Shown here: positions 1 through 64,000 of the stretch, piece by piece | How positions within the stretch are numbered: position 1 is the stretch's first letter | Layout of the letters: each line of letters opens with the position of its first letter | Source of the DNA: Nemertoderma westbladi | Lineage: Eukaryota; Animalia; Xenacoelomorpha | NCBI GenBank assembly: GCA_032718475.1 | Contig: JAUCBJ010001005.1 | Location: 1 to 64,000, forward strand | Length of the DNA stretch: 64,000 nt | Reading direction: 5' to 3' | Program-made: the position numbers and the translations under genes | Notes under the pieces: model-generated | Databases searched by the model: none | What the model was told of the DNA's origin: nothing | Seen by the model: the letters and a program-made list of their open reading frames with translations, nothing else

Positions 1-2985
1 TCAAGCCCTTCCAACGCCTGCTCCGTGGTGCGAACCACTGCGAATGACAACCGAGACTCCTTCTCAAAAGAGGTGATAGACAACATCAAACGGAATATAT
101 ACATGGACGACAATTTAAGGTCCCTTCCATCAGTAGAAGAAGCCATAGATGTCGCAAAAGGAACGGTAGAGTGTTTGAAAAGAGGTGGATTTCGACTGAC
201 GAAATTCACCAGCAACTCCCGTGAGTTTCTGGAAGCGATACCTGTAGCAGACCGAGGAGCGAAAGACCTAGACTTAATAAAGGACGATCTTCCTGAAACC
301 AAGACGCTTGGCTTGAAGTGGGACACTGAAAGAGACATCCTGTTTTTTCAGTTAAAACAGCGAGATAATCCCGTTCGGACCAAACGGATTTGTTTAAGTA
401 TCCTGAGCACTTATTTCGACCCATTGGGATTTATTAGCCCAGTTATATTGATTGCTCGGAGTTTAGTACAACAAATGTGGCTTGAAAACCACTCATGGGA
501 CGATCCGCTTAAGGGAGAATTGTTAAAGAAATGGATGAAATGGGAAGATTCTCTACCTGCCATCGAGAACTTTATAATTTCCCGTGCATATTTTGGCCAT
601 GTTCTTCCTACGTATTCTTATCAACTCCATGTGTTTGGAGACGCCAGCGACATGGGAATAGGTATAGTAGCATATCTGCGAGTCGAAACTCCGGATGGGA
701 TCAAAGTCGCCTTGGTTACCTCTAAGGCATTGATTAACAACAAGTTAAAGGTTCCTCGAGCGGATTTATAGGCGGCTTTATACGCTACAGCCATCGGCCG
801 GAACGTAACGGAACAAATCGACTATCCACTGGAGAAAACGGTTTATTGGACCGACGCTTTACTCGTGTTGGAGTATCTAACCAATGAAGTCTGTCAGTTC
901 AGCGTTTTTGTTACTAACAGGGTAGCTATTATTCTTAGTCGCACAAAGATAGATCAATGGAGACATTGCCCTGGTACGATTAATCCAGCCGATATCGCCT
1001 CCAGGGGAGCAACTCCACAGGAACTGATAGATACTCCAGACTGGTTGGGTGGACCCGACTTCCTGAGCAAGGAAGAGGATGAATGGCCTCCTCACCTTAC
1101 TACGGCGGAGATTAGACAAGCCAAGGGAGCGGAGACAGTCAAACCTAAAACCCGGGCGAGTAAATCGAAGTTATTTAAACCGACTATCGATCTATCTGTA
1201 TTACATGCTTCCGGAAACGATGCTTCGGATCCACAATCCCTCGCCACAAATAAGTCTGTTGTGGAAATTAGAGATAGAGATTGGACATCTGGAATACCAG
1301 ACATCTCGCAAGGAATCTCACCCATGCTGCAGAGAGCAATGCATCACTACAGTTCCTGGAATCGGCTCTGTAAAGCCGTCACATATTTAAGGAGATGTTT
1401 TCATCATCACTACTCCAGGACGAAGACCATTAGTGATACCGCTCCATTGACATCTGCGCAAGTTCATGTTATTAAAAATTTACCCAAATATAAGACATCT
1501 GACCGTTTTTTAAAGGAGAAAATTAGTCACCAGGAGCATGAAGAAACAAATAAGCAGATCCTGAGACTCCTGCAATGCTATGAGGATTCCGATAAGTATT
1601 TCCTGTTGTTGAGAAATCCGCAGATGCGCTTAAGGGATCGATTCTCTAGCACAATGATAGATGGGTTAATACGTGTTGGAGGAAGACTCACCAATGCGCC
1701 ATTATCCTTTGACACTAAATTCCCCATACTCATTAGAAATCTTGAAGTACAAATCAAGATGATTATAGATGTCCACAGCAAACTTTATCATGCTGGTAGA
1801 GAACGAGTTCTTAGCGAAATTCGAACTCGCTATTATTTTGATAAACCCCGTAGAGCTCTGAACCAAGTTCTTAGGAACTGCATACCCTGTAGGAAAGCAT
1901 TCAGTAGGCCTTTAACACAGCGAGAGGCAGAATTACCTAGGGAACGAGTAAGCTTCTATGAACCACCTTTTACTAATACTGGTGTAGATTTATTTGGCCC
2001 TATCGAAGTATATCGTGCGAGGACTATAGTCAAGAGATGGTGTGTCATCTTCGTATGCATGACTTGTAGAGCCATCCATCTCGATATGGTGAACGATCTA
2101 TCTACCAACAGCTTCGTCTTAAGTTTACGCCGACAGATCGCTCGCTTCGGGACGAGTAATACCATGAGATCGGATAAGGGAACGAACTTCATTGGTGCCA
2201 ATAACGAAATACAGGCTTACGTGAAGGACTGGAACCAAAGACAGGTGGACGACCAGCTAAGGATAACAGCGTCTAGCTGGACCTTCAACGCCGCCGACGC
2301 CCCTTGGTGGGGAGGAAGTTGGGAGAGATTAATTAGAAGTGTTAAGACCGCATTTCACTTTATAGTGCCATGCCGCGCGTATCTCACCGACGAACTTTTG
2401 CGGACGTTAATGGAGGAAATAGCTGCCTATCTCAACGAGAGACCGCTTATGCCAGTCTCATCGAGTCCCGATTCCCTGGAAGCTCTAACACCCATGCACT
2501 TCCTACTGAAGAAACCTGTAGCCATGCTCCCACGATCGGAGATTGCCGACGGAGACGAATACTGCCGTCGAACTTGGCAACTTATGCAGTTGCTATCCCG
2601 TCGTTTCGCTGACCATTTCGAGAAACATTATCTGCCCACGCTACAACTTCGAACTAAGTGGTTTGCGCAGCAAGAAAACGTCAGCGCCGGAGATATGGTG
2701 CTTATTGTAGATCCAGACCTCCCACGTAAACGGTGGCAGACAGGTCGTATCATCGAGACCCACATCTCGGATGATGGTTTAGTACGCTCGGTAGAACTCA
2801 TCGTCATGCGGCGTAACTTCAAGAAGCCAGGCATAATCTTTGAGACGCAACAACTCAATCGCCCAGTTGGTCGTTTATGTTTACTGGAAAGAAACAGAGA
2901 ACTCTCCGGAAACTATGGAAGGCAAGACACTCTTCCCACGACCACCTCCCTAATTCCTCAAACATCTAGGGACTCCCCAACGTGA
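1..2985 (+). pseudogene. pol (RT-RNase H-integrase) of copy A, one in-frame stop
   Basis: ORFs 25-771 and 865-2985 share a frame; TAG at 769-771 corresponds to AAG in copy C. Confidence 0.9.
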
Positions 2986-3502
2986 TACGTTTGGAGTGGG
3001 TGTATGACTATATTATTTTATCTATTTTATTATATTTTTATATGCGAACTTTATTATGTACTTTATTATAATCGTTTTTATTCAATTTTATTTAGTAGAA
3101 TGTTATTTTAGTGATTATTTAGTAGATTAGTGCAATATATTAGTGTTTATTACGTAATTACATATATATAATATATATTTAGTGTGACGGCGAGAAATAA
3201 ATTTTTCTCTTTCCTTACTGTCCGTATCATATTATAAATACGTGACTACAGTAAGATGAAATGTCCGTACTTATTAAAGTACAATAAAGCCACTACTATA
3301 TTTAAGTATTATTGGTAGGCAGAGTATTAGGAATGCAAAGTTCAGATCCTCGTGTCTCGGCTAAACCAAGCTCTGGGTAGACCTTGGAAACGACTTGCCT
3401 CTTCACACTGACATTGCTTCGTGCGATATTGCTCTTCTACCTTATATTAAATAATACATATAGTAGCGTGAAGTCCCTCTAACAGTAGCGTAAAACGCAA
3501 AT

Positions 3503-3825
3503 AAATCTGTTAAACCTTTTGACCATCTGTAATTCTAGTCGATTAAGATATCGCGGCACCCACCGATATACTTGAAAGACAAATTCTAGAATCAGTGGTT
3601 AACGTCCCCAGACAAGTTCTGGAATAAATCGGTGCCCATCTTAAATATTAATTTAATATTTAGTAAAAAAAAAATCTGTAAAATTCAGGTCCTTTGAAAT
3701 TTCTAGTCAATTAAGATATCGCAGCACTTACCGATACTCTTAAAAGACAATTTTATAGAATTAAGGATCCTATGTCCCTAGACCTGGTCTGGAATCAAAT
3801 TGTGTCAATTTTAACATCAAATAAT
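3503..3825 (+). repeat. Imperfect tandem duplication (~168-bp period) in the pol-ORF3 spacer
   Basis: ttctagtc.attaagatatcgc.gcac..accgata at 3533 and 3701; present in copies B and C as well. Confidence 0.85.
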
Positions 3826-4615
3826 AAAATTCACGGGAATAAATTCAAATTCATATTTTAAATGAATTTCATAAATTGTCATTTTGTACAATTTATAACA
3901 TTCCCAAAATTCCATTAATTATTAGATCATGGGAGCGGAGATTCATCCTATTGAGTGTATTAGAGTGCGAGAATCTCCAACATATAGTCAATAGCCGATA
4001 AAATTAATAAAATCATGCATAAAGAGGATATTGACAATTAAAGAATTATTATTAAATAGCATCCCAGATCTGTATGCATGAGAATTACCCTAATTCTACC
4101 GCTAGCATTCCATAATGTCACCATAGCAACGCCCACGCTAGAATTAGAAGCAAGTTAAGAGAACAATAGAAAGCTTGCCACATTGCATAGCATAGAGAAT
4201 ACATAGCACACTGTTAGTATCCAAGGATACACAGTAATAACGTGGCATTCTGGAAGGCACTGACTAACGGACAAATGGCCTGTATGTGTATAATTGGTGA
4301 CAGTTGTGTGGAATTTGTGCGTTTATAGGTGGATGTTACTGCTAAAGTATGTTTACATTAGCTAGTCGCAATTGTAAAAGTAGCCCAACTCTCCTATAGA
4401 AAGAACCTAAGTGGATCCAAGCCTTTGGGACGGACAGTGGAGTGACTTGTGCCGGTTATCGTTGTCGTGCTGTTGCTACATGTTGGCGTAAACACCGCGA
4501 CGACGGTACATCGGCGCTGAGAATCCCACTGTCCGGGGGCAAAGAGAAGTAGGCAGCGACGCCCGCTCGCCTAAAATATAAACTCATTTGATATTAATAA
4601 ACTCAGATAGCAGAT

Positions 4616-7600
4616 ATGACGGAGTTGATAGAAGATGATCTTGGTATTAGGGAGCGATATACTCTACCTTTACAAGCATTTGTGGATAGCTTAATACGCG
4701 GTGAAGCCGATCCAACCATTACGGAGGACGATGGTCGTTATATCGAACCGCCGATGTCCCAAGAGCAACTTGCGCGTGAATTGGACTATCGAAAATTCAC
4801 CACTCGCTATACGAATCGTAATGGTACGTATATGGACTTCTTAACGACCGGCCATCCTATCGATTTACATGATACGGACGATGTAGATACAGAGAGGGAA
4901 ATGGTTCTATTTAAATATCATACCCAGCGGAGTCGTAACGATAAACCGAGAATAGATCACGAAAATTCTATTCGTAATAGACTGGAAAGAGAAAACGTTG
5001 AAGAACCGGATAAACACATCGACTTCAACGAATACCTAGAATTTTTGAGAGAAACCTATCTCAACATCGCTAGTCAGCAGAACTTATAGACTCGATATCC
5101 TCAAGGTATACATCACGACCCTGTGGTAGAACTCAAACGGCTCTATTTCACTATGATGTATCTTACCGCTGATCGTCCACTACCTGTTATCCCGGATAGT
5201 TTTGAACAAATGGAAGAATATTGCAAAACTGGAGAACGTTCACCCACGTTTCCTCTACAGGACGTACGTCTTTGGTATTATTGTGACGAATGCCCTAGAC
5301 CCAACCAACAAACTGAAAGACACAAACATCCGCGGAGACGTTGCGCTAAACATAGTTTTACGCGTTACACTTACGGGAGTTTCGAGCGAAACCTGTTCGA
5401 CGTACCACCCACGATCGCTCGTCTTAAACGATCACTGAATAAACCCATGATCAGAGTTCCGGAATACTCGGTCAGGCCTCCTCATTCCCTAGTGAGACCT
5501 CAAACTCTTGAGCCTAACAGTATCACTGATCCTCCCGAACTATATTCCCTGTTCAAAGACTTAGTGTTACCCGAACAATTAATCGGTGGTGCTCCGGTAG
5601 TGGGTTCATTAGACATTCGCCCATCCTACTTAGCCGGATTGGGGCGCGGGCAGCTAATATCGCCCTTTGATCCTTACAATCGTCCAGGATTAAACCCGAT
5701 GCAACCCGCCACGGAAGTCGAGGAGAGCGTTATAAGAAACGCTTTAGACGCCATTCGACAGAAAATCGGAAAGGGAACACAAGATTGTTTAGAGAAACGT
5801 AAATTACAACAACAAGTCCAATCGGTGAAGGAGTTAGCCTTGCCACAGTTCGATAGAGAAATCCAAAACCTCGAGGAAGACATCGAGCTTGGACGCACGT
5901 ATTCTCTACAAGAATTTTTAGATGAACGCTTACAGAGACAAGCGGAAGAAAATTTACTCGAGGAGAAACACACGAAACTGGAAGAGAGAGAAGAAGCCGC
6001 TTTAGCCCAACCTGAAGCTCAAATCCTCATGACGGACCTCTACTCTAAAACCGTTCGTCATCCCTCGATGATTCCACATTTCGGAGACAAGCTCTTTGCG
6101 ACGATACAGCCTCAACCGGTTGATATCAGTACAGGATCGCAAAATCTTATCGCTGACGCCCCTATGTTACAGCGTCCGCCGATCGAGGCCGCTCGTGTTG
6201 ACGGTATACTCGTTGAACCTCCGGACAATCGAGCGGATCTTGTCCGTCGTATGGTACACGATGTCAACATACGCGCTAGACCTTTACAGAACTCGTTTTA
6301 TGGGATTAAAGACCACCCTTATTACGTTAATCTGACTCAATATTATATGGTAAAACCAGAAGACCCGACGCATAATTTAAAGTTTCTACCACTAATAAAT
6401 CCTCTAGACATTGTCGAACTCGAACAATTGCAGAAACATCTGGATCAGTTAGTAAAGGTAAACTCATTTAGAAAACCATATAACATTTCTCGAATCGAGA
6501 AAGATATAGAACCTCCTTATAATCTCGATGGATTTATCAAAACTCGATTAGTCCATTGGAATCTAGATGTATTATTTGAAGAAGAGAAAATACAAAGATA
6601 TGGAAATGTGGAGACGTATACCACTCGGCACATGAAGTATAGTGATCTCCCTGACGCTAACCAATGCGCCACCTTGTGGCATCCAGTAGGGATGACCCTA
6701 GAGAACGCCACCAAGGAGTGGAATGAAACTCTTAATGTTATTGAGATGTATGGAGTTGTCACCTACGATAATGAAGGTAGCGTTCCGGTCGGAGAACTAG
6801 GAACTACGCGCATGATCCACATACGCGGATTAGCTGGTTCTACCCACGTGTTTACTCGAGCGTGTTCCGACGTGATTGATTATTCTTTTGAAACTCTCAC
6901 CGAAACACAAAAGAATCTCCGACATGGACAATTCGAACTCGCGCAGCGTTACGTCATTGACACCGAACGCAAACCGGCCATGGGCATCGATGGATCGATG
7001 TTACCCCAGCCCGTACTCGAGATGTTATTCAATAAAAGAATCCTTAAAATCGGCTCAGCTGTTTATGGAGATCTCCAAAACGACTTTCGGAATATGGAGA
7101 ACATTCCATACCCTTTCGTTGATACTCAGCTGATTGCTCCCTGGGCAGAAGGTCGAGGTTTCTTCCGCACCATGTATGCTAATACGTCTAGCAATATTAC
7201 AAAGGTGCAACGAACTTCCATCGGACATCTTGCCTTTCAGGAATACGGATGGAATTTCAAAGTCGGAAATCCCATTAACTATCAACAAGTATACGGAGAC
7301 CATTATTCTCGATTATACTTTGATGGACCATTGACCGCACCTGGCGCCGTGTATAGCTTCATGAGTGTTCCACTCCTTCCCTCCTTAGCTATATACACGA
7401 TCTTTGAAAACACCGCACTTGCCGGTTGGCTAGCCGATGTGTGCAGTCGTACCATACGCGCCCATCCATTAATACTTGGGACCAAACTCGCTAAGCTAGA
7501 TGAACATAATAAATTCATCCGTTTCGAATGTTTCCGGCGATTTTTAACCCCGTTCCGCAACGTGGATAGCCAATTTAAAGACCGCGCTTTGACCAAGCTC

Positions 7601-8869
7601 AGCCTAAGAAACTCAGCTGCAGAGAAGTTGGATAGCGCTGGATTCGCCGTTTTCCAAGAGATTTGTATATCGAACTTGCACTCCTCTGTTATACAAAGAC
7701 CTCGAATCCCCACAGGTTATTCTGTCGTGGAAATTCAGACAATAGGTCCACCTGAAGAGACAGACGCGCCCACTTCAGCTATGCACTTGGAAGACGAACC
7801 AATATGTCTAGAATCTGAAGAGATTCAGCCTATCGCGCCCCGGAACAGCGACAACGATTACATCATAGAATGGTATCAAGGTCCACAGTGTCTCACTGCG
7901 TACGATTATCGACATGCCAACTATGTTTCTAGGCAACGTTGTCGGTTATGCGCATCGAGAGACCACGATACGCCCATGGACACCAACGTCCGCTGTTCCT
8001 ATTTCCAAGAACAACCGACTATGGAAATTTATTGCGCATATTGCAGACTCAATAACTTGCATATCTTTGCGGTTTGCCCTCAATTTATGACTCAATGTCA
8101 CCATTGTCAACTAAAGGGACATGCCAGTTTCGATTGCCCTTTTAATCACGATTTGGAAAGCGTAGATGAAATGATCACACTACGTTACATCAGAGCTTGG
8201 GAAGCGAACGCTGATTTACATTGTGATTCGCGCCATCGCTATTATCCCGGACGCGCTTACGAAGGAGTTTATGCGTTCCATCCTTATCTATTCGCTTCGG
8301 TCGAACAGAAATCACGCATATCGAGTTATGAGCTACTGAAGCGCGTCGGAGAATGTATTTCAACCAAATTCGTACGCAAATTTCTCAGGAGTGTTAATCC
8401 TAGCGACCTTCATTCCTATAACTTAATCAATTATATCCGTCAGGATCCGGACTATGGAGACTTGTTTGTTAACTCACACCCCGAGTTACAGGAAGTATAT
8501 CGACGACCTTACGAATACCGAGCCCGCGAACGCGAGTTGGAAAGAACCATTAAACCCCGGAGGTTTCTAACTGCCTATGGTCCGCCCACGGCCCTCGTTC
8601 AGACCACTCGTAAAGGACCCGTAAGAGCGGCTGTCTTGAAACGAGCTCTCAAAGCCGTTAGACCCCTCTCCCCTGACGTTGATGTCAATCAACCCGGTAC
8701 TTCGACTGGTGGATACACCGACCATAATCCTACACCCTCTGATGCAATCATATTGCACCCTTCACCCAGGAGTTATAGCCCTCCTTGTAAAGTGGCTCGC
8801 CCCAAAGAGAAAAGGACTCTGGCTAGCTTTAAAAAACTGTGTAAACGCCGTCCGCGCAAGAAAGACTAA
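4616..8869 (+). CDS. ORF3 of copy A: ~1417-aa protein with a DEDDy-like 3'-5' exonuclease domain and CCHC zinc knuckles (one premature TAG at 5087-5089)
   Basis: ORFs 4616-5089 and 5123-8869 are in frame, and copy B has GAA at the TAG position. Motifs VVTYDNEG, LPQPVLEMLFNKRILKIGSAVYGDL, PFVDTQLIA, TSIGHLA and PLLPSLAIYTIFE follow the WRN/RNase D exonuclease pattern. Three Cys/His clusters lie at 7940-8137. Domain call made by eye. Confidence 0.8.
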
Positions 8870-8938
8870 CTGTTTAGAGTATTTACGTATATTAGAAACT
8901 GTGATTTTGTATATTTTATAGACTCAAATCCCATTTTC

Positions 8939-8947
8939 TGGGAGCGG
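8939..8947 (+). other. Polypurine tract of copy A (tgggagcgg)
   Basis: Directly abuts the TGT start of the LTR; identical in copy B (34017-34025, minus). Confidence 0.75.
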
Positions 8948-10213
8948 TGTAAAAGCTTCTGTGGGATATAACTGGCCCTTTTGCTTCGCAATCCAGTTTC
9001 CCCCCAGGCGCTGGAATACTCTAAAAGGCTCTCTAACTATATATATATTCCCCTCGCCCGCAAGGTACCGTTATAGGTGTTTTAACAGACATAAAAGTCA
9101 TTCTTCTATATACGTGCTTTAGCGGACATGGTAAGGCAAAAAACCCGCAATGCACCAAATACCTTTACACAGCTTAGCCTTGATGATTCAGATTACGACA
9201 TCTAACAGCTGGTTGCTGACATGGAAACGGCCATTGGACACATGGTTCTTTGTTTAGCTTAAGCCAATCAGAGCGATTTTTTCTGTCGATGTGGAGATAT
9301 TCGGCCGATCATACTAGGAGTGTTGAGTCTTACTGTTTTTTCTTGTTACTGTTGTGTTGTTTCTATCTAGGCCAGGAACACCGGCTCTAGAGTCAATTCG
9401 TTTCATACTTTAGAAGAAACATTAGTAGGCTTAAATTATAGAGCGTATAACTGTTATCATAACATAACAATCAGTGCATAACATATCAACTTATCTCAAT
9501 TCAGTCTTACATTATCGGTTCAACATACATTATTATACTGCTATTTACTGTTGTTTGGTTGAATATTATTTGGAGAATATTTATAAAGAACCCAAATTTC
9601 CCAATTTTCTTGATACACTACAGGTTAGAGAGACGGGTTATATATAGCGATTGCGACTTATATTATTGTGGTTTGTAGTGAATTTAATGCTATTTGATAA
9701 GCACTACATGAGTCCGTTGCTGTTCTCTTTATATATAATAAAATTCATTGACGGTCGGCAAATTAGTGAGCAGTATTGTGTGTTACCGGTAGTGTGCCTG
9801 ATTGTGATTGATAACTAAGCATTTCCTAAAGAATGCGCCTCATACGTGAATCATAAGCCTTACCGACTTACCGTTGTGATTAGTATAAGTCATATCTCTG
9901 TTTACCTAGATAGAGCGCCACGTCCAAAAGGAACTGTTAATATTTCCCGAAAGTGAATAATATTAGTCAGAAATTATTTATTAACGATCAATCGAATAAT
10001 ACAGTAATCTTACACTGCAATAATAATCTAAGCCCTCAGAATCCAGTCTCCCGGGTATATCCAGCGGGTGAATGGACGCGCACTTGGCTGGCTTCTGCTA
10101 ATGTTGTGTTTATTGGTATTAAATATTTGTCAACTTCTAAAGTCTATTTGTAAACCAAAAGACATATAAATTTTGGCAGGTTAAACTGCTAAAGGTCTTC
10201 AAAAGCGCGTACA
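8948..10213 (+). repeat. 3' LTR of copy A (1266 bp)
   Basis: tgtaaaagc...gcgcgtaca; closely matches 49171-50364. Confidence 0.95.
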
Positions 10214-10337
10214 AACCTTCCTTGCTGCGCTCGATCGGTACATAAATATACTCTGGTCATATAAAGCGTGTTTTATTAAGTAGTCTTAATAGTTATTATC
10301 TTAAGACAAATTTGATTTAATAAAATTTGTGTTGCAG

Positions 10338-10477
10338 GAACCAACTGTCCCTTCAGACATTGTCTTGGTGACAAACCAGATAAAATAGTTTCTCAGTGGT
10401 TTAGAGAAATTCGCGCCCATCCTCAGTGGCAAGAGATAAACGAAAATGATTTGGCGATCAGCGGGAACTATACTCAG
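10338..10477 (+). CDS. Exon 3 of upstream CAP/SCP paralog (exons 1-2 presumably upstream of window)
   Basis: AG/GT-bounded 140-nt exon encoding TNCPFRHCLGDKPDKIVSQWFREI...SGNYTQ; paralogous to 24142-24281. Confidence 0.85.
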
Positions 10478-10495
10478 GTAATAGTTGGATTTAAT

Positions 10496-10654
10496 GTGGG
10501 GCGAACCACGAAGTGAGTGAAGCCTTAGCATAGGGGTACCATGTTGTATGCCGTCGTCCAATTTTTGATCGCTAACTCAGTCATTCCTTGATGAAATTAC
10601 ACCAAACTTGGTACGTATGTAGTCCGTCAAACGTTTGGAAGAATCCGTTAAATG
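10496..10654 (+). repeat. Host interspersed repeat (possibly non-autonomous Helentron/DINE-like), continuing at 17566-17880
   Basis: Shared head ggggcga(a/g)ccacg(a/c)a...cttagc and internal gatgaaat...caaacttgg recur near 17957 (head), 20712 and 32431. Superfamily assignment is tentative. Confidence 0.45.
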
Positions 10655-11350
10655 TGTTAAAGCTTTTGCGGCAAAAATGTGTCGTTTTTGTGCAATACGC
10701 GAACTACTCTAAAACTGACAGTATCTCAAGGTATTTGAGAACTTATAAAAATTACGCCCCTTAGTGTTTATTTTGGTATAGAGCTATAGTGACGAAATCA
10801 CCAGCCATTGGCCAGTATTTTTCTTTGTCCCGTAGCCTCTATGTTATTTTCCCGGCCAATCAGCACAATTTTCACTTTACGGTTTCTTGAGGCCTTGTTT
10901 ACATATGAATATTGAATATGCCGCAATGCGAAAAAATCATTCATTCTGACTTCTGCCCGAATACCATCAGCATCGGCAAATCGGCAAATTTAGCGTATTT
11001 CAGTACTATTGTCAGTTGCGTGAGTGTGAGCGAATAATTATACATTCCTAAAGAATGTAAACACTGTGCAGTCTCATGACCATCCGTTGTAATTAGTATA
11101 AGTCATAACTCTGTGGGGTATTTAAAGCGAAGCATCTAAAGGAACTGTTGTTATTGCCCTGAAAGTAAAGCATAGTTTTGTAGATTAGTAGAAATCATTC
11201 GAATAATACAGAGTAACCTACCCCATTCTCTGCTATAGAATTCAGTCTCCCATACACAGTGGGTCATACGCCGTGCTAGGCTGGCTTCTACTGTACTGTG
11301 GTCATATTTTGTGGGGGCTGTCAGACATCATAGGACACATAAATTAACAG

Positions 11351-11689
11351 CGCCAGAGGGTAAAAAGAACAAGTGTCGCGGACACGTAGGTAACTGGTGT
11401 ATTAACGTATAACTGATACCGGGTAATAATGTTACATATAACATAGGTAAATGGCTACAGTAGCAATACGGTCATACACATAAGCAGTATCACGGTAAAG
11501 GAGCAGGTCTGCTATCCAGCAGTCAGGGTAAAGGTGATACAGCTCCGCAAGTGTGCGGAGTCAGGTAATCAGATAGTCTGACCCTGCTCACCGGGGGACC
11601 GGTCTTACACATAGCAGTATGACGTCACCCGGTGTGTTCTAACTAGTCACCACACAAGGTCTGTCAACCGGCTTGACGGTTGGCTGGCG
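11351..11689 (-). repeat. 3' LTR of Troyka-type element
   Basis: About 7 substitutions versus 17192-17530. Confidence 0.95.
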
Positions 11690-11692
11690 TGA

Positions 11693-11713
11693 TCCCTTTT
11701 TTTCTTTCTTTCT
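11693..11713 (-). other. Polypurine tract of Troyka-type element
   Basis: agaaagaaagaaaaaaaggga on the minus strand, 3 nt before the 3' LTR. Confidence 0.85.
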
Positions 11714-12389
11714 ACTTATACCTTTCAATAGTTAGTTCTGCCCTTTTCGGAATTGAAAATACAAAGAGGGTGCCGGCATTGACTAATGATAAGGCTTACC
11801 TAAATTACTTTCAGTTTCTCGCGAATAGGTACGGTACGTGTTATACTACAACTGTATGCACAATTAAATAAGGACATTTAACCAATGATCGGCTTTCCTA
11901 CTAATAATACTACATATAGAATGAACAACGCATGAAGACGCCTAACTAAATTACTTTCAGTTTCGTACGGACAAGGTCAGTCAGTTTATAGCGGATTGTA
12001 ACAGATTGGCAAAAAAACAGAACTATACTAAAGGGATACAAAGTTAAGCAAACAAACTATGAGCCAATAGTAATGGCCGCTGTAATGCACGGGATACCAT
12101 AAACACGTAGGAAAACTTGAGTATTGTAGTGTAATCATGGTGGAGGAAACCCATAGTAGTCTGGTGGGTGCGTATGATGCTGAGGACGCCGGGTGTGTGG
12201 AGGCACGTTGTCCACATCGTCGAACCCGAGGAACACCTCGTCTAGGGACGAAGAGGGTAATGGGGGGCGCGCTGGTGCCGGAGGGGGTGTAGTTGGACGC
12301 ACAGAAGGTACCGGAGGAGAGACCTGGTAATTTCGCTCACCCGGCGGTTCGGTGTCGGCTGGTTGTGGGGAAGGTAGACCCGCTGACCC

Positions 12390-15300
12390 CTAGTCATCGT
12401 CGTTGGACGAGGGTTCGTCGACCGCAGGTACCGAGGTATCGCGGTAGGGTAGCGATAACATTCGGGCCTGCGAACGCAGTTGGCGACCGACGAACTTCTG
12501 GACACTTACCCAGGATTGGTCCGTTGTCGCTACAATGTACCGGGGTCGGCCCTGTAGTTGCGGCGAATCGACGTGGAGGTAGACAATATCACCTACTTCT
12601 AACGGAGTATCTCTAGCGGAGCTACTGGGATGCGGATTTTTGGACTGTGCACTATGGGGATGATTGGCCAAACGACGGCGATGTTGCTGTTCGATAAGCT
12701 CAGAATCCATGAGGGGGAGTTGAGCGCCAGTAAACTGATCGCGTTGGAGCAGAATTTCTCGGGTGGATACGCCGCTCGACCAGATACGCGCATTTAACCG
12801 GGCGACGGCGAGGGCGATGGACACAACGGAGTAGGGTCCCCCTGAGGGATGGAGTTTAAGGAGCTCATCTTCTAATTCGCGAATGGCGTGTTCCGCGACC
12901 ACCGGATTTTTGTCTTTATTTTTGGTGCGACCCAACTCAATACGGATATGGTGGGCAGATAAAACCTTGTCGCCGACTAACGCACGGAATCCGGGTGCGG
13001 GATCGGTACAGATGACTGCGTGGGGGCCGCTAAGGGGGCACACACCGATGCACAACGTGAGGAGGCTATCCCGCAACGTTGTGTGTTGTTCATCTGAGAG
13101 GAACATGGCAGCGGAGTACGACGCGGCGGTTTCGCGGAGGATGAGGATGAACTGCCGATGGCAACGGATGACATCGGCAGCGAATGCGATTCCGATGGCG
13201 GCCGGAGGGTCACCGGATGATTGCTCGATGGATCGCCCTGGGGCGGAACGCAGCGCGGCGCATTGGGCACACTGCGAGTGGATGGATGTGATGGCTTCTT
13301 CCATGTCGAGGGCGTAGAAGTACCGCAGAAACGTAACGCGCAGCTGGGTACGCGACGGGTGTTGCAACTCGAGGTGCAGTGATGTAAGAAGACCAGAGAG
13401 CGCATGGCGAGAGACAATGATCATTTCCCGCGGAGCCGAGAATGCGGTGTGTCGAGGAACAATGAGGAGTCCGTCCATGGCGGCGGATGCGCAGCCGATG
13501 TACCGCTTAACGTCGCGGATGGTCGTCTCCTTCTTGGAGGGATGCGTGCCCTGTGCGAGGTGCGCCTTGGCTCGACGGATAGATGCGCATTCCTGCTGGG
13601 TGACGAGCCAGGTACTACGGGTGGCGTACAAGGGACGCGCTGGAGGGGGGGGGGGGTCTTCGGTGAGAACCTCCGCACGGATGATGGGTTCGTCGGCAAG
13701 CTGATTAACGAAGTCATAGACCTGGCACTGTGGATTAACACACTCGGGAATACTGCGACTTTGGAAGTCGGCTGGTAGGTTGCGCGAACCCTGGATATGG
13801 ACCACGAGGAGTGAGAACTGGCTCACCGTGGCAAGGAAGGTTGTGAGTCTCAGGCTGTTGGAGTAAGCCCCATGGGTAAGTTTAGCGAACGCCTGGACGC
13901 AGGGTTTACTATCGGTGACAACAGATGTGCGGGTAGTAGCGTGAGTGATATAGGGGGCGAAGTGATGAACAGCTGCCGCGATGCGAGTGCTTCCAATTCA
14001 CAAGGAAGCCATGTACGTTGATGGGTTTGCAACTTCGTGGAGTAGAACCCGGCGACGAGGAGTTTCGACTCGCGGCGGACATATAAGACAGCGCCGAGTC
14101 CATCGATGCTGGAGGCGGCGTCGGTGACGATGAACAGCTCGTCGGAGGGCCATGGAAGAACCACAGTATGGCATGTTTTCAGGGCGGCCTGAGCGCGCCG
14201 GAACGCACAAGTCGAAGACTCCGTCCACTGAATGATATTGGTGGAAGCGCCGAGTGCGAGTTCGTCGAGGTCAGAGAGAAGTGCTGCGCAATGGGGGAGA
14301 ACGCGCACGAGGACTTTATACGATCCCAGGAAGGAACGGAGGGACCGGAGAGTGTCAGGTTTATCGCAGGTTGCGTGGGCTGAAACGACATGAGACGACG
14401 CGGTCAGGGAGCCAGCAGTCCATTGCGAGCTAAGAATGGTAGTGGAAAGCGGGCAAATGACGGTCTTCTTGGGGGATAAACGTAAAGAAGAGCGTGCGAG
14501 GTCTGTGAGTAGCGCGTTAAAATTTGCGGCTAATTCGTCTATCGTGTTGCCACCACAATACAAATCGTCTGCGAGTTTACTGACGGCGCCATGCTTGATA
14601 AGTTCCCCGAGGACACGACAGATCAGTTCTTCCAAGGCGGTCTCGGATCCAGGCATACCCATGGTGCAGCGGGTATAGACTCGCACGCCGCGGAATGGTG
14701 TAACAACACCGCAGAACTTCATGGAGTTGCGACTAATGGGGATCTGGTAGAACGCACTCGCTAAATCGGTTTTAATGAGGAACTTATAGGAGCCGATTTC
14801 GCGCAGGGTAGACTCGACACTAGGGAGGAGTGATGGCTGGGGTTTAGCATACCGGGCGATCTCGTTAAAGGCTGTAACGAGACGAGTTCCTCCGTTGGGT
14901 TTGGCGACGAGGAAGGAGGGACTGAGATACTCCACATGTACCCCTGTGTGTTCGGGTGTAGCGAAGACACCGCGTTGTTCAAGTTCATCGAACCGGTCCT
15001 GCAACTCGACGAGGCGGTTGCGGCCGTATTGGGGTACGCGTCCTTTCTGTTGAGGGGGTAGAGTTGGTCCCATTTTGACAACGGCTTCGTAAGGGCCCGC
15101 GGCGCCGTTATATCCGGGGTACTCGGCTTCGAATACCGTGGAGTGCGCGGCGAGGACGTCGGAAAACTGGCAGCGTTCAGCGCTGGTGAGGATGTTGTCG
15201 GGGTCTAAGCGTACGCCGTCGACGGAACGGGGGTTGGGGCGATGGGTAGAGCGCGATGCAGGCGGTGGGACTGTATCAACGGCAGCGGTCGGTATTGCCG

Positions 15301-16950
15301 CCGGTTGGATGGGTGTTGCCAAGCAAACGTGAGAGTTCCGTTTGATCCTGACGGGGATCTGGGTGACGTTGCGGATGGCGATGGAACCGTCGCACACTTC
15401 GGCAAGGAACGGTTGGAACCAGTGGATGGTGGTGGGATGGATGGGGTGCCAGTAAGAGGGGCATGGTACTCGCTACCGGTAGAGTGAGATCCGCATCTGG
15501 CCAGACTACGATGGACTGGGTAGATGCACATACCAGTGTGGACTCGGGTCTTTGCGGGCGCGTGGAGGTTGAGTGCTGGACTCCGAAGGGTATTGTGGTG
15601 CCGTCCGGTAGGGTAATCGTCATATGGGCGGGACGTAGCGTTATATCATTGCGGTATAGGAACGGCATTCCACAAATGATGGGACATCCGAGCTCCGGGA
15701 CGACGAGACCGTTAAACTCGAAGGGAATCGAGCCACGGTGGACGACGAAACGCGTTTCGCCGGTAACCTTCATCTTAGACTGTCCATCGGCCTGTTCGGG
15801 AACCTGGCAACTACTCGGGGAGATATGGACGCCCAGCTGGCGGGCGAACGCCTCCCAGATGAGATTGGATTCTGCGCCACTGTCGAGTAGCAATCAAAGT
15901 GGACGGGACTGATAATCGGCTTCCAAGACGGGGGAACGCATCACAGCAACTCGGTGGGCCGCTGGTGGTTGGTTGTTACTCATTGGGGAATCATCGGGGG
16001 GCTCGAACTCGTCATTGGAACTAGCGGAATCGGCGATATTGATGGCGCGAGTCCGGATGAGGAACTGTTTATCCTGATCGGGGAGGAATGGGCAGGTACT
16101 GAGGAAGTGGTCGAAGTCCTTGCGTTGCGCCTGCTTGCACAGGGGGCAAACCCGGGCAGGTTGTGTGCGGTTCTGTAAACTGGCGCGGGTGGCGCGGGGC
16201 GACCTCCGTCATCTGGGAGCAGAACGTGCGCACGTCGGCTGACACGCGGAGCTCCTCCAAGAGGGACAGCATCGCCTAGCTGATCTCGGCCTTGACGGAA
16301 GCCAAGGTGCGGGAACGAAGTTCGCAGCCATATCGTTGCTTAACCAACGCCGGTAATTCCTTGTGGATGAGACATAACCAAGTCAACACAAGGAAGTTCT
16401 CCACTGTGGGGGAGATCTCCTCGGCGGCGGCGGGGAGCTCGCCATCATGGGTAATGCCCCCGAGGGGTGAGAGGAGGTTGTCATCAAAAAATGCTGTGAG
16501 ATGTTGGAAAAGGTCTTCATGGCGTTCCTCGTGTTCGAGGTGGATGGTGGAGAGATCTAGGAAGTGGGAGCCTGTCCATTGAAAACCGTAATGTAATCGG
16601 AGGGCCTGCCAGACGTATGAGAGAGATGTTGATTTTAGTACGATGGTGTTACGCGCGATAACCTGCGCGTAGTTGGCGATTTGGCCCAGCATGAACTCGA
16701 GGGAGATGAGTTGTTGCTGCGCGGTACGTCGTTGGGCGTCCGGAACACCGGCGGCGTCGTCGACGAGACCCCGGGTCGGACTCGCAGGAGAAGCCTTCTC
16801 CCATACTGCGCCAGCGGCAGTAAACCGCGCAAACTCTGGGTCGAGAGACAGACTATAAATCAATGTCTGGCGCCAGGACTCGAATGACGTGATGGATTCC
16901 TGAGTAGTGAGTTTAACTAAACGTGGAGCCTTTAGGTGTTGATTCGCCAT
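12390..16950 (-). pseudogene. gag-pol of Troyka-type element, broken by stops and frameshifts
   Basis: Gag 16276-16950; protease LLDSGAESN at ~15893; RT with DLASAFYQIP and LADD (13850-15397); RNase H VTDAAS; integrase H..LQHP..C..C, FAADV, TDPAPGF, NPVVAE..I.ELE (12390-13826). Confidence 0.9.
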
Positions 16951-17180
16951 GGTGAATGGTAGATCGGGTTGGGTACTGCGTGAGTCCGCAGTACCGGTTA
17001 GGTAGGTAGTAGCCTAACTGGTGGGTAGATCGCCAGTAGGTACCGGTAACGGCTGACTGGATAGCAGGAAGACGACAGAGGGAGCTCCAACCCCGGGTCG
17101 CCTGGTGAAGAGAACGTGTAGCGACTCTGACTTGCTGCTGACAGGCTGACTGGCTGAGGAGTGAGAATCGAACTCCGAAA

Positions 17181-17191
17181 CGTTGCCACCA
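17181..17191 (-). other. tRNA-type PBS (TGGTGGCAACG), tRNA-Leu-like
   Basis: Begins with TGG immediately after the 5' LTR; one mismatch to the common tRNA-Leu PBS TGGTGGCAGCG. Confidence 0.7.
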
Positions 17192-17530
17192 CGCCAGAGG
17201 GTAAAAAGAACCAATGTCGCGGACACGTAGGTAACTGGTGTATTAACGTATAACTGATACCGGGTAATAATGTTACATATAACATAGGTAAATGGCTACA
17301 GTAGCAATATGGTCATACACATAAGCAGTATCACGGTAAAGGAGCAGGTCTGCTATCCAGCAGTCAGGGTAAAGGTGATACAGCTCCGCAAGTGTGCGGA
17401 GCCAGGTAATCAGATAGTCGGACCCTGCTCACCGGGGGACCGGTCTTACACGTAGCAGTATGACGTCACCCGGTGTGTTCTAACTAGTCACCACTCAAGG
17501 TCTGTCAACCGGCTTGACGGTTGGCTGGCG
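17192..17530 (-). repeat. 5' LTR of Troyka-type element
   Basis: Direct repeat of 11351-11689. Confidence 0.95.
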
Positions 17531-18546
17531 CAGGTTAAACTGTTAAAGGTCTAAAAGCGCGAACAAAATGTTTGAAAGATTATGTCTGAAGTTTGGTCAA
17601 AAATCAGACAGTCTGTCTGACGGTACCTTGTAGTTTCAGTTTGAATAAAAACCGTAATAAATCGGCTAATCATTCCTGAAATTAAACCAAACTTGGTATG
17701 GTTGGTAAGTTATGTATGTAGTCCGTCGAAAGTTTACAAAGAATCTGAAGTTTGGTCAAAAATCAGACTGTCTGTCAGTCCGTATCGTTAGTTTCAGACT
17801 TTTGATAAACCCAAATAAGTTGGCCAATCTTTGATGAAATTAAACCAAACTTGGTACTATATGCAGTCTCGTGTTGCTCGAAGACAACACGGACGTGTAT
17901 TGACTGTCAGCTGGAATTATATCAAGGGACCTTGAATTATTCTCAGGTAATATTTGTTGGGCGAGCCACGAAGTTGACAGAGTCTTATCGAACTGATTAT
18001 GTTAGGGGGGGTAAGGACAAATAGTTGTTGTCGTTGTCATGCTAACAAGACTTTTGAAGACCATCAGATAAACAGTCTTTCGCTAAAGGACTACAAACCT
18101 AAATATTAAGTGTCCTCCTATTTCTTTGCTTTTAATCCGTTCTAGCTGAAACTTGGAATTTGTACAAAACCACTAGCTGTGTCATTTGAAGGTGGCTAAT
18201 CCGGCTGCAGTTCTCTGGTCAGCTGCTGGAGGGCGAAATGTCTCAAAGTGAAATCCTTGACCCATCTCGTTATTTATGATCCGTTCAAGCTGAAACTTGT
18301 TACATACTGTGTGTGCTAGAAGAGAACATATGTCTTTGTGGGGTCGGTATGAAAGTGAACCTTCTTCCATTTCCTTGATCCTAATTGACTTCTCCAATCA
18401 TCCCGAATAATAATCGGTACACAAACTGGTGACACTTTAAGGCGCACGGTACGGTAGGCCCTACTGTGCCACACTACTGTAGCTCCTAGGCCTACACTAC
18501 TATCAATTATTATTTTCTCTTTGTTAACAATTATATTACTTTTTAG

Positions 18547-18684
18547 ATGATGTGGGAGAATACCAGAAAGGTGGGGTGCGCTATTAAAACATGTGGGGAG
18601 TACAAACGATACGCGTTCGCAGCGTGCGATTATTACCCAGCAGGGAACGTGATTGGAGAATTTCCGTACCGAACCAAATCATAA
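18547..18684 (+). CDS. Terminal exon 4 of upstream CAP/SCP paralog
   Basis: ttttag acceptor; MMWENTRKVGCAIKTC...CDYYPAGNVIGEFPYRTKS*; near-identical to 25230-25364. Confidence 0.85.
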   Translation: MMWENTRKVGCAIKTCGEYKRYAFAACDYYPAGNVIGEFPYRTKS

Positions 18685-19853
18685 ACATTTTTGGAATTTA
18701 CAGTATATGTTTAGAACTACTGTAGATTAAAAGGAGTAACTTTATCTTGGTGGTGGATAGCAGTGTAGCATAGGGAAATAATCAATTACTGCACATTAAA
18801 TTAGGGAGGTGAAAGGTTCGTCATTTTGGGTCATGGGTAAAATGGTCACTGTGTAGTAAATAGACAATAACTTTTGATATGTTAATTGCATCTACTAAAT
18901 AGCCCCACTAGTGTAGGTATACTTCAAATGATTCGCTGTAGGCAGGGTTCTAAATGTTTTTTATGTCAATCATGTTATGTTCTCTGGTAGTTTACTAAGT
19001 AATAAACTACACTTCTCCATAAAACATTTATAATAGAAATGTCCAGTGCAGTGCAGTGCAGTGTAGTGCAGTGCAGTCAAGTGTTGTATAGATAGATAGA
19101 CCTAATTATCATTTATTGAGTCGTAATCAAATATGTAATTATTAATTTCATTCAGACATATACAGTGCCTTAATGAAATTCTCAACTAGTAATGAAATAA
19201 TAATGATTGCATCTAGTTTGTAATAAAGAATCCTGTGATTGCATGGAAATTATAATTATGTATTTTTAACGACCCTAAATAATTTTTGTGAATACTGTAA
19301 ATGTCTTTCCAAATTCCACAATTCAATTTTCGCTCATTATTCGCCAGAATAATTTTCACAATACATTTTAAAGGTTGAATAAAATTTATATTTTTAGAGA
19401 ATAACAAATATTTTAATTGGGTGCAACTTGTGGCTCATTCAATGTATTTTATCGATTGCCACCCGGTATGAATTTAGCATATAAAGCCATTTTCAAAAGT
19501 AAAGTCTAATAAAAAATCTAATTTCCGTATCTACTGCTTCTAAAATAGTAACATTCATTCAGGTACGTGCAGCAAAAACAAGCAGCATTAGTTAGTGGCG
19601 TGAATGAACGTTTAGCACTGCAACTTTTACAGGGGCGGGGAACTTATTTTGTCTATTATTTTGGATTGGGACTGTAGCTGTGATTACGGGCCAGTTAGTC
19701 CCAACAACCCCAGTGGTGCCAGCTCTTATGCCATGCGTTGGTTAGTTCGATAGACTGACGGCGACAGCCTGGCTGGTGAAGCCTTTGAAGATGTGCAAGA
19801 AGATTACCTATTTATAAACGGAATTTTGCAATAGCAGCTGCATTAAGAACTTC

Positions 19854-20075
19854 TTAACGAGTAATCAACAAAATTGCACCTCCACAACTCCCTATCCCCT
19901 TGGCTTTCGCGAGATTATCCGCATCTTCAAGGCCAGTGTCCTTTAAGATGCGTTTCAAGAAAGTCAGGGGCTGTCCACCATGCTTATTTTCTCCATGGGG
20001 CTGAATAAGCACAAGATTGTGCACTGGCTGGTCCTCACGGCGAAAGCAATGTCCTGCAAAGCGAAGACGGCAGTA
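19854..20075 (-). mobile_element. RTE-like LINE 3' fragment
   Basis: RLRFAGHCFRREDQPVHNLV...TFLKRILKDTG resembles the RRL.W.GH..R C-terminal motif of RTE-clade ORFs. Confidence 0.65.
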
Positions 20076-21163
20076 TCCTCCAAAGCGAACATGTAAGTCG
20101 ACCTTGGCGTAGTAGTCGCCCAAGCCGCCTTGGTATAGTGGCTATCCCTAACCTGGCTTGCCTGGCACTTATTTGTTTACAAGTTTAGGGTGGTTGGTTT
20201 GATTAGAACCAAAAAAATAACGGAAGTGTTAACTGAAACGTAATGTGTTTCAATATTTTAGTAGGTTAAACTAAGTTACTCGCTGGTATCCGCCATGTTT
20301 AGCGAATATTTTGGGTGATGAATGACATTTCTGGCCTCATTTTTACAGGATATTTTTTGGTATAGTTTTGTTACGAAAATGAAACGACTTAAAAAGGTTG
20401 TACGTTATTATTCAATGGATCACAGTACAACACATTCTGCTGTGTACCGCAGGGACAGTGCTACACCGTTGAGTGTGAATGACCCAGCGGTATTCGAGCG
20501 GTGTCTGAGAGGTAAATAAAAAATAATCTTGATTATTCTGACTGTGAACGAACCAATATGTAGTTGTGCGGTACACCGCATGGCTTACCGCTGCCTTTCG
20601 AAATAATGATAACAAAACAACTGTCTAGACAGTTCAATTATATGTGAACATGAAGGCGACCGGATTCCGGACCAGATTCCGGTACCGTTGAGTGTGAACG
20701 GGCTCTAGGTTGTGTGGGGCGAACCACGCAAGTCCAGGTGAGCCTTAGCGTAGTCGTCGTCTGTCGTCGTAAATGTTTGAACGCCAATAAGTCGGTCAAT
20801 CATTGATGAAATGGAACCAAACTTGGAAACACATGTTGTCTATCAAAAGTTTAGCAATCTTACATAGGGAGACTTCTGTAGTTCATCTGTCTGCAGCTAG
20901 TGGGCGAATTGACAGAAACGTTAAAGTAGCTGTAATTATAGAACCATCCATAAGATTTATATGAAATTTGGTAGGAGTGACCTACGGTCATTGCTGAAAT
21001 TCTGCTCACAGACAGACTTTGACAGTTCCTCTGTCTGCCGCTAGGGGGCGAATGACTAGGTCCACTAATTGTACTTCAACGCAGAGGCTCATCTGGACTT
21101 ACGTGCTGCACGAAGACCCCACGTACCCACGTACGTGTAATGCTGGCTTACCGCTTCAGTACG

Positions 21164-21975
21164 CAGTGCTAACTAGTTGAAAGTTCAACTACATTGTTAA
21201 ATTGTCATTTGATGTTACTGCATTTTTAGTAAAGTGGTTTTATTTAACTTGTCCCTGCGATTTTAGTTAGTTAACGGTTTTTTTTAGTTGACTTTCAACT
21301 AAAATCTAACTAAATTCCGAAAGCTGAAAGCTTTCGGGTTTATAGAGTTTCTATGTCCAAAATTGTCCTTTGACTGTTCTGAACCATCTCATCGAGAGTC
21401 TCGTCTGAATGTTCTGAACAAAATGTACTGAAAAACAAACAAACTGAATGTTCTGAATGTTCTGAACAATAACAGTAATAAATACCTATTGTTAAGTTAA
21501 CGGGGTAGCTCAGTTGGTTGAGCGCCGGGCCTGCAATCTTTGGTTGTAGGTTCAGTCCCGCCAGGGTCCACTCAGCCTTTCATCCACTGGGGTCGATAAA
21601 ATGAGTACCAGTTAAGTAACTGGGAGCAAATCTTGGGATAGGAGTAGCGCCCACCCCTACCCTCGGGTAGCAGCTATCGAAAGAGGAGCCTTCGGGTTGC
21701 CTCCGGCTTCGGCCGACTGTTTGCTTGCTTGCTTGCTTTGTTAAGTTAACATAGTGTTAATCATATGAAAAGTCAAAGTCATACTCAATATACAGTAGTT
21801 TGTGAGGTGTTGCGAAACGGCAATAACAACCGTTGCTATGGTTACCTGAAATATTCACTACTTGGTATTTAGTTAAGTTTTAGTTGAATTTTCAACTAGT
21901 TAACTTGTCATTTATATTAATTTTTTTATTTGGGTTTATTTAATTTGTCATTACAAAATTAGTTGAAAAGCGCTG
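21164..21975. mobile_element. hAT-like non-autonomous element
   Basis: Ends cagtgct / agcgctg; 8-bp flanks tcagtacg and tcagtacc (7/8 match); repeated agttgaa/ttcaact subterminal motifs. Confidence 0.5.
21502..21737 (+). mobile_element. tRNA-derived SINE, full length
   Basis: A box tagctcagttgg, B-box-like ggttcagtccc, central tcagcctttcatcc...ggggtcgataaaatgagtacc, (ttgc)n tail, 13-bp TSD ttgttaagttaac. Confidence 0.9.
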
Positions 21976-22200
21976 TCAGTACCGCTAGATCAACCATTGG
22001 TACCAAACTACCTGTCAACAGATACGTAGTTTACCGCTCACCCACCTGTGAGTGTGAACGAGCTTTAATTTAGTTAATGTGGAAACATTAGCAAAAGGTA
22101 CCAGTATATTATTTAGTTTAAGTTAACTTTGTTCCAAATATAAACTACATGTATGTTTGTTTACCTTCCAGAACAGGAGACGTATTGAGAAAAACTGACG

Positions 22201-25200
22201 ATGCAGCGATTTGCTTGGTTAGTGGCCATATCTGTGGTAGTTTTATTCAGCTACATACTTGATGCAGCAGTAATCAAAGATGAACTCAGAGAGAGTGAAA
22301 AGGAACTCATTGTGGAAGCACATAACGAGATAAGGGCCGACTTCGACACAAAATTTGCCAACGGGGAGACACCTCCCGCCCCAAAACGGAAGCTTAGAAA
22401 TCTGGTTAGTTAAAAAAAGAATCTTAGTATATGTGTAAAATAATCGTTTTTATATAGAGTTTTTAATTTCTTTACCTTTAATAAATTGAATATTGTTTGT
22501 TTCAGAAATGGGATAATCGTCTTGCTAAAGAAGCCCAGAAGTTGGTTGATACTTGTGAGTTTAAACACCAGGAACATACCTTCAGAGGGGAAGCAGTTGG
22601 ACAAAACTTATACATGTGTAGTAAGTATGTAGGCCTACAGTAGGCCGGCCTACTGTCTCTTCTAGCACTCATTCTACTACAACCGTACATACAGTACAGT
22701 AGAAATAGAAAGAACGTAGCTGGTTGCTGTGGCGCACAACCAACATAATTTTCTGTCAGGTGACACTAGTGTAAGTAAACAAGTAAACAAAAGCAAACAG
22801 TCGGTTTCGGCCGAAGCCGGAGGCGACCCGAAGGCTCCTCTTTCGATAGCTGCTACCCGAATGTAGCGGGGGGCGCTACTACTATAACATTTATCTATCA
22901 TATCAGCATTATTATCGCTACTATCACAAGTAATTCAACTAACTGGTCCTCATTTTATTGACACAGGACCTTGGCGGGGCTCGAACCAACAACCAATAGA
23001 TTTTAGCCCGGCGCTTAACCAACTGAGCCACCCCTCTTGTACATAACCACACTACTGTAGTGTTATATAATTAACTATTTAGTTAAAACAAACAATGGCA
23101 TTTAAAGAAATCACAATCGTTGAAATTTTCCTCATCTCGATTTGTTTCCCCACCCCCGTACTGATTATTTAATTTATTTATATACAGTACGTACTGTAGG
23201 TAGAGACCTACAGTATACATATGATTAAGGCTCTTTTCATACAATTTTCATAAGGCCGCTCGTTTGGGCCGCAGTGATCCCACCATATGCTATAGAAATT
23301 ACTGCAAAGTAAATAGTTGCTCTGAGTTGCTGTACGAGCACATGTTAGTCTCAAGAGGCCAGCGTGTAGGCCTAAGGGACACTTCTTATGCAACATATTG
23401 GTGGATCAAGTTGGATAGTAGTTTACTACACGAATCTGAACAGAACTGAACCGAACTGCATCGAAAGCGTGGTGTGTAGAGGACGCCAAATGAAAGATAA
23501 TTTAAAAACAACCATCCATGCAGACAGGTGAAAATTAAATTTTGATTTGAATTTCATTTGGTCTTTTCATAGATTGTAAATTTAGTTGCGTATAAGTTGT
23601 CGCCAAATTAAGATTACTTTCTTCACATAAAACACGGGTGTACTGCTTTTACCAGTATGCCTACCGGTGGCAAATTGCCAATTGGTGTCGCTTTAGCCTC
23701 TCATAGGGTTAATGTTAAATTAATGCCTAGAAGTAAAAATTTTACTGTATACTGTGTACTGTATTCTGTACTGTACTGTACTGTATTCTTAAATTTGGTT
23801 TATTGTTTTGGTTAGAAATGCCTACCATTATATCCTACTACTTTTCTTTAAAATGTACCTTAAGTGGTGAATATCGAAATTAAATATTCGCGAAATTAAG
23901 TTAATATGTTAAAATAGGCTAAATCAACACCCCAATTGGTAATATGCTATGTCAGTACTATCCGAACCTGTTGTTTAAAATCACCCAAGATTAATAATCA
24001 AGTTTATTTCCTTTGTATTAATTAGCACTAGTATAATCGCATTGGATAAATTGAATTTATAACTTGTTAACTAAGTGTGTACCGGTATGTAAACTGTGAA
24101 ACTTTTGAGGTAAATTTAATTTAATAAAATTTGTGTTGCAGGAACTAGTTGTCCCTTCAGACATTGTCTTGGCGAAAATGCAGTTAAAATAGTTTCCGAG
24201 TGGTTTAGAGAAATTCGCGCCCATCCTCAGTGGCAAGAGATAAACGAAAATGATTTGGCGATCAGCGGGAACTATACTCAGGTAATGATTCACTAGACAT
24301 GGCACCCCCTCCCACTGGTGCCTAACAAAATATAAACGTATCTTCATTCTTCATCCTTTAAGATGCGTTTCAAGAAAGTCATGGGCTTAGCCACCATGCT
24401 TATTCACAAAGCACAAGATTGTGCACAGGATGGTCATCACGGCGAAAGCAATGTCCTGCAAAGCGGAGACGGCTTTGTTCTAGTGTCAAGCTTGGGGGAA
24501 CCAATGAGACACCTCCAATGTTATAGTGTCTGGTTGGAGATGTGTGCATTGTACTTAACACAGTGAACCCGGCGTAGAATTCTTTTGAATGTACCATCCA
24601 GAGATTTTGTGTCTTCGGCAGTTAGAGTCCAGCATGGACTCCCATATAGGAGTACTGTACTGGAACTACTGCTGCTCTAAATAATCGGACCTTAAGTTTC
24701 TGATGAATTCTGTGTGACTTCCAAATCCTGGAAAGCCCAAATCCCGAATGGATGACGTGAGACTGGCCCTTGGCATGCCGTACTGTATGGCCTGCCAACC
24801 TGAATAAACCCGTCGGAATAGACGTTCGCAGTCAATGTAGCTGCAACTTCAGCCAAACACTGTGTAGTGGGTGAAGCGGGAATACTATTGTACCATTATG
24901 CCCATTAATTTTAGGCTGGTCATCATGTGGGCATGAAGGCCGCCTGATGGTTTAATAAAGCCAATACAACTCTGCTTCAGCCACGTTCTTCGCTTCATGA
25001 AGATACAGTATAGCTGTCGCTTAACGTACAGTAGGCCGCGCTTTATGGTTTCCTGTAGATAAATAATTCTACAGTATGTAGGTAAATAATTCTACAGTAT
25101 GTAGGTCTACTGTCTCATTAAAATATCGTAAAACTATGTCCTACTGTACCGTTGGTACAGTAGGTATGTAGCATACCTGATTTCTCTGTGTTATGATAAC

Positions 25201-25364
25201 ATAATGATAACAATTATATTACTTTTTAGATGATGTGGGAGAATACCAGAAAGGTGGGGTGCGCTATTAAAACATGTGGGGAGTACAAACGATACGCGTT
25301 CGCAGCGTGCGATTATTACCCAGCAGGGAACGTGATTGGAGAATTTCCGTACCGAACCAAATGA
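22201..25364 (+). CDS. Secreted CAP/SCP (PR-1/Antigen 5/CRISP-like) protein, 197 aa; exons 22201-22404, 22506-22620, 24142-24281, 25230-25364
   Basis: GT-AG introns with compatible phases (204+115+140+135 = 594 nt); signal peptide; motifs HNEIR, WDNRLAKEAQ, C.F.H, GQNL, W..E, GNYTQMMW..T.KVGCA, C.Y.PAGN. Confidence 0.9.
22771..23034 (-). mobile_element. Second, more diverged copy of the tRNA-SINE, in CAP intron 2
   Basis: Reverse complement of the head (ggggtggctcagttggttaagcgccgggct) and of the tail. Confidence 0.85.
24350..24735 (-). mobile_element. RTE-like LINE fragment in CAP intron 3
   Basis: LKVRLFRAAV...LDGTFKRILRR...RLRFAGHCFRR; similar to 19854-20075. Confidence 0.65.
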
Positions 25365-25914
25365 TAAACTTTTATGGAACCTATATGTTTAGAACTACTG
25401 TAGATTAAAAGGACTAACTTTATCTTGGTGGTGGATAGCAGTGTGGACATTAAATTAGGGAGGTGAGAGGTTCGTCATTTTGAGTCATGGGTAAAATGGT
25501 CCCTTAGAAAATTGTCAAAACTACAGTAGCATACACAGTTGTTGAATTTCTAATGATCGTATTTTTCACAACCATGGAATTAAATCGGAAAGAGAAAATC
25601 GCAATCGAATTAGGTGACCATTATACAGTAGATTAGGGTGGCCTAAAATCATTAAGAAATTCTTCGGAAATATCGAAATTCCTATGTCAACTGGTTTCAG
25701 AGATATCAATAATTCCAGAATTCAGAAGAAACCCCGAGAAATTATACAGGATAACGAATATAAAAAGTGACACAAAATGCCCCCCCCCCCCCCCCCCCCC
25801 CTCCCCCTACTCTAACAGTCAATATTGTATGGTGTGGGCTGCAGATGGTCTGATAGTGCAGTAGTGGGTTAGGCCTACCACTCGACCTACACTGTACTGT
25901 CAGACTGTACGACG

Positions 25915-26077
25915 TGTACTCGTTGTTGCTCATTGTTGCTGGTTGTTTACTTTATCATTGCTCGTTGTTGCCATGGTTGCTCATTGCTGCTCTTTGTTGC
26001 TCATTGTTGCTCATTGTTGCTGGTTGTTTACTTTATCATTGCTCGTTGTTGCCATGGTTGCTCATTGTTGCTCGTTG
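25915..26077. repeat. Low-complexity tandem repeat (gctc(a/g)ttgtt units)
   Basis: Directly visible; includes a higher-order unit present twice. Confidence 0.85.
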
Positions 26078-26365
26078 TACATTTTAGCACCTATACAGTA
26101 ACTTCACACTTATGACTAGCACTACCTGACTACTGCACTAGCATCTACAGATCTAACTGGCGAATCTGACATTGTAACTGGGAGAGTGGTAACTGCCAGA
26201 CAACTCACCTGCCAGCATGCAGGTGCAGCTGTTGTATCCTACAACTGCTTACATCAGTACCGGTACATGGGTAGGTCAGTACATCCAACATCAGTAGGTC
26301 AGTCAGTCAGTAGGTACCGGTACCGCTACTGCACTGGTAAGCCGGCAGCCCGTCAGATAGAAATA

Positions 26366-26863
26366 ATGAACAATGGAAAACGTTTATTAGTGACAGTTGG
26401 CACGACTAAGTTCGCCGATTTGATAACAACTATCTGTTCGCCGCGTGTTTGTAAAGAACTTGAGATCCTGAAATTTACCAGAGTAGTTTTACAATATGGA
26501 AATGGCCCGAAACCGCTCCTTCCTGAAACCTCTAGACTAGATATAAGATGTTATAACTTTAAACCGTCACTTAGGGAAGATATGCAGAATGCAGATCTGA
26601 TAATCAGTCATGCTGGAGCTGGGAGTTGTTTAGAGTCGCTTTCACTTGGCAAGCAACTTATTGTAGTTGTAAATGATAAACTTATGGATAACCACCAGCT
26701 GGAACTTGCTAAACAATTTGCTTCGGAGGGATATCTAACATATTGTAATTGTGATAACCTTGGCGATACTCTAAAGCAATTTAACATTTCCAAATTAACT
26801 CCTTTCGTTTCTGGTGACACAAGTCTATTTTCTAAGCATATGGATTCAGTTATTGGGTTTTAA
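26366..26863 (+). CDS. ALG13: UDP-N-acetylglucosamine transferase subunit ALG13 (165 aa, intronless CDS)
   Basis: LVTVGTTKF, VLQYG.G, FKPSL.EDM..ADLIISHAGAGSCLE.L..GK.LIVVVN..LMDNHQLELA. Confidence 0.95.
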   Translation: MNNGKRLLVTVGTTKFADLITTICSPRVCKELEILKFTRVVLQYGNGPKPLLPETSRLDIRCYNFKPSLREDMQNADLIISHAGAGSCLESLSLGKQLIVVVNDKLMDNHQLELAKQFASEGYLTYCNCDNLGDTLKQFNISKLTPFVSGDTSLFSKHMDSVIGF

Positions 26864-26956
26864 TTTAGGCCTACTGCTGACTTTGAACCGATTTCAGGAT
26901 TTAACGTTAACGTTATACCTACCGGTACTGCCTACGGTCTTCGGACGGAGTACATA

Positions 26957-28207
26957 GGGTAAACTGGGGTGAAGTGAGCTACTTTTGTAGTTTTTCGTGT
27001 TTTAAAAATAGTTACTTTCTCATTGCAGCATTGAGGAAATACCAATGTATTCCGTTGTGCACTACATTATTGCTCTAAACAATCTCACAAAAATTATAAC
27101 ATAATTTGCCTATTAAATAGTCAAATTATACCTTTTGTTTAGAGCACACAAGTCTGCAAGTAGCTCAATTTACCCCACTCATGGGGCAAAGTGAGCTAGC
27201 TCTAAAATCATTTGAAAAACCATTTAACCCCAATCAGTGATTGCCTTATGAAAAAATCAAGAGATAATTTGCCTATTAAATAGGCAGATTATTTATTTTT
27301 TTTGATATTTCGAATAGCTCACTTTACCCCACTCAGAGGCAAAGTGAGCTTCCCTCAAAAATGAGGTCTAAAACCATTTTCATTGTACCCCATTTAGTAA
27401 TTTTCTGGGGGTAAAGTGAACCATTTTTCATGTTTTTAAAAAATAGATAAACATACAGTAGGCTATACAGCTATAGGCCAACGAATTATGAATTATAGAA
27501 CATTACAAAATTATTAGGCCCTATTATAAATCTAAATAACCAACAAACAAACAATAAACCTGAATACAGTAGACCTAGTAGTGGAAATTGTAGTACTACT
27601 GGTACTAATCTGCAGGCCTAAGACGTTTATTTATTAGACCGACCTCGGGCCTGACCTGACTGCTAAAACCTAGAGTTAGGGCCTACCCGACATCCAAACA
27701 ACATTCTGTTACAAATTAAGAGATAATAATAAAATATAAAATTTTCTAAAACATAAACAGCACCAAAATTTCAATAGCTCACTTTACCCCATTGCCAATA
27801 TATTTAAGGGGTAAAGTGAACCAAATTAATTAATTAATTAAGTAAATAATTAGTTGTCGAATGACAAAAATTGCACGGGATATCTCAAGTATCACGTATT
27901 TGCCATTATTTGCGGTAATGACAACACTCTACCTTAAATCGTTGTTTATTATTTTGTATTTTAAAATCAATAACCAAAAAGTTTGTATGCATGAATTTTC
28001 AACTTTTTTTTTCATATTTTGTAAAAAATTTAATTGCTTCGAAATTTCAAACTGTCGTAAGTTATTTTGTACATTAGATCAAAGCTAGGATATTTGTAGA
28101 CATTATAATGATTTTAGAGAATGGCAATAATAAAAATTTCTATATTTAAAAAAATAAATTAAAAAATAGCTCACTTTACCCCTAGCTCACTTCACCCCAC
28201 TTTACCC
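26957..28207. mobile_element. MITE with TA TSD (Tc1/mariner/pogo-like)
   Basis: 25-bp TIRs gggtaaa(c/g)tggggtgaagtgagcta; TA on both sides; internal agctcactttacccc repeats. Confidence 0.8.
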
Positions 28208-28429
28208 TACCTATTGTCAGATTGTCCTATTACAGTATTACTCTGTTACACGTTACAGTATTATTCTCGCTGTACCGGTACTTTACCATAACTGCATAAC
28301 CTGAAGTCGTGCGAGCTGCAAGAGCCAACTTTTTACAATTACGCTGTTGGGTTAGTGGATGGCTTATTACAGAAGGCTATTCAGGTATTATATACATGTA
28401 CAATATAATATAATATAATATAAATATGG

Positions 28430-29057
28430 CGGTCAGCCTAAACACCCAACTACACCCAACTTTCACCCAACTACACCCAACTACACCCAAAACTACACCC
28501 ACACAGTTCCACCCCACTACACCCAATTTCCACTGCACTTCCACTTCCACTCTGCATCCAACTTACACCAAACTATACCTACTGTATGGCACCAAATATT
28601 TAACAAATTATTATTAAATCAACATCCCAAAATTACAGCATCCATAATGAAACCCCACATCGCCAAGTGATCCACATTAAAGCCCGATGGGAAACCCCAC
28701 TTGGGATCCGACTATGTAGCAACACACCTAAAGGGTGTGACATATTCCCATTTATTTTCATAATTGCAGGGCAGTGATGGCAAAATACAGTACGAGTACA
28801 TGCAACTGTTAAAAGTTCATATATCAGCAATTCCTCAAAGAAGTTCAGAGTTTGTTACTTTAGGCTACATATTGTAATTTGTGGAATTTTGGTGCCATAC
28901 AGTATAGTTTGGTGTAAGTTGGATGCTGTTGGGTTGAAGTTGGGTGTAGTTGCAGAGTTGGGTGGAAGTTTGGTGTAGTTGGGTGGTATAGTTGGGTGTA
29001 CAGTAGTTGGTGAAAGTTGGGTGTAGTTGGATGAAAGTTGGGTGTTTAGGCTGACCC
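28430..29057. mobile_element. Mutator-like foldback MITE
   Basis: Long TIRs (ggtcagcctaaacacccaact...) built from acacccaact repeats; 9-bp TSD taaatatgg at 28421-28429 and 29058-29066. Confidence 0.8.
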
Positions 29058-30479
29058 TAAATATGGGGGTTAGGGCCTATTACAGTATTATAGTACAGGA
29101 GTCATGTCATGCTGTAATCTTTGTCCAATTTTGATTGTATTTGTTATTACTTTAGCTCTAGACTAACTAGCGCTAGCATCGGGGGCACTGACATTTTAAG
29201 CTACTAAGTGAGCTTGAGCTCAGGGCTACTAACTAAGGACAGTCTCTTGGCTTGACACGCTTGTAGTTATAAGAGGCAATAAGCCTATATTCTCCGAATA
29301 TGGAATACCGGTAGGCCTACTGTAATCAGCTGTCTTTTTTTCTGTGAAAGAATCTTTGTGGCTCAGTGGCTGGCTTCTGGCTACTCGATAGTTAACAATA
29401 TCATATTTATCCCAAAAACACTAAATATGAAGTCATCAGTCACTCGGATGTTTTATCTGTTTATCGCGGTGAAATTTGTATCCCGTTATCATTTAGCCTA
29501 CCGGGACCTCTTTTTCCTTTGCTACATTAAATGACACAAGCACACAATCAGATATTGTTAACGTCCCTACATTGAAACAATTTAAGACTTATCTGTTATA
29601 CGTTGATTTTAGTTCATATATTAAATTTAACCGACTAACCGTATGTAACTGTGATTAGACCTATGTCAGTATTTACATTCATTTTATATTTTTAAACTTT
29701 TTACTGAACTACTTAAACGGTCATGTGTAAACCAACTAGTCAATTTGTATCGTGTATATTTTTAAACAGATGTGTTACATTATTGTTTATTTACATTGTG
29801 CTCGAGATGTCTCCTTACATCTAAATAATATAATAATGTGTAATATAAATAATAATAAATCATTCTCATTCATATGGGACTGTAATTAATTGTAATAAGC
29901 TATGCGCAATTGATTAGGCTGAATATAAGTTTTGAACTGAAAACTAATGTGTTTCGTTTATTATTTTTTAAATAAAATTAGGCAATAAAAGTCAAAATCC
30001 AAAATTTATATGAAATAAGTTAAAGAAAGGATAGTCCCTGAGTCAATGTCGAAGTTACAAACATTAAACCACGAAACCGGAATCCATTAGCTAAATCAAT
30101 ATGATTTATGATATTCTGGTATATATTTTAATAATGTAATTGCCGTAATTGCAGTATATCGATCGTCTCCCTTTTTTAAGGCATTAATAAACACAGTGAT
30201 GTTTGTTAAATATTGTACTAGTACCTCCATCACAACTGATAAATTGATGAAAAAATATCGCAATGTCTGTTAACTTTCTATCTTAACAGGAACCATCTGT
30301 AAAGTGATTGCCTACCCCTACATTACAAGCAAGTTTAAGTAAATATATATCTAAATATTTATTAGGCCTACTCTTTTAAATGTAGCATTATCTAACCAGT
30401 TAGTTAAATTTATATATAAATATACAATTGATTAGCTTTGGGCTGCTGATACCTACTTTTGTAATTTATATTAATAATA

Positions 30480-30797
30480 ATGGGGGATAGCGGTGGAGAC
30501 AATATTTCCGGGTCCCCAGAGACCGTGGCGGGAAACCAAACTGACATGGACTACCAGACTCAACTGAAGGAGACCGCCAGGGTCTGGCTGAGATACGTAA
30601 TAGAGTGGGCTGCGACCGACCCCTACGGGTTCGTGTGTAGCATTCTCATATGTTTTGCCCCGTTGATGTTAATTTCGGCTTTATTGTCGTGGAAGATGTT
30701 GAAATCCTTAGAAAATAACGATAAAAAAGGGAAGCGGAAGGCGAAAAAGGACAGTAATATTGCCAGATCGCGTGGGCGTACGAAAAAAACTGACTAG
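30480..30797 (+). CDS. SMIM15: Small integral membrane protein 15 homolog
   Basis: W..YV.EWAA.DPYGF...L....PL...SA.LSWK..K followed by a basic tail with NIA; matches the SMIM15 family pattern. Confidence 0.88.
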   Translation: MGDSGGDNISGSPETVAGNQTDMDYQTQLKETARVWLRYVIEWAATDPYGFVCSILICFAPLMLISALLSWKMLKSLENNDKKGKRKAKKDSNIARSRGRTKKTD

Positions 30798-32894
30798 AGA
30801 CAAATTCGAACAGCGCCGTTCGATTGGTTAGGGGCCCTCCGGTAGAATCAGTTATTTATTTATTAAATCTAGGCCTTTAATATAATTCCATTCGCTACCG
30901 AAACGATCGTTCTTGGTATATTTTTTGTATTTTCGTTTGTTGTTTAATTAATCCGAAATCGATGAGCCTTATATTGAATGGATTATTGACTATTTATTAT
31001 AGTATATTTTACGACGATGTGTTATGTATTCACACATAGACCAGGAATTGGCTGCAACATCGTTATTGTTACTGGTATAACGTTTACGTTATATGTTGTT
31101 ATATACGTTATATAGTGTAAAGTAATTAGTAATTACCGCCTTCGCCAGTGTTTATAATTTGTTATACAGACATAATATTATCTTGTTATTGAATACAAAC
31201 GATAAGAATGGTACCGGACCGGTATACATTGTCGTTTTTAACACTTAAACCGGAAGATTTTACGTTATTTCATTAAGTGTTTTATAGCGTTTATTTCTGT
31301 CTTATAAACCTGTATAAATACTTATTCGTTTATTGTTTTGGTTAGATTCAGCCCTTCTGTAAACTGTGGTTTTGGTGAAAAACCTGGTATTCTTCACATG
31401 GGGGTAACTGCAAAGTGAAATATAACGGCAGAAAGTCTGGTATTCTTCAATGGGACTAATGAATCGCTTAGAAACAATCGACTTATAACATGTCTAAATA
31501 GTATTCACCATTACTCTAACGTGGATAGCCACTGTAAGATTGTTTACCGTACAGTTGTTATAGTAACAGCAGCAATTTAGTTGCATAATTTATGTGAATC
31601 CATCTCTATAACTAAAGATTACCATAATTGGGTGATTAATTAATTATTAAGCATTTGGAAACAAGATAAATTGGCATAATGTAACAAAATTACGTACTCG
31701 TACATCATTGCATGAAAATGGGAAGATGTTCAGTCTCATATAGACGCTTGCTTATTTATTGTTTATTAAACATCTCTCATTGCGCTCGTTCGTTAACGAA
31801 TTACACTGGGTCATAACGCTGAAAAAGTGTTACTTTTACAAAATGACGTAAGTAGGTTACGCCAATGCTACTATTTATTATATTTCGAGACTGTATCCTA
31901 TGGAGTTTCGTTTATTGTTTTGGTTAGAATAACATTTCATTCTATTTAATAAATACACCATATTCTCGAACATTTTTTTTTATCTCATAAGTAGCAGAAG
32001 CTGGGCAAATATGCAAACACCACGGCATGGTAAGGAATATAGTGTCGTTATTCAGGTACCAGCACCCCCCCCCCCCCCCCCTCCAATAAATCTTAATGAG
32101 ATTACATGAAATTTTAAATAGAGATAGTTCCACCACCCTCCTCCTCCGTGGGTGAGCCAGAATTGTTATTTTTGCTTTCATTCTTTAGCTACAAGCGTTT
32201 AAAAAGATGTCTCCAGCGATATCACACCAGTTACACCGCAGTTATTCTTCAACCTTATAGTGATTTATTGGTACTGATGGAAAGCTGGCGATGTAAGGAT
32301 TCCAAATATGTAACATAATCTGAATTTCGTTTAAAAATAGCTGAGATATGGGCGTTCAAAAGTTGTTTGGTTTTGTATCTGCGCGAGGCTATTTTATTCT
32401 ATTAATTAAAAATACCATATTCTAGAACATTTTGGGGCGAGCCACGAAAGTTAGCGAGCTTAGCATCGGGTAGTAACACTAACTCAATCGGTGTGTCTGT
32501 TGATCTGTTATTCCTTTATGTCAAATTTTAAACGTCAATAACTCGGCCAATCGTCGATGATGAAATCTAACAAAACTTGGTACACAGTTTTTTGGCAAAA
32601 GTTTAGAAATTTTCCAAGTTGAATTTGCGTGTGGCCTTCGAGAAGCTAAGAAAATAGCAGTTAATTAAGTTGATTTAGGGTAAAAACAGCATTTTCAACA
32701 TGACTTTTAATGTAAATTAATTATTTTATAGTTAGAGATATAAATAATTATACTTAAAAATTATACAGCTGTAAACCCCATATCCCATTCCATTATAGTT
32801 TTTAATTAGTTCAAGTAATTTGCTTTAAGAAATGTGTTTTTAATTGATCAAACGTAATTAAATTTTCAAAATGCTCACTCTATACTTCCACCTC

Positions 32895-34016
32895 TGTTCG
32901 CGCTTTTAGACCTTTAGCAGTTTAACCTGCCAATTTTAGTTGTCCTCTTGTTTATAAATCGACTTTAGCCTTTTACCAATTACCTAGAATCCAGCCGAAG
33001 CCAGTCCGTGCGCGGCGTATGACCCACGGTGTGGGAGACTGGATTCGGATTCCTTGGGAGTTATTGCAGTGTAGACCTACTGTATTATTCGATTGATCGC
33101 TACTATATAATCTCTGACAACTATATTCACTTTCGGGGAAATATTAACAGTTCCTTTAGGACGTGGCGCTTTAAGTATAAAAACAGAGTTATGACTTATA
33201 CTAATCACAACTAGATGGCCACAGAGTTTCGTAAATAGCGCATTCTTTAGGAGATGCTTTATTAACCTTCACACTACTTCACACGACTTCACACTACTTC
33301 ACACTACTTTACACTAGTTCGCACTAATCTGCCGACCGTCACTGAATTTGATCATATATAAGGAGGATCTCAACTGACACACGTAGGGATTATGAAATAG
33401 CATTTAATTCACACAAAACCACTATAATTTAAGTCGCAGTTGCTACCGGTTAACTCTATTCCTCTTACCTCAGTAATCAATAAGATTGATGGGTTTATGA
33501 TTATTTATCTGTATTCTCCAAATATAACATCAATATCCATTAATATAACAATTAATACTATAAACAGAAGTAAATAATGCGGTGAACAGTCAGTATGTGT
33601 TACTTATGCAGTTATGAAATGTTCAGTGGTGCGTCAAATAAGTTGAAATGTGATCAAATGTTAATAGATTTACGTTCTTATAACCAAGGCCATCTGATGT
33701 TCCTAGGCCAAAGTCTGAAACTTCCGCACAGAAGCACAGAAAATTCGGAGTTGGTTCTGATGCTCAGAAAATAGTAAACAAAGACCGTAATGCATTGCGT
33801 GAGTTTCCATAGGTTTCTGTTAGCTGTAAAGTGAAAATTGCTCTGATTGGCTGAATAAGACAACAAAGAACTTCCACGTCCACAAAGAATCAGCTGACAG
33901 ATTTCGTCATCTTGGTTCTAATTCCTTCCCGTCGCCGTTGGATAAATTTAGGGCTATTTTAGAGTACTCGGCGCATTGCGTAAAAATGACTTGTTATGTC
34001 CGCAAAAGCTTTTACA
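32895..34016 (-). repeat. 3' LTR of copy B (1122 bp)
   Basis: tgtaaaagc...gcgcgaaca on the minus strand; about 99% match to 48214-49170 apart from small indels. Confidence 0.95.
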
Positions 34017-34094
34017 CCGCTCCCAGAAAATGGGATTTAAGTCTATAAAATATAAAAAATCACAGTTTCTAAAATACAAAAATACTCTAAACTA

Positions 34095-37000
34095 TTAGTC
34101 TTTCTTTCGTGAATGGCGTTTACGAAGTTTTTTGAGGCTAGTAAGAGTCCTTTTCTCTTTGGGGCGAACCACTTTACTAGGAGGGCTATAACTCCTGGGT
34201 GAGGGGTGCAATACAATTGCATCGGAAGGTTTCGGATTACGGTCGGTGTATCCGCCGGTCGAGGTACCCGGTTGATTGATATCAACCTCAGTGGAACGAG
34301 GTCAAACAACCTTTAGAGCGCGTTTCAGGACAGCAGCTCTTACTGGTCCCTGACGGGTCGTTTGCACGAGAGCGGTAGGTTGACCGTGAGTAGTGAGAAA
34401 TTTCCTCGGTTTGATGGTTCTTTCCAACTCGCGTTCTCGGGCTCTATATTCATATGGTCGTCTATGAACTTCTTGTAGCTCTGGATGCGAGTTTATAAAC
34501 AAGTCACCATATTCCGGATCTTGGCGGATGAAGTTGATCAAGTTATGGGAATTAAGGTTGTTAGGATTAATATTCCTAAGGTACTTGCGAACAAATTTAG
34601 TCAAAATATTCTCGCCAACACGCTTCATTAGCTCGTAGCTAGGGGTGCGAGATTTTTGCTCAACGGAAGCAAAGAGATATGGGTGAAACGCGTAGACTCC
34701 TTCATAGGCACGTCCAGGATAGTATCGATGACGTGATTCACAATGGAGATCTGCGTTAGCTTCCCAGGCTCTGATAAAACGCAGGGCAACCATTTCGTCT
34801 ACGCTTTCTAGATCTCGGTTGAAAGGGCAATTGAAACTTGCGTGTCCCTTAAACTGGCAATGATGACATTGAGTCATAAATTGAGGACTGACTGCGAAGA
34901 TGTGTAGATTATTGAGTCTACAATACGCACAATAAATCTCCATAGAAGGTTGATCCTTAAAGTAGGAGCAGGGTACCCTGGAGTCCACCGGGGTAAAGTG
35001 ATCTCGTGATGCGCATAATCGGCAACGTTTCCTAGAAACATAATTGGCATGCCAATAGTCGTATGCGGTGAGACATTGTGGACCTTGATACCATTCCAGA
35101 ACATAATCATTGTCACTGCTCCTGGGCGCTGTGGGTTGAATCTCCTCGGACTCCAAGCAAAATGGTTTGTCTTCCAATTGCATAGCTGAGGTAGGTGTAG
35201 CTGTCTCCTCAAGCGAACCCACTGTTTGAACTTCCACGATAGAATAACCTGTGGGGATTCGGGGTCTTTGTATGACAGATGAATGTAAGTTCTGTATACA
35301 AACGTTCTTAAAAATGGCGAATCCAGCGCTGTCCAACTTCTCAGCAGCTGAGTCTCTTAAGCTGCGCTTGGTCAGAGCGCGGTCCTTGAACTGACTATCA
35401 ACGTTACGGAACGGAGTCAGAAAGCGCCTAAAGCGTTCGAATCGGATGAATTTATTGTGTTCATCTAGCTTGGCGAGTTTGGTTCCAAGTAACAAGGGGT
35501 GGGCACATATAGTGCGACTGCACACATCGGCTAGCCAACCGGCAAGTGCAGCATTCTCGAAGATAGTGTATATAGCTAATGAGGGACGGAGTGGAACACT
35601 CATAAAGCTATAAACGACGCCAGGTGCGGTTAATGGTCTGTCGAAGTATAATCGAGAATAATGATCTCCATATACTTGTTGGTAGCTGACAGGGTTTCCG
35701 ACTTTGAAATTCCATCCGTATTCATGGAAGGCAAGATGTCCAATAGAGGTTTGTTGTACTTTATTGATTCCGCTGGATGTATTAGCATACATAGTTCGGA
35801 AGAAACCTCGCCCTTCTGCCCAGGGAGCAATCAGCTGGGTGTCTACGAAAGGATATGGGATATTCTCCATGTTTCTGAAGTCATTTTGGAGATCTCCATA
35901 AACAGCTGAGCCGATTTTAAGGATTCTCTCGTCAAACAGCATCTCGAGCACTGGCTGGGGTAGCATCGATCCATCTATACCCATGGCCGGTTTGCGCTCG
36001 GTATCGGTAACATAACGCTGCGCGAGTTCGAATTGTCCATGTCGGAGTTTCTTTTGTATCTCAGTGAGAGTCTCAAAAGAATAATCGATCACGTCGGAAC
36101 ACGCTCGAGTAAACACATGGGTAGAACCAGCTAGTCCACGTATGTGTATCATTCGCGTAGTTCCCAGTTCTCCAACCGGAACGCTACCTTTGTTATCGTA
36201 AGTGACAACTCCATACATTTCGATAACGTTAAGAGTTTTTGTTCCACTCTTTGGTGGCATTTTCTATGGTCATACCCACCGGATGCCATAAGGTGGCGCG
36301 TTTGCTTGCATTAGGTAGATCGCTATACTTCAGATAATGTGTAGTATAAGTCTCTGCATCTCCATATCGCTGTATTCTCTCTTCCTCGAATAATACGTCG
36401 AGATTCCAATGGACTAATCGAGTTTTAATAAATCCATCAAGATTATACGGAGGCATTATTACGGAAGCTGCTTCTTCTCTCTCGTCCATTTCAATGTGCT
36501 TCTCCTCGAGCTGATTTTCCTCCGCTTGTCATTGGAAGTGTTCATCCAAAAACTCTTGTAGAGAGTAGGTTCGTCCAAGTTCGATATCTTCTTCGAGATT
36601 CTGGATTTCTCGATCGAACTGGGGTAAAGCTAATTCTTTTACCGCTTGGACTTGTTGTTGCAATTTACGTTTGTCTAAACAATCGTAGGTTCCTTTTCTG
36701 ATCTTTTGCCGAATAGCGTCTAACGCGTTTCGTACAACGCTCTCCTCCACTTCGGTGACAGGTTGTATCGGGGTTAAACCGGGACGATTATACGGTTTAA
36801 ACGGCGATATTAGATGTCCACGTCCCAATCCGGCTAGGTAGGATGGGCGAATATCTAGAGAGCCCACAACCGGAGTGCCACCGACTAATTGTTCGGGTAA
36901 CACTAGATCTTTGAACAATGAGTACAGTTCAGGAGGATCTGTCATACTATTAGGATCAAGAGTCTGAGGTCTCACCAGGGAATAAGGAGGTCTGACCGAG

Positions 37001-37851
37001 TATTCCGGAACTCTGATCATAGGCTTGTTTAAGGATCGTTTGAGTCGAGCGAGCGTGGGTGATACGTCGAACAAGTTTCCATCGAAACTCCCGTAAGTAT
37101 AGCGAGTAAAACTGTGCTTAGCGCAATGTCTCCGTGGATGTTTATGTCTTTCCGTTTGTTGGTTGGGTCTAGGGCATTCATCGCAATAATACCAAAGACG
37201 CACATCTTGTAGGGGAAACACAGGTGATCTTTCTCCAGTTTTACAATATTCCTCCATCTGTTCGAAGCTATCCGGTACAACAGGTAGTGGTCGATCGGCG
37301 GTAAGATACATCATAGTGAAATAGAGTCGTTTGAGTTCTATCATAGGGTTATGATGTATACCTTGAGGATATCGAGTTTCTAGATTTTGTTGACTGGCTA
37401 CATTGAGATATGTTTTTCTCAGGAATTCCAAATATTTGTTGAAGTCACTGCGTTTATCCGACTCTTCAACATCTTCTCTTTCGAGTCGATTTCGAATAGA
37501 ATTTTCATGTTCGATTCTCAGTTTATCATTCCGACTCCGCTGGGTATGATATTTAAATAGAATCATTTCCCTTTCGGTGTCTACATTGTCCGTATCGTGT
37601 AAATCGATAGGATGACCAGTAGTTAAGAAGTCCATATACGTACCATTACGATGCGTATAGTGAGCGGTGAATTTTCTATAGTCCAATTCATGCGTGAGCT
37701 GCTCCTTTGACATTGGCAGTTCGATATAGCGGCCATCGTCCTCCGTAGTATGTTGACTAGCGTCGCTGCATATTAAACTATCAACAAACACTTGCAATGG
37801 TAGGGTATATCGCTCCCTGATACCAAGATCATCTTCTATCAACTCAGTCAT
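34095..37851 (-). pseudogene. ORF3 (exonuclease plus zinc knuckles) of copy B, with stop, frameshifts and a ~0.5-kb deletion
   Basis: Fragments 36529-37851, 36229-36489 and 34302-36260 align to ORF3 of copy A; the segment matching A ~6000-6512 is missing. Confidence 0.9.
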
Positions 37852-39615
37852 GGCTGCTATATGAGTTTATAGATATTATAATTAATAATAATTAGGCTAG
37901 CGGTTGTCGCTGCCTCCCCCTCAGTGCCCCCGGACAGCGCAAGATCCTCAGCGCTATGTACTGTCGTCGCTGTGCCTCTCGCCAATGTAGTAGCTACACA
38001 ACGACAACAATAACCAGCGCGAGTCACTCCACTGTCCATCCCAAGGGCTTAGATTTACTGGAGGTTCTTGCTACAGACAACTGCGACTCGCTACTGTAAA
38101 CACACTTTAGTAGTAACATTCACCTATAAATACACAAATTCCACACTCCTGTCACAATTTGTACAAATTCGGGCCATTTGTCCGTTAGTCAAATGCCTTC
38201 CAGAATGCCACGTTATTATTATGTATCCCTGGATACTAGCAAGGTGCTATTTATTCCGCATGCTATTCAATGGGGCAAGCTTTCTATTGTTCTTTTAACT
38301 CGCTTCTAATTCTAGCGTGGTTGTTGCTATGGTGACATTATGGAAAGCTAGCGGTAGAATTAGGGTAATTCTCATGCATACAGATCTGGGATGCTATTTA
38401 ATAGTGATTCTTTAATTGTCAATATTCCCCTTATACATGATTTTATGAATTTTATCGGCTATTGTCTGTACACTGGAGATTCTCGCACACTAATATACTT
38501 AATAGGGTGAATCTCCGCTCCCATGATCTATTAATTAATGGAATTTTGGGAATGTTATAAATTGTATAAAATGACAATTTATCAAATTCATGAGAGGATA
38601 TGAATTTAAAATTTATTCCCGTGAATTTTATTATTTGATATTAAATAGACACAATTTTATTCCAGAACATGTCTGGGAACTAGGATCCTTAATTCTAGAA
38701 ATTTTGTCTTTTAAGAGTATCGGTAAGTGCTACGATATCCTAATCGACTAGAATTTTAGAGGATCTAAATTTTAACAGATTTTGATTTATAGATTTTCTA
38801 GAGTCAATTTGTTAGTATTTACTCTATTGTAACATTTGTTTTAACAGATTTTATAAATATTTATTAAATATTTAATATTTAAGATGGGCACCGATTTCTT
38901 CCAGAACATGTCTGGGGACGTTAACCACTGATTCTAGAATTTTGTCTTTCAAGTATATCGGTGGGTGCCGCGATATCTTAATCGACTAGAATTTCAGATG
39001 GTCAAAGGGTTTAACAGATTTATTTGAAGATTCATTAACAGATTTGTTTGATAACATTATTAATATTAATAATGTTTGTTAATATTTTTGAACTTCAATG
39101 CTACTGTTAAATGGACATCATTCTACTATATGTATTATTTAATATACGGTATGAGAGCAATATTGCAAGAAGCAATGTCAGTGAGAAGAGGCAAGTCGTT
39201 TCCAAGGTCTACCCAGAGCTTGGTTTAGCCGAGACACAAGGATCCGAACTTTGCATTCCTAATACTCTACATACCAATAATACTTGAGTATAGTAGGGGC
39301 GGTATTGTACTTTTAATATGTACGGACATTTCATCTTACTGTAGTCACATATTTATAGTATGATACGGACAGTAAGGAAAGAGAAAATGAATTATTTCTC
39401 GCCGTTAAACGAAATATATTATGCTAAGTAATTAAGTAATAAGACACTGATATATTGCACTAATCTACTGAATAATTGTTAAAATATTATTCTACAAAAT
39501 AAAATTAAAGAAAACGATTTTAATAATAAAATTACATATATAATAATGCATACATAAATATAAAATAATAAAAAAAATATAAAATAATGAAGTCACACAC
39601 CCACTCCAAACGCTA

Positions 39616-42600
39616 TTACGTTGGGGAGTCCCTAGATGTTTGTTGGATTAGGGAGGTGGTCGTGGGAAGAGTCTCTTGCCTTCCACAGTTCCCGGACAAC
39701 TCTCGGTCTCTTTCCAGTAAACATAAACGACCAACTGGGCGATTAAGTTGTTGTGTTTCGAATACAATTCCAGGTTTCTTAACGTTACGTCGCATGACGA
39801 TGAGTTCCACCGATCGCACTAAACCATCATCGGATATATGAGTCTCGATGATACGGCCTGTCTGCCACCTCTTACGTGGAAGATCTGATTCCACGATAAG
39901 GACCATGTCTCCGGCGCTGACGTTTTCTTGTGCGCAAACCACTTTGTTTGAAGTTGTAGCGTAGGAAGATAATGTTTTTCGAAATGGTCAGCGAAACGAC
40001 GGGATAATAACTGCATAAGTTGCCAAGTTTGTCGGCAGTATTAGTCTCCGTCTGTGAATTCCTATTGCGGGAGCATGGCTACAGGTTTCTTTAGTAGGAA
40101 ATGCGCGGGTGTTAGCTCTTCTAGGCAGTCGGGACTCGATGAGACTGGCATAAGCGGTCTCTCATTAAGATAGGCGGCGATTTCTTCCATTAACGTCCGC
40201 AAAAGTTCGTCGGTGATATAAAGTGAAATGCGGTCTTCACGCTCTGTATTAGTCTCTCCCAACTTCCTCCCCACCAAGGGGCGTCGGCGGCGTTGAAGGT
40301 CCAGCTAGATGCTGTTACCCTTAGCTGATCGTCCACCTGTCTTTGGTTCCAATCTTTCACGTAAGCTGTGATCTCATCATTGGCGCCAATGAAGTTCGTT
40401 CCTTTGTCGGATCTCATAGTGTTGCTAGTCCCAAAACGAGCGATCTGTCGGCGTAAACTCAGTATGAAGCTGTTGGTAGATAGATCGTTCACCATATCTA
40501 GATGGATCGCTCTACAAGTCATACAGATAAAGATGACACACCATCGCTTGACTATAGTCCTAGCACGATATACTTCAATAGGGCCAAATAAATCCACACC
40601 AGTATTAGTAAATGGTGGTTCATAGAAGCTTACTCGTTCCCTAGGTAATTCTGCCTCTCGCTGTGTTAAAGGCCTACTAAATGCTTTCCTACAGGGTATA
40701 CAGTTCCTAAGAACTTGGTTAAGAGCTCTATGGGGCTTATGGAAATAATAGCGAGTTCGAATTTCGCTAAGAACTCATTCTCTACCATCATGGTAAAGTC
40801 TACTGTGAACATCTACAATCATCTTGATTTGTATTTCAAGATTTCTAATGAGTATGGGAAACTTAGTGTCAAAGGACAATGGAGCATTAGTTAATCTCCC
40901 TCCGACACGTATTAACCCATCTATCATTGTGCTAGAGAAACGATCCCTTAAGCGCATCTGTGGATTTCTCAACAACAGGAAATACTTATCGGAATCTTCG
41001 TAGCACTGCAGGAGTCTCAGTATCTGCTTATTGGTATCCTCATGTTCTTGGTAACTGATCTTCTCAGTCAGACACCTATCAGACACTTTATAAGTGGGAA
41101 GGTCTTTAATAATATGGACTTTTTCGGATATTATTGGAGCGGTATCACTAGCGATCTTCATCCTGGAATAGTGATGATGTAAACATCTTTTCAGATACAC
41201 AATGGCCTTGCTAAGCCGATTCCAGGAGCTATAATGATCTATTGCTCTCTGTAGGAGAGGGGAGAGTCCTTGCGAGACATCTGGTGTTCCAGATTTCCAG
41301 TCTCTTTCCCTGATTTCTATAACGGATCTAGTCGTAATGGGTGAGTTTAGATCCACAGCGTCGTCCCCGGAGGTGTGTAGTACAGACAGATCTATCACGG
41401 GTTTAAATAACTTTGATTTACTCGTCTGGGTTTTAGGTTTGACTTTCTCCGCTCCCTTGTCTTGTCTAATCTCCGCTGTGGTGAGATGAGGGGGCCATTC
41501 CAACGCTTCTTTACTCAGGAAGTCGGGTCCATCTAACCAGTCTGGAGTATCTATCAGTTCTTGAGGAGTTGCTCCTCTAGAGGCGATGTCAGCTGGATTA
41601 ATCGTCCCAGGGCAATGTCTCCATTGATCTACATTAGAGCGACTGAGTATAATGGCTACTCTGTTGGAAACGAAGACGCTGAACTGACAGACTTCATTTG
41701 TTATATACTCCAGAACGAGTAAAGCATCAGTCCAATAGACAGTTCTCTCTAGTGGATAGTCGATCTGTTCTGTTACATTCCAGCCGATGGCTGTAGCGTA
41801 TAGAACCGCCTTTAACTCCGCTCTAGGAACTCGTAGTTTGTTGTTTATTAGGGCCTTAGAGGCGACCAAGGCAACTTTAATTCCATCCGGAGTTTCAATC
41901 CTCAGGTAGGCTACTATACCTATTCCCCTATCGCTGGCGTCTCCAAACACATGGAGTTGATAGGAATACGTGGGGAGAACGTGACCAAAATATGAACGGG
42001 AAATCTTAAAGTTTTCGATGGATGGTAGAGAATCTTCCCATTTCATCCACTTCTTTAGCAGTTCTCCCGTAAGTGGATCATCCCACGAGTGGTTTTCGAG
42101 CCACATTTATTGCACTAAGCTCCAAGCAACTAATATAACTGGGCTAATAAACCCCAATGGATCGAAGTAAGTGTTCAGGATACTTAGACAAATCCGTTTA
42201 GTTCTAACTGGATTATCTCGTTTTAACTGAAAGAATAGGATATCTCTCTCTGTGTCCCATTTTAATCCAAGCGTCTTGGTTTCCGGAAGATTGTCCTTAA
42301 TGAGGTCCAGATCTTTAACACCTCGGTCTTCTACCGGAATCGATTCCAGAAACTCACGGGAGTTACTAGGGAATTTGGTTAGCCGAAATCCACCGCATTG
42401 CAAGCACTCTACCGTTCCCTTGGCAACATCAATGGCTTCTTCCACCAATGGGAGGGACTTTAAATTGTCGTCCATGTATATATCCCGTTTGATGTTGTCG
42501 ATAACCGCTTTAGAGAAGGCGTCTCGGTTGTCATCAGCAGTGGTACGCACTACCAAACAATGAGGGGCTCGAGATGATCCCGAAAGCCTGGATGGTCATC

Positions 42601-45600
42601 CAGTACTCCACCGGTTTTTGGTTGAGGTCTCCTTCAGGCCACCACAGAAATCGTAGGCTGTCTCGATCCCTATCCAGCGCCTTGACTTGTAAGAACATGC
42701 CTTCTATGTCCGAAGCGAATGCGATAGAATATTGCCGCAGTCTTAGTAATATTCCCAACAAAGATTGGAGTAAGTTGGGTCCCGGCAACAGTTCTGAATT
42801 TAGGGATTGACCCATGTAAAGGGCGGAGCCGTCAAACACTACCCGGACTTTGTTGGGTTTACCGGGCTTGGGAACGTAATGATGTGTTAGATAATACGTT
42901 CTCTCCATTATGGGTGTTTCTTCTGGAACTCGCTCCACGTATCCCTTATCAATAAATTTCTTCAGTTGGGTTTTATACATTTCCCTGGCTTGAACGTTAG
43001 CCGTCAGGCGCCGATGTAGTTGTGTGATTCTCTTTTCCGCTAAAGGTCTGTTATTTACGAAGCTGTGTTCTCGCCGTCGAAACGGAAGACCAATCTCATA
43101 GCGACCTTCATCCTTCAGATAACGTGTAGTCATTTCCTGAATCTACTTGGCTCTCTCTTCCTCGACAGACAAGGCTTTGTCGTAGGAATTAGGCTCTACA
43201 GCTTCTTGAGTAAGGAATCGTACAGCGTGTTCATCGCGGATTTTGTTATTGTATCGATCTATCACTTCGTTTAATTCATCGTTATAGGTATATTGTCCGC
43301 CAGGTTGATTGACAAGATGGCATAGGTTGACTTGGTTTAACCAAGTTTGGTTCTCAGTGAGGAGATCGATGGTATTTTCCTCATCATACAAGTGGTTGAT
43401 GTCGTCGTTGTCTGAGGAGTATGGAGTTTCCTCAGTTGGGGTTTCTTCCTCACTGATTTCTTCTTCCCATTCACTCACCTGGTGTATTCTTTCATGAGGG
43501 AGTCTTTCCATTAAGGTCCTATGGGAAGGTCCAGTGAAGTACCAACCTACTCTCGTTCTTCCCGCATACATCTGTCCCAGCGAGTTGTTTGTCCCAGCGA
43601 GTACCTACTCCACCCTTTGGCAAAGTAGATGCTACGGCTCCAACAACCATATAACTCTGGTATTCTTGAGACTTACCTAACCAATCTAACTGTCTACAGA
43701 TCTCCTGAATCTCATCAGAAAATTCTATAATCGCGCTGCTAAGAAACGTTCGGGGCGCTACTAATTTCGCATACAGATACCTAGCTATGTTAGTCCTATT
43801 ATCATACCTCATGTTTAGTGTATCCCAAACTTGTCTTAATCCGTCTGGATGTCCAATAAACTTTAACGCCATTAACTTGGGAGGTCCTTCCAAGCACTCG
43901 ATGAGGAATCGAAGTTTCTCTCCATTGGATAGTACAGAGTTCTGTATGTTATCTTTATAATATTCATCCGGTTCGATTCATCGGTTCTAGCCATTTGACG
44001 CATAAAACTTTCTTGGGCCATCATATTATTTAATATCGAGTTATCGGTATATAAATTTCTCGGATTAGGATCAGGTCTATATGGAATATTGTTATCAACA
44101 GGTTTATAATTACCCTTAATAGGGTTCACTATAGGAGTTTCTACTTCACTAGCAGTATAGATGCGTGTAGGCTCCACACCTTGCGCATGAAATACTTCAG
44201 ACCTAACTGGCTGACACATTGTTACAGGGGGTTACCATATTTGTTACCATTTTGTTACCATATTTGTTAACATTTTATTTCATACCCATTTGTATATTTA
44301 CTAATTTATCGCGCTCTAAAGCCATACTTTGTTGTACTTCTTGCAACTCTAACCTACTCTCTCTTACTGTTCCCTTTAACAGCTGAACAGTCCCTTCCAA
44401 TTCACGGACCTGCTGGGAAGACTGATTCTTGTGGGCTTCCAGCTGTCCGAGCAGCTGATTCATCCCCTGTCGTCCCTCGTCCACCCACTCAACCGCAGAG
44501 GCGGGAGCCGCCAACATGGTAGCTGGGTGGCATATAGGGACGACGGGAGACAGTTTATTTATAATGTCTTGCTCGGCGTCCAGGACTGTGTTGGATTCCG
44601 GGGGTTGTCTACTGGGCACAGGTAGTTTAGTACTGTGCAAAGGGAATTTGGAGTTAGGTTCTGGAAGTACAGGGGTCTCTATCAAGGGAGTGGCTTCAAT
44701 AACAGGCCTAATTATTTCGGGCTCGTCTACTATAGTAGGGAGTCTTTCTACTCTAATAATTTGGTCTGTAGGCTCTTGATTACTTAAATCTACATTAGCT
44801 AGTTGCCTTCTCACCGCAGGAGGCAAATTAGGTAACTTCTGCCAGTGTGGCGTTCCTCTACGTCCGCTTGAACGAGATTGATTACCTTTACCCTCGGGAT
44901 CCATTGTATCACCGTCATCAGAGGAGGTAAATCCCTGTCTTCTGGGAGTAGATCGACTCAGTAGTTGAATCTGAGTAGCTGCCCTTTGTTTATTTAAGTA
45001 ATCTTGTTTCGCCTGAAGATTTTCCAACTCTAGTTGGGTTGTCGCTTCAGATACCTTCCGTTCTGCTTCTGCCACTGCCGCTTTTCTTTCAGCCTCTGCT
45101 GCTGCCGCCACCACTGCCGCTTTTCTTTCAGATTCTGCCGCTGCTGCTGCCACTTTTCTTTCAGATTCTGCCGCTGCCGCTGACCTTCGGTCTTCTATTT
45201 GCCTTTTCTTAATTTGCTCTTCTTGGTCCATAGCGATGAGGATGCTTTCATCAAATTTAGCCTGTTCTGCAGCTAATATTTCCGCATCTAAAGAATCTAA
45301 CACGAATTTGCCTCCCTCTCTATTGGGATGAAGTCCAGCTAGCTGTCTTCTGAGCTCTTTGTCTCCTATAAATCGTTGATAATCCGATAAATAGATGTCA
45401 ATCGTATCCTTCTTCTGAGGTTTTTCGGATATCGCTTCGCCTTCCACATGAGAAAAGGTGGCGTCTGTTGATTCTCCGTGGGTCATGCGCTCAGTTAGCT
45501 GAACTTTCCATTGTGTCGTTCCCTGGACCTTAACACTCACTCGTTGGAACCAAGTCTTTACAGCCACTTGCAACGACGTGTCTTGGCTTCTCTTCGAGGC

Positions 45601-46361
45601 CTCCTCAAAGGCTGAAAGGATTAATCTGATCCGTAAGATACGTTCTCGCACTTGATAAAGCAGCTCTCCCTGCTCTTGAGGTCCTTGACGTTGTTGAAAT
45701 AAATGTTCTTCTAATCGCTCCAAGGAGCTGAAGAATCCCTGGACATATCCTGCTGCTGACCTCTTCCATATAGCTGGATCTCGAGTGTCCCTTACTATCC
45801 CCATTCGGTATATGTCCTCCCAGGCAGCTTCCGATAAATTAAACGGGAGTCCGGGTCCGGGGAAGTTCTATTGTGTCTCTACAATATACCTTAGTTCCTC
45901 CATCGTATGTCCCGCTTAACTGTCCCTGGTCGATCTCTTATTTCTCATCCAATCAGCTTGATGTTCCTCCACAACGATCAATACTCTAGTGAGTACGGCC
46001 CCAGGAAGAATTAGAAGTGGATCTGGATAAACTGCTTCTGCCATCCTTGCTCCGATCTCGGGCGTTAACTCTTCAGTGTCGGAACTACTAGAGTTATTCT
46101 GCCATTGAGAAATAAGTTCCTGGCTCGGGTGCTGCTGCTGCTAACAGCCGTCTCTTGGTCTCGCTTAACTTGAGCCCTAGTGCCTATAATAGACCTATGA
46201 TGCTTTACTAGCCTAGAGTCTGATACCACTACTGTAGGGATGACCTTTCTTACAGTAGGAGGGGACTTGGACTTTGGTCTGAGATGTTCAATACTTTGAT
46301 CTGGGTCACAGATCGTTCTTTCTAGGAGACTATCTGACAGTGTTTGCTTTGTGTCAGACAT
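39616..46361 (-). pseudogene. gag-pol of copy B, fragmented; zinc knuckles and protease deleted
   Basis: Collinear ORF fragments homologous to 52600-60709; junction near 43570-43600. Confidence 0.9.
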
Positions 46362-47990
46362 GATTTATTTTACAGTTGAATGCCTACTACTATAATGACA
46401 GTTAAAGCAAGTCTAGGAATCAGTATCAACTGTCAGCCTAGTAGTTATTTACTGATACCGTTACTCAGTGTAACGTGATATATATTTAATATTAAACTAC
46501 CGGTATACACTTATAGTATATATATAAGTATTATTTACAGACTAGGATCAGTCACAGAATACCGGCATATACTTTCAGCCTAAATTTATATAAATATAAT
46601 AAGCTTACCGTAAATACCGGTAATGTCAATTATTTAATAATAACTGAATTTCTGAAATTTAGGGTTACTTCCCTTTACTTTATTACTGATATTAAGCAGT
46701 AGTTCAACTGATATTAAGACCTATTTGATGTATGACAGGCCTACTATTTTATAAATCTGATTGAGTTGATTTATAATTATAAATATATACCCGTACAATG
46801 GGTTTTGATTATATTTGAAATAAATGTTATTATTTCTGGATAAGAAGTCACTACACAGAAGCTAAACGCTCTCAGTGGAGTGCTACTTGTTAGACACTAA
46901 TACTGATAATTCTAATTTACTAAGTTACTTATCACTACAAATTACTTACAATCAGGTTGAGATTACAATCTCTAAATAAACAGTAAACAAGTTACACGTA
47001 CAATTTTTTAGGGTAATTTTACAAGAAATCTACAAACCAGTCTAACAAGGAGTTAGAATTTCTGGTTCTTACAAACTGACAGGAAACTACGGTAGTTGAA
47101 ACCAATAAAGTAGTAGTAAGTAAGTTGCGTTTTCCAGATAAGGAAATGCCACCGTCTGACGACTTATAGTTTTAAACTATAAGTTATGTACCTGGAGTGT
47201 CCTTACCTAGAGGTTAATTATCGAAGCCAACCAGAGCTAACGTACCTATTAACCACGTTACAACACAAATATACTGCCTACACACTAAATTACTTTTGGA
47301 AAGCACTGTACGCTAAACCCTAAATTAGGTACAAGTACTTATACAACAAATAACCAGCAGTTAAATATACGTGAATAGCCAAAAGAACCACGGTATCTGC
47401 TGGAGTGACCGGAGCACAAAGTCACCAGTCTTTACCTATGCCAAGCAGCCCTGATGTAGTACCGGGGTTAATTTAACTATAACAGTATGTATAACAAGCA
47501 CAATTACTGTAGGAATAAACTTGGGGAATTGGAGGTTGCGAATACTCGCATAAACTCTGAATAATAAATATTACGCTACCCGTGCAGACTATTCAAACAA
47601 AACACAGACCAAATGCTGGCAGACTACTGTCAAGCCTAAATAAATAGTATATGCAGACTCTGAAATGGTTAGTTAGTAGGCGTTCTAACCAAGTAGTACG
47701 ACTTATTCTTTCGGGGGGGATTTACCTTACAGCACTGGATGCCCCCACCTTCCTAACTAGCACTTTATCGGACAGACACTCTTCACACACCGCAATCGCC
47801 TCAGACCTAACAACAGTTAGACAACAATCCGGCCTACAAATTATTTATACAATCTGAGCAGGCTTACGTGCCTTCTGCTCAATATTACACTTACAGATAA
47901 ATAAAACTGACAGAAATATATATGCTCTAAAAGAAATAAGGGGTGTACAGTCCCTACTCTCTTAAACAGCCTACTAATATACAATATTGA

Positions 47991-48083
47991 GAGTAGCGCC
48001 CACCCCTACCCTCGGGTAGCAGCTATCGAAAGAGGAGCCTTCGGGTCGCCTCCGGCTTCGGCCGACTGTTTGCTTGCTTGCTT
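47991..48083 (+). mobile_element. 5'-truncated SINE tail inserted in the leader of copy B
   Basis: Matches 21642-21737; absent from the homologous position of copy C (~50590). Confidence 0.85.
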
Positions 48084-48201
48084 ATCACAATCGAAATAAT
48101 ACTGCTGTACCTGTAAGTACTGGTTTGGGTGATTAGGCCTACAGTTTTACTGTCTGACTGGTACATTCGACTTTATTGTCTACGGCACAATAAAGAAACC
48201 C

Positions 48202-48213
48202 TAAATCTATTAA
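48202..48213 (-). other. Non-tRNA PBS of copy B (TTAATAGATTTA), complementary to its own LTR
   Basis: Abuts the LTR end; exact inverted match to 48982-48993. Confidence 0.8.
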
Positions 48214-49170
48214 TGTTCGCGCTTTTAGACCTTTAGCAGTTTAACCTGCCAATTTTAGTTGTCCCCTTGTTTATAAATCGACTTTAGCCTTTTACCAATT
48301 ACCTAGTGTACTGAAGTTACATCAGCCAAAGCCAGTCCGTGCGCGGCGTATGACCCACGGTGTGGGAGACTGGATTCGGATTCCTTGGGAGTTATTGCAG
48401 TGTAGACCTACTGTATTATTCGATTGATCGCTACTATATAATCTCTGACAACTATATTCACTTTCGGGGAAATATTAACAGTTCCTTTAGGATGTGGCGC
48501 TTTAAGTATAAAAACAGAGTTATGACTTATACTAATCACAACTAGATGGCCACAGAGTTTCGTAAATAGCGCATTCTTTAGGAGATGCTTTATTAACCTT
48601 CACACTACTTCACACGACTTCACACTACTTTACACTAGTTCGCACTAATCTGCCGACCGTCACTGAATTTGATCATATATAAGGAGGATCTCAACTGACA
48701 CACGTAGGGATTATGAAATAGCATTTAATTCACACAAAACCACTATAATTTAAGTCGCAGTTGCTACCAGTAAACTCTATTCCTCTTACCTCAGTAATCA
48801 ATAAGATTGAGGGGTTTATGATTATTTATTGGTATTCTCCAAATATAACATCAATATCCATTAATATAACAATTAATACTATAAACAGAAGTAAATAATG
48901 CGGTGAACAGTCAGTATGTGTTACTTATGCAGTTATGAAATGTTCAGTGGTGCGTCAAATAAGTTGAAATGTGATCAAATGTTAATAGATTTACGTTCTT
49001 ATAACCAAGGCCATCTGATGTTCCTAGGCCAAAGTCTGAAACTTCCGCACAGAAGCACAGAAAATTCTGAGTTGGTTCTGATGCTCAGAAAATAGTAAAC
49101 AAAGACCGTAATGCATTGCGTGAGTTTCCATAGGTTTCTGTTAGCTGTAAAGTGAAAATTGCTCTGATTG
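48214..49170 (-). repeat. 5' LTR of copy B (outer ~166 bp displaced by copy C)
   Basis: Identity to the 3' LTR stops at gctctgattg, exactly where copy C begins. Confidence 0.95.
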
Positions 49171-50364
49171 TGTAAAAGCTTTTGCGGATATACTCAGTCC
49201 CCCTCGACCGCAAGGTACCGTTATAGGTGTTTTAACGGACATAAAAGTCATTCTTCTATATGTGTGCTTTGGTGGACATGGTAAGGCAAAAAACCCGCAA
49301 TGCGTCAAATACCCTGGCACAGCTTAGCCTTGATGATTCAGATTACGACATCTAACAGCTGGTTGCTGACATGGAAACAGCCATTGGACACATGGTTCTT
49401 TGTTTAGCTTAACAGCCAATCAGAGCGATTTTTTCTGTCGATGTGGAGATTTTTGGCAGATCATGCTAGGAGTGTTCAGTCTTACTGTTTTTCTTGATAC
49501 TGTTGTGTTGTTTCTATCTAGGCCAGGAACACCGGCTCTAGAGTCAATTCGTTTCAGACTTTAGAAGAAACATTAGTAGGCTTAAGATTATAGAGCGTAT
49601 AACTGTTATCTTAACATATCATATCACATACCATAACAATCACTTGTCATATCATATCTTAACCTACCGTCTTAATGCTTTTACTGTTGTCATATTTTGT
49701 ATCAGTTAGTTGAATATTATTTGGAGAACATTTATAAAGAACCCAAATTTCCCAATTTTCTTGATACACTACAGGTTAGAGAGACAGGTTACATATAGCG
49801 ATTGCGACTTACATTATTGTGGTTTGTAGTGAATTTAATGCTATTTGATAAGCCCTACATGAGTCAGTTGCTGTTCTCTTTATATATGATAAAATTCATT
49901 GACGGTCGGCAAATTAGTGAGCAGTATTGTGTGTTACTGGTAGTGCGCATGATTGTGACTGATAACTAAGCATTTCCTAAAGAATGCGCCTCATACGTGA
50001 ATCATAAGACTTACCGACTTACCGTTGTGATTAGTATAAGTCATATCTCTGTTTACCTAGATAGAGCGCCACGTCCTAAAGGAACTGTTAATATTTCCCG
50101 AAAGTGAATAATATTAGTCAGAAATTATTTATTAACGATCAATCGAATAATACAGTAAGCTTACACTGCAATAATAATCTAAGCCCTCAGAATCCAGTCT
50201 CCCAGGTATATCCAGCGGGTGAATGGACACGCACTAGGCTGGCTTCTGCTAATGTTGTGTTTATTGGTATTAAATATTTGTCAATTTCTAAAGTCTATTT
50301 ATAAACTAAAAGACATATAAATTTTGGCAGGTTAAACTGCTAAAGGTCTTCAAAAGCGCGTACA
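49171..50364 (+). repeat. 5' LTR of copy C (1194 bp)
   Basis: TG..CA ends; homologous to 8948-10213. Confidence 0.95.
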
Positions 50365-50375
50365 ATAACAGTTAT
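50365..50375 (+). other. Non-tRNA PBS of copy C (ATAACAGTTAT), complementary to its own LTR
   Basis: Abuts the LTR end; exact reverse complement of 49599-49609. Confidence 0.8.
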
Positions 50376-50429
50376 TGACTTTATTGCAGTAAGCAATAAA
50401 GTTGAAAGTACCGGTCGACCGGTAAACCT

Positions 50430-50560
50430 GAACCGGTACTTCTGTAGGTCAGTAGGCCCAACTGCCAGAACCGGTACTGCTGTAGTTCCGTAGGTCCAAC
50501 TGCCAGAACCGGTACTTCTGTAGGTCCATAGGCCCAACTGTCCTAACCGGTACTTCCAGT
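50430..50560 (+). repeat. ~38-bp tandem repeat in the leader of copy C
   Basis: aaccggtact occurs four times, with ...tagg(c/t)ccaactg between occurrences. Confidence 0.8.
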
Positions 50561-52599
50561 ATAAGTACATTAGTATTATTCGATTTTGATTATTGTATAC
50601 CGGTAGGTCTCGATATTAAATCGGGGACGCCTGGTTTTTATTGGGATTTTACTTAGGTCTATTTCTGTCAGTTTTATTTCCTAGTAAGTTAATATTGAGC
50701 TGAAGACGTGTAAGTCTGCTCAGATTGTTCAGATAACTGTAGGCCGGACTGTTGTCGGATTGTTGTTGGGTTTGGAGAGATTACGGCGTGTGTAGAGTTT
50801 GTCTGATAAAGTGCCAGTTAGTAAGTTGGGCCAGCCATAGCTGTAAGGTCAATCCCCTCTTAAAGAATAAGTTGTACTACCGTGTTAGAACGCATACTAA
50901 CTAACCATTTTGGAATCTGCACATACTGTAGTTTATTTAGGCTTGACAGTATTCTGCCAGCGTTTTGGCCTGTGTTTGTTTGTGTGGTCTGTTCAGGTAC
51001 CGTAATAGTTATTACTCAGATATTTTGTAGGCTGGATTGTTGTCTAGCTATTATTAGGTCTGAAGAGATTGCTGCGTGTATAGAGTTTGTCTGATAAAGT
51101 GCCAGTTAGTAAGTTGGGGCAGCCATAGCTGTAAGGTCAATCCCCTCTTAAAGAATAAGTCGTACTACCGTGTTAGAACGCATACTAACTAACCATTTCG
51201 GAATCTGCACATACGGTAGTTTATTTAGGCTTGGTGGTAGTCTGCCAGCATTTGGTTTGTATTTTGTTTGAGTAATCTGTACGGGTAGCGTAATATTTAT
51301 TATTCAGAGTTTATGCGATTATTCGCAACATTCATGTCCCCAAGTTTATTCCTACAGTAATTGTGCTTGTTATACATACCGTTATAGTTAAATTAACCCC
51401 GGTACTACACGGACTGCTTGGCGTAGGAAAAGACTGGTGACTTTGTGCTCTGGTCACTCCAGCAGATGCCGTGGTTCTTTTAACTGTTCAAGTATATTTA
51501 ACTACTGATTATTTGTTGTACCAGTACTTGTACCTAATTTAGGGTTTAGTGTACAGTGCTTTCCGAAAGTAATTAGTGTGTAGGCAGTATATTTGTGTTG
51601 TAAAGTGGTTAATAGGCACGTTGGATCTGGTAGTCCGCGGTAATTAACTTCTAGGTAGGAACACTCCGTGATACATATCGTAGTACCTATAGCGATACGG
51701 CTATAGGTCGTCAGGCGGTGGAATCTTCCTATCTGGACAGTGCAATATATTTACTACTACTTATTATTTTAAAAAACCGTAGTACCCTGTCCGTTGTAAT
51801 AATCAGAATCCTAACCCTTTATTAGGCTGGTTTGTAGACTTCCTGTGAAATTACCCTAAAAATTTCGTACGTAATATTTTGTTGTGTTTAATTAGAGATT
51901 TAATCTCACCTTTATCGTAAGTAATTTGCAGTATTAAGTAACTTAGGTAAATTAGAATTATCTGTTTTAGTGTCCATTAAATAGCACTTCACTGAGAGCG
52001 CACAGCTTCTGTGTAGTGACCCCCCAGAAATAATAACATTTATTTCAAATATTGACAAAACCCCCTTTAAACGGGTATATAAATATTATAAATCAACTCA
52101 AACGATTTATAAATAGTAGGCCTGCCATACAATAACTAGGTCTCAATATCGGTTGGACTACTGCTTAAATAACGGTAATAAAGTAAGTTAAAGTAACCAA
52201 GTAACCCCAAAATATTCAGAAATTCAATTATTCTAAAATAATTGACATACCGGTATTTACCATAGGCTTATTATATTTATTTCTATAAATTTGAACTAAA
52301 ATCATACCGGTATTCTGTAATTAATTCTAGTTTATAATTATACTTATATATACTATAAGTGTAAGCTGCATACCTGTATTCACGATAGGCCTATTATATA
52401 TTTATATATATTTGTCCTAAAATTATATACCGGTATTCTGAGACAAACCTAGTTTACAATACTTATATATATTATAAGTGTATACCGGTATTCTAATATA
52501 CTGTAATAAATTAACGGTACTAGGCCAACGGTCATACTGAATTACTAGACTTGCTTTAACGGTAACTATAGCAGTAGGCATTCAACCGTATAGCTAAAC

Positions 52600-55500
52600 A
52601 TGTCTGACACCCAGCAAAACCTGTCAGACAGTCTAATCGATACAACCATCTGTGACACAGATAGGAGTGTGGAGCGATTAAGAAAGGAGTTCAGCTCACC
52701 TCCTACTGAAAGAAAGGTCATCCCTCCAGTAGTAGTATCCGACCCTAAGCTAATCCAACACCGTAGGTCCATCATCGGCACTCGGGCCCAGGTCAAACGG
52801 AACCAGGAAGCAGCTGTCCAACAGCAGCAACATCCTAGTCAAGAAACTTGTTCCCAGCGATCCGATAGCTCCAGTAGTTCGGATACTGTAGAGCTGACCC
52901 CGAACGCGGAGTGCAGATGGCGGCTACAGCCTACTCGGATCCCCTTCTCACCCTTCCTGCCGCAGTGCTAACTACTATATTGATTGCGGTGGAGGAACAT
53001 CAAGCCGATTGGGCGAGAAGTAAGTGAGCGACCCAAGATAATTATGCGGGATACGCCAGGGAAGAATTGATGTCTATTGTCGAGTCACAATGGAACTTTC
53101 CCGGACCCGGACTTCCATTAGATTTGTCCGAAGCTACTTGGGAAGATATACACAGGATGGGAGTGGCTAAAGATACGATGGATCCAGCTGTTTGGAAGAG
53201 GTCGGCAGCAGGATATGTGCAGGGATTCTTCAGCTCCTTAGAGCGATTGGAAGAACAATTGTTTCGACAACCCCAAGGACCTCAAGAGCAGGAAGAGCTG
53301 CTTTATCAAGTACGCGAAAGAACCCTACGCATTAGACTAATCCTATCAGCCTTTGAGGAAACTTCCAAAAGAAGACAGGACACGTTGCTGCAGGTTGCTG
53401 TCAAGACTTGGTTCCAGCGGGTAGGTCTCAAAGTTCAAGAAACGGCCCAGTGGAAATCCCAGCTGACTGAGTGACCAACCTATGAAGAACCAACCGATAC
53501 TACCCTTTCTCAAATAGAAAGCGAAGAGACACCAGCAGAGCAGCCGCCCTCGAGAGACGCCATAGACATCTATCTGTCAGACTATCATCGATTCCTAGGA
53601 GACAAAGAGTTGAGGAGACGACTGTCTGGACTTCGCCCTAATAGTGAAGGAACCAAGCTTGTGTTGGACGCAATCGATGCGTAAATGTTAGCTGCAAACC
53701 AAGCTAAATTTGATGAAAAACTCCGCCTCGCTAGAGTCCAAGAAGAACAAGTAAAGAAAAAACGGATAGAGGACCGAAAGGCAGCAGCAGTAACGGCGGC
53801 AGAAGCAGAAGCAGCAAAGGCAGCGGCAGCGACAGAAGCAGAAGCAGCAAAGGCAGCGGCAGCGGCAGAAGCAGAAGCAACAAAGGCAGCGGCAGCAGCA
53901 GAAGCAGAAAGAAAGGCAGCGGTGGCAAAAGCAGAACTGAGAGCGTCTGAGGAGACTACCCAACTAGAGTTGGAAAATCTGCAAGAGACGCAAGACAACA
54001 TAAATAAACAGTTAACTGCTAGTCACATGCAGATGATGCGAAGATCTACTCCCAAACGCCAGGGATATACATCATCGGAGGAAAGCGAAACCACCGATCC
54101 TGAAGGCGGAGGAAATAGATCTCGTCTAAGCAGGCGTAGAAAAACATCTTACCGTCACAAATTGCCTGATTTGCCCCCAGCTGTTAGAAGGCAACTAGCT
54201 AGCACAGACTTAAGTAGTATAGAACCTACAGACCAAATTATTAAGGTCAAAAAACTCCCTACTATAGTTGATGAGCCTGAAATAATTAGGCCTGTCGTTC
54301 CCAAAGTCACTCCTGTGCTAGAGACCCCTGTACTTCCAGAGCTTAACTCTAAATTCCCTTTACACAGTACTACACTGCCTGTACCCGGTAGAACAGTCCA
54401 TGAGAATATCCCTGTCCTGGAAGCTGAGAGAGAAATCAAAGATTTGTCTCCTGTCGTCCCGCGTCAGCCCACTACAATGTTGGCGACTCCCGCTTCGGCG
54501 GTCGAGTGGGTAGAGGAGGGACGGCGGGGGATGAATCTCCTGCTCGGACAGATGCAGGAGACTGTCCACCAACTTAAGGGAACCGTAAGGGAAGGTAGGG
54601 CAGAATTGCAAGAAGTGCAGCTAAGTATCGCGCTAGAACGCGACAAATTAGTCAATATACAAAATGGTATACCAATACCCCCTGTAAAATTGTGTCAACC
54701 TGTTAGGTCTGAAGTATTACATGCGCAAGGTGTTGAGCCTACACGCATCTATACTGCTAGTGAAGTAGAAACTCCTGTAGCAAACCCTATTAAGGTTGAT
54801 TATAGACCTGTTGTTAATGATATTCCCTATAGACCTGATAATGATCCGAGAAATTTATACACCGATAATTCGATATTAAATAACACGATGGCCAAGAAAG
54901 CTTTACGCGTCAGATGGCTAGAACAGAAGCCCGCCAAGCGGTCAAAGTGGGAGAGATCGTCAAATTCAATGGAGATGAGATGAAATGGTTACCTTTCAAC
55001 GAATATTACAAAGACAGCATACAGAACTCTGTGCTATCTAACGGAGAGAAACTTAGGTTCCTCATCAAGTGCTTGGAAGGACCTCCCAAGTTAATGGCGT
55101 TAAAGTTTATTGGACATCCAGAAGGATTAAGACAAGTTTGGGATACATTAAACATCAGGTATGGTAACAAGGATAACATAGCTAAGTATTTGTATGCAAA
55201 ATTAGTAGCCCCCCGAAACTTCCTTAGTAGCGGGATTATAGAGTTTTCCGATGAGATTCAGGAGATCTGTAGACAATTGGACTGGTTAGGTAAGTCTCAT
55301 GAATATCAGAGTTCCATGGTTATTGGAGCCGTAGTCTCTACTTGACCAAAGGGTGGAGTATGTACCCGTTGGGACAAGAAAGTGTTGTACATGAATGAAC
55401 AGCAACGACGAAGCCCTACCATGACTGATCTCATGTCCTTCTTAGATGGTGAAGTGAAACTACAACTCATCAAGCAGTCCAGAGAAAAAACATCGGAAAA

Positions 55501-58500
55501 TAAGGTAAGTGAGAAACCCGTTTCTAGGAGAAGAGTCACACCAGTGTGTTACACTGACGACGGCGAAACCCAAGCTTCTCAAGAAGAGGACAGCGGGAAA
55601 GACACTGACAAATTTTACTACGTTAACAAAACCCCAAAAGACGTAAGTAAATATAAGGCTCGAACCAACGATAGGAGAGAACAGGTTGCCAAGACCCCTC
55701 CTCAGTCTCCTAACAGAATGCACGGAAGAAAGCCCGAAGAAAGAACGAGAGTGCATCAGGTTACCCAAGGTAAAGTGAGTAACATAAAACCTAACTGTGC
55801 TCTGTGCGACGGGACCCACCGTTTGAGTGCGTGTGCTGAATTTCTAAAGAAATCTCTTGTAGACAGACGTGCAGTCGTGTGGGATAAGCGGTTATGCTAT
55901 AATTGCCTCAGACCAGGACACCAACGGCGAACCTGTTACTCCGACGTAAAGTGTGCAAAGTGTAGCGCGAAACATCACATCTTGTTACACAGTGAGTTCG
56001 AACGAGACAACCCGAGTCAGGTAAGTGAGCCCGAACTACATGTCCAATTCAGTGATGTAAATGACACTGATCAAGAATCTGAGATGGAAGGATTCTATAC
56101 TGACGAATTCTCCGACGCCAACGAATCCTGTTATCTAATCAATACCGCGGTGTATCGAGCACTTACTTATGAAAAGGACACCAACAATGAGTTTCCCCCA
56201 ACTACTTTTGCCAGACAACCATCGTGGAAAGCTCCAACTTCCAACGTAGGAATCAGAGAATTTCCTGTAGTGCAGGTAAGAGTTCATGGTCCTAACAAAA
56301 GTTACATAGTGAACGCACTCCTTGACTCCGGCAGCACAGGAACATTCATCGATCAAGAACTAGCCGAAGATATCTTTGCTGGACAACCCAAATTCCGGAC
56401 TAAATTGAATATGTCAGGAATTATGCAGGTTTGGAAATCTACCCTAACGGCAGATTACTATGTAGGTGTGTTGTCCACCCCCCAGGATAAATTAGGAGCA
56501 CAAGGGATAAGGTCGGTAAAAATGGTGGCTATAAAGAACTTCGCTAATACCCAAGCAGACCTTTATAATTGGGACGAGGATGAGAGCATCCAACATCTTA
56601 AGATACCTCGATTCCAGACAGATTATCCTGGAGTGCAAATACTCATCGGCCAAAACGCGCATGAGGCGCTCGAGACATTGGAGAAACGGCCTGCTCAACC
56701 GCAGCCACTGCAAACCTATGCGGTAAGAACTAGAGTAGGTTGGTACTTTACTGGCCCTTCCCGCAGGACTCTCGAAGAGAGAATGCCACAAGAACGAATA
56801 TACCAAGTAAACGATTGGGAAGTGGAGAGCAGTGAGGTGGACGAACTAACTGAGGGAACACCATACTCCTCAGATAATGACGACATCTACCAGCTCTTCG
56901 ATGAAGAGAACACAATCGACCTACTTACAGAAAACCAAACTTGGAAAAATCAGGTGAACCTATGTCAACTGATTCGCCCATCGGAACCCATTGCTTACAA
57001 TGACGAACTAAACGATGAGATAGAGCGCTACAACGCTAGAACTCGGGACGAACTAGCCGTACGATTCTTTACTCAAGAACTGGTAGAGCCCAATTCATAC
57101 GATAAGGCTCTATCGATAGAAGAAGAAAGAGCCAAGCAAATCCAGGAAACAACTACACGTTTTTTAAAGGACCAAGGTAGATATGAAATCGGCCTACCAT
57201 TTCGAAAACGAGAACCTAGATTTATAAATAACAGACCCTTGGCAGAGAAAAGAATCGCTCAATTGCATCAACGCCTTACGGCTAATGCTTCAGCCAAAGA
57301 AATGTACCAAACTCAGCTGAAGAAATTTATAACAAAGGGATACGCGGAGTGAGTACCGGAAGGAACACCAGTGACTGAGAGAACGTATTACTTAACACAT
57401 CATTACGTTCCCAAACCCGGTAAACCCCATGAAGTACGAGTCGTATTCGATGGCTCCGCGCTATATATGGGCCAATCCCTCAATTCCGACTTGTTACCAG
57501 GACCCAACTTACTCCAATCTTTGTTGGGAATACTTTTAAGATTAAGACAATATTCCATCGCGTTCGCCTCCGATATAGAAGGAATGTTCTTACAAGTCAA
57601 GGCGCTGGATAGAGATAGAGACAGCCTGAGATTTCTGTGGTGGCCTGAAGGAGACCTCAATCAGAAACCTGTAGAGTACTGGATGACCATCCAGGCTTTT
57701 GGGATCATATCTAGTCCTTCCAACGCCTGCTCCGTGGTGCGAACCACTGCGAATGACAACCGAGACTCCTTCTCAAAAGAGGTGATAGACAACATCAAGT
57801 GTAATATATACATGGACGATAATTTAAGGTCCCTTCCATCAGTAGAAGAAGCCATTGATGTCGCGAAAGGAACAGTAGAGTGTTTGAAAAGAGGTGGATT
57901 TCGACTGACGAAATTCACCAGCAACTCCCGTGAGTTTCTGGAAGCGATACCAGTAGAAGACTGAGGAACGAAAGACCTAGACTTAATAAAGGACGATCTT
58001 CCTGAAACCAAGACGCTTGGCTTGAAGTGGGACACTGAAAGAGACATCCTGTTTTTTCAGTTAAAACAGCGAGATAATCCAGTTCGGACCAAACGGATTT
58101 GTTTAAGTATCCTGAGCACTTATTTCGACCCATTGGGATTTATTAGCCCAGTTATATTGATTGCTCGGAGTTTAGTACAACAAATGTGGCTTGAAAACCA
58201 CTCATGGGACGATCCGCTCAAGGGAGAACTGTTAAAGAAATGGATGAAATGGGAGGACTCTCTACCTGCCATCGAGAACTTTATAATTTCCCGTGCATAT
58301 TTTGGTCATGTTCTTCCTACTTATTCCTATCAACTCCATGTGTTTGAAGACGCCAGCGACATGGGAATAGGTATAGTGGCATATCTGCGAGTCGAAACTC
58401 CGGATGGAATCAAAGTCGCCTTGGTTACCTCTAAGGCATTGATCAACAACAAGTTAAAGGTTCCTCGAGCGGAGTTAAAGGCGGCTTTATACGCTACAGC

Positions 58501-60709
58501 CATCGGCCGGAACGTAACAGAACAAATCGACTATCCACTGGAGAAAACGGTTTATAACGGTTATTTAAAACGGACCGACGCTTTACTCGTGTTGGAGTAT
58601 CAAACCAATGAAGTCTGTCAGTTCAGCGTTTTTGTTACTAACAGGGTAGCTATTATTCTTAGTCGCACAAAGATAGATCAATGGAGACATTGCCCTGGTA
58701 CGATTAACCCAGCCGATATCGCCTCCCGGGGAGCAACTCCACAGGAACTGATAGATACTCCAGATTGGTTGGGTGGACCCGACTTCCTGAGCAAGGAAGA
58801 GGATAAATGGCCTCCTCACCTTACTACGGCGGAGATTAGACAAGCCAAGGGAGCGGAGACAGTCAAACCTAAAACCCGGGCGAGTAAATTGAAGTTATTT
58901 AAACCGACTATCGATCTATCTGTATTACATACTTCCGGGAATGATGCTTCGGATCCACAATCCCTCAACACAAATAAGGCTGTTGTGGAAATTAGAGGTA
59001 GAGACTGGAAATCTGGAATACCTGACATCTCGCACGGAATCTCACCCCTGCTGCAGCGAGCAATGCATCACTACAGTTCCTGGAATCGGCTCTGTAAAGC
59101 CGTTACGTATTTAAGGAGATGTTTTCATCATCACTACTCCAGGACAAAGACCATTAGTGATATCGCTCCATTGACATCTGCACAAGTTCATGTTATTAAA
59201 AATTTACCCAAATATAAGACATCTGACCGTTTTCTAAAGGAGAAAATTAGTCACCAGGAGCATGAAGAAACCAATAAGCAGATACTGAGACTCCTGCAAT
59301 GCTATGAGGATTCCGAAAAGTATTTCCTGTTGTTGAGAAATCCGCAGATGCGCTTAAGGGATCGATTCTCTAGCACAATGATAGATGGGTTAATACGTGT
59401 TGGAGGAAGGCTCACCAATGCGCCCTTATCCTTTGACACTAAATTCCCCATACTTATTAGAAATCTTGAAGTACAAATCAAGATGATTGTAGATGTTCAC
59501 AGTAAACTTTATCATGCTGGTAGAGAACGAGTTCTTAGCGAAATTCGAACTCGCTATTATTTTGATAAACCCCGTAGAGCTCTGAACCAAGTTCTTAGGG
59601 ACCGCATACCCTGTAGGAAAGCATTCAGTAGGCCTTTAACACAGCGAGAGGCAGAATTACCTAGGGAACGAGTAAGCTTCTATGAACCACCTTTTACTAA
59701 TACTGGTGTAGATTTATTTGGCCCTATTGAAGTATATCGTGCTAGGACTATAGTCAAGAGATGGTGTGTCATCTTTGTGTGCATGACTTGTAGAGCCATC
59801 CATCTCGATATGGTGAACGATCTATCTACCAACAGCTTCGTATTAAGTTTACGCCGACAGATCGCTCGCTTCGGGACGAGTAATACCATGAGATCGGATA
59901 AGGGAACGAACTTCATTGGTGCCAACAACGAAATACAGGCTTACGTGAAGGATTGGAACCAAAGACAGGTGGACGATCAGCTAAGGATAACAGCATCTAG
60001 CTGGACCTTTGACGCCGCCGACGCCCCTTGGTGGGGAGGAAGTTGGGAGAGATTAATTAGAAGTGTCAAGACCGCATTTCACTTTATAGTGCCATGCCGT
60101 GCGTATCTCACTGACGAACTTTTGCGGACGTTAATGGAGGAAATAGCTGCCTATCTCAACGAGAGACCGCTTATGCCAGTCTCATCGAGTCCCGATTCCC
60201 TGGAAGCGCTAACACCCACGCACTTCCTACTGAAGAAACCTGTAGCCATGCTCCCACGATCGGAGATTGCCGACGGAGACGAATACTGCCGTCGAACTTG
60301 GCAACTTATGCAGTTGCTATCTCGTCGTTTTGCTGACCATTTCGAGAAACATTATCTGCCCACGCTACAACTTCGAACTAAGTGGTTTGCGCAGCAAGAA
60401 AACGTCAGCGCCGGAGATATGGTGCTTATTGTAGATCCAGACCTACCACGTAAACGGTGGCAGACAGGTCGTATCATCGAGACTCACATCTCGGATGATG
60501 GTTTAGTACGCTCGGTAGAACTCATTGTCATGCGGCGTAACTTCAAGAAGCCAGGCATAATCTTTGAGACGCAACAACTCAATTGCCCAGTTGGTCGTTT
60601 ATGTTTACTGGAAAGAGACAGAGAACTCTCCGGAAACTATGGAAGGCAAGACACTCTTCCCACGACCACCTCCCTAATTCCTCAAACATCTAGGGACTCC
60701 CCAACGTGA
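52600..60709 (+). pseudogene. gag-pol polyprotein of copy C (Gag, three CCHC knuckles, protease, RT, RNase H, integrase) with several stops and frameshifts
   Basis: KFNGD...W..F (DUF1759-like), CALCDGTHRLSAC / CYNCLRPGH....C / CAKCSAKHHILLH, ALLDSGS, VRVVFDGSA, YMDD, integrase DDE. Confidence 0.93.
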
Positions 60710-61168
60710 TACGTCTGGAGTGGGTGTATGACTATATCATTTTATCTATTTTATTATATTTTATACGTGAACATTATTATGTACTTTATTATAATCGTTT
60801 TTATTCAATTTTATTTAGTAGAACGTTATTTTAGATTATTTAGTAGGTTAGTGCAATATATTATTGTTTATTACGTAATTACATATATAATATATATTTA
60901 GTGTGACGGCGAGAAATAATTTTTCTCTTTCCTTACTGTCCGTATCATATTATAAATACGTGACTACAGTAAGATGAAATGTCCGTACTTATTAAAGTAC
61001 AATAAAGCCACTACTATATTTAAGTATTATTGGTAGGCAGAGTATTAGGAATGCAAAGTTCAGATCCTCGTGTCTCGGCTAAACCAAGCTCTGGGTAGAC
61101 CTTGGAAACGACTTGCCTCTTCACACTGACATTGCTTCGTGCGATATTGCTCTTCTACCTTATATTAA

Positions 61169-62719
61169 CCCTATTAGTACCGGGCTATAAAATGCTGTAC
61201 AAATACCGGGGGGGGGTCATATTGACCCCTCCCTCTAAAATCTACAAATATTAACGAAAACGTCTGATTTTTTGTTTGTACGTAGGTATCACTAGTCTGG
61301 ATCCGACCGAAAAAAAAAATTTTCAAAAAAATGGACTGGAGTGGTAATATTGCAGCACCAAAATTACAAGTAGTGCACAATTTTCACAAAATTTGAAAGT
61401 TACATTTTTCGGCTAATTGTTTTTTAATACAGGTTTTCTGGGGCGCAAAATACATTGGAAAATATTTAAAAATGATATGATTACCATAAATGGCTGTTTA
61501 GTCCTCTATGCGTAGGAAAAAAATGAAAAAAACAAGTAACCAGCACTTTTCAGTTAGAACACAAAATTTTTAATTCACTTATACGATGCTATAAATTCAC
61601 ATTTTTAGGTTTTCTAGGGCGCTGATTCTAATGGAATACATTTCAAATATGCCAGATCATTGCTACTTGTATTTTTCGGCGTAATTTGGCAAATTTTGGT
61701 GCTAGCACCAAATTTCGTACCCATCACCAAAAAGTACAAGTTTGCGATGTCCAGTGCTGTTTTTATTGTTTCCATCGGATTCAGGACCCTCATAAACCCG
61801 TATAACGCAAGAAACAAGATGATACTATCTACTGATCAATTTACTCATTTTCCAAAATTTGGTGCAAAACAACAATTTTCACCCACCGGCGAAAAATACA
61901 AGTTTGAAAACTCTTATGAAATTTTTACTGATTCCATTGAATTCAGAACCCTAACAAACCCGTATAACGCAAGAAACAAGATGACACAATCAATTGATAT
62001 ATTTGATGGTTTTCAAAATTTGGTGCTAGCACCACATTTTGCACCCACTTCCGAAAAATACAAGTTTGAGATGTCTAGTTCGATAATTATATATTCCATT
62101 GAATTCAGAACAGCCATAAACCTCTAAAATGTAAGAAATAAATTGTCACAAGCAATTTTATCTATTGAATGGATTTTCAAAATTTCGTGCTAGCACCAAA
62201 ATTTGCACACAGCACCGAAAAATACAAGTTTGATACGCTTGGTGCAACTCGTATACATTTCATCGAAACCAGAACCCCAAAAAACCCAAATTGCGTAAAA
62301 AACAAGTTTCAAACAATCAATTTACAAAATTGACATATTTCAAAATTTGGTGCTGGCACCAAAATTTGGCACTCGCCGAAAAAAAAAGTTTGAAATTTCT
62401 AAATCAATTTATATGAATTCCATCCAATTGCTAACACCAAAAAACCGGTGTAAATAAAAAATAGAGATGTTACAATTAATATTTAATGAAATGTAATTTT
62501 CAAAAAACGTCTCAAAAAAAGTGCCAAAAGTAGGGTTAAAAAATGGTGCTATAACTCGAAAACTACCCAATATTTTTGAAAACGGTTTTCACTACTAGGA
62601 AGACAATAGATTTTTAGGAAAAGTCATAAAATTTCAGAATTCCAACTGCGTTTGTTTCAGAATTATAATAAAAAAACCACGGGAGGGGTCATATTGACCC
62701 CCCCCCGGGTTTAATAGGG
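61169..62719. mobile_element. Non-autonomous piggyBac-like element inserted in the spacer of copy C
   Basis: TTAA TSD at 61165-61168 and 62720-62723; ends ccctatta / taataggg; subterminal ggggtcatattgacccc; empty site present in copy A (~3446). Confidence 0.9.
61690..62480. repeat. ~161-bp internal tandem repeat, about 5 units
   Basis: aaattt(t)ggtgctagcaccaaa...aaatacaagtttg recurs at ~61692, 61855, 62014, 62177 and 62340. Confidence 0.85.
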
Positions 62720-63881
62720 TTAAATAATACATATAGTAGCGTGATGTCCTCTAACAGTAGCGTAAAACGCAAATAAATCTGTTAAACCTTTTGACCATCT
62801 GTAATTCTAGTCGATTAAGATATCGCGGCACCCACCGATATACTTGAAAGACAAACTTTGGAATCAGTGGTTAACGTCCCCAGACAAGTTCTGGAATTAA
62901 TCGGTGCCCATCTTAAATATTAATTTAATATTTATTAAAATCTGTAAAATTCAGATCCTTTAAAATTTCTAGTCAATTAAGATATCGCAGCACTTACCGA
63001 TACTCTTAAAGGACAATTTTATAGAATTAAGGATCCTCAGTCCCCAGACATGTTCTGGAACAAAAATTGTGTCAATTTTAACATCAAATAATAAAATTCA
63101 CCAGAATAAATTTAAATTCATATTTTAAATGAATTTCATAAATTGTCATTTTGCGCAATTTATAACATTCCCAAAATTCCATTAATTAATAGATCATGGG
63201 AGCGGAGATTCATCCTATTGAGTGTATTAGAGTGCGAGAATCTCCAACATATAGTCAATAGCTGATAAAATTAATAAAATCATACATAAAGAGGATATTG
63301 ACAATTAAAGAATTACTATTAAATAGCATCCCAGATCTGTATGCATGAGAATTACCCTAATTCTACCGCTAGCATTCCACAATGTCACCATAGCAACACC
63401 CACGCTAGAATTAGAAGCAAGTTAAGAGAACAATAGAAAGCTTGTCCCATTGCATAGTATAGAGAATACATAGCACACTGTTAGTATCCAAGGATACACA
63501 GTAACAACGTGACATTCTGGAAGGCACTGACTAACGGACAAATGGCCTGCATGTGTACAATTTGTGACAGTTGTGTGGAATTTGTGCGTTTATAGGTGAA
63601 TGTTACTGCTAAAGTATGTTTACAGTAGCTAGTCGCAATTGTAAAAGTAGCCCAACTCTCCTATAGAAAGAACCTAAGTGGATCCAAGCCTTTGGGACGG
63701 ACAGTGGAGTGACTTGTGCCGGTTATCGTTGTCGTGCTGTTGCTACATGTTGGCGTAAACACCGCGACGACGGTACATCGGCGCTGAGAATCCCACTGTC
63801 CGGGGGCAAAGAGAAGTAGGCAGCGACGCCCGCTCGCCTAAATATAAACTCATTTGATATTAATAAACTCAGATAGCAGAT

Positions 63882-64000
63882 ATGACGGAGTTGATAGAAG
63901 ATGATCTTGGTATTAGGGAGCGATATACTCTACCTTTGCAAGCATTTGTGGATAGCTTAATACGCGGTGAAGCCGATCCAACCATTACTGAGGACGATGG
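63882..64000 (+). CDS. Start of ORF3 of copy C (truncated by the window)
   Basis: MTELIEDDLGIRERYTLPLQAFVDSL..., matching 4616 onward. Confidence 0.9.
   Translation, partial: MTELIEDDLGIRERYTLPLQAFVDSLIRGEADPTITEDD

Follow-up and report, generated by a model that had tools for sequence, protein, structure and literature searches.

A predicted RNase D/WRN-like exonuclease gene in the env position of a BEL/Pao-type retrotransposon from Nemertoderma westbladi

What kind of protein is encoded between pol and the 3' LTR of a retrotransposon, in the position of env, if this protein is not an envelope? The question is raised by the third open reading frame (ORF3) of an element found in 64,000 nucleotides of Nemertoderma westbladi DNA (assembly GCA_032718475.1, contig JAUCBJ010001005.1, positions 1 to 64,000), here called the window, which holds three copies A, B and C, none of them intact (Table 1). 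In copy A ORF3 begins with an ATG at 4616, ends with a stop codon at 8867-8869 and is located between pol (ending at 2985) and GGGAGCGG with the TG-starting LTR (8940-8948), in agreement with the place between pol and the purine tract given in an earlier, sequence-only reading of this locus. The same reading had claimed an ORF of about 1417 amino acids for all three copies, of which only the 1417-codon span in copy A remains: the frame of copy A is interrupted by a stop at codon 158 (5087-5089), that of copy B on the minus strand by two stops, a one-base insertion and the loss of some 0.5 kb, and in copy C, where ORF3 starts at 63882 and runs past the window end, 39 codons are visible. Profile searches gave no match of ORF3 to an env-type glycoprotein family, and the highest Kyte-Doolittle value for a 19-mer is 0.46 at the N-terminus and 1.54 overall, confirming that there is no signal peptide or transmembrane segment. 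That ORF3 encodes a non-env protein is supported by its sequence.

The retrotransposon itself is of the BEL/Pao type when classed by its proteins, as had been proposed. A Pfam search of copy C revealed the Pao-type pol signatures Peptidase_A17 (E 6.5e-34) and DUF5641 (E 1.2e-19), the domain order is PR-RT-RH-IN and the gag possesses three Cys/His knuckles, a mark of BEL/Pao. The LTRs are 1122-1267 nt long with TG...CA ends and an 8-nt purine tract is found at the 3' LTR; those of copy B are 98.7% identical over 945 nt, its 5' LTR being cut by copy C, and none of the copies retains its two outer ends inside the window. The length of the element is estimated at approximately 18.8 kb (about 18-19 kb), and copy B spans 16.3 kb even after its deletions. 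This exceeds the genome length of 4.2-10 kb in the ICTV profile of the Belpaoviridae, which also names an 18-nt tRNA primer-binding site and LTRs of 0.2-1.2 kb (PMC8742986). As TGG, expected for a tRNA-type primer site, is absent from the 100 nt after either 5' LTR (copies B and C), we call the element BEL/Pao-type by its proteins and not a match to the ICTV profile as written.

Table 1: Features of the element copies in the window and of ORF3.
Feature	Position	Strand	Remarks
pol 3' part, copy A (end of RT, RNase H region, integrase, DUF5641)	1..2985	+	
Conserved rod-like RNA hairpin (~120 nt) and small hairpin	4423..4573	+	40-190 nt before ORF3 start
CAG, candidate splice acceptor	4611..4613	+	two bases before ORF3 ATG, kept in all three copies
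ORF3, copy A	4616..8869	+	1417 codons, one internal stop at codon 158; dN/dS 0.08 vs copy B
N-terminal CxxC..H..C motif	5282..5344	+	residues 223-243; kept in copy B
E/Q/K/L-rich stretch, coiled-coil-like by eye	5768..6010	+	~residues 385-465
Predicted RNase D/WRN-like (DEDDy-type) 3'-5' exonuclease domain	6668..7477	+	ExoII D 7070, ExoIII Y 7394 / E 7406 supported; ExoI D 6767 / E 6773 proposed
Three Cys/His zinc knuckles	7940..8137	+	third is canonical CX2CX4HX4C
Purine-rich tract, short, abutting 3' LTR of copy A	8940..8947	+	identical in copy B
3' LTR, copy A, TG...CA	8948..10214	+	1267 nt; candidate self-primer at 9447-9457
Copy B: both LTRs, decayed gag-pol and ORF3 (37851-34095)	32895..49170	-	
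Primer-binding position, copy B	48202..48213	-	12 nt complementary to own LTR 48993-48982, no TGG
Copy C: 5' LTR 49171-50364, gag with three knuckles, protease, RT, RNase H, integrase	49171..64000	+	
Primer-binding position, copy C	50365..50375	+	11 nt complementary to own LTR 49599-49609, no TGG

To describe the protein, we compared it with known families and with a single distant outside homologue, P0002, which was the one match among 1.84 billion sequences (E 4.3e-7) and sits on a 9.4-kb contig. Both proteins show the same layout with an exonuclease part followed by three knuckles and a Glu at ExoIII, and the score of the common knuckles was reached by 0 of 500 shuffles; a further motif after the knuckles was rejected, as 476 of 500 shuffles reach its score. 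Word-based protein searches returned 0 of 3223 candidates for the window region, P0002 itself only (of 7989) with P0002 as query and 0 of 2449 for the three-row alignment, and no further homologues were found in viral contigs, metagenome contigs, prokaryote genomes and phage records. The N-terminal CxxC/H/C motif and the three knuckles are present where they had been described, the latter being nucleocapsid-like (best E 0.013 against nucleocapsid chains), while the coiled coil said to precede the domain is an E/Q/K/L-rich stretch with the coiled-coil call made by eye. The C-terminus is basic.

The domain between this stretch and the knuckles had been assigned to the WRN/RNase D-type exonuclease family. 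Four sequence comparisons agree with this assignment, but all sequence evidence for the fold is below threshold and no Pfam family matches the window domain above the curated cut-offs. In a protein language-model Atlas the domain reached a feature score of 0.94 to PF01612 with 174 shared features and 27 of 30 matches in the PF01612 set, and an NCBIfam search placed TIGR01388 RNase D on top of 18,950 models (E 0.0054). For profiles from helper loci one partial match (L143) was left out of 30. The window domain and P0002 aligned by hhalign with 29 bacterial PF01612 domains at a probability of 88-90% (E 2-3e-6), with ExoI, ExoII, DTQ and ExoIII of P0002 collinear with these domains, and against an HMM of the 29 domains the window domain outscores 500 of 500 shuffles. 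PDB sequence searches gave chance-level matches for the domain alone and, for the alignment, E. coli RNase D (E 1.1). Structure prediction resulted in a pLDDT of 29.3 from the single sequence and in an AlphaFold model with a mean pLDDT of 41.8, confident only around ExoII, when 17 C-terminal helper rows, P0002 not among them, were supplied. A fold search with the latter model listed RNase D, NrnC, WRN and EXD2 below significance (E 0.05-0.6), but it is circular and was therefore not counted as evidence. Shuffled proteins reach an Atlas score of 0.9 in 4-10 of 100 cases, which together with the missing above-threshold family match and confident model would suit a protein of another kind with a local or chance resemblance in its motifs. 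As four different comparisons converge on one family and PF01612 is the only Pfam match in the exonuclease part of P0002 (E 0.035), we regard this as highly improbable. Support for an RNase D/WRN-like domain is good without being decisive, and from these comparisons the domain very probably has a DEDDy-type fold.

DEDD proofreaders are known to support long nidovirus genomes, and by this precedent the exonuclease could be a proofreading partner of the reverse transcriptase. The length of the element, about 18-19 kb compared to 4.2-10 kb in the ICTV profile (PMC8742986), would be in line with such support for an unusually long genome. However, the domain is nearer to RNase D-type enzymes (hhalign probability 80-82%) than to polymerase I proofreading domains (7-20%), it is located in a separate gene, and such ORFs also occur in rotifer elements of ordinary size, with no link to length being given (PMC5408684), making proofreading very unlikely.

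The coordinates claimed for the five candidate catalytic residues are correct (D 6767, E 6773, D 7070, Y 7394, E 7406). Among the motifs built from them ExoII and a YxxxE-type ExoIII hold: D 7070 aligns with the invariant ExoII Asp of PF01612, and ExoIII reads YxxxE instead of YxxxD in copies A and B and in P0002 (score reached by 4 of 500 shuffles), although MAFFT puts it 14 residues upstream on YxxxS. Because of the YxxxE we file the domain as DEDDy-like and not as a canonical DEDDy member. For ExoI the proposed placement is one of three candidate registers, none of which scores above shuffles. The register proposed originally scores 22 against P0002, which equals the shuffle mean, and its 101 residues to ExoII compared to 68 in P0002 need an insertion of 30-40 residues; the register with normal spacing (64 residues) is without Glu, and in copy B a Lys replaces the proposed ExoI Glu.

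Egalitarian and EXD1 are catalytically dead RNA-binding adaptors of the exonuclease fold, and the ORF3 protein could similarly bind the element RNA for export, transport or packaging, perhaps through the hairpin upstream of the gene. This hairpin shows a folding z of -5.8 in copy A and -6.6 in copy B, and of its 58 pairs 3 differ on both sides between the copies, 7 on one side and 3 are broken; it matched no Rfam entry, and searches of the whole window gave neither tRNAs nor Rfam families. A long covarying hairpin next to the gene, the exchange of the ExoIII Asp for Glu, an ExoI possibly without Glu as well as the coiled-coil-like stretch, the knuckles and the basic C-terminus would all fit an adaptor. 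Yet in P0002 the D-x-E, D, Y and E are clear and lie collinear with those of the family, a matching set of acidic residues is found in the window domain, whose five candidate catalytic codons are free of listed common variants, and nothing ties the protein to the hairpin. We consider a dead adaptor rather improbable; an active domain with a D-E-D-E site is somewhat more likely than not.

The comparison of ORF3 between copies A and B over 1246 codons gave a dS of 0.84 and a dN of 0.067, with a dN/dS of 0.08 versus 0.10 for pol and values of 0.04-0.13 across all nine segments. The strongest constraint among the large segments was observed for the exonuclease region (0.057 over 230 codons), where 34 of 39 common variant sites are synonymous versus 33% expected for random transitions (p 3e-12). 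ORF3 is under strong purifying selection and as constrained as pol. An active nuclease might also act against host silencing by over-trimming or destroying the precursors of small RNAs (piRNA, siRNA) while these are still unprotected. In hosts, proteins with this fold such as Mut-7, EXD1 and Maelstrom do work in small-RNA pathways (PMC5408684), the ORF3 family is abundant and diverse in host sequencing runs (51,219 contigs in one run) and a separate trans-acting gene fits this role, but the uniform purifying selection carries no arms-race signal and no such suppressor is among the literature matches listed, so that an anti-silencing function appears doubtful.

The priming of the element suggests another target. 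In both readable copies the primer-binding position forms a duplex of 11-12 bp with the own LTR that ends exactly at the CA of the LTR (chance 0.4-0.7% each), and copy C differs from copy B by four compensatory changes in it. Thus, the element appears to self-prime from its own transcript. We tentatively propose that the ORF3 protein is an accessory enzyme that shortens the element's RNA from its 3' ends, perhaps that of the self-made primer as well. Its expression would rely on a separate mRNA, probably a spliced one; an internal TATA box upstream of ORF3 was rejected, its position not being kept in copy B. The knuckles would hold single-stranded RNA and the nuclease would shorten the free 3' end until a duplex is met, as RNase D-type enzymes trim structured RNA until a duplex is reached. 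If the enzyme is active, we see slightly better than even chances that its target is the element's RNA and not host small RNA, and the trimmed RNA may include a primer made from the element's own transcript. Against this, the Tf1 primer is freed by RNase H, so a self-primer does not require ORF3. The own-RNA role is based on the missing tRNA-type site and on the duplex ending at the CA, and the same role has been proposed for rotifer elements (PMC5408684). A wider version, which seems unlikely to us, would be a giant tRNA-independent BEL/Pao lineage with its own RNA-processing module, in which an exonuclease-knuckle protein of a mobile family absent from hosts would either process the self-made primer or recognise the cis hairpin next to its gene. 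If true, the element would resemble a complex retrovirus, with a trans-acting RNA factor of its own and a response element replacing env.

Compared to known systems, the element resembles the Belpaoviridae in Peptidase_A17, DUF5641, the three-knuckle gag, PR-RT-RH-IN and TG...CA LTRs of about 1.2 kb (PMC8742986, PMC3118150), but it is around twice as long as stated for the family, lacks a tRNA primer site and carries a non-env third gene, whereas known BEL/Pao extra genes encode F-type or gB/chuvirus-type glycoproteins (PMC13524379). With self-primed Tf1/sushi, Tcn1 and TAR elements it shares at least 10 nt after the 5' LTR that are complementary to the LTR, the criterion applied in PMC6317226; these are not BEL/Pao elements, and self-priming is here deduced from complementarity. 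The domain shows the order and spacing of ExoII, DTQ, a GL-like helix and the PL...Y motif of RNase D, WRN exonuclease, EXD2 and NrnC (PF01612), from which it differs by Glu for the ExoIII Asp, long insertions, the fused knuckles and a similarity below family cut-offs.

The sequence-only reading knew of no prior description, and for BEL/Pao we found no report of an exonuclease ORF in the literature searched, with Repbase Reports, GyDB and subscription journals outside the search. However, a 2017 study of bdelloid rotifers had already reported DEDDy exonuclease ORF3s at the place of env in the LTR elements Juno1/2 and Vesta2/5, which share them with Athena/Terminon elements, and it offered the same functional guesses (PMC5408684). 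Like these, ORF3 is a separate non-env ORF between pol and the 3' LTR; its domain is predicted to be of the RNase D-like DEDDy kind, its acidic motif is altered (DEED in rotifers) and it has no membrane segment. In contrast, its host element is of BEL/Pao type and so of a different superfamily, the altered residue is the last Asp, and its 1417 amino acids include three knuckles as well as a coiled-coil-like stretch, while coiled coils are missing from the rotifer DEDDy ORFs (PMC5408684). The likeness is one of description, and the search of 1.84 billion sequences returned none of the rotifer ORFs. An arrangement known from rotifer elements, an exonuclease in place of env, is thereby extended to the BEL/Pao type, and the clear purifying selection on the exonuclease gene is added to a study in which the resequenced env and GDSL ORFs showed near-neutral variation (PMC5408684). 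With an unbroken domain and a hairpin nearby the question is open to in vitro testing. That unrelated retroelements have captured this fold more than once would point to an unexplained need, either in the retrotransposon cycle or in the evasion of small-RNA control.

Self-comparison of the window revealed three copies of one LTR element, with A and C being 96–97% identical to each other and B 82–85% identical to both. As its pol matches Peptidase_A17 (E 6.5e-34) and DUF5641 (E 1.2e-19) and three knuckles in gag precede the protease motif, the element is of the BEL/Pao type. Copy B extends over 16.3 kb in spite of deletions, and the length of the A/C type is estimated as about 18.8 kb. Copy C starts precisely at a cut in the 5' LTR of copy B (49170/49171) in opposite orientation; one subfamily has likely inserted into the other's LTR. 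Ahead of the gag core lies an N-terminal extension of roughly 900 codons with an Ala/Glu-rich helical repeat (52594-55345; no match in a Pfam search), and copy C carries a 1.55-kb insertion built of a 162-nt tandem repeat (61168-62720). A separate GC-rich LTR element at 11351-17530 (-), with 339-nt LTRs 98% identical, RT, RNase H and integrase matches and a TGG primer site, is probably Ty3/Gypsy-type. Between the elements we found an unbroken Glyco_tran_28_C ORF (26120-26863, E 3e-28), presumably an ALG13-like host gene.

Copies of the BEL/Pao-type element and its RNA-level features
Feature	Position	Strand	Remark
Copy A	1-10214	+	5' part beyond window
Copy B	32895-49170	-	both LTRs present, 98.7% identical over 945 nt
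Copy C	49171 to window end	+	
Primer-site pairing, copy C	50365-50375 with 49599-49609		11 bp
Primer-site pairing, copy B	48213-48202 with 48993-48982		12 bp
Candidate self-priming stretch in LTR of copy A	9447-9457		
Rod-like hairpin	4423-4573; 63689-63839; about 38047-37895 (-)		long, conserved, GC/GU-rich

Between pol and the 3' LTR the element carries an extra gene, ORF3, which in copy A spans 1417 codons between an ATG at 4616 and a stop at 8869, codon 158 being a further stop. Since two stops, a one-base insertion and the loss of about 0.5 kb disrupt copy B, and only 39 codons are visible in copy C (protein same as A), none of the copies in the window holds a whole ORF3; the sequence-only reading, which saw an ORF of about 1417 aa in all three, was right on the length in A only. 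Though interrupted, ORF3 is a real gene, because A and B compared over 1246 codons gave a dN/dS of 0.08 (dS 0.84, dN 0.067) against 0.10 over 977 codons of pol; nine segments ranged from 0.04 to 0.13, with 0.057 for the exonuclease region. Contigs from two DNA runs of the host species, 2934 in one and 973 in the other, cover 6755-7415, and 39 positions there vary at a level of at least 20%. Of these, 34 are synonymous (33% expected, p 3e-12) and none falls into a candidate catalytic codon, although the outermost two of these five codons are close to the edges of the region covered. One sequencing run yielded 51,219 contigs of varied identity for 2900-10300, pointing to many diverged copies of the family, the bulk of which lack the codon-158 stop. 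A joint skipping 2804 bases (4984-7789) and thereby the exonuclease region was seen in three of four runs, DNA runs among these, and thus this deletion derivative exists as DNA. Hydropathy shows neither signal peptide nor anchor, in agreement with the sequence-only reading, and the predicted ORF3 protein is not env.

A Pfam search of the exonuclease region gave no match, while four weaker lines agree on a predicted PF01612-type domain. In the ESM Atlas residues 500-800 of the long frame adjoin PF01612 clusters with a score of 0.94 and 174 shared features, where shuffles get to 0.9 in 4-10 of 100 cases. The closest clusters are mostly from Nucleocytoviricota, which according to the tool's own warning is no sign of transfer. 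The top NCBIfam match of ORF3 is RNase D (E 0.0054). HMMER over 1.84 billion proteins returned a single relative, P0002 (E 4.3e-7, 29% identity). This singleton protein comes from an ENA contig of 9.4 kb; its N-terminal part is nuclease-like (PF01612, E 0.035), and its three knuckles lie in a region whose score versus ORF3 was equalled by 0 of 500 shuffles. When the window domain was combined with P0002 in one profile, the probability against 29 bacterial PF01612 domains was 88-90% (RNase D-like subset 80-82%, polymerase I subset 7-20%), compared with only 17-25% for the window sequence without P0002, and with an HMM of those 29 domains the window domain outscored all 500 shuffles. Two AlphaFold runs gave a pLDDT of 29.3 and 41.8, and a fold search with the second model is circular. 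Taken together, a DEDDy-like exonuclease fold in ORF3 is highly probable and a wrong assignment very improbable.

Concerning the putative active site, the proposed ExoII Asp (D 7070) is firm. The YxxxE suggested as ExoIII agrees with P0002 (score reached by 4 of 500 shuffles), but MAFFT favours a YxxxS 14 residues upstream. The ExoI candidate that the sequence-only reading placed at VVTYDNEG meets the D-x-E of P0002 when long gaps are made cheap, and two further strand-like segments then follow; yet its score is no better than shuffles (141/300), its distance to ExoII is 101 residues versus 68 in P0002, and copy B has Lys at the proposed Glu, which fits the decay of this copy but also counts against the residue. 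An alternative register at normal spacing (64) has no Glu, and a third candidate D-x-E is too close to ExoII (37). We lean towards catalysis being retained; that ORF3 is a dead RNA-binding adaptor appears rather unlikely.

TGG is absent directly after both 5' LTRs (B, C), and the first 11 (C) or 12 (B) bases there are complementary to a segment within the LTR of the element itself, located 755-768 nt ahead of the LTR end and at a homologous place in both (chance 0.4-0.7% per copy). Between B and C four of 11 pairs are changed on both sides, the LTRs of the two subfamilies being 72% identical. A short hairpin with a changed pair follows the candidate primer site in both copies. The pairing with the LTR corresponds to the self-priming criterion of PMC6317226, and the element is probably self-priming. 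The rod-like hairpin lies 40-190 nt upstream of ORF3 (folding z -5.8 and -6.6; 3/58 pairs compensated, with only two distinct sequences compared; no match in Rfam) and may serve in transport, export or packaging or give rise to small RNAs. All three copies retain a CAG two bases upstream of the ORF3 ATG, which suggests a spliced ORF3 message. We tentatively prefer ORF3 as an accessory nuclease that would trim the element's own RNA at its 3' ends, the primer-finishing version being attractive but weakened. An anti-silencing nuclease seems less likely, on a par with the dead adaptor, and a proofreader improbable.

In summary, ORF3 is a genuine accessory gene, strongly conserved and not env, that probably holds a DEDDy-like domain and knuckles, and its host is an unusually long BEL/Pao-type element, estimated at about 18.8 kb where the ICTV profile (PMC8742986) gives 4.2-10 kb. 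Among the matches listed by full-text literature searches, whose reach excludes Repbase, GyDB, supplements and most subscription journals, there was neither a BEL/Pao element with an exonuclease gene nor a paper on a self-priming one. The available text of PMC3118150 and PMC13524379 names only env-type extra genes for BEL/Pao and does not contain the word 'exonuclease'. The claim that such a gene is without prior description holds for the BEL/Pao superfamily only, as the rotifer LTR elements Juno and Vesta and the Terminons carry RNase D-like DEDDy ORF3s with an altered acidic motif and untested activity, for which a part in RNA 3'-end processing or in silencing was proposed (PMC5408684; repeated in PMC6431247, PMC6338049 and PMC5718144). 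Like Juno and Vesta, the element described here has an extra gene with an RNase D-like DEDDy-type domain, in our case a predicted one, but it is of the BEL/Pao type.

Follow-up and report, generated by a model that had tools for sequence, protein, structure and literature searches.

A third open reading frame for a predicted DEDDy-like exonuclease is held as tightly as pol in a BEL/Pao retrotransposon family of Nemertoderma westbladi

A BEL/Pao retrotransposon family of Nemertoderma westbladi carries a third open reading frame (ORF3) for a predicted 3′–5′ exonuclease with zinc knuckles, and judged by codon comparison ORF3 is constrained as strongly as pol and more tightly than N-terminal gag. 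The stretch of DNA analysed, referred to as the window, comprises 64,000 nucleotides (assembly GCA_032718475.1, contig JAUCBJ010001005.1, positions 1–64,000), and the comparison covers the three copies of the element in the window (A, B and C) together with contigs from four sequencing runs. Between copies A and B, ORF3 shows a dN of 0.068, a dS of 0.85 and a dN/dS of 0.080 (bootstrap 0.063–0.097), while four further methods gave ratios of 0.070–0.102; across the methods dS lies between 0.67 and 0.95. The ratio is 0.106 (0.083–0.132) for pol, with 0.099–0.135 by four further methods, and 0.305 for N-terminal gag, with 0.29–0.33. These values rest on 1,247 of the 1,416 ORF3 codons; four were excluded because of stops and 44 because local identity was low, the alignment being weak across a deletion in copy B, and the remainder had no partner. 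The earlier note, made from the letters alone, had regarded ORF3 as a long-maintained functional part of the element and not a recent passenger, and had named a whole-ORF dN/dS near 1, to be compared with those of gag and pol, as the result that would speak against this. The ratio found is far below 1, and since ORF3 follows a common spacer at an equivalent position in both subfamilies and has relatives of only about 20–30% identity, it is no recent passenger.

The element is, by its coding domains and termini, a BEL/Pao (Belpaoviridae) LTR retrotransposon. Pfam matches were obtained to DUF1759 (Gag, E 2.5e-13), Peptidase_A17 (E 6.5e-34) and DUF5641 (E 4e-20), Gag has a triple Cys/His knuckle, the order in Pol is PR-RT-RH-IN, and the LTR features of BEL/Pao are present: the LTRs end in TG...CA, and a tract of purines precedes the 3′ LTR. 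A tRNA primer-binding site is usual in BEL/Pao but does not define the group. Copies A and C belong to one subfamily (96.6% identical), and copy B is 82–85% identical to them. Copy A, on the plus strand, begins with the 3′ part of pol (1–2985; end of RT, RNase H, integrase and DUF5641, with a stop at 769), followed by a non-coding spacer (2986–4615), ORF3 (4616–8869, about 1,417 codons), a putative polypurine tract (8935–8947), which is purine-ended, abuts the LTR and is identical in A and B, and the 3′ LTR (8948–10213, TG...CA). ORF3 thus lies 1.63 kb behind pol and directly ahead of the purine tract and the 3′ LTR, and because of this position between pol and the LTR it belongs to the RNA of the element. 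The one in-frame stop of copy A ORF3 (5087–5089) is not read in the contigs of other copies, which carry another letter at 141,207 of 141,277 depth in run X1, and the exonuclease-knuckle region of copy A is open and unbroken.

Copy B (32895–49170, minus strand) contains a frameshifted gag-pol that has lost about 1.3 kb, the spacer and ORF3 (34095–37851), the latter with about 500 bp deleted (opposite A 6002–6504), a frameshift near 36241 and stops. Its 5′ LTR (49170–48214), cut by copy C, and its 3′ LTR (34016–32895) are identical at 934 of 944 positions. Copy B is thus heavily damaged, yet the divergence between its LTRs is only about 1%, and it may have moved when already defective. Copy C (49171–64000, plus strand), which is of the A-like subfamily, interrupts copy B within its 5′ LTR and points the other way (junction 49170/49171); it comprises a 5′ LTR (49171–50364), gag-pol with the BEL-type triple knuckle, the spacer with a 1.55-kb insertion that includes a 162-bp tandem repeat (61168–62720), and the start of ORF3 at 63882. 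The leaders are about 2 kb long, and that of copy C contains a 288-bp tandem unit (50769–51308) with a counterpart in copy B (47556–47918). Every copy in the window is damaged by stops, frameshifts or deletions, so selection must have acted in active lineages and not on these copies. Because of this decay, the measured dN/dS probably lies above the true ratio.

The constraint extends over the whole length of ORF3. Across all 11 segments pN/pS ranges from 0.065 to 0.198, with the lowest values in the exonuclease and in a motif behind the knuckles, and without the divergent tract described below and the part downstream of it dN/dS is 0.084. One maximum likelihood fit gave 0.60 for the N-terminal half, which is taken as a failed fit since the two halves of this part gave 0.11–0.12 separately. 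The contigs of the four runs reveal many further copies, with 29,141 contigs in run X1, and 24 of the 34 best-supported variant places in ORF3 are synonymous (from the best 40 of 1,145, the stop excluded). Contigs from which 2.8 kb of ORF3 (4984–7789) are missing occur in three of the four runs, with a depth of 2,918 in run X4, which means that copies were able to spread without ORF3 in cis. What the selection shows is that ORF3 is needed, rather than that it is catalytic or what its target is.

The observation from which the analysis started was a block of 27 codons in copy A ORF3 (8237–8317, plus strand) that overlaps the motif behind the knuckles. As had been claimed, the block translates into the same 27 residues as B 34647–34727 (minus strand) while 18 of the 27 codons differ synonymously, every one of them at the third position; the neutral probability that 18 out of 18 changes are synonymous is about 1e-10 to 1e-11. 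The full identical run around the block is 30 codons long (8228–8317). At an ORF3 identity of 87% between A and B, runs of at least 27 identical residues occurred in 4,918 of 5,000 shuffles, and two longer runs, of 52 and 43 residues, lie in the exonuclease. The combination of such a run with at least 18 synonymous differences was reached in only 39 of 5,000 shuffles. Over all of ORF3, 36% of the residue-identical codons differ synonymously, as opposed to 18 of 27 in the block, which lies within a tract of raised synonymous divergence (7937–8663; 1 of 5,000 permutations) and therefore overstates the typical ratio of ORF3. At fourfold sites the K80 distance is 1.29 in this tract, 0.48 in the rest of ORF3 and 0.31 in the integrase, the values outside the tract ranging from 0.31 to 0.83 (chi-square p 1e-7); the tract probably reflects a mosaic ancestry through recombination. 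Among the contigs of many copies, 16 of the 21 variants listed in the block are synonymous, and over 8180–8370 the count is 26 of 37, with no second-position variants and no indels. It had further been stated that the exonuclease motifs and the knuckle cysteines are essentially conserved in B apart from one Cys-to-Ser change. This change is indeed present (A 8075), but the motifs are not fully conserved, as the Glu of ExoI in copy A (6773) is Lys in copy B (36191), a difference absent from the earlier note.

The most conserved large part of ORF3 is the predicted exonuclease domain (6731–7470, dN/dS 0.05–0.06), with ExoI Asp 6767 and Glu 6773, ExoII Asp 7070, and ExoIII Tyr 7394 and Glu 7406, the last of which stands where Asp is canonical, so that the acidic set of copy A is D-E-D-E. 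It is followed by a Cys/His cluster with zinc knuckles (7940–8137), whose best solved relative in a profile search is the retroviral nucleocapsid (E 0.0007) and whose profile also resembles the Air/TUT knuckles, and by the post-knuckle motif [FW]E-x2-A-x7/8-[RK]-xn-G-[FV]-[FYH] (8198–8272). The C-terminal tail is basic. The N-terminal 700 residues (4616–6730) are conserved as well (dN/dS about 0.11–0.14), with a Cys/His cluster at 5282–5342 and a charged, proline-poor stretch at about 5700–6040. No relatives of this part were detected, a single-sequence search of solved chains giving chance matches, and heptad periodicity gave no support for a coiled coil. Hydropathy and Pfam do not support an envelope glycoprotein as the product of ORF3: no transmembrane segment stands out (the best 19-residue hydropathy, 1.54, lies within the exonuclease), there is no clear anchor, and Pfam gave no env match.

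Among 1.84 billion representatives two relatives of ORF3 were detected, and a third cluster was found by profile (7,993 scored), while two further searches found no homologs among 4,057 and 3,238 candidates. The three clusters, from ENA/Logan assemblies (P0002, P0003–7 and P0008–21), are about 20–30% identical to ORF3 and share its layout of exonuclease, long linker, knuckles and post-knuckle motif, the last being present in all three; in contrast to ORF3, their proteins have 575–650 residues and lack the 700-residue N-terminal part. The motif offers a way to trace a protein family below the reach of Pfam. Scans of viral and metagenome contigs and of phage records yielded no genomic locus for the relatives. 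ExoI D-x-E and the ExoII Asp occur in copy A and in all three clusters, and the spacing of ExoI, ExoII and ExoIII in ORF3 is that of the clusters. ExoIII reads Y-x3-E in A, B and P0002 and Y-x3-D in P0003 and P0008 at equal spacing, so that P0002 shares the D-E-D-E set of copy A, whereas P0003 and P0008 have D-E-D-D. All four catalytic positions are thus acidic in copy A and its relatives; an alternative ExoIII register without an acid turned up in one analysis. When six frames were searched with a profile made solely from the relatives, the two frames of ORF3 were the only ones to match (E 2e-17 and 5e-14).

The assignment of the domain draws on several kinds of comparison. Pfam gave neither an exonuclease nor an HRDC match for ORF3. 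With ESM features, 23 of 30 matches carry PF01612 (top score 0.92), at a shared-feature count of 158, where genuine members of a family typically reach 170. In a profile search against solved chains, EXD2 (E 0.0027), Egalitarian (E 0.13–0.16) and RNase D were the top three of four matches. Two predicted structures were poor (pLDDT 33 and 46); with these models none of 262 Foldseek matches reached E ≤ 0.001, EXD2 being first (E 0.7) and Nibbler sixth, and a wider fold search on a poor model had a top row (Z 6.0) that does not lend itself to interpretation. The domain very probably has a DEDDy fold, and a metal-dependent activity with Glu in ExoIII is predicted with slightly better than even odds. 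The PF01612 clan (EXD2, WRN-exo, RNase D, Egalitarian, Nibbler) shares ExoI D-x-E, K-[IV]-G before the ExoII Asp and the P-L-x6-Y-x3-acid spacing with ORF3, which in turn differs by lying below Pfam detection, by the ExoIII Glu, about 30 inserted residues within the domain, the fusion to knuckles and the lack of a detected HRDC domain.

The region ahead of ORF3 is conserved at the level of nucleotides. In the spacer, 1,421 of 1,603 aligned bases are identical between A and B (88.6%), while half of the synonymous sites of ORF3 differ; in part this may reflect recombination, as the adjoining integrase is also less diverged. No ORF is shared between the A and B spacers and no codon periodicity is seen (mismatches by frame 52/72/58). 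At 3498–3823 a 150-bp unit occurs twice, its two copies diverged (about 72%) yet well kept in A, B and C; it is possibly a promoter or enhancer. A long RNA hairpin (4431–4535, plus strand) is found 80 nt ahead of the ORF3 ATG, with folding z-scores of −5.0 in A and −4.7 in B, followed by a small second hairpin at about 4550–4577 that compensatory changes likewise preserve. Of the 44 pairs of the long hairpin, 33 are unchanged between A and B, six still pair after a change on one side and three after compensatory changes on both, one is broken and one gapped. When the same changes were placed at random, at most one broken pair resulted in 14 of 100,000 trials, in a test that takes the structure from A and compares two distinct sequences. 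Rfam gave no match for the spacer or the hairpins, and no full hammerhead core was found by eye. In both subfamilies TAGCAG stands two bases ahead of the ATG and could serve as a candidate splice acceptor; among the matches listed for run X5, whose RNA origin is a guess, none has a joint or loose end at this AG.

The second conserved RNA feature is a self-complementary primer position. In copy C the 11 nt directly behind the 5′ LTR (50365–50375, plus strand) are the perfect reverse complement of LTR positions 49599–49609, and the site 9447–9457 in the 3′ LTR of copy A is likewise complementary to this primer position. In copy B 12 nt (48202–48213, minus strand) are the perfect reverse complement of 48993–48982 and 33672–33661. 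No tRNA-type (TGG) primer site follows the 5′ LTR in B or C. The LTR site lies 766–780 nt from the LTR end at homologous places in both copies, and such a complement was reached in 11 and 2 of 3,000 shuffles. The letters of primer and site differ between the subfamilies yet complementarity is kept, that is, they covary: own pairing is 11 of 11 (C) and 12 of 12 (B), whereas pairing across subfamilies is only 8 and 6. The site of copy C is nearly palindromic. In global folding the pairing probability of site and primer is 0.3–0.76 in C and only 0.2–0.23 in B. A Gypsy element in the window, used as a control, has a TGG site and just 5 nt of self-complement. In B as in C, the primer position is followed by a short hairpin. 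This arrangement matches a putative self-priming of the Tf1/sushi type in place of a tRNA primer, as reported for Ty3/gypsy chromoviruses and some copia elements (PMC7175516, PMC6317226, available text). Common to both are the 11–12 nt that pair inside the LTR from right behind its 5′ copy and the lack of a tRNA-type site; the carrier is different, being BEL/Pao here. The available text of PMC3601003 and PMC6934838 mentions self-priming for other groups only, and a literature search with few subscription journals among its sources found no paper on self-priming in BEL/Pao.

Taken with a probability of about 45%, our preferred reading is that ORF3 is an RNA-holding and RNA-trimming 3′–5′ exonuclease of the element that acts in trans. 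As an accessory gene of the BEL/Pao family under purifying selection of pol strength, it would provide a predicted DEDDy-clan exonuclease whose nucleocapsid-like knuckles would grip the element's own RNA while its active site would trim unpaired 3′ ends of that RNA. The element's RNA as substrate, for instance in the form of the self-made primer or of transcript ends, is tentatively proposed at a little under even odds. Conserved RNA elements flank ORF3, and it is rather likely that ORF3 is expressed from a separate message or from an internal start, which the conserved spacer and its hairpin would determine. Action in trans would allow ORF3-deleted copies to spread. Points that speak against the reading are the missing Pfam exonuclease match, the low ESM feature count, the poor structure models, the Glu in ExoIII, the Lys in ExoI of copy B and the inserted residues in the domain. 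The Tf1 primer is produced by RNase H according to the available text of PMC7175516, so trimming of a primer by an exonuclease is no general need. It is a long shot that the family represents a tRNA-independent BEL/Pao lineage in which an active D-E-D-E exonuclease-knuckle protein would anneal and trim the self-made primer, and thereby the prototype of an exonuclease-knuckle family of animal retroelements.

Other functions were weighed against this reading. The protein might instead trim or destroy host piRNA or siRNA, or act as a decoy of host DEDDy factors such as Nibbler/MUT-7 and EXD1, through which the element would escape silencing. DEDD proteins do work in host piRNA pathways (PMC5408684, available text), the family is abundant with its many contigs in run X1, the C-terminal tail is basic, and Nibbler was sixth in the fold search, far from significance. 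An arms race, however, predicts fast-evolving parts, and all 11 segments of ORF3 are under purifying selection; we regard this counter-silencing as rather unlikely. Somewhat less probable still is a non-catalytic adaptor that would attach to the long hairpin through its exonuclease fold and knuckles and so connect the RNA of the element with export or transport. Egalitarian is a non-catalytic RNA adaptor. The same is described for EXD1 (PMC5408684, available text), and CERV, the accessory RNA-export protein of Cer1, is a precedent in a retroelement (PMC10309623, available text). The non-canonical Glu of ExoIII, the presence of Egalitarian among the profile matches and the 44-pair hairpin next to ORF3 would fit such an adaptor, but four acidic catalytic positions across proteins of about 20–30% identity are unexpected for a dead enzyme.

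A DNA-directed exonuclease that proofreads or trims cDNA ends, like WRN-type or polymerase exonucleases, is very improbable. The ESM matches are clusters of PF01612 (DNA_pol_A_exo1), and DEDDy enzymes can act on single-stranded DNA (PMC5408684, available text); against it, the knuckles resemble the RNA-binding knuckles of nucleocapsid and Air/TUT. That ORF3 is a captured gene that hitch-hikes, its conservation inherited or an artefact, is hardly credible: the broken state of all window copies and the ORF3-skipping contigs would be in line with it, but it is refuted by the whole-ORF dN/dS (dN 0.07 versus dS 0.67–0.95 over 1,247 codons) and by the synonymous excess among copies.

Exonuclease ORFs of this kind have a precedent in the bdelloid rotifers, in which the LTR elements Juno1/2 and Vesta2/5 as well as Athena/Terminon carry a DEDDy-exonuclease ORF3 (PMC5408684), as restated in PMC5718144 and PMC6431247 (available text of all three). 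New here would be a DEDDy-like ORF3 in BEL/Pao. Both have a DEDDy-type exonuclease in the env slot with an acidic, non-canonical motif, and in both the function is predicted. They differ in the carrier, BEL/Pao as opposed to Juno, Vesta and Athena, and in the acidic set, D-E-D-E as opposed to the DEED given for the rotifers. With about 1,417 residues, a long N-terminal part, knuckles and the post-knuckle motif, the protein also differs from the rotifer ORF3s as far as these can be compared by description. In the available text of PMC5408684, no significant within-genome departure from neutrality is reported and the benefit to the element is left open, whereas purifying selection is clear here; that a DEDDy-type ORF3 is, from end to end, under constraint equal to that of pol in another superfamily shows that it is needed. 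Env-type BEL/Pao elements such as roo and those with chuvirus-like glycoproteins in mosquitoes (PMC13524379, available text) likewise carry an additional ORF downstream of pol and ahead of the 3′ LTR, but ORF3 has nuclease and knuckle motifs and not those of a fusion glycoprotein. The word “exonuclease” is absent from the available text of PMC2774666, PMC13524379 and PMC7998251, and a literature search covering few subscription journals and not Repbase found no report of a BEL/Pao element with an exonuclease ORF. As the exonuclease-knuckle region is unbroken and the hairpin and the self-primer duplex are available as defined RNA elements, the question of the substrate can be addressed in vitro.

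Two further features of the window lie outside these copies. A Gypsy-type element (11351–17530) with LTRs of 97.9% identity, CG...CG instead of TG...CA ends and a TGG primer site sits in a third, diverged BEL LTR (10655–11350 and 17531–17565). At 26366–26863 there is an intronless ORF for ALG13, a UDP-GlcNAc transferase subunit, which is either a host gene or a retrocopy.

Follow-up and report, generated by a model that had tools for sequence, protein, structure and literature searches.

Complementarity between the LTR and the primer-binding site of a BEL/Pao retrotransposon family in Nemertoderma westbladi suggests priming by the element's own RNA

Two copies of a BEL/Pao retrotransposon family in a 64-kb stretch of Nemertoderma westbladi DNA (the window, which is the whole of the DNA analysed) carry a primer-binding site (PBS) that is the exact complement of a site inside their own long terminal repeat (LTR), and where the two copies differ the PBS and the LTR site have changed together. 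The complementarity is real and strongly non-random. Reverse transcription of these elements is probably primed by the element's own RNA, whatever the source of that RNA, and we give a probability of about 0.6 to the more specific reading, based on analogy with Tf1, that the primer is the 5'-terminal RNA of the element. The start of reverse transcription is a defining trait of LTR retroelements, and self-priming would free elements from host tRNAs and from control by tRNA fragments. Should the trait extend to a whole branch of the Belpaoviridae, a reading weighed below, self-priming would have arisen for a third time among LTR retroelements, and the priming clause in the definition of that family would fall.

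Self-comparison of the window revealed an LTR-retrotransposon family with three long copies (A, B and C) and one solo LTR (D).

8948-10213, + strand: 3' LTR of A, C subfamily, with a purine tract at 8940-8947
49170 to 32895, - strand: B, whole element, >16 kb
48214-49170, - strand: 5' LTR of B, truncated on its 5' side where C inserted
32895-34016, - strand: 3' LTR of B, 1122 bp, with a purine tract at 34024-34017
49171-50364, + strand: 5' LTR of C, 1194 bp, TG...CA; C runs past the window edge
10655-17565, + strand: D, solo LTR of a third subfamily, 733 bp, split by a gypsy insertion
52594-60709, + strand: gag-pol region of C, broken by stops, with CCHC knuckles, a DSG protease motif, a YMDD reverse transcriptase (RT), Peptidase_A17 and DUF5641

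In the LTRs of the family the first letters, TGTAAAAGCTT, directly follow the purine tract GGGAGCGG, and the last letters are GCGCG(T/A)ACA. Full lengths are 1122-1266 bp (733 bp in D, which is flanked by the 5-bp target duplication AAATG). The LTRs of A and C are 92% identical, and B and C share about 72% identity in the 3' half of the LTR and 83-85% in pol. At the junction 49170-49171, C is inserted head to head in U3 of the 5' LTR of B, in the region of the CCAAT box. Stops interrupt every coding region of B and C. Tandem arrays occupy part of the leader of C (50420-51310, units of about 38 and 290 nt) and the region after its pol (61684-62505, units of about 164 nt). The window also holds an intronless ALG13-like open frame of the host (26120-26863, + strand); its best match is just 52% identical, which marks the host as an animal distant from the species listed.

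The Pol proteins are ordered as protease (DSG), YMDD RT, Peptidase_A17 (E 6.5e-34), integrase (Integrase_H2C2) and DUF5641. This PR-RT-RH-IN order with Pao-type domains therefore places the family in BEL/Pao, as a first-pass annotation of the sequence had done. PF05380 or PF18701 is present in all 114 Pol homologues listed, of which the closest is just 34% identical over the full length. No chromodomain match was found in the proteins of the family.

The sites that carry the main finding are the following.

49599-49609, + strand: candidate self-primer site of C, 11 nt, starting at the A after CGT
50365-50375, + strand: PBS position of C, exact complement of 49599-49609, abutting the terminal CA, no TGG
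48982-48993, - strand: candidate self-primer site of B, 11 nt from A48992, 12 nt with the preceding T
48202-48213, - strand: PBS position of B, exact complement of 48993-48982
10905-10915, + strand: possible homologous site in D, which has no PBS

The first-pass annotation had reported that neither 5' LTR is followed by TGG, and reading both junctions bears this out for B and C. It had also described the PBS of C as the exact reverse complement of a site in the LTR; these coordinates hold, and the match is unique, with no other LTR/PBS complement from 6 nt up in C, or from 7 nt up in B. The site of C recurs in the 3' LTR of A at 9447-9457 and that of B in its own 3' LTR at 33672-33661. The sites of B and C are homologous, each following CGT within a short conserved block, and lie 766 nt (C) and 780 nt (B) from the LTR end, the distances proposed earlier. 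The pairing common to both is the 11 nt from the A after CGT, and the 12th pair of B uses the T of CGT. Between B and C, 4 of the 11 pairs have changed on both sides and none is broken, which confirms the claim that the LTR site of B (48993-48982) has changed to match its different PBS (48213-48202). In B and C alike the pairing ends exactly at the LTR/PBS border, so that the 3' end of the primer would lie beside the terminal CA, as had been argued. The 11-mer of C is nearly palindromic. When the PBS of B is compared with its own site as a direct repeat only 2 of 11 letters are equal, so it is not palindromic, and the caveat raised on this point is rightly limited to C.

Dinucleotide shuffles reached the observed match in 27 of 20,000 cases for C and, for B, in 18 of 20,000 (11 nt) and 4 of 20,000 (12 nt). 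When words of the window were used as pseudo-PBSs, 71 of 117,070 and 31 of 117,068 had such a match. The gypsy element in the window served as a control: its PBS starts with TGG and its LTR holds no complement of at least 6 nt. This element (11351-17530, - strand) has LTRs that are 98% identical, with ends that do not read TG...CA, and is inserted 35 nt before the end of D.

The shuffle rates, about 1 in 1000 per element, bear on the possibility that a host tRNA, half-tRNA or small RNA primes and that the LTR match is secondary or due to chance. The Belpaoviridae are tRNA-primed according to the ICTV (PMC8742986), half-tRNA priming exists in copia elements (PMC6317226, partial text), and one relative described below carries a TGG-type PBS. 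However, TGG is absent near the LTR end, and at three of the 11 positions (1, 8 and 10, including the priming position) no single RNA can pair with both PBSs, even with G-U pairs. A host primer shared by the two PBS variants known for the family is therefore ruled out, and two different host RNAs would leave the four matched LTR changes unexplained. A search of the window with ARAGORN and Rfam found nothing. We consider priming by a host RNA, or a chance match, very improbable.

Priming by the 5'-terminal RNA, modeled on Tf1, would proceed as follows. Transcription would start at the site or no more than about 10 nt away from it, and the 5' end of the RNA would fold back on the PBS, over a loop of about 760 nt, during transcription of the PBS. 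The RT's RNase H would then cleave behind nucleotide 11, and from the resulting 3'-OH, which would face the first base of the PBS, RT would copy a strong-stop DNA of 755-768 nt. The attached primer would be copied during plus-strand synthesis, and the PBS would be rewritten from the LTR site in every cycle. That every cycle copies the PBS anew from the primer is established for LTR replication, and if this applies to B and C it would explain both the co-variation and the sharp 11-nt limit.

Two features of the LTR bear on where transcription may start.

49416-49423, + strand: CCAAT box common to A, B, C and D, 183 nt (A, C) or 179 nt (B) before the site
49881-49911, + strand: TATAWAWR with CA 30 nt later, conserved in A, B and C, followed by GU-rich sequence

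A start at the site is favoured by its A after a pyrimidine, by the conserved distance from the CCAAT box and by predicted folds that need a nearby 5' end. A pyrimidine followed by A also marks the 5' edge of the pairing in three of the five spliced relatives described below as it does in B and C, which we regard as a hint only. No TATA box was found at -30 of the site, and a TATA/initiator-like block with a perfect TATAWAWR lies about 310 nt downstream of it. From its sequence, this block may be either a rival start site or a polyadenylation region: it contains AATAAA in A, with a GU-rich tract behind it, and no other AATAAA is conserved among the LTRs.

If the main start were near 49911, the element's own RNA could still be the primer, though not as the template's 5' end. 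The primer might be cut from another LTR-derived RNA, be it a transcript with an upstream start, one that carries the site of the 3' LTR, or a small RNA, and might pair with the PBS in trans or through circularisation. Such an arrangement would fit the conservation of TATAWAWR with CA at +30 in A, B and C, the loss of the helix in folds with the full leader, and a loop that, at about 760 nt, far exceeds the 104-153 nt seen in the spliced relatives. Tf2 offers a precedent for two starts, since it has alternative starts of which one lacks the primer (PMC5341516, partial text). But the block fits a polyadenylation region equally well, solo LTR D has no TATA match at the homologous place, and the spacing from CCAAT box to site (183 and 179 nt) is conserved. 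In addition, a primer with a long 5' extension would be expected to lead to copying past 11 nt, whereas in C the pairing stops at the A and in B it stops one base beyond it. We regard a primer other than the 5' end as unlikely, and return to the 5'-terminal primer, whose pairing with the PBS was examined by RNA folding.

The primer:PBS duplex is predicted to be weak and AU-rich (-10.1 and -7.9 kcal/mol). When the folded RNA runs from the site through the last PBS base, the helix has a probability of 0.993 in C and 0.999 in B. Adding 45 nt of leader gives 0.98 in C and 0.42 in B, and adding 300 nt reduces the probability to about 0, with forcing of the helix costing 10.4 and 5.7 kcal/mol. For RNAs that end at the PBS, 10 extra 5' nucleotides leave the helix in place, and 45, 100 or 178 abolish it in C and bring it to 0.29 or less in B. 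Thus the helix is predicted to close only if the RNA begins at the site or within about 10 nt of it. Folds of 800-nt RNAs are unreliable, and because nested folding cannot represent crossing helices the loss of the helix in full-leader folds is ambiguous. This loss, the weak AU-rich duplexes and the lack of a TATA box at -30 are among the points against Tf1-like priming. The predicted structures around the PBS are as follows.

50322-50345, + strand: hairpin predicted close to the end of the LTR and conserved between B and C
50376-50405, + strand: predicted hairpin directly after the PBS, in B and C, with an alternative partner in U5 about 200 nt before the LTR end
50141-50153 with 50573-50585, + strand: predicted U5-leader stem that crosses the primer:PBS helix

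Loss of the helix coincides with U5-leader stems that cross it, and the predicted stem is retained in B though its leader differs in length. A downstream duplex with U5 is predicted in the homologous place in both elements, where it is the best match in B (-21.6) and the second best in C (-16.4). The best downstream duplexes were equalled by 3 of 40 and 2 of 40 shuffles and the upstream duplex by 14 of 40 and 11 of 40. Flanking duplexes of the Tf1 'pretzel' type, as predicted here, are thus not clearly above shuffles.

These hairpins and the U5-leader stem would also suit a structural role of the pairing (PBS masking, dimerisation, packaging or translation control), with a hairpin or a protein acting as the primer. 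In fungal GalEa copia elements a palindromic motif and a hairpin replace the PBS, with no known mechanism (PMC5445492, partial text), and the near-palindrome of C could be seen in the same light. The sequence of B, however, is not palindromic, and the pairing ends at the base beside the terminal CA in B, in C and in five relatives, a precision that only priming requires. A structural role without priming is improbable, and own-RNA priming remains the reading that we carry to the relatives.

Relatives were drawn from 10 BEL/Pao loci on contigs of bacterial metagenome-assembled genomes, likely host DNA. Six were testable; L014 (all coding), L016 and L019 (about 1 kb) and L018 (which ends two bases into the PBS) were left out, and weak matches on G227:C197 and G429:C4 lie outside the set. 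In L006, L007, L012, L013 and L017 the PBS pairs over 11, 11, 11, 13 and 11 nt, respectively, with sequence that spans a GT-AG junction. These five have good splice sites, and their contiguous PBS matches are just 5-8 nt long. The spliced match was reached by 0-2 of 200 shuffles per relative. A shuffle null that allows any GT-AG joint is permissive for B (24 of 200), for which the contiguous test is the proper null. In the five relatives the site lies 104-153 nt from the LTR end and is made only by removal of an intron from the LTR, and the PBS abuts the CA. In four of the five, folds of the spliced RNA are predicted to form the helix with a probability of about 0.9 or more. The upstream exon supplies just 3-6 nt of the pairing, so a very short first exon would be needed if the primer of these relatives is the 5' end.

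The remaining testable relative, L015, has a TGG-type PBS, which we take to be of the tRNA-His type. The motif found at this PBS, TGGTGCCGTGACC, also occurs in the 3' UTR before the purine tract of L006 (at about 3120) and L013 (at about 5370), where it is perhaps a relic or a second tRNA site. L006 was considered as a tRNA-type control and rejected since its TGG motif sits before the purine tract.

The window elements pair contiguously over 11-12 nt, against best spliced matches of 8 and 6 nt. No intron that would shorten their R-U5 and no conserved acceptor was found. The window family looks like an intron-free form with a very long loop.

A quick tree, built from 114 RNase H/A17 regions, puts B, C and all five spliced relatives in a 45-row clade (SH-aLRT 97) and L015 outside it. 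A more careful tree of 46 chosen rows gives the same split with moderate support (90/90, not starred), with B and C forming a long branch at the edge of the clade. The Pol trees were built without reference elements and the clade is therefore unnamed. The Sailor lineage, which comprises most mollusc BEL/Pao elements (PMC6238403, partial text), is a lead only as to its identity. Shared ancestry of the self-complementary PBS is plausible from these sequences but not proven. The first-pass annotation had proposed an independent origin of self-priming in BEL/Pao. Priming by own RNA is the best explanation of the data, but with five of six testable relatives showing the pairing it was probably inherited from a wider BEL/Pao branch and is not a local invention. 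At slightly below even odds, a whole branch of the Belpaoviridae may have dropped tRNA priming for 11 nt of its own RNA, in spliced forms and in intron-free forms with loops of about 760 nt.

Order-level genome searches yielded no further element, and a scan of viral contigs found no Pol relatives. Matches to the conserved LTR-end motif at four metagenome loci and one viral locus were all attributable to chance (20-30 nt). Of seven public sequencing runs listed, six contain part of the window, with no RNA run on record among them. In contigs from three runs a C-like leader is joined to a B-like LTR end with the opening letters of the PBS (48210 to 50379), from either a further subfamily or a recombinant. 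Among the 40 of 563 rows listed for contigs of four public runs, no variants fall at the sites or PBSs, which is uninformative.

The family also has an extra open reading frame.

5090-8869, + strand: extra ORF after the integrase in A, 1259 codons
37866-34302, - strand: broken counterpart in B

Residues 560-810 are predicted to form a DEDD-type 3'-5' exonuclease-like domain (ESM Atlas 0.93, PF01612 clusters), and the protein also carries zinc knuckles. Among 1.84 billion proteins it has one relative (P0237, E 2.4e-7), compared with which its first acidic motif looks altered. The AlphaFold model has a pLDDT of 29.6, a search of the PDB returned nothing useful and no match to an env family was found. 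That this ORF acts in primer trimming or RNA binding is pure speculation.

We found no report of self-priming in BEL/Pao elements in the literature searched, a scope that excludes subscription papers, Repbase reports and supplements. Word searches of two BEL/Pao surveys (PMC3118150, PMC554778) found neither 'PBS' nor 'tRNA', and one of a third survey found neither 'PBS' nor 'primer'. Self-complementary PBSs offer a possible reason for the failure of PBS searches on many families of BEL/Pao elements.

The mechanism itself is known from Tf1, where the RNA's initial 11 bases anneal to the PBS and RNase H cleaves between bases 11 and 12 (PMC7175516, partial text), and helices of the 'pretzel' cross the primer:PBS helix (bioRxiv 10.1101/2022.12.06.519325, partial text). 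Self-priming has also been proposed for Tj1, Tcn1 and the sushi group (PMC4600332, PMC6317226; partial texts). Tf1 and Tf2 of Schizosaccharomyces pombe, Tj1, Tosmo and the Tf1/sushi/Tcn1 elements resemble B and C in having an LTR-complementary PBS beside the 5' LTR and no tRNA match. Tf1 in particular shares the 11-nt pairing and the helices around the PBS, which are predicted in B and C (PMC7175516, partial text); this agreement in length between Tf1 and BEL/Pao would suggest that RT and RNase H set a common geometric limit. Unlike the Tf1/sushi elements, which are Ty3/gypsy chromoviruses, B and C have Peptidase_A17, DUF5641 and a YMDD RT and no chromodomain match. Their loop of about 760 nt also sets them apart from that group, and B and C are known from sequence alone. 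The first-pass annotation had named chromoviruses as the self-primers, which is correct for Tf1 and its relatives but not exclusive: for the Ty1/copia TAR lineage (Houba, Osr-1) self-priming has been predicted from an LTR/PBS complement of at least 10 nt (PMC6317226, partial text). The evidence for that lineage is, as for B and C, of the sequence-only type. The TAR elements are plant elements with another Pol order and an origin unrelated to that of B and C.

Within BEL/Pao, the spliced relatives share with B and C a self-complementary PBS of 11-13 nt that abuts the CA, and the same side of the Pol tree. They differ in that their site is 104-153 nt away and requires intron removal, whereas the site of B and C is contiguous and about 760 nt away. 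The ICTV describes the Belpaoviridae as having a PBS of 18 nt that pairs with the 3' end of tRNA-Arg or tRNA-Gly, LTRs of 0.2-1.2 kb and genomes of 4-10 kb, with replication poorly understood (PMC8742986). B and C agree with this family in their PR-RT-RH-IN order, Pao domains, TG...CA LTRs of 1.1-1.3 kb, purine tract and 5-bp duplication, but have no 18-nt tRNA-Arg/Gly PBS. B exceeds 16 kb and the leader of the window family is 2.2 kb long. The extra 3' ORF, with its predicted exonuclease-like domain and no env match, is a further difference. The Pol phylogeny keeps the window family in the Belpaoviridae, and the priming clause of the definition fails for it. What is new relative to Tf1 is the family in which the complementarity occurs and its layout, with an unusually long loop.
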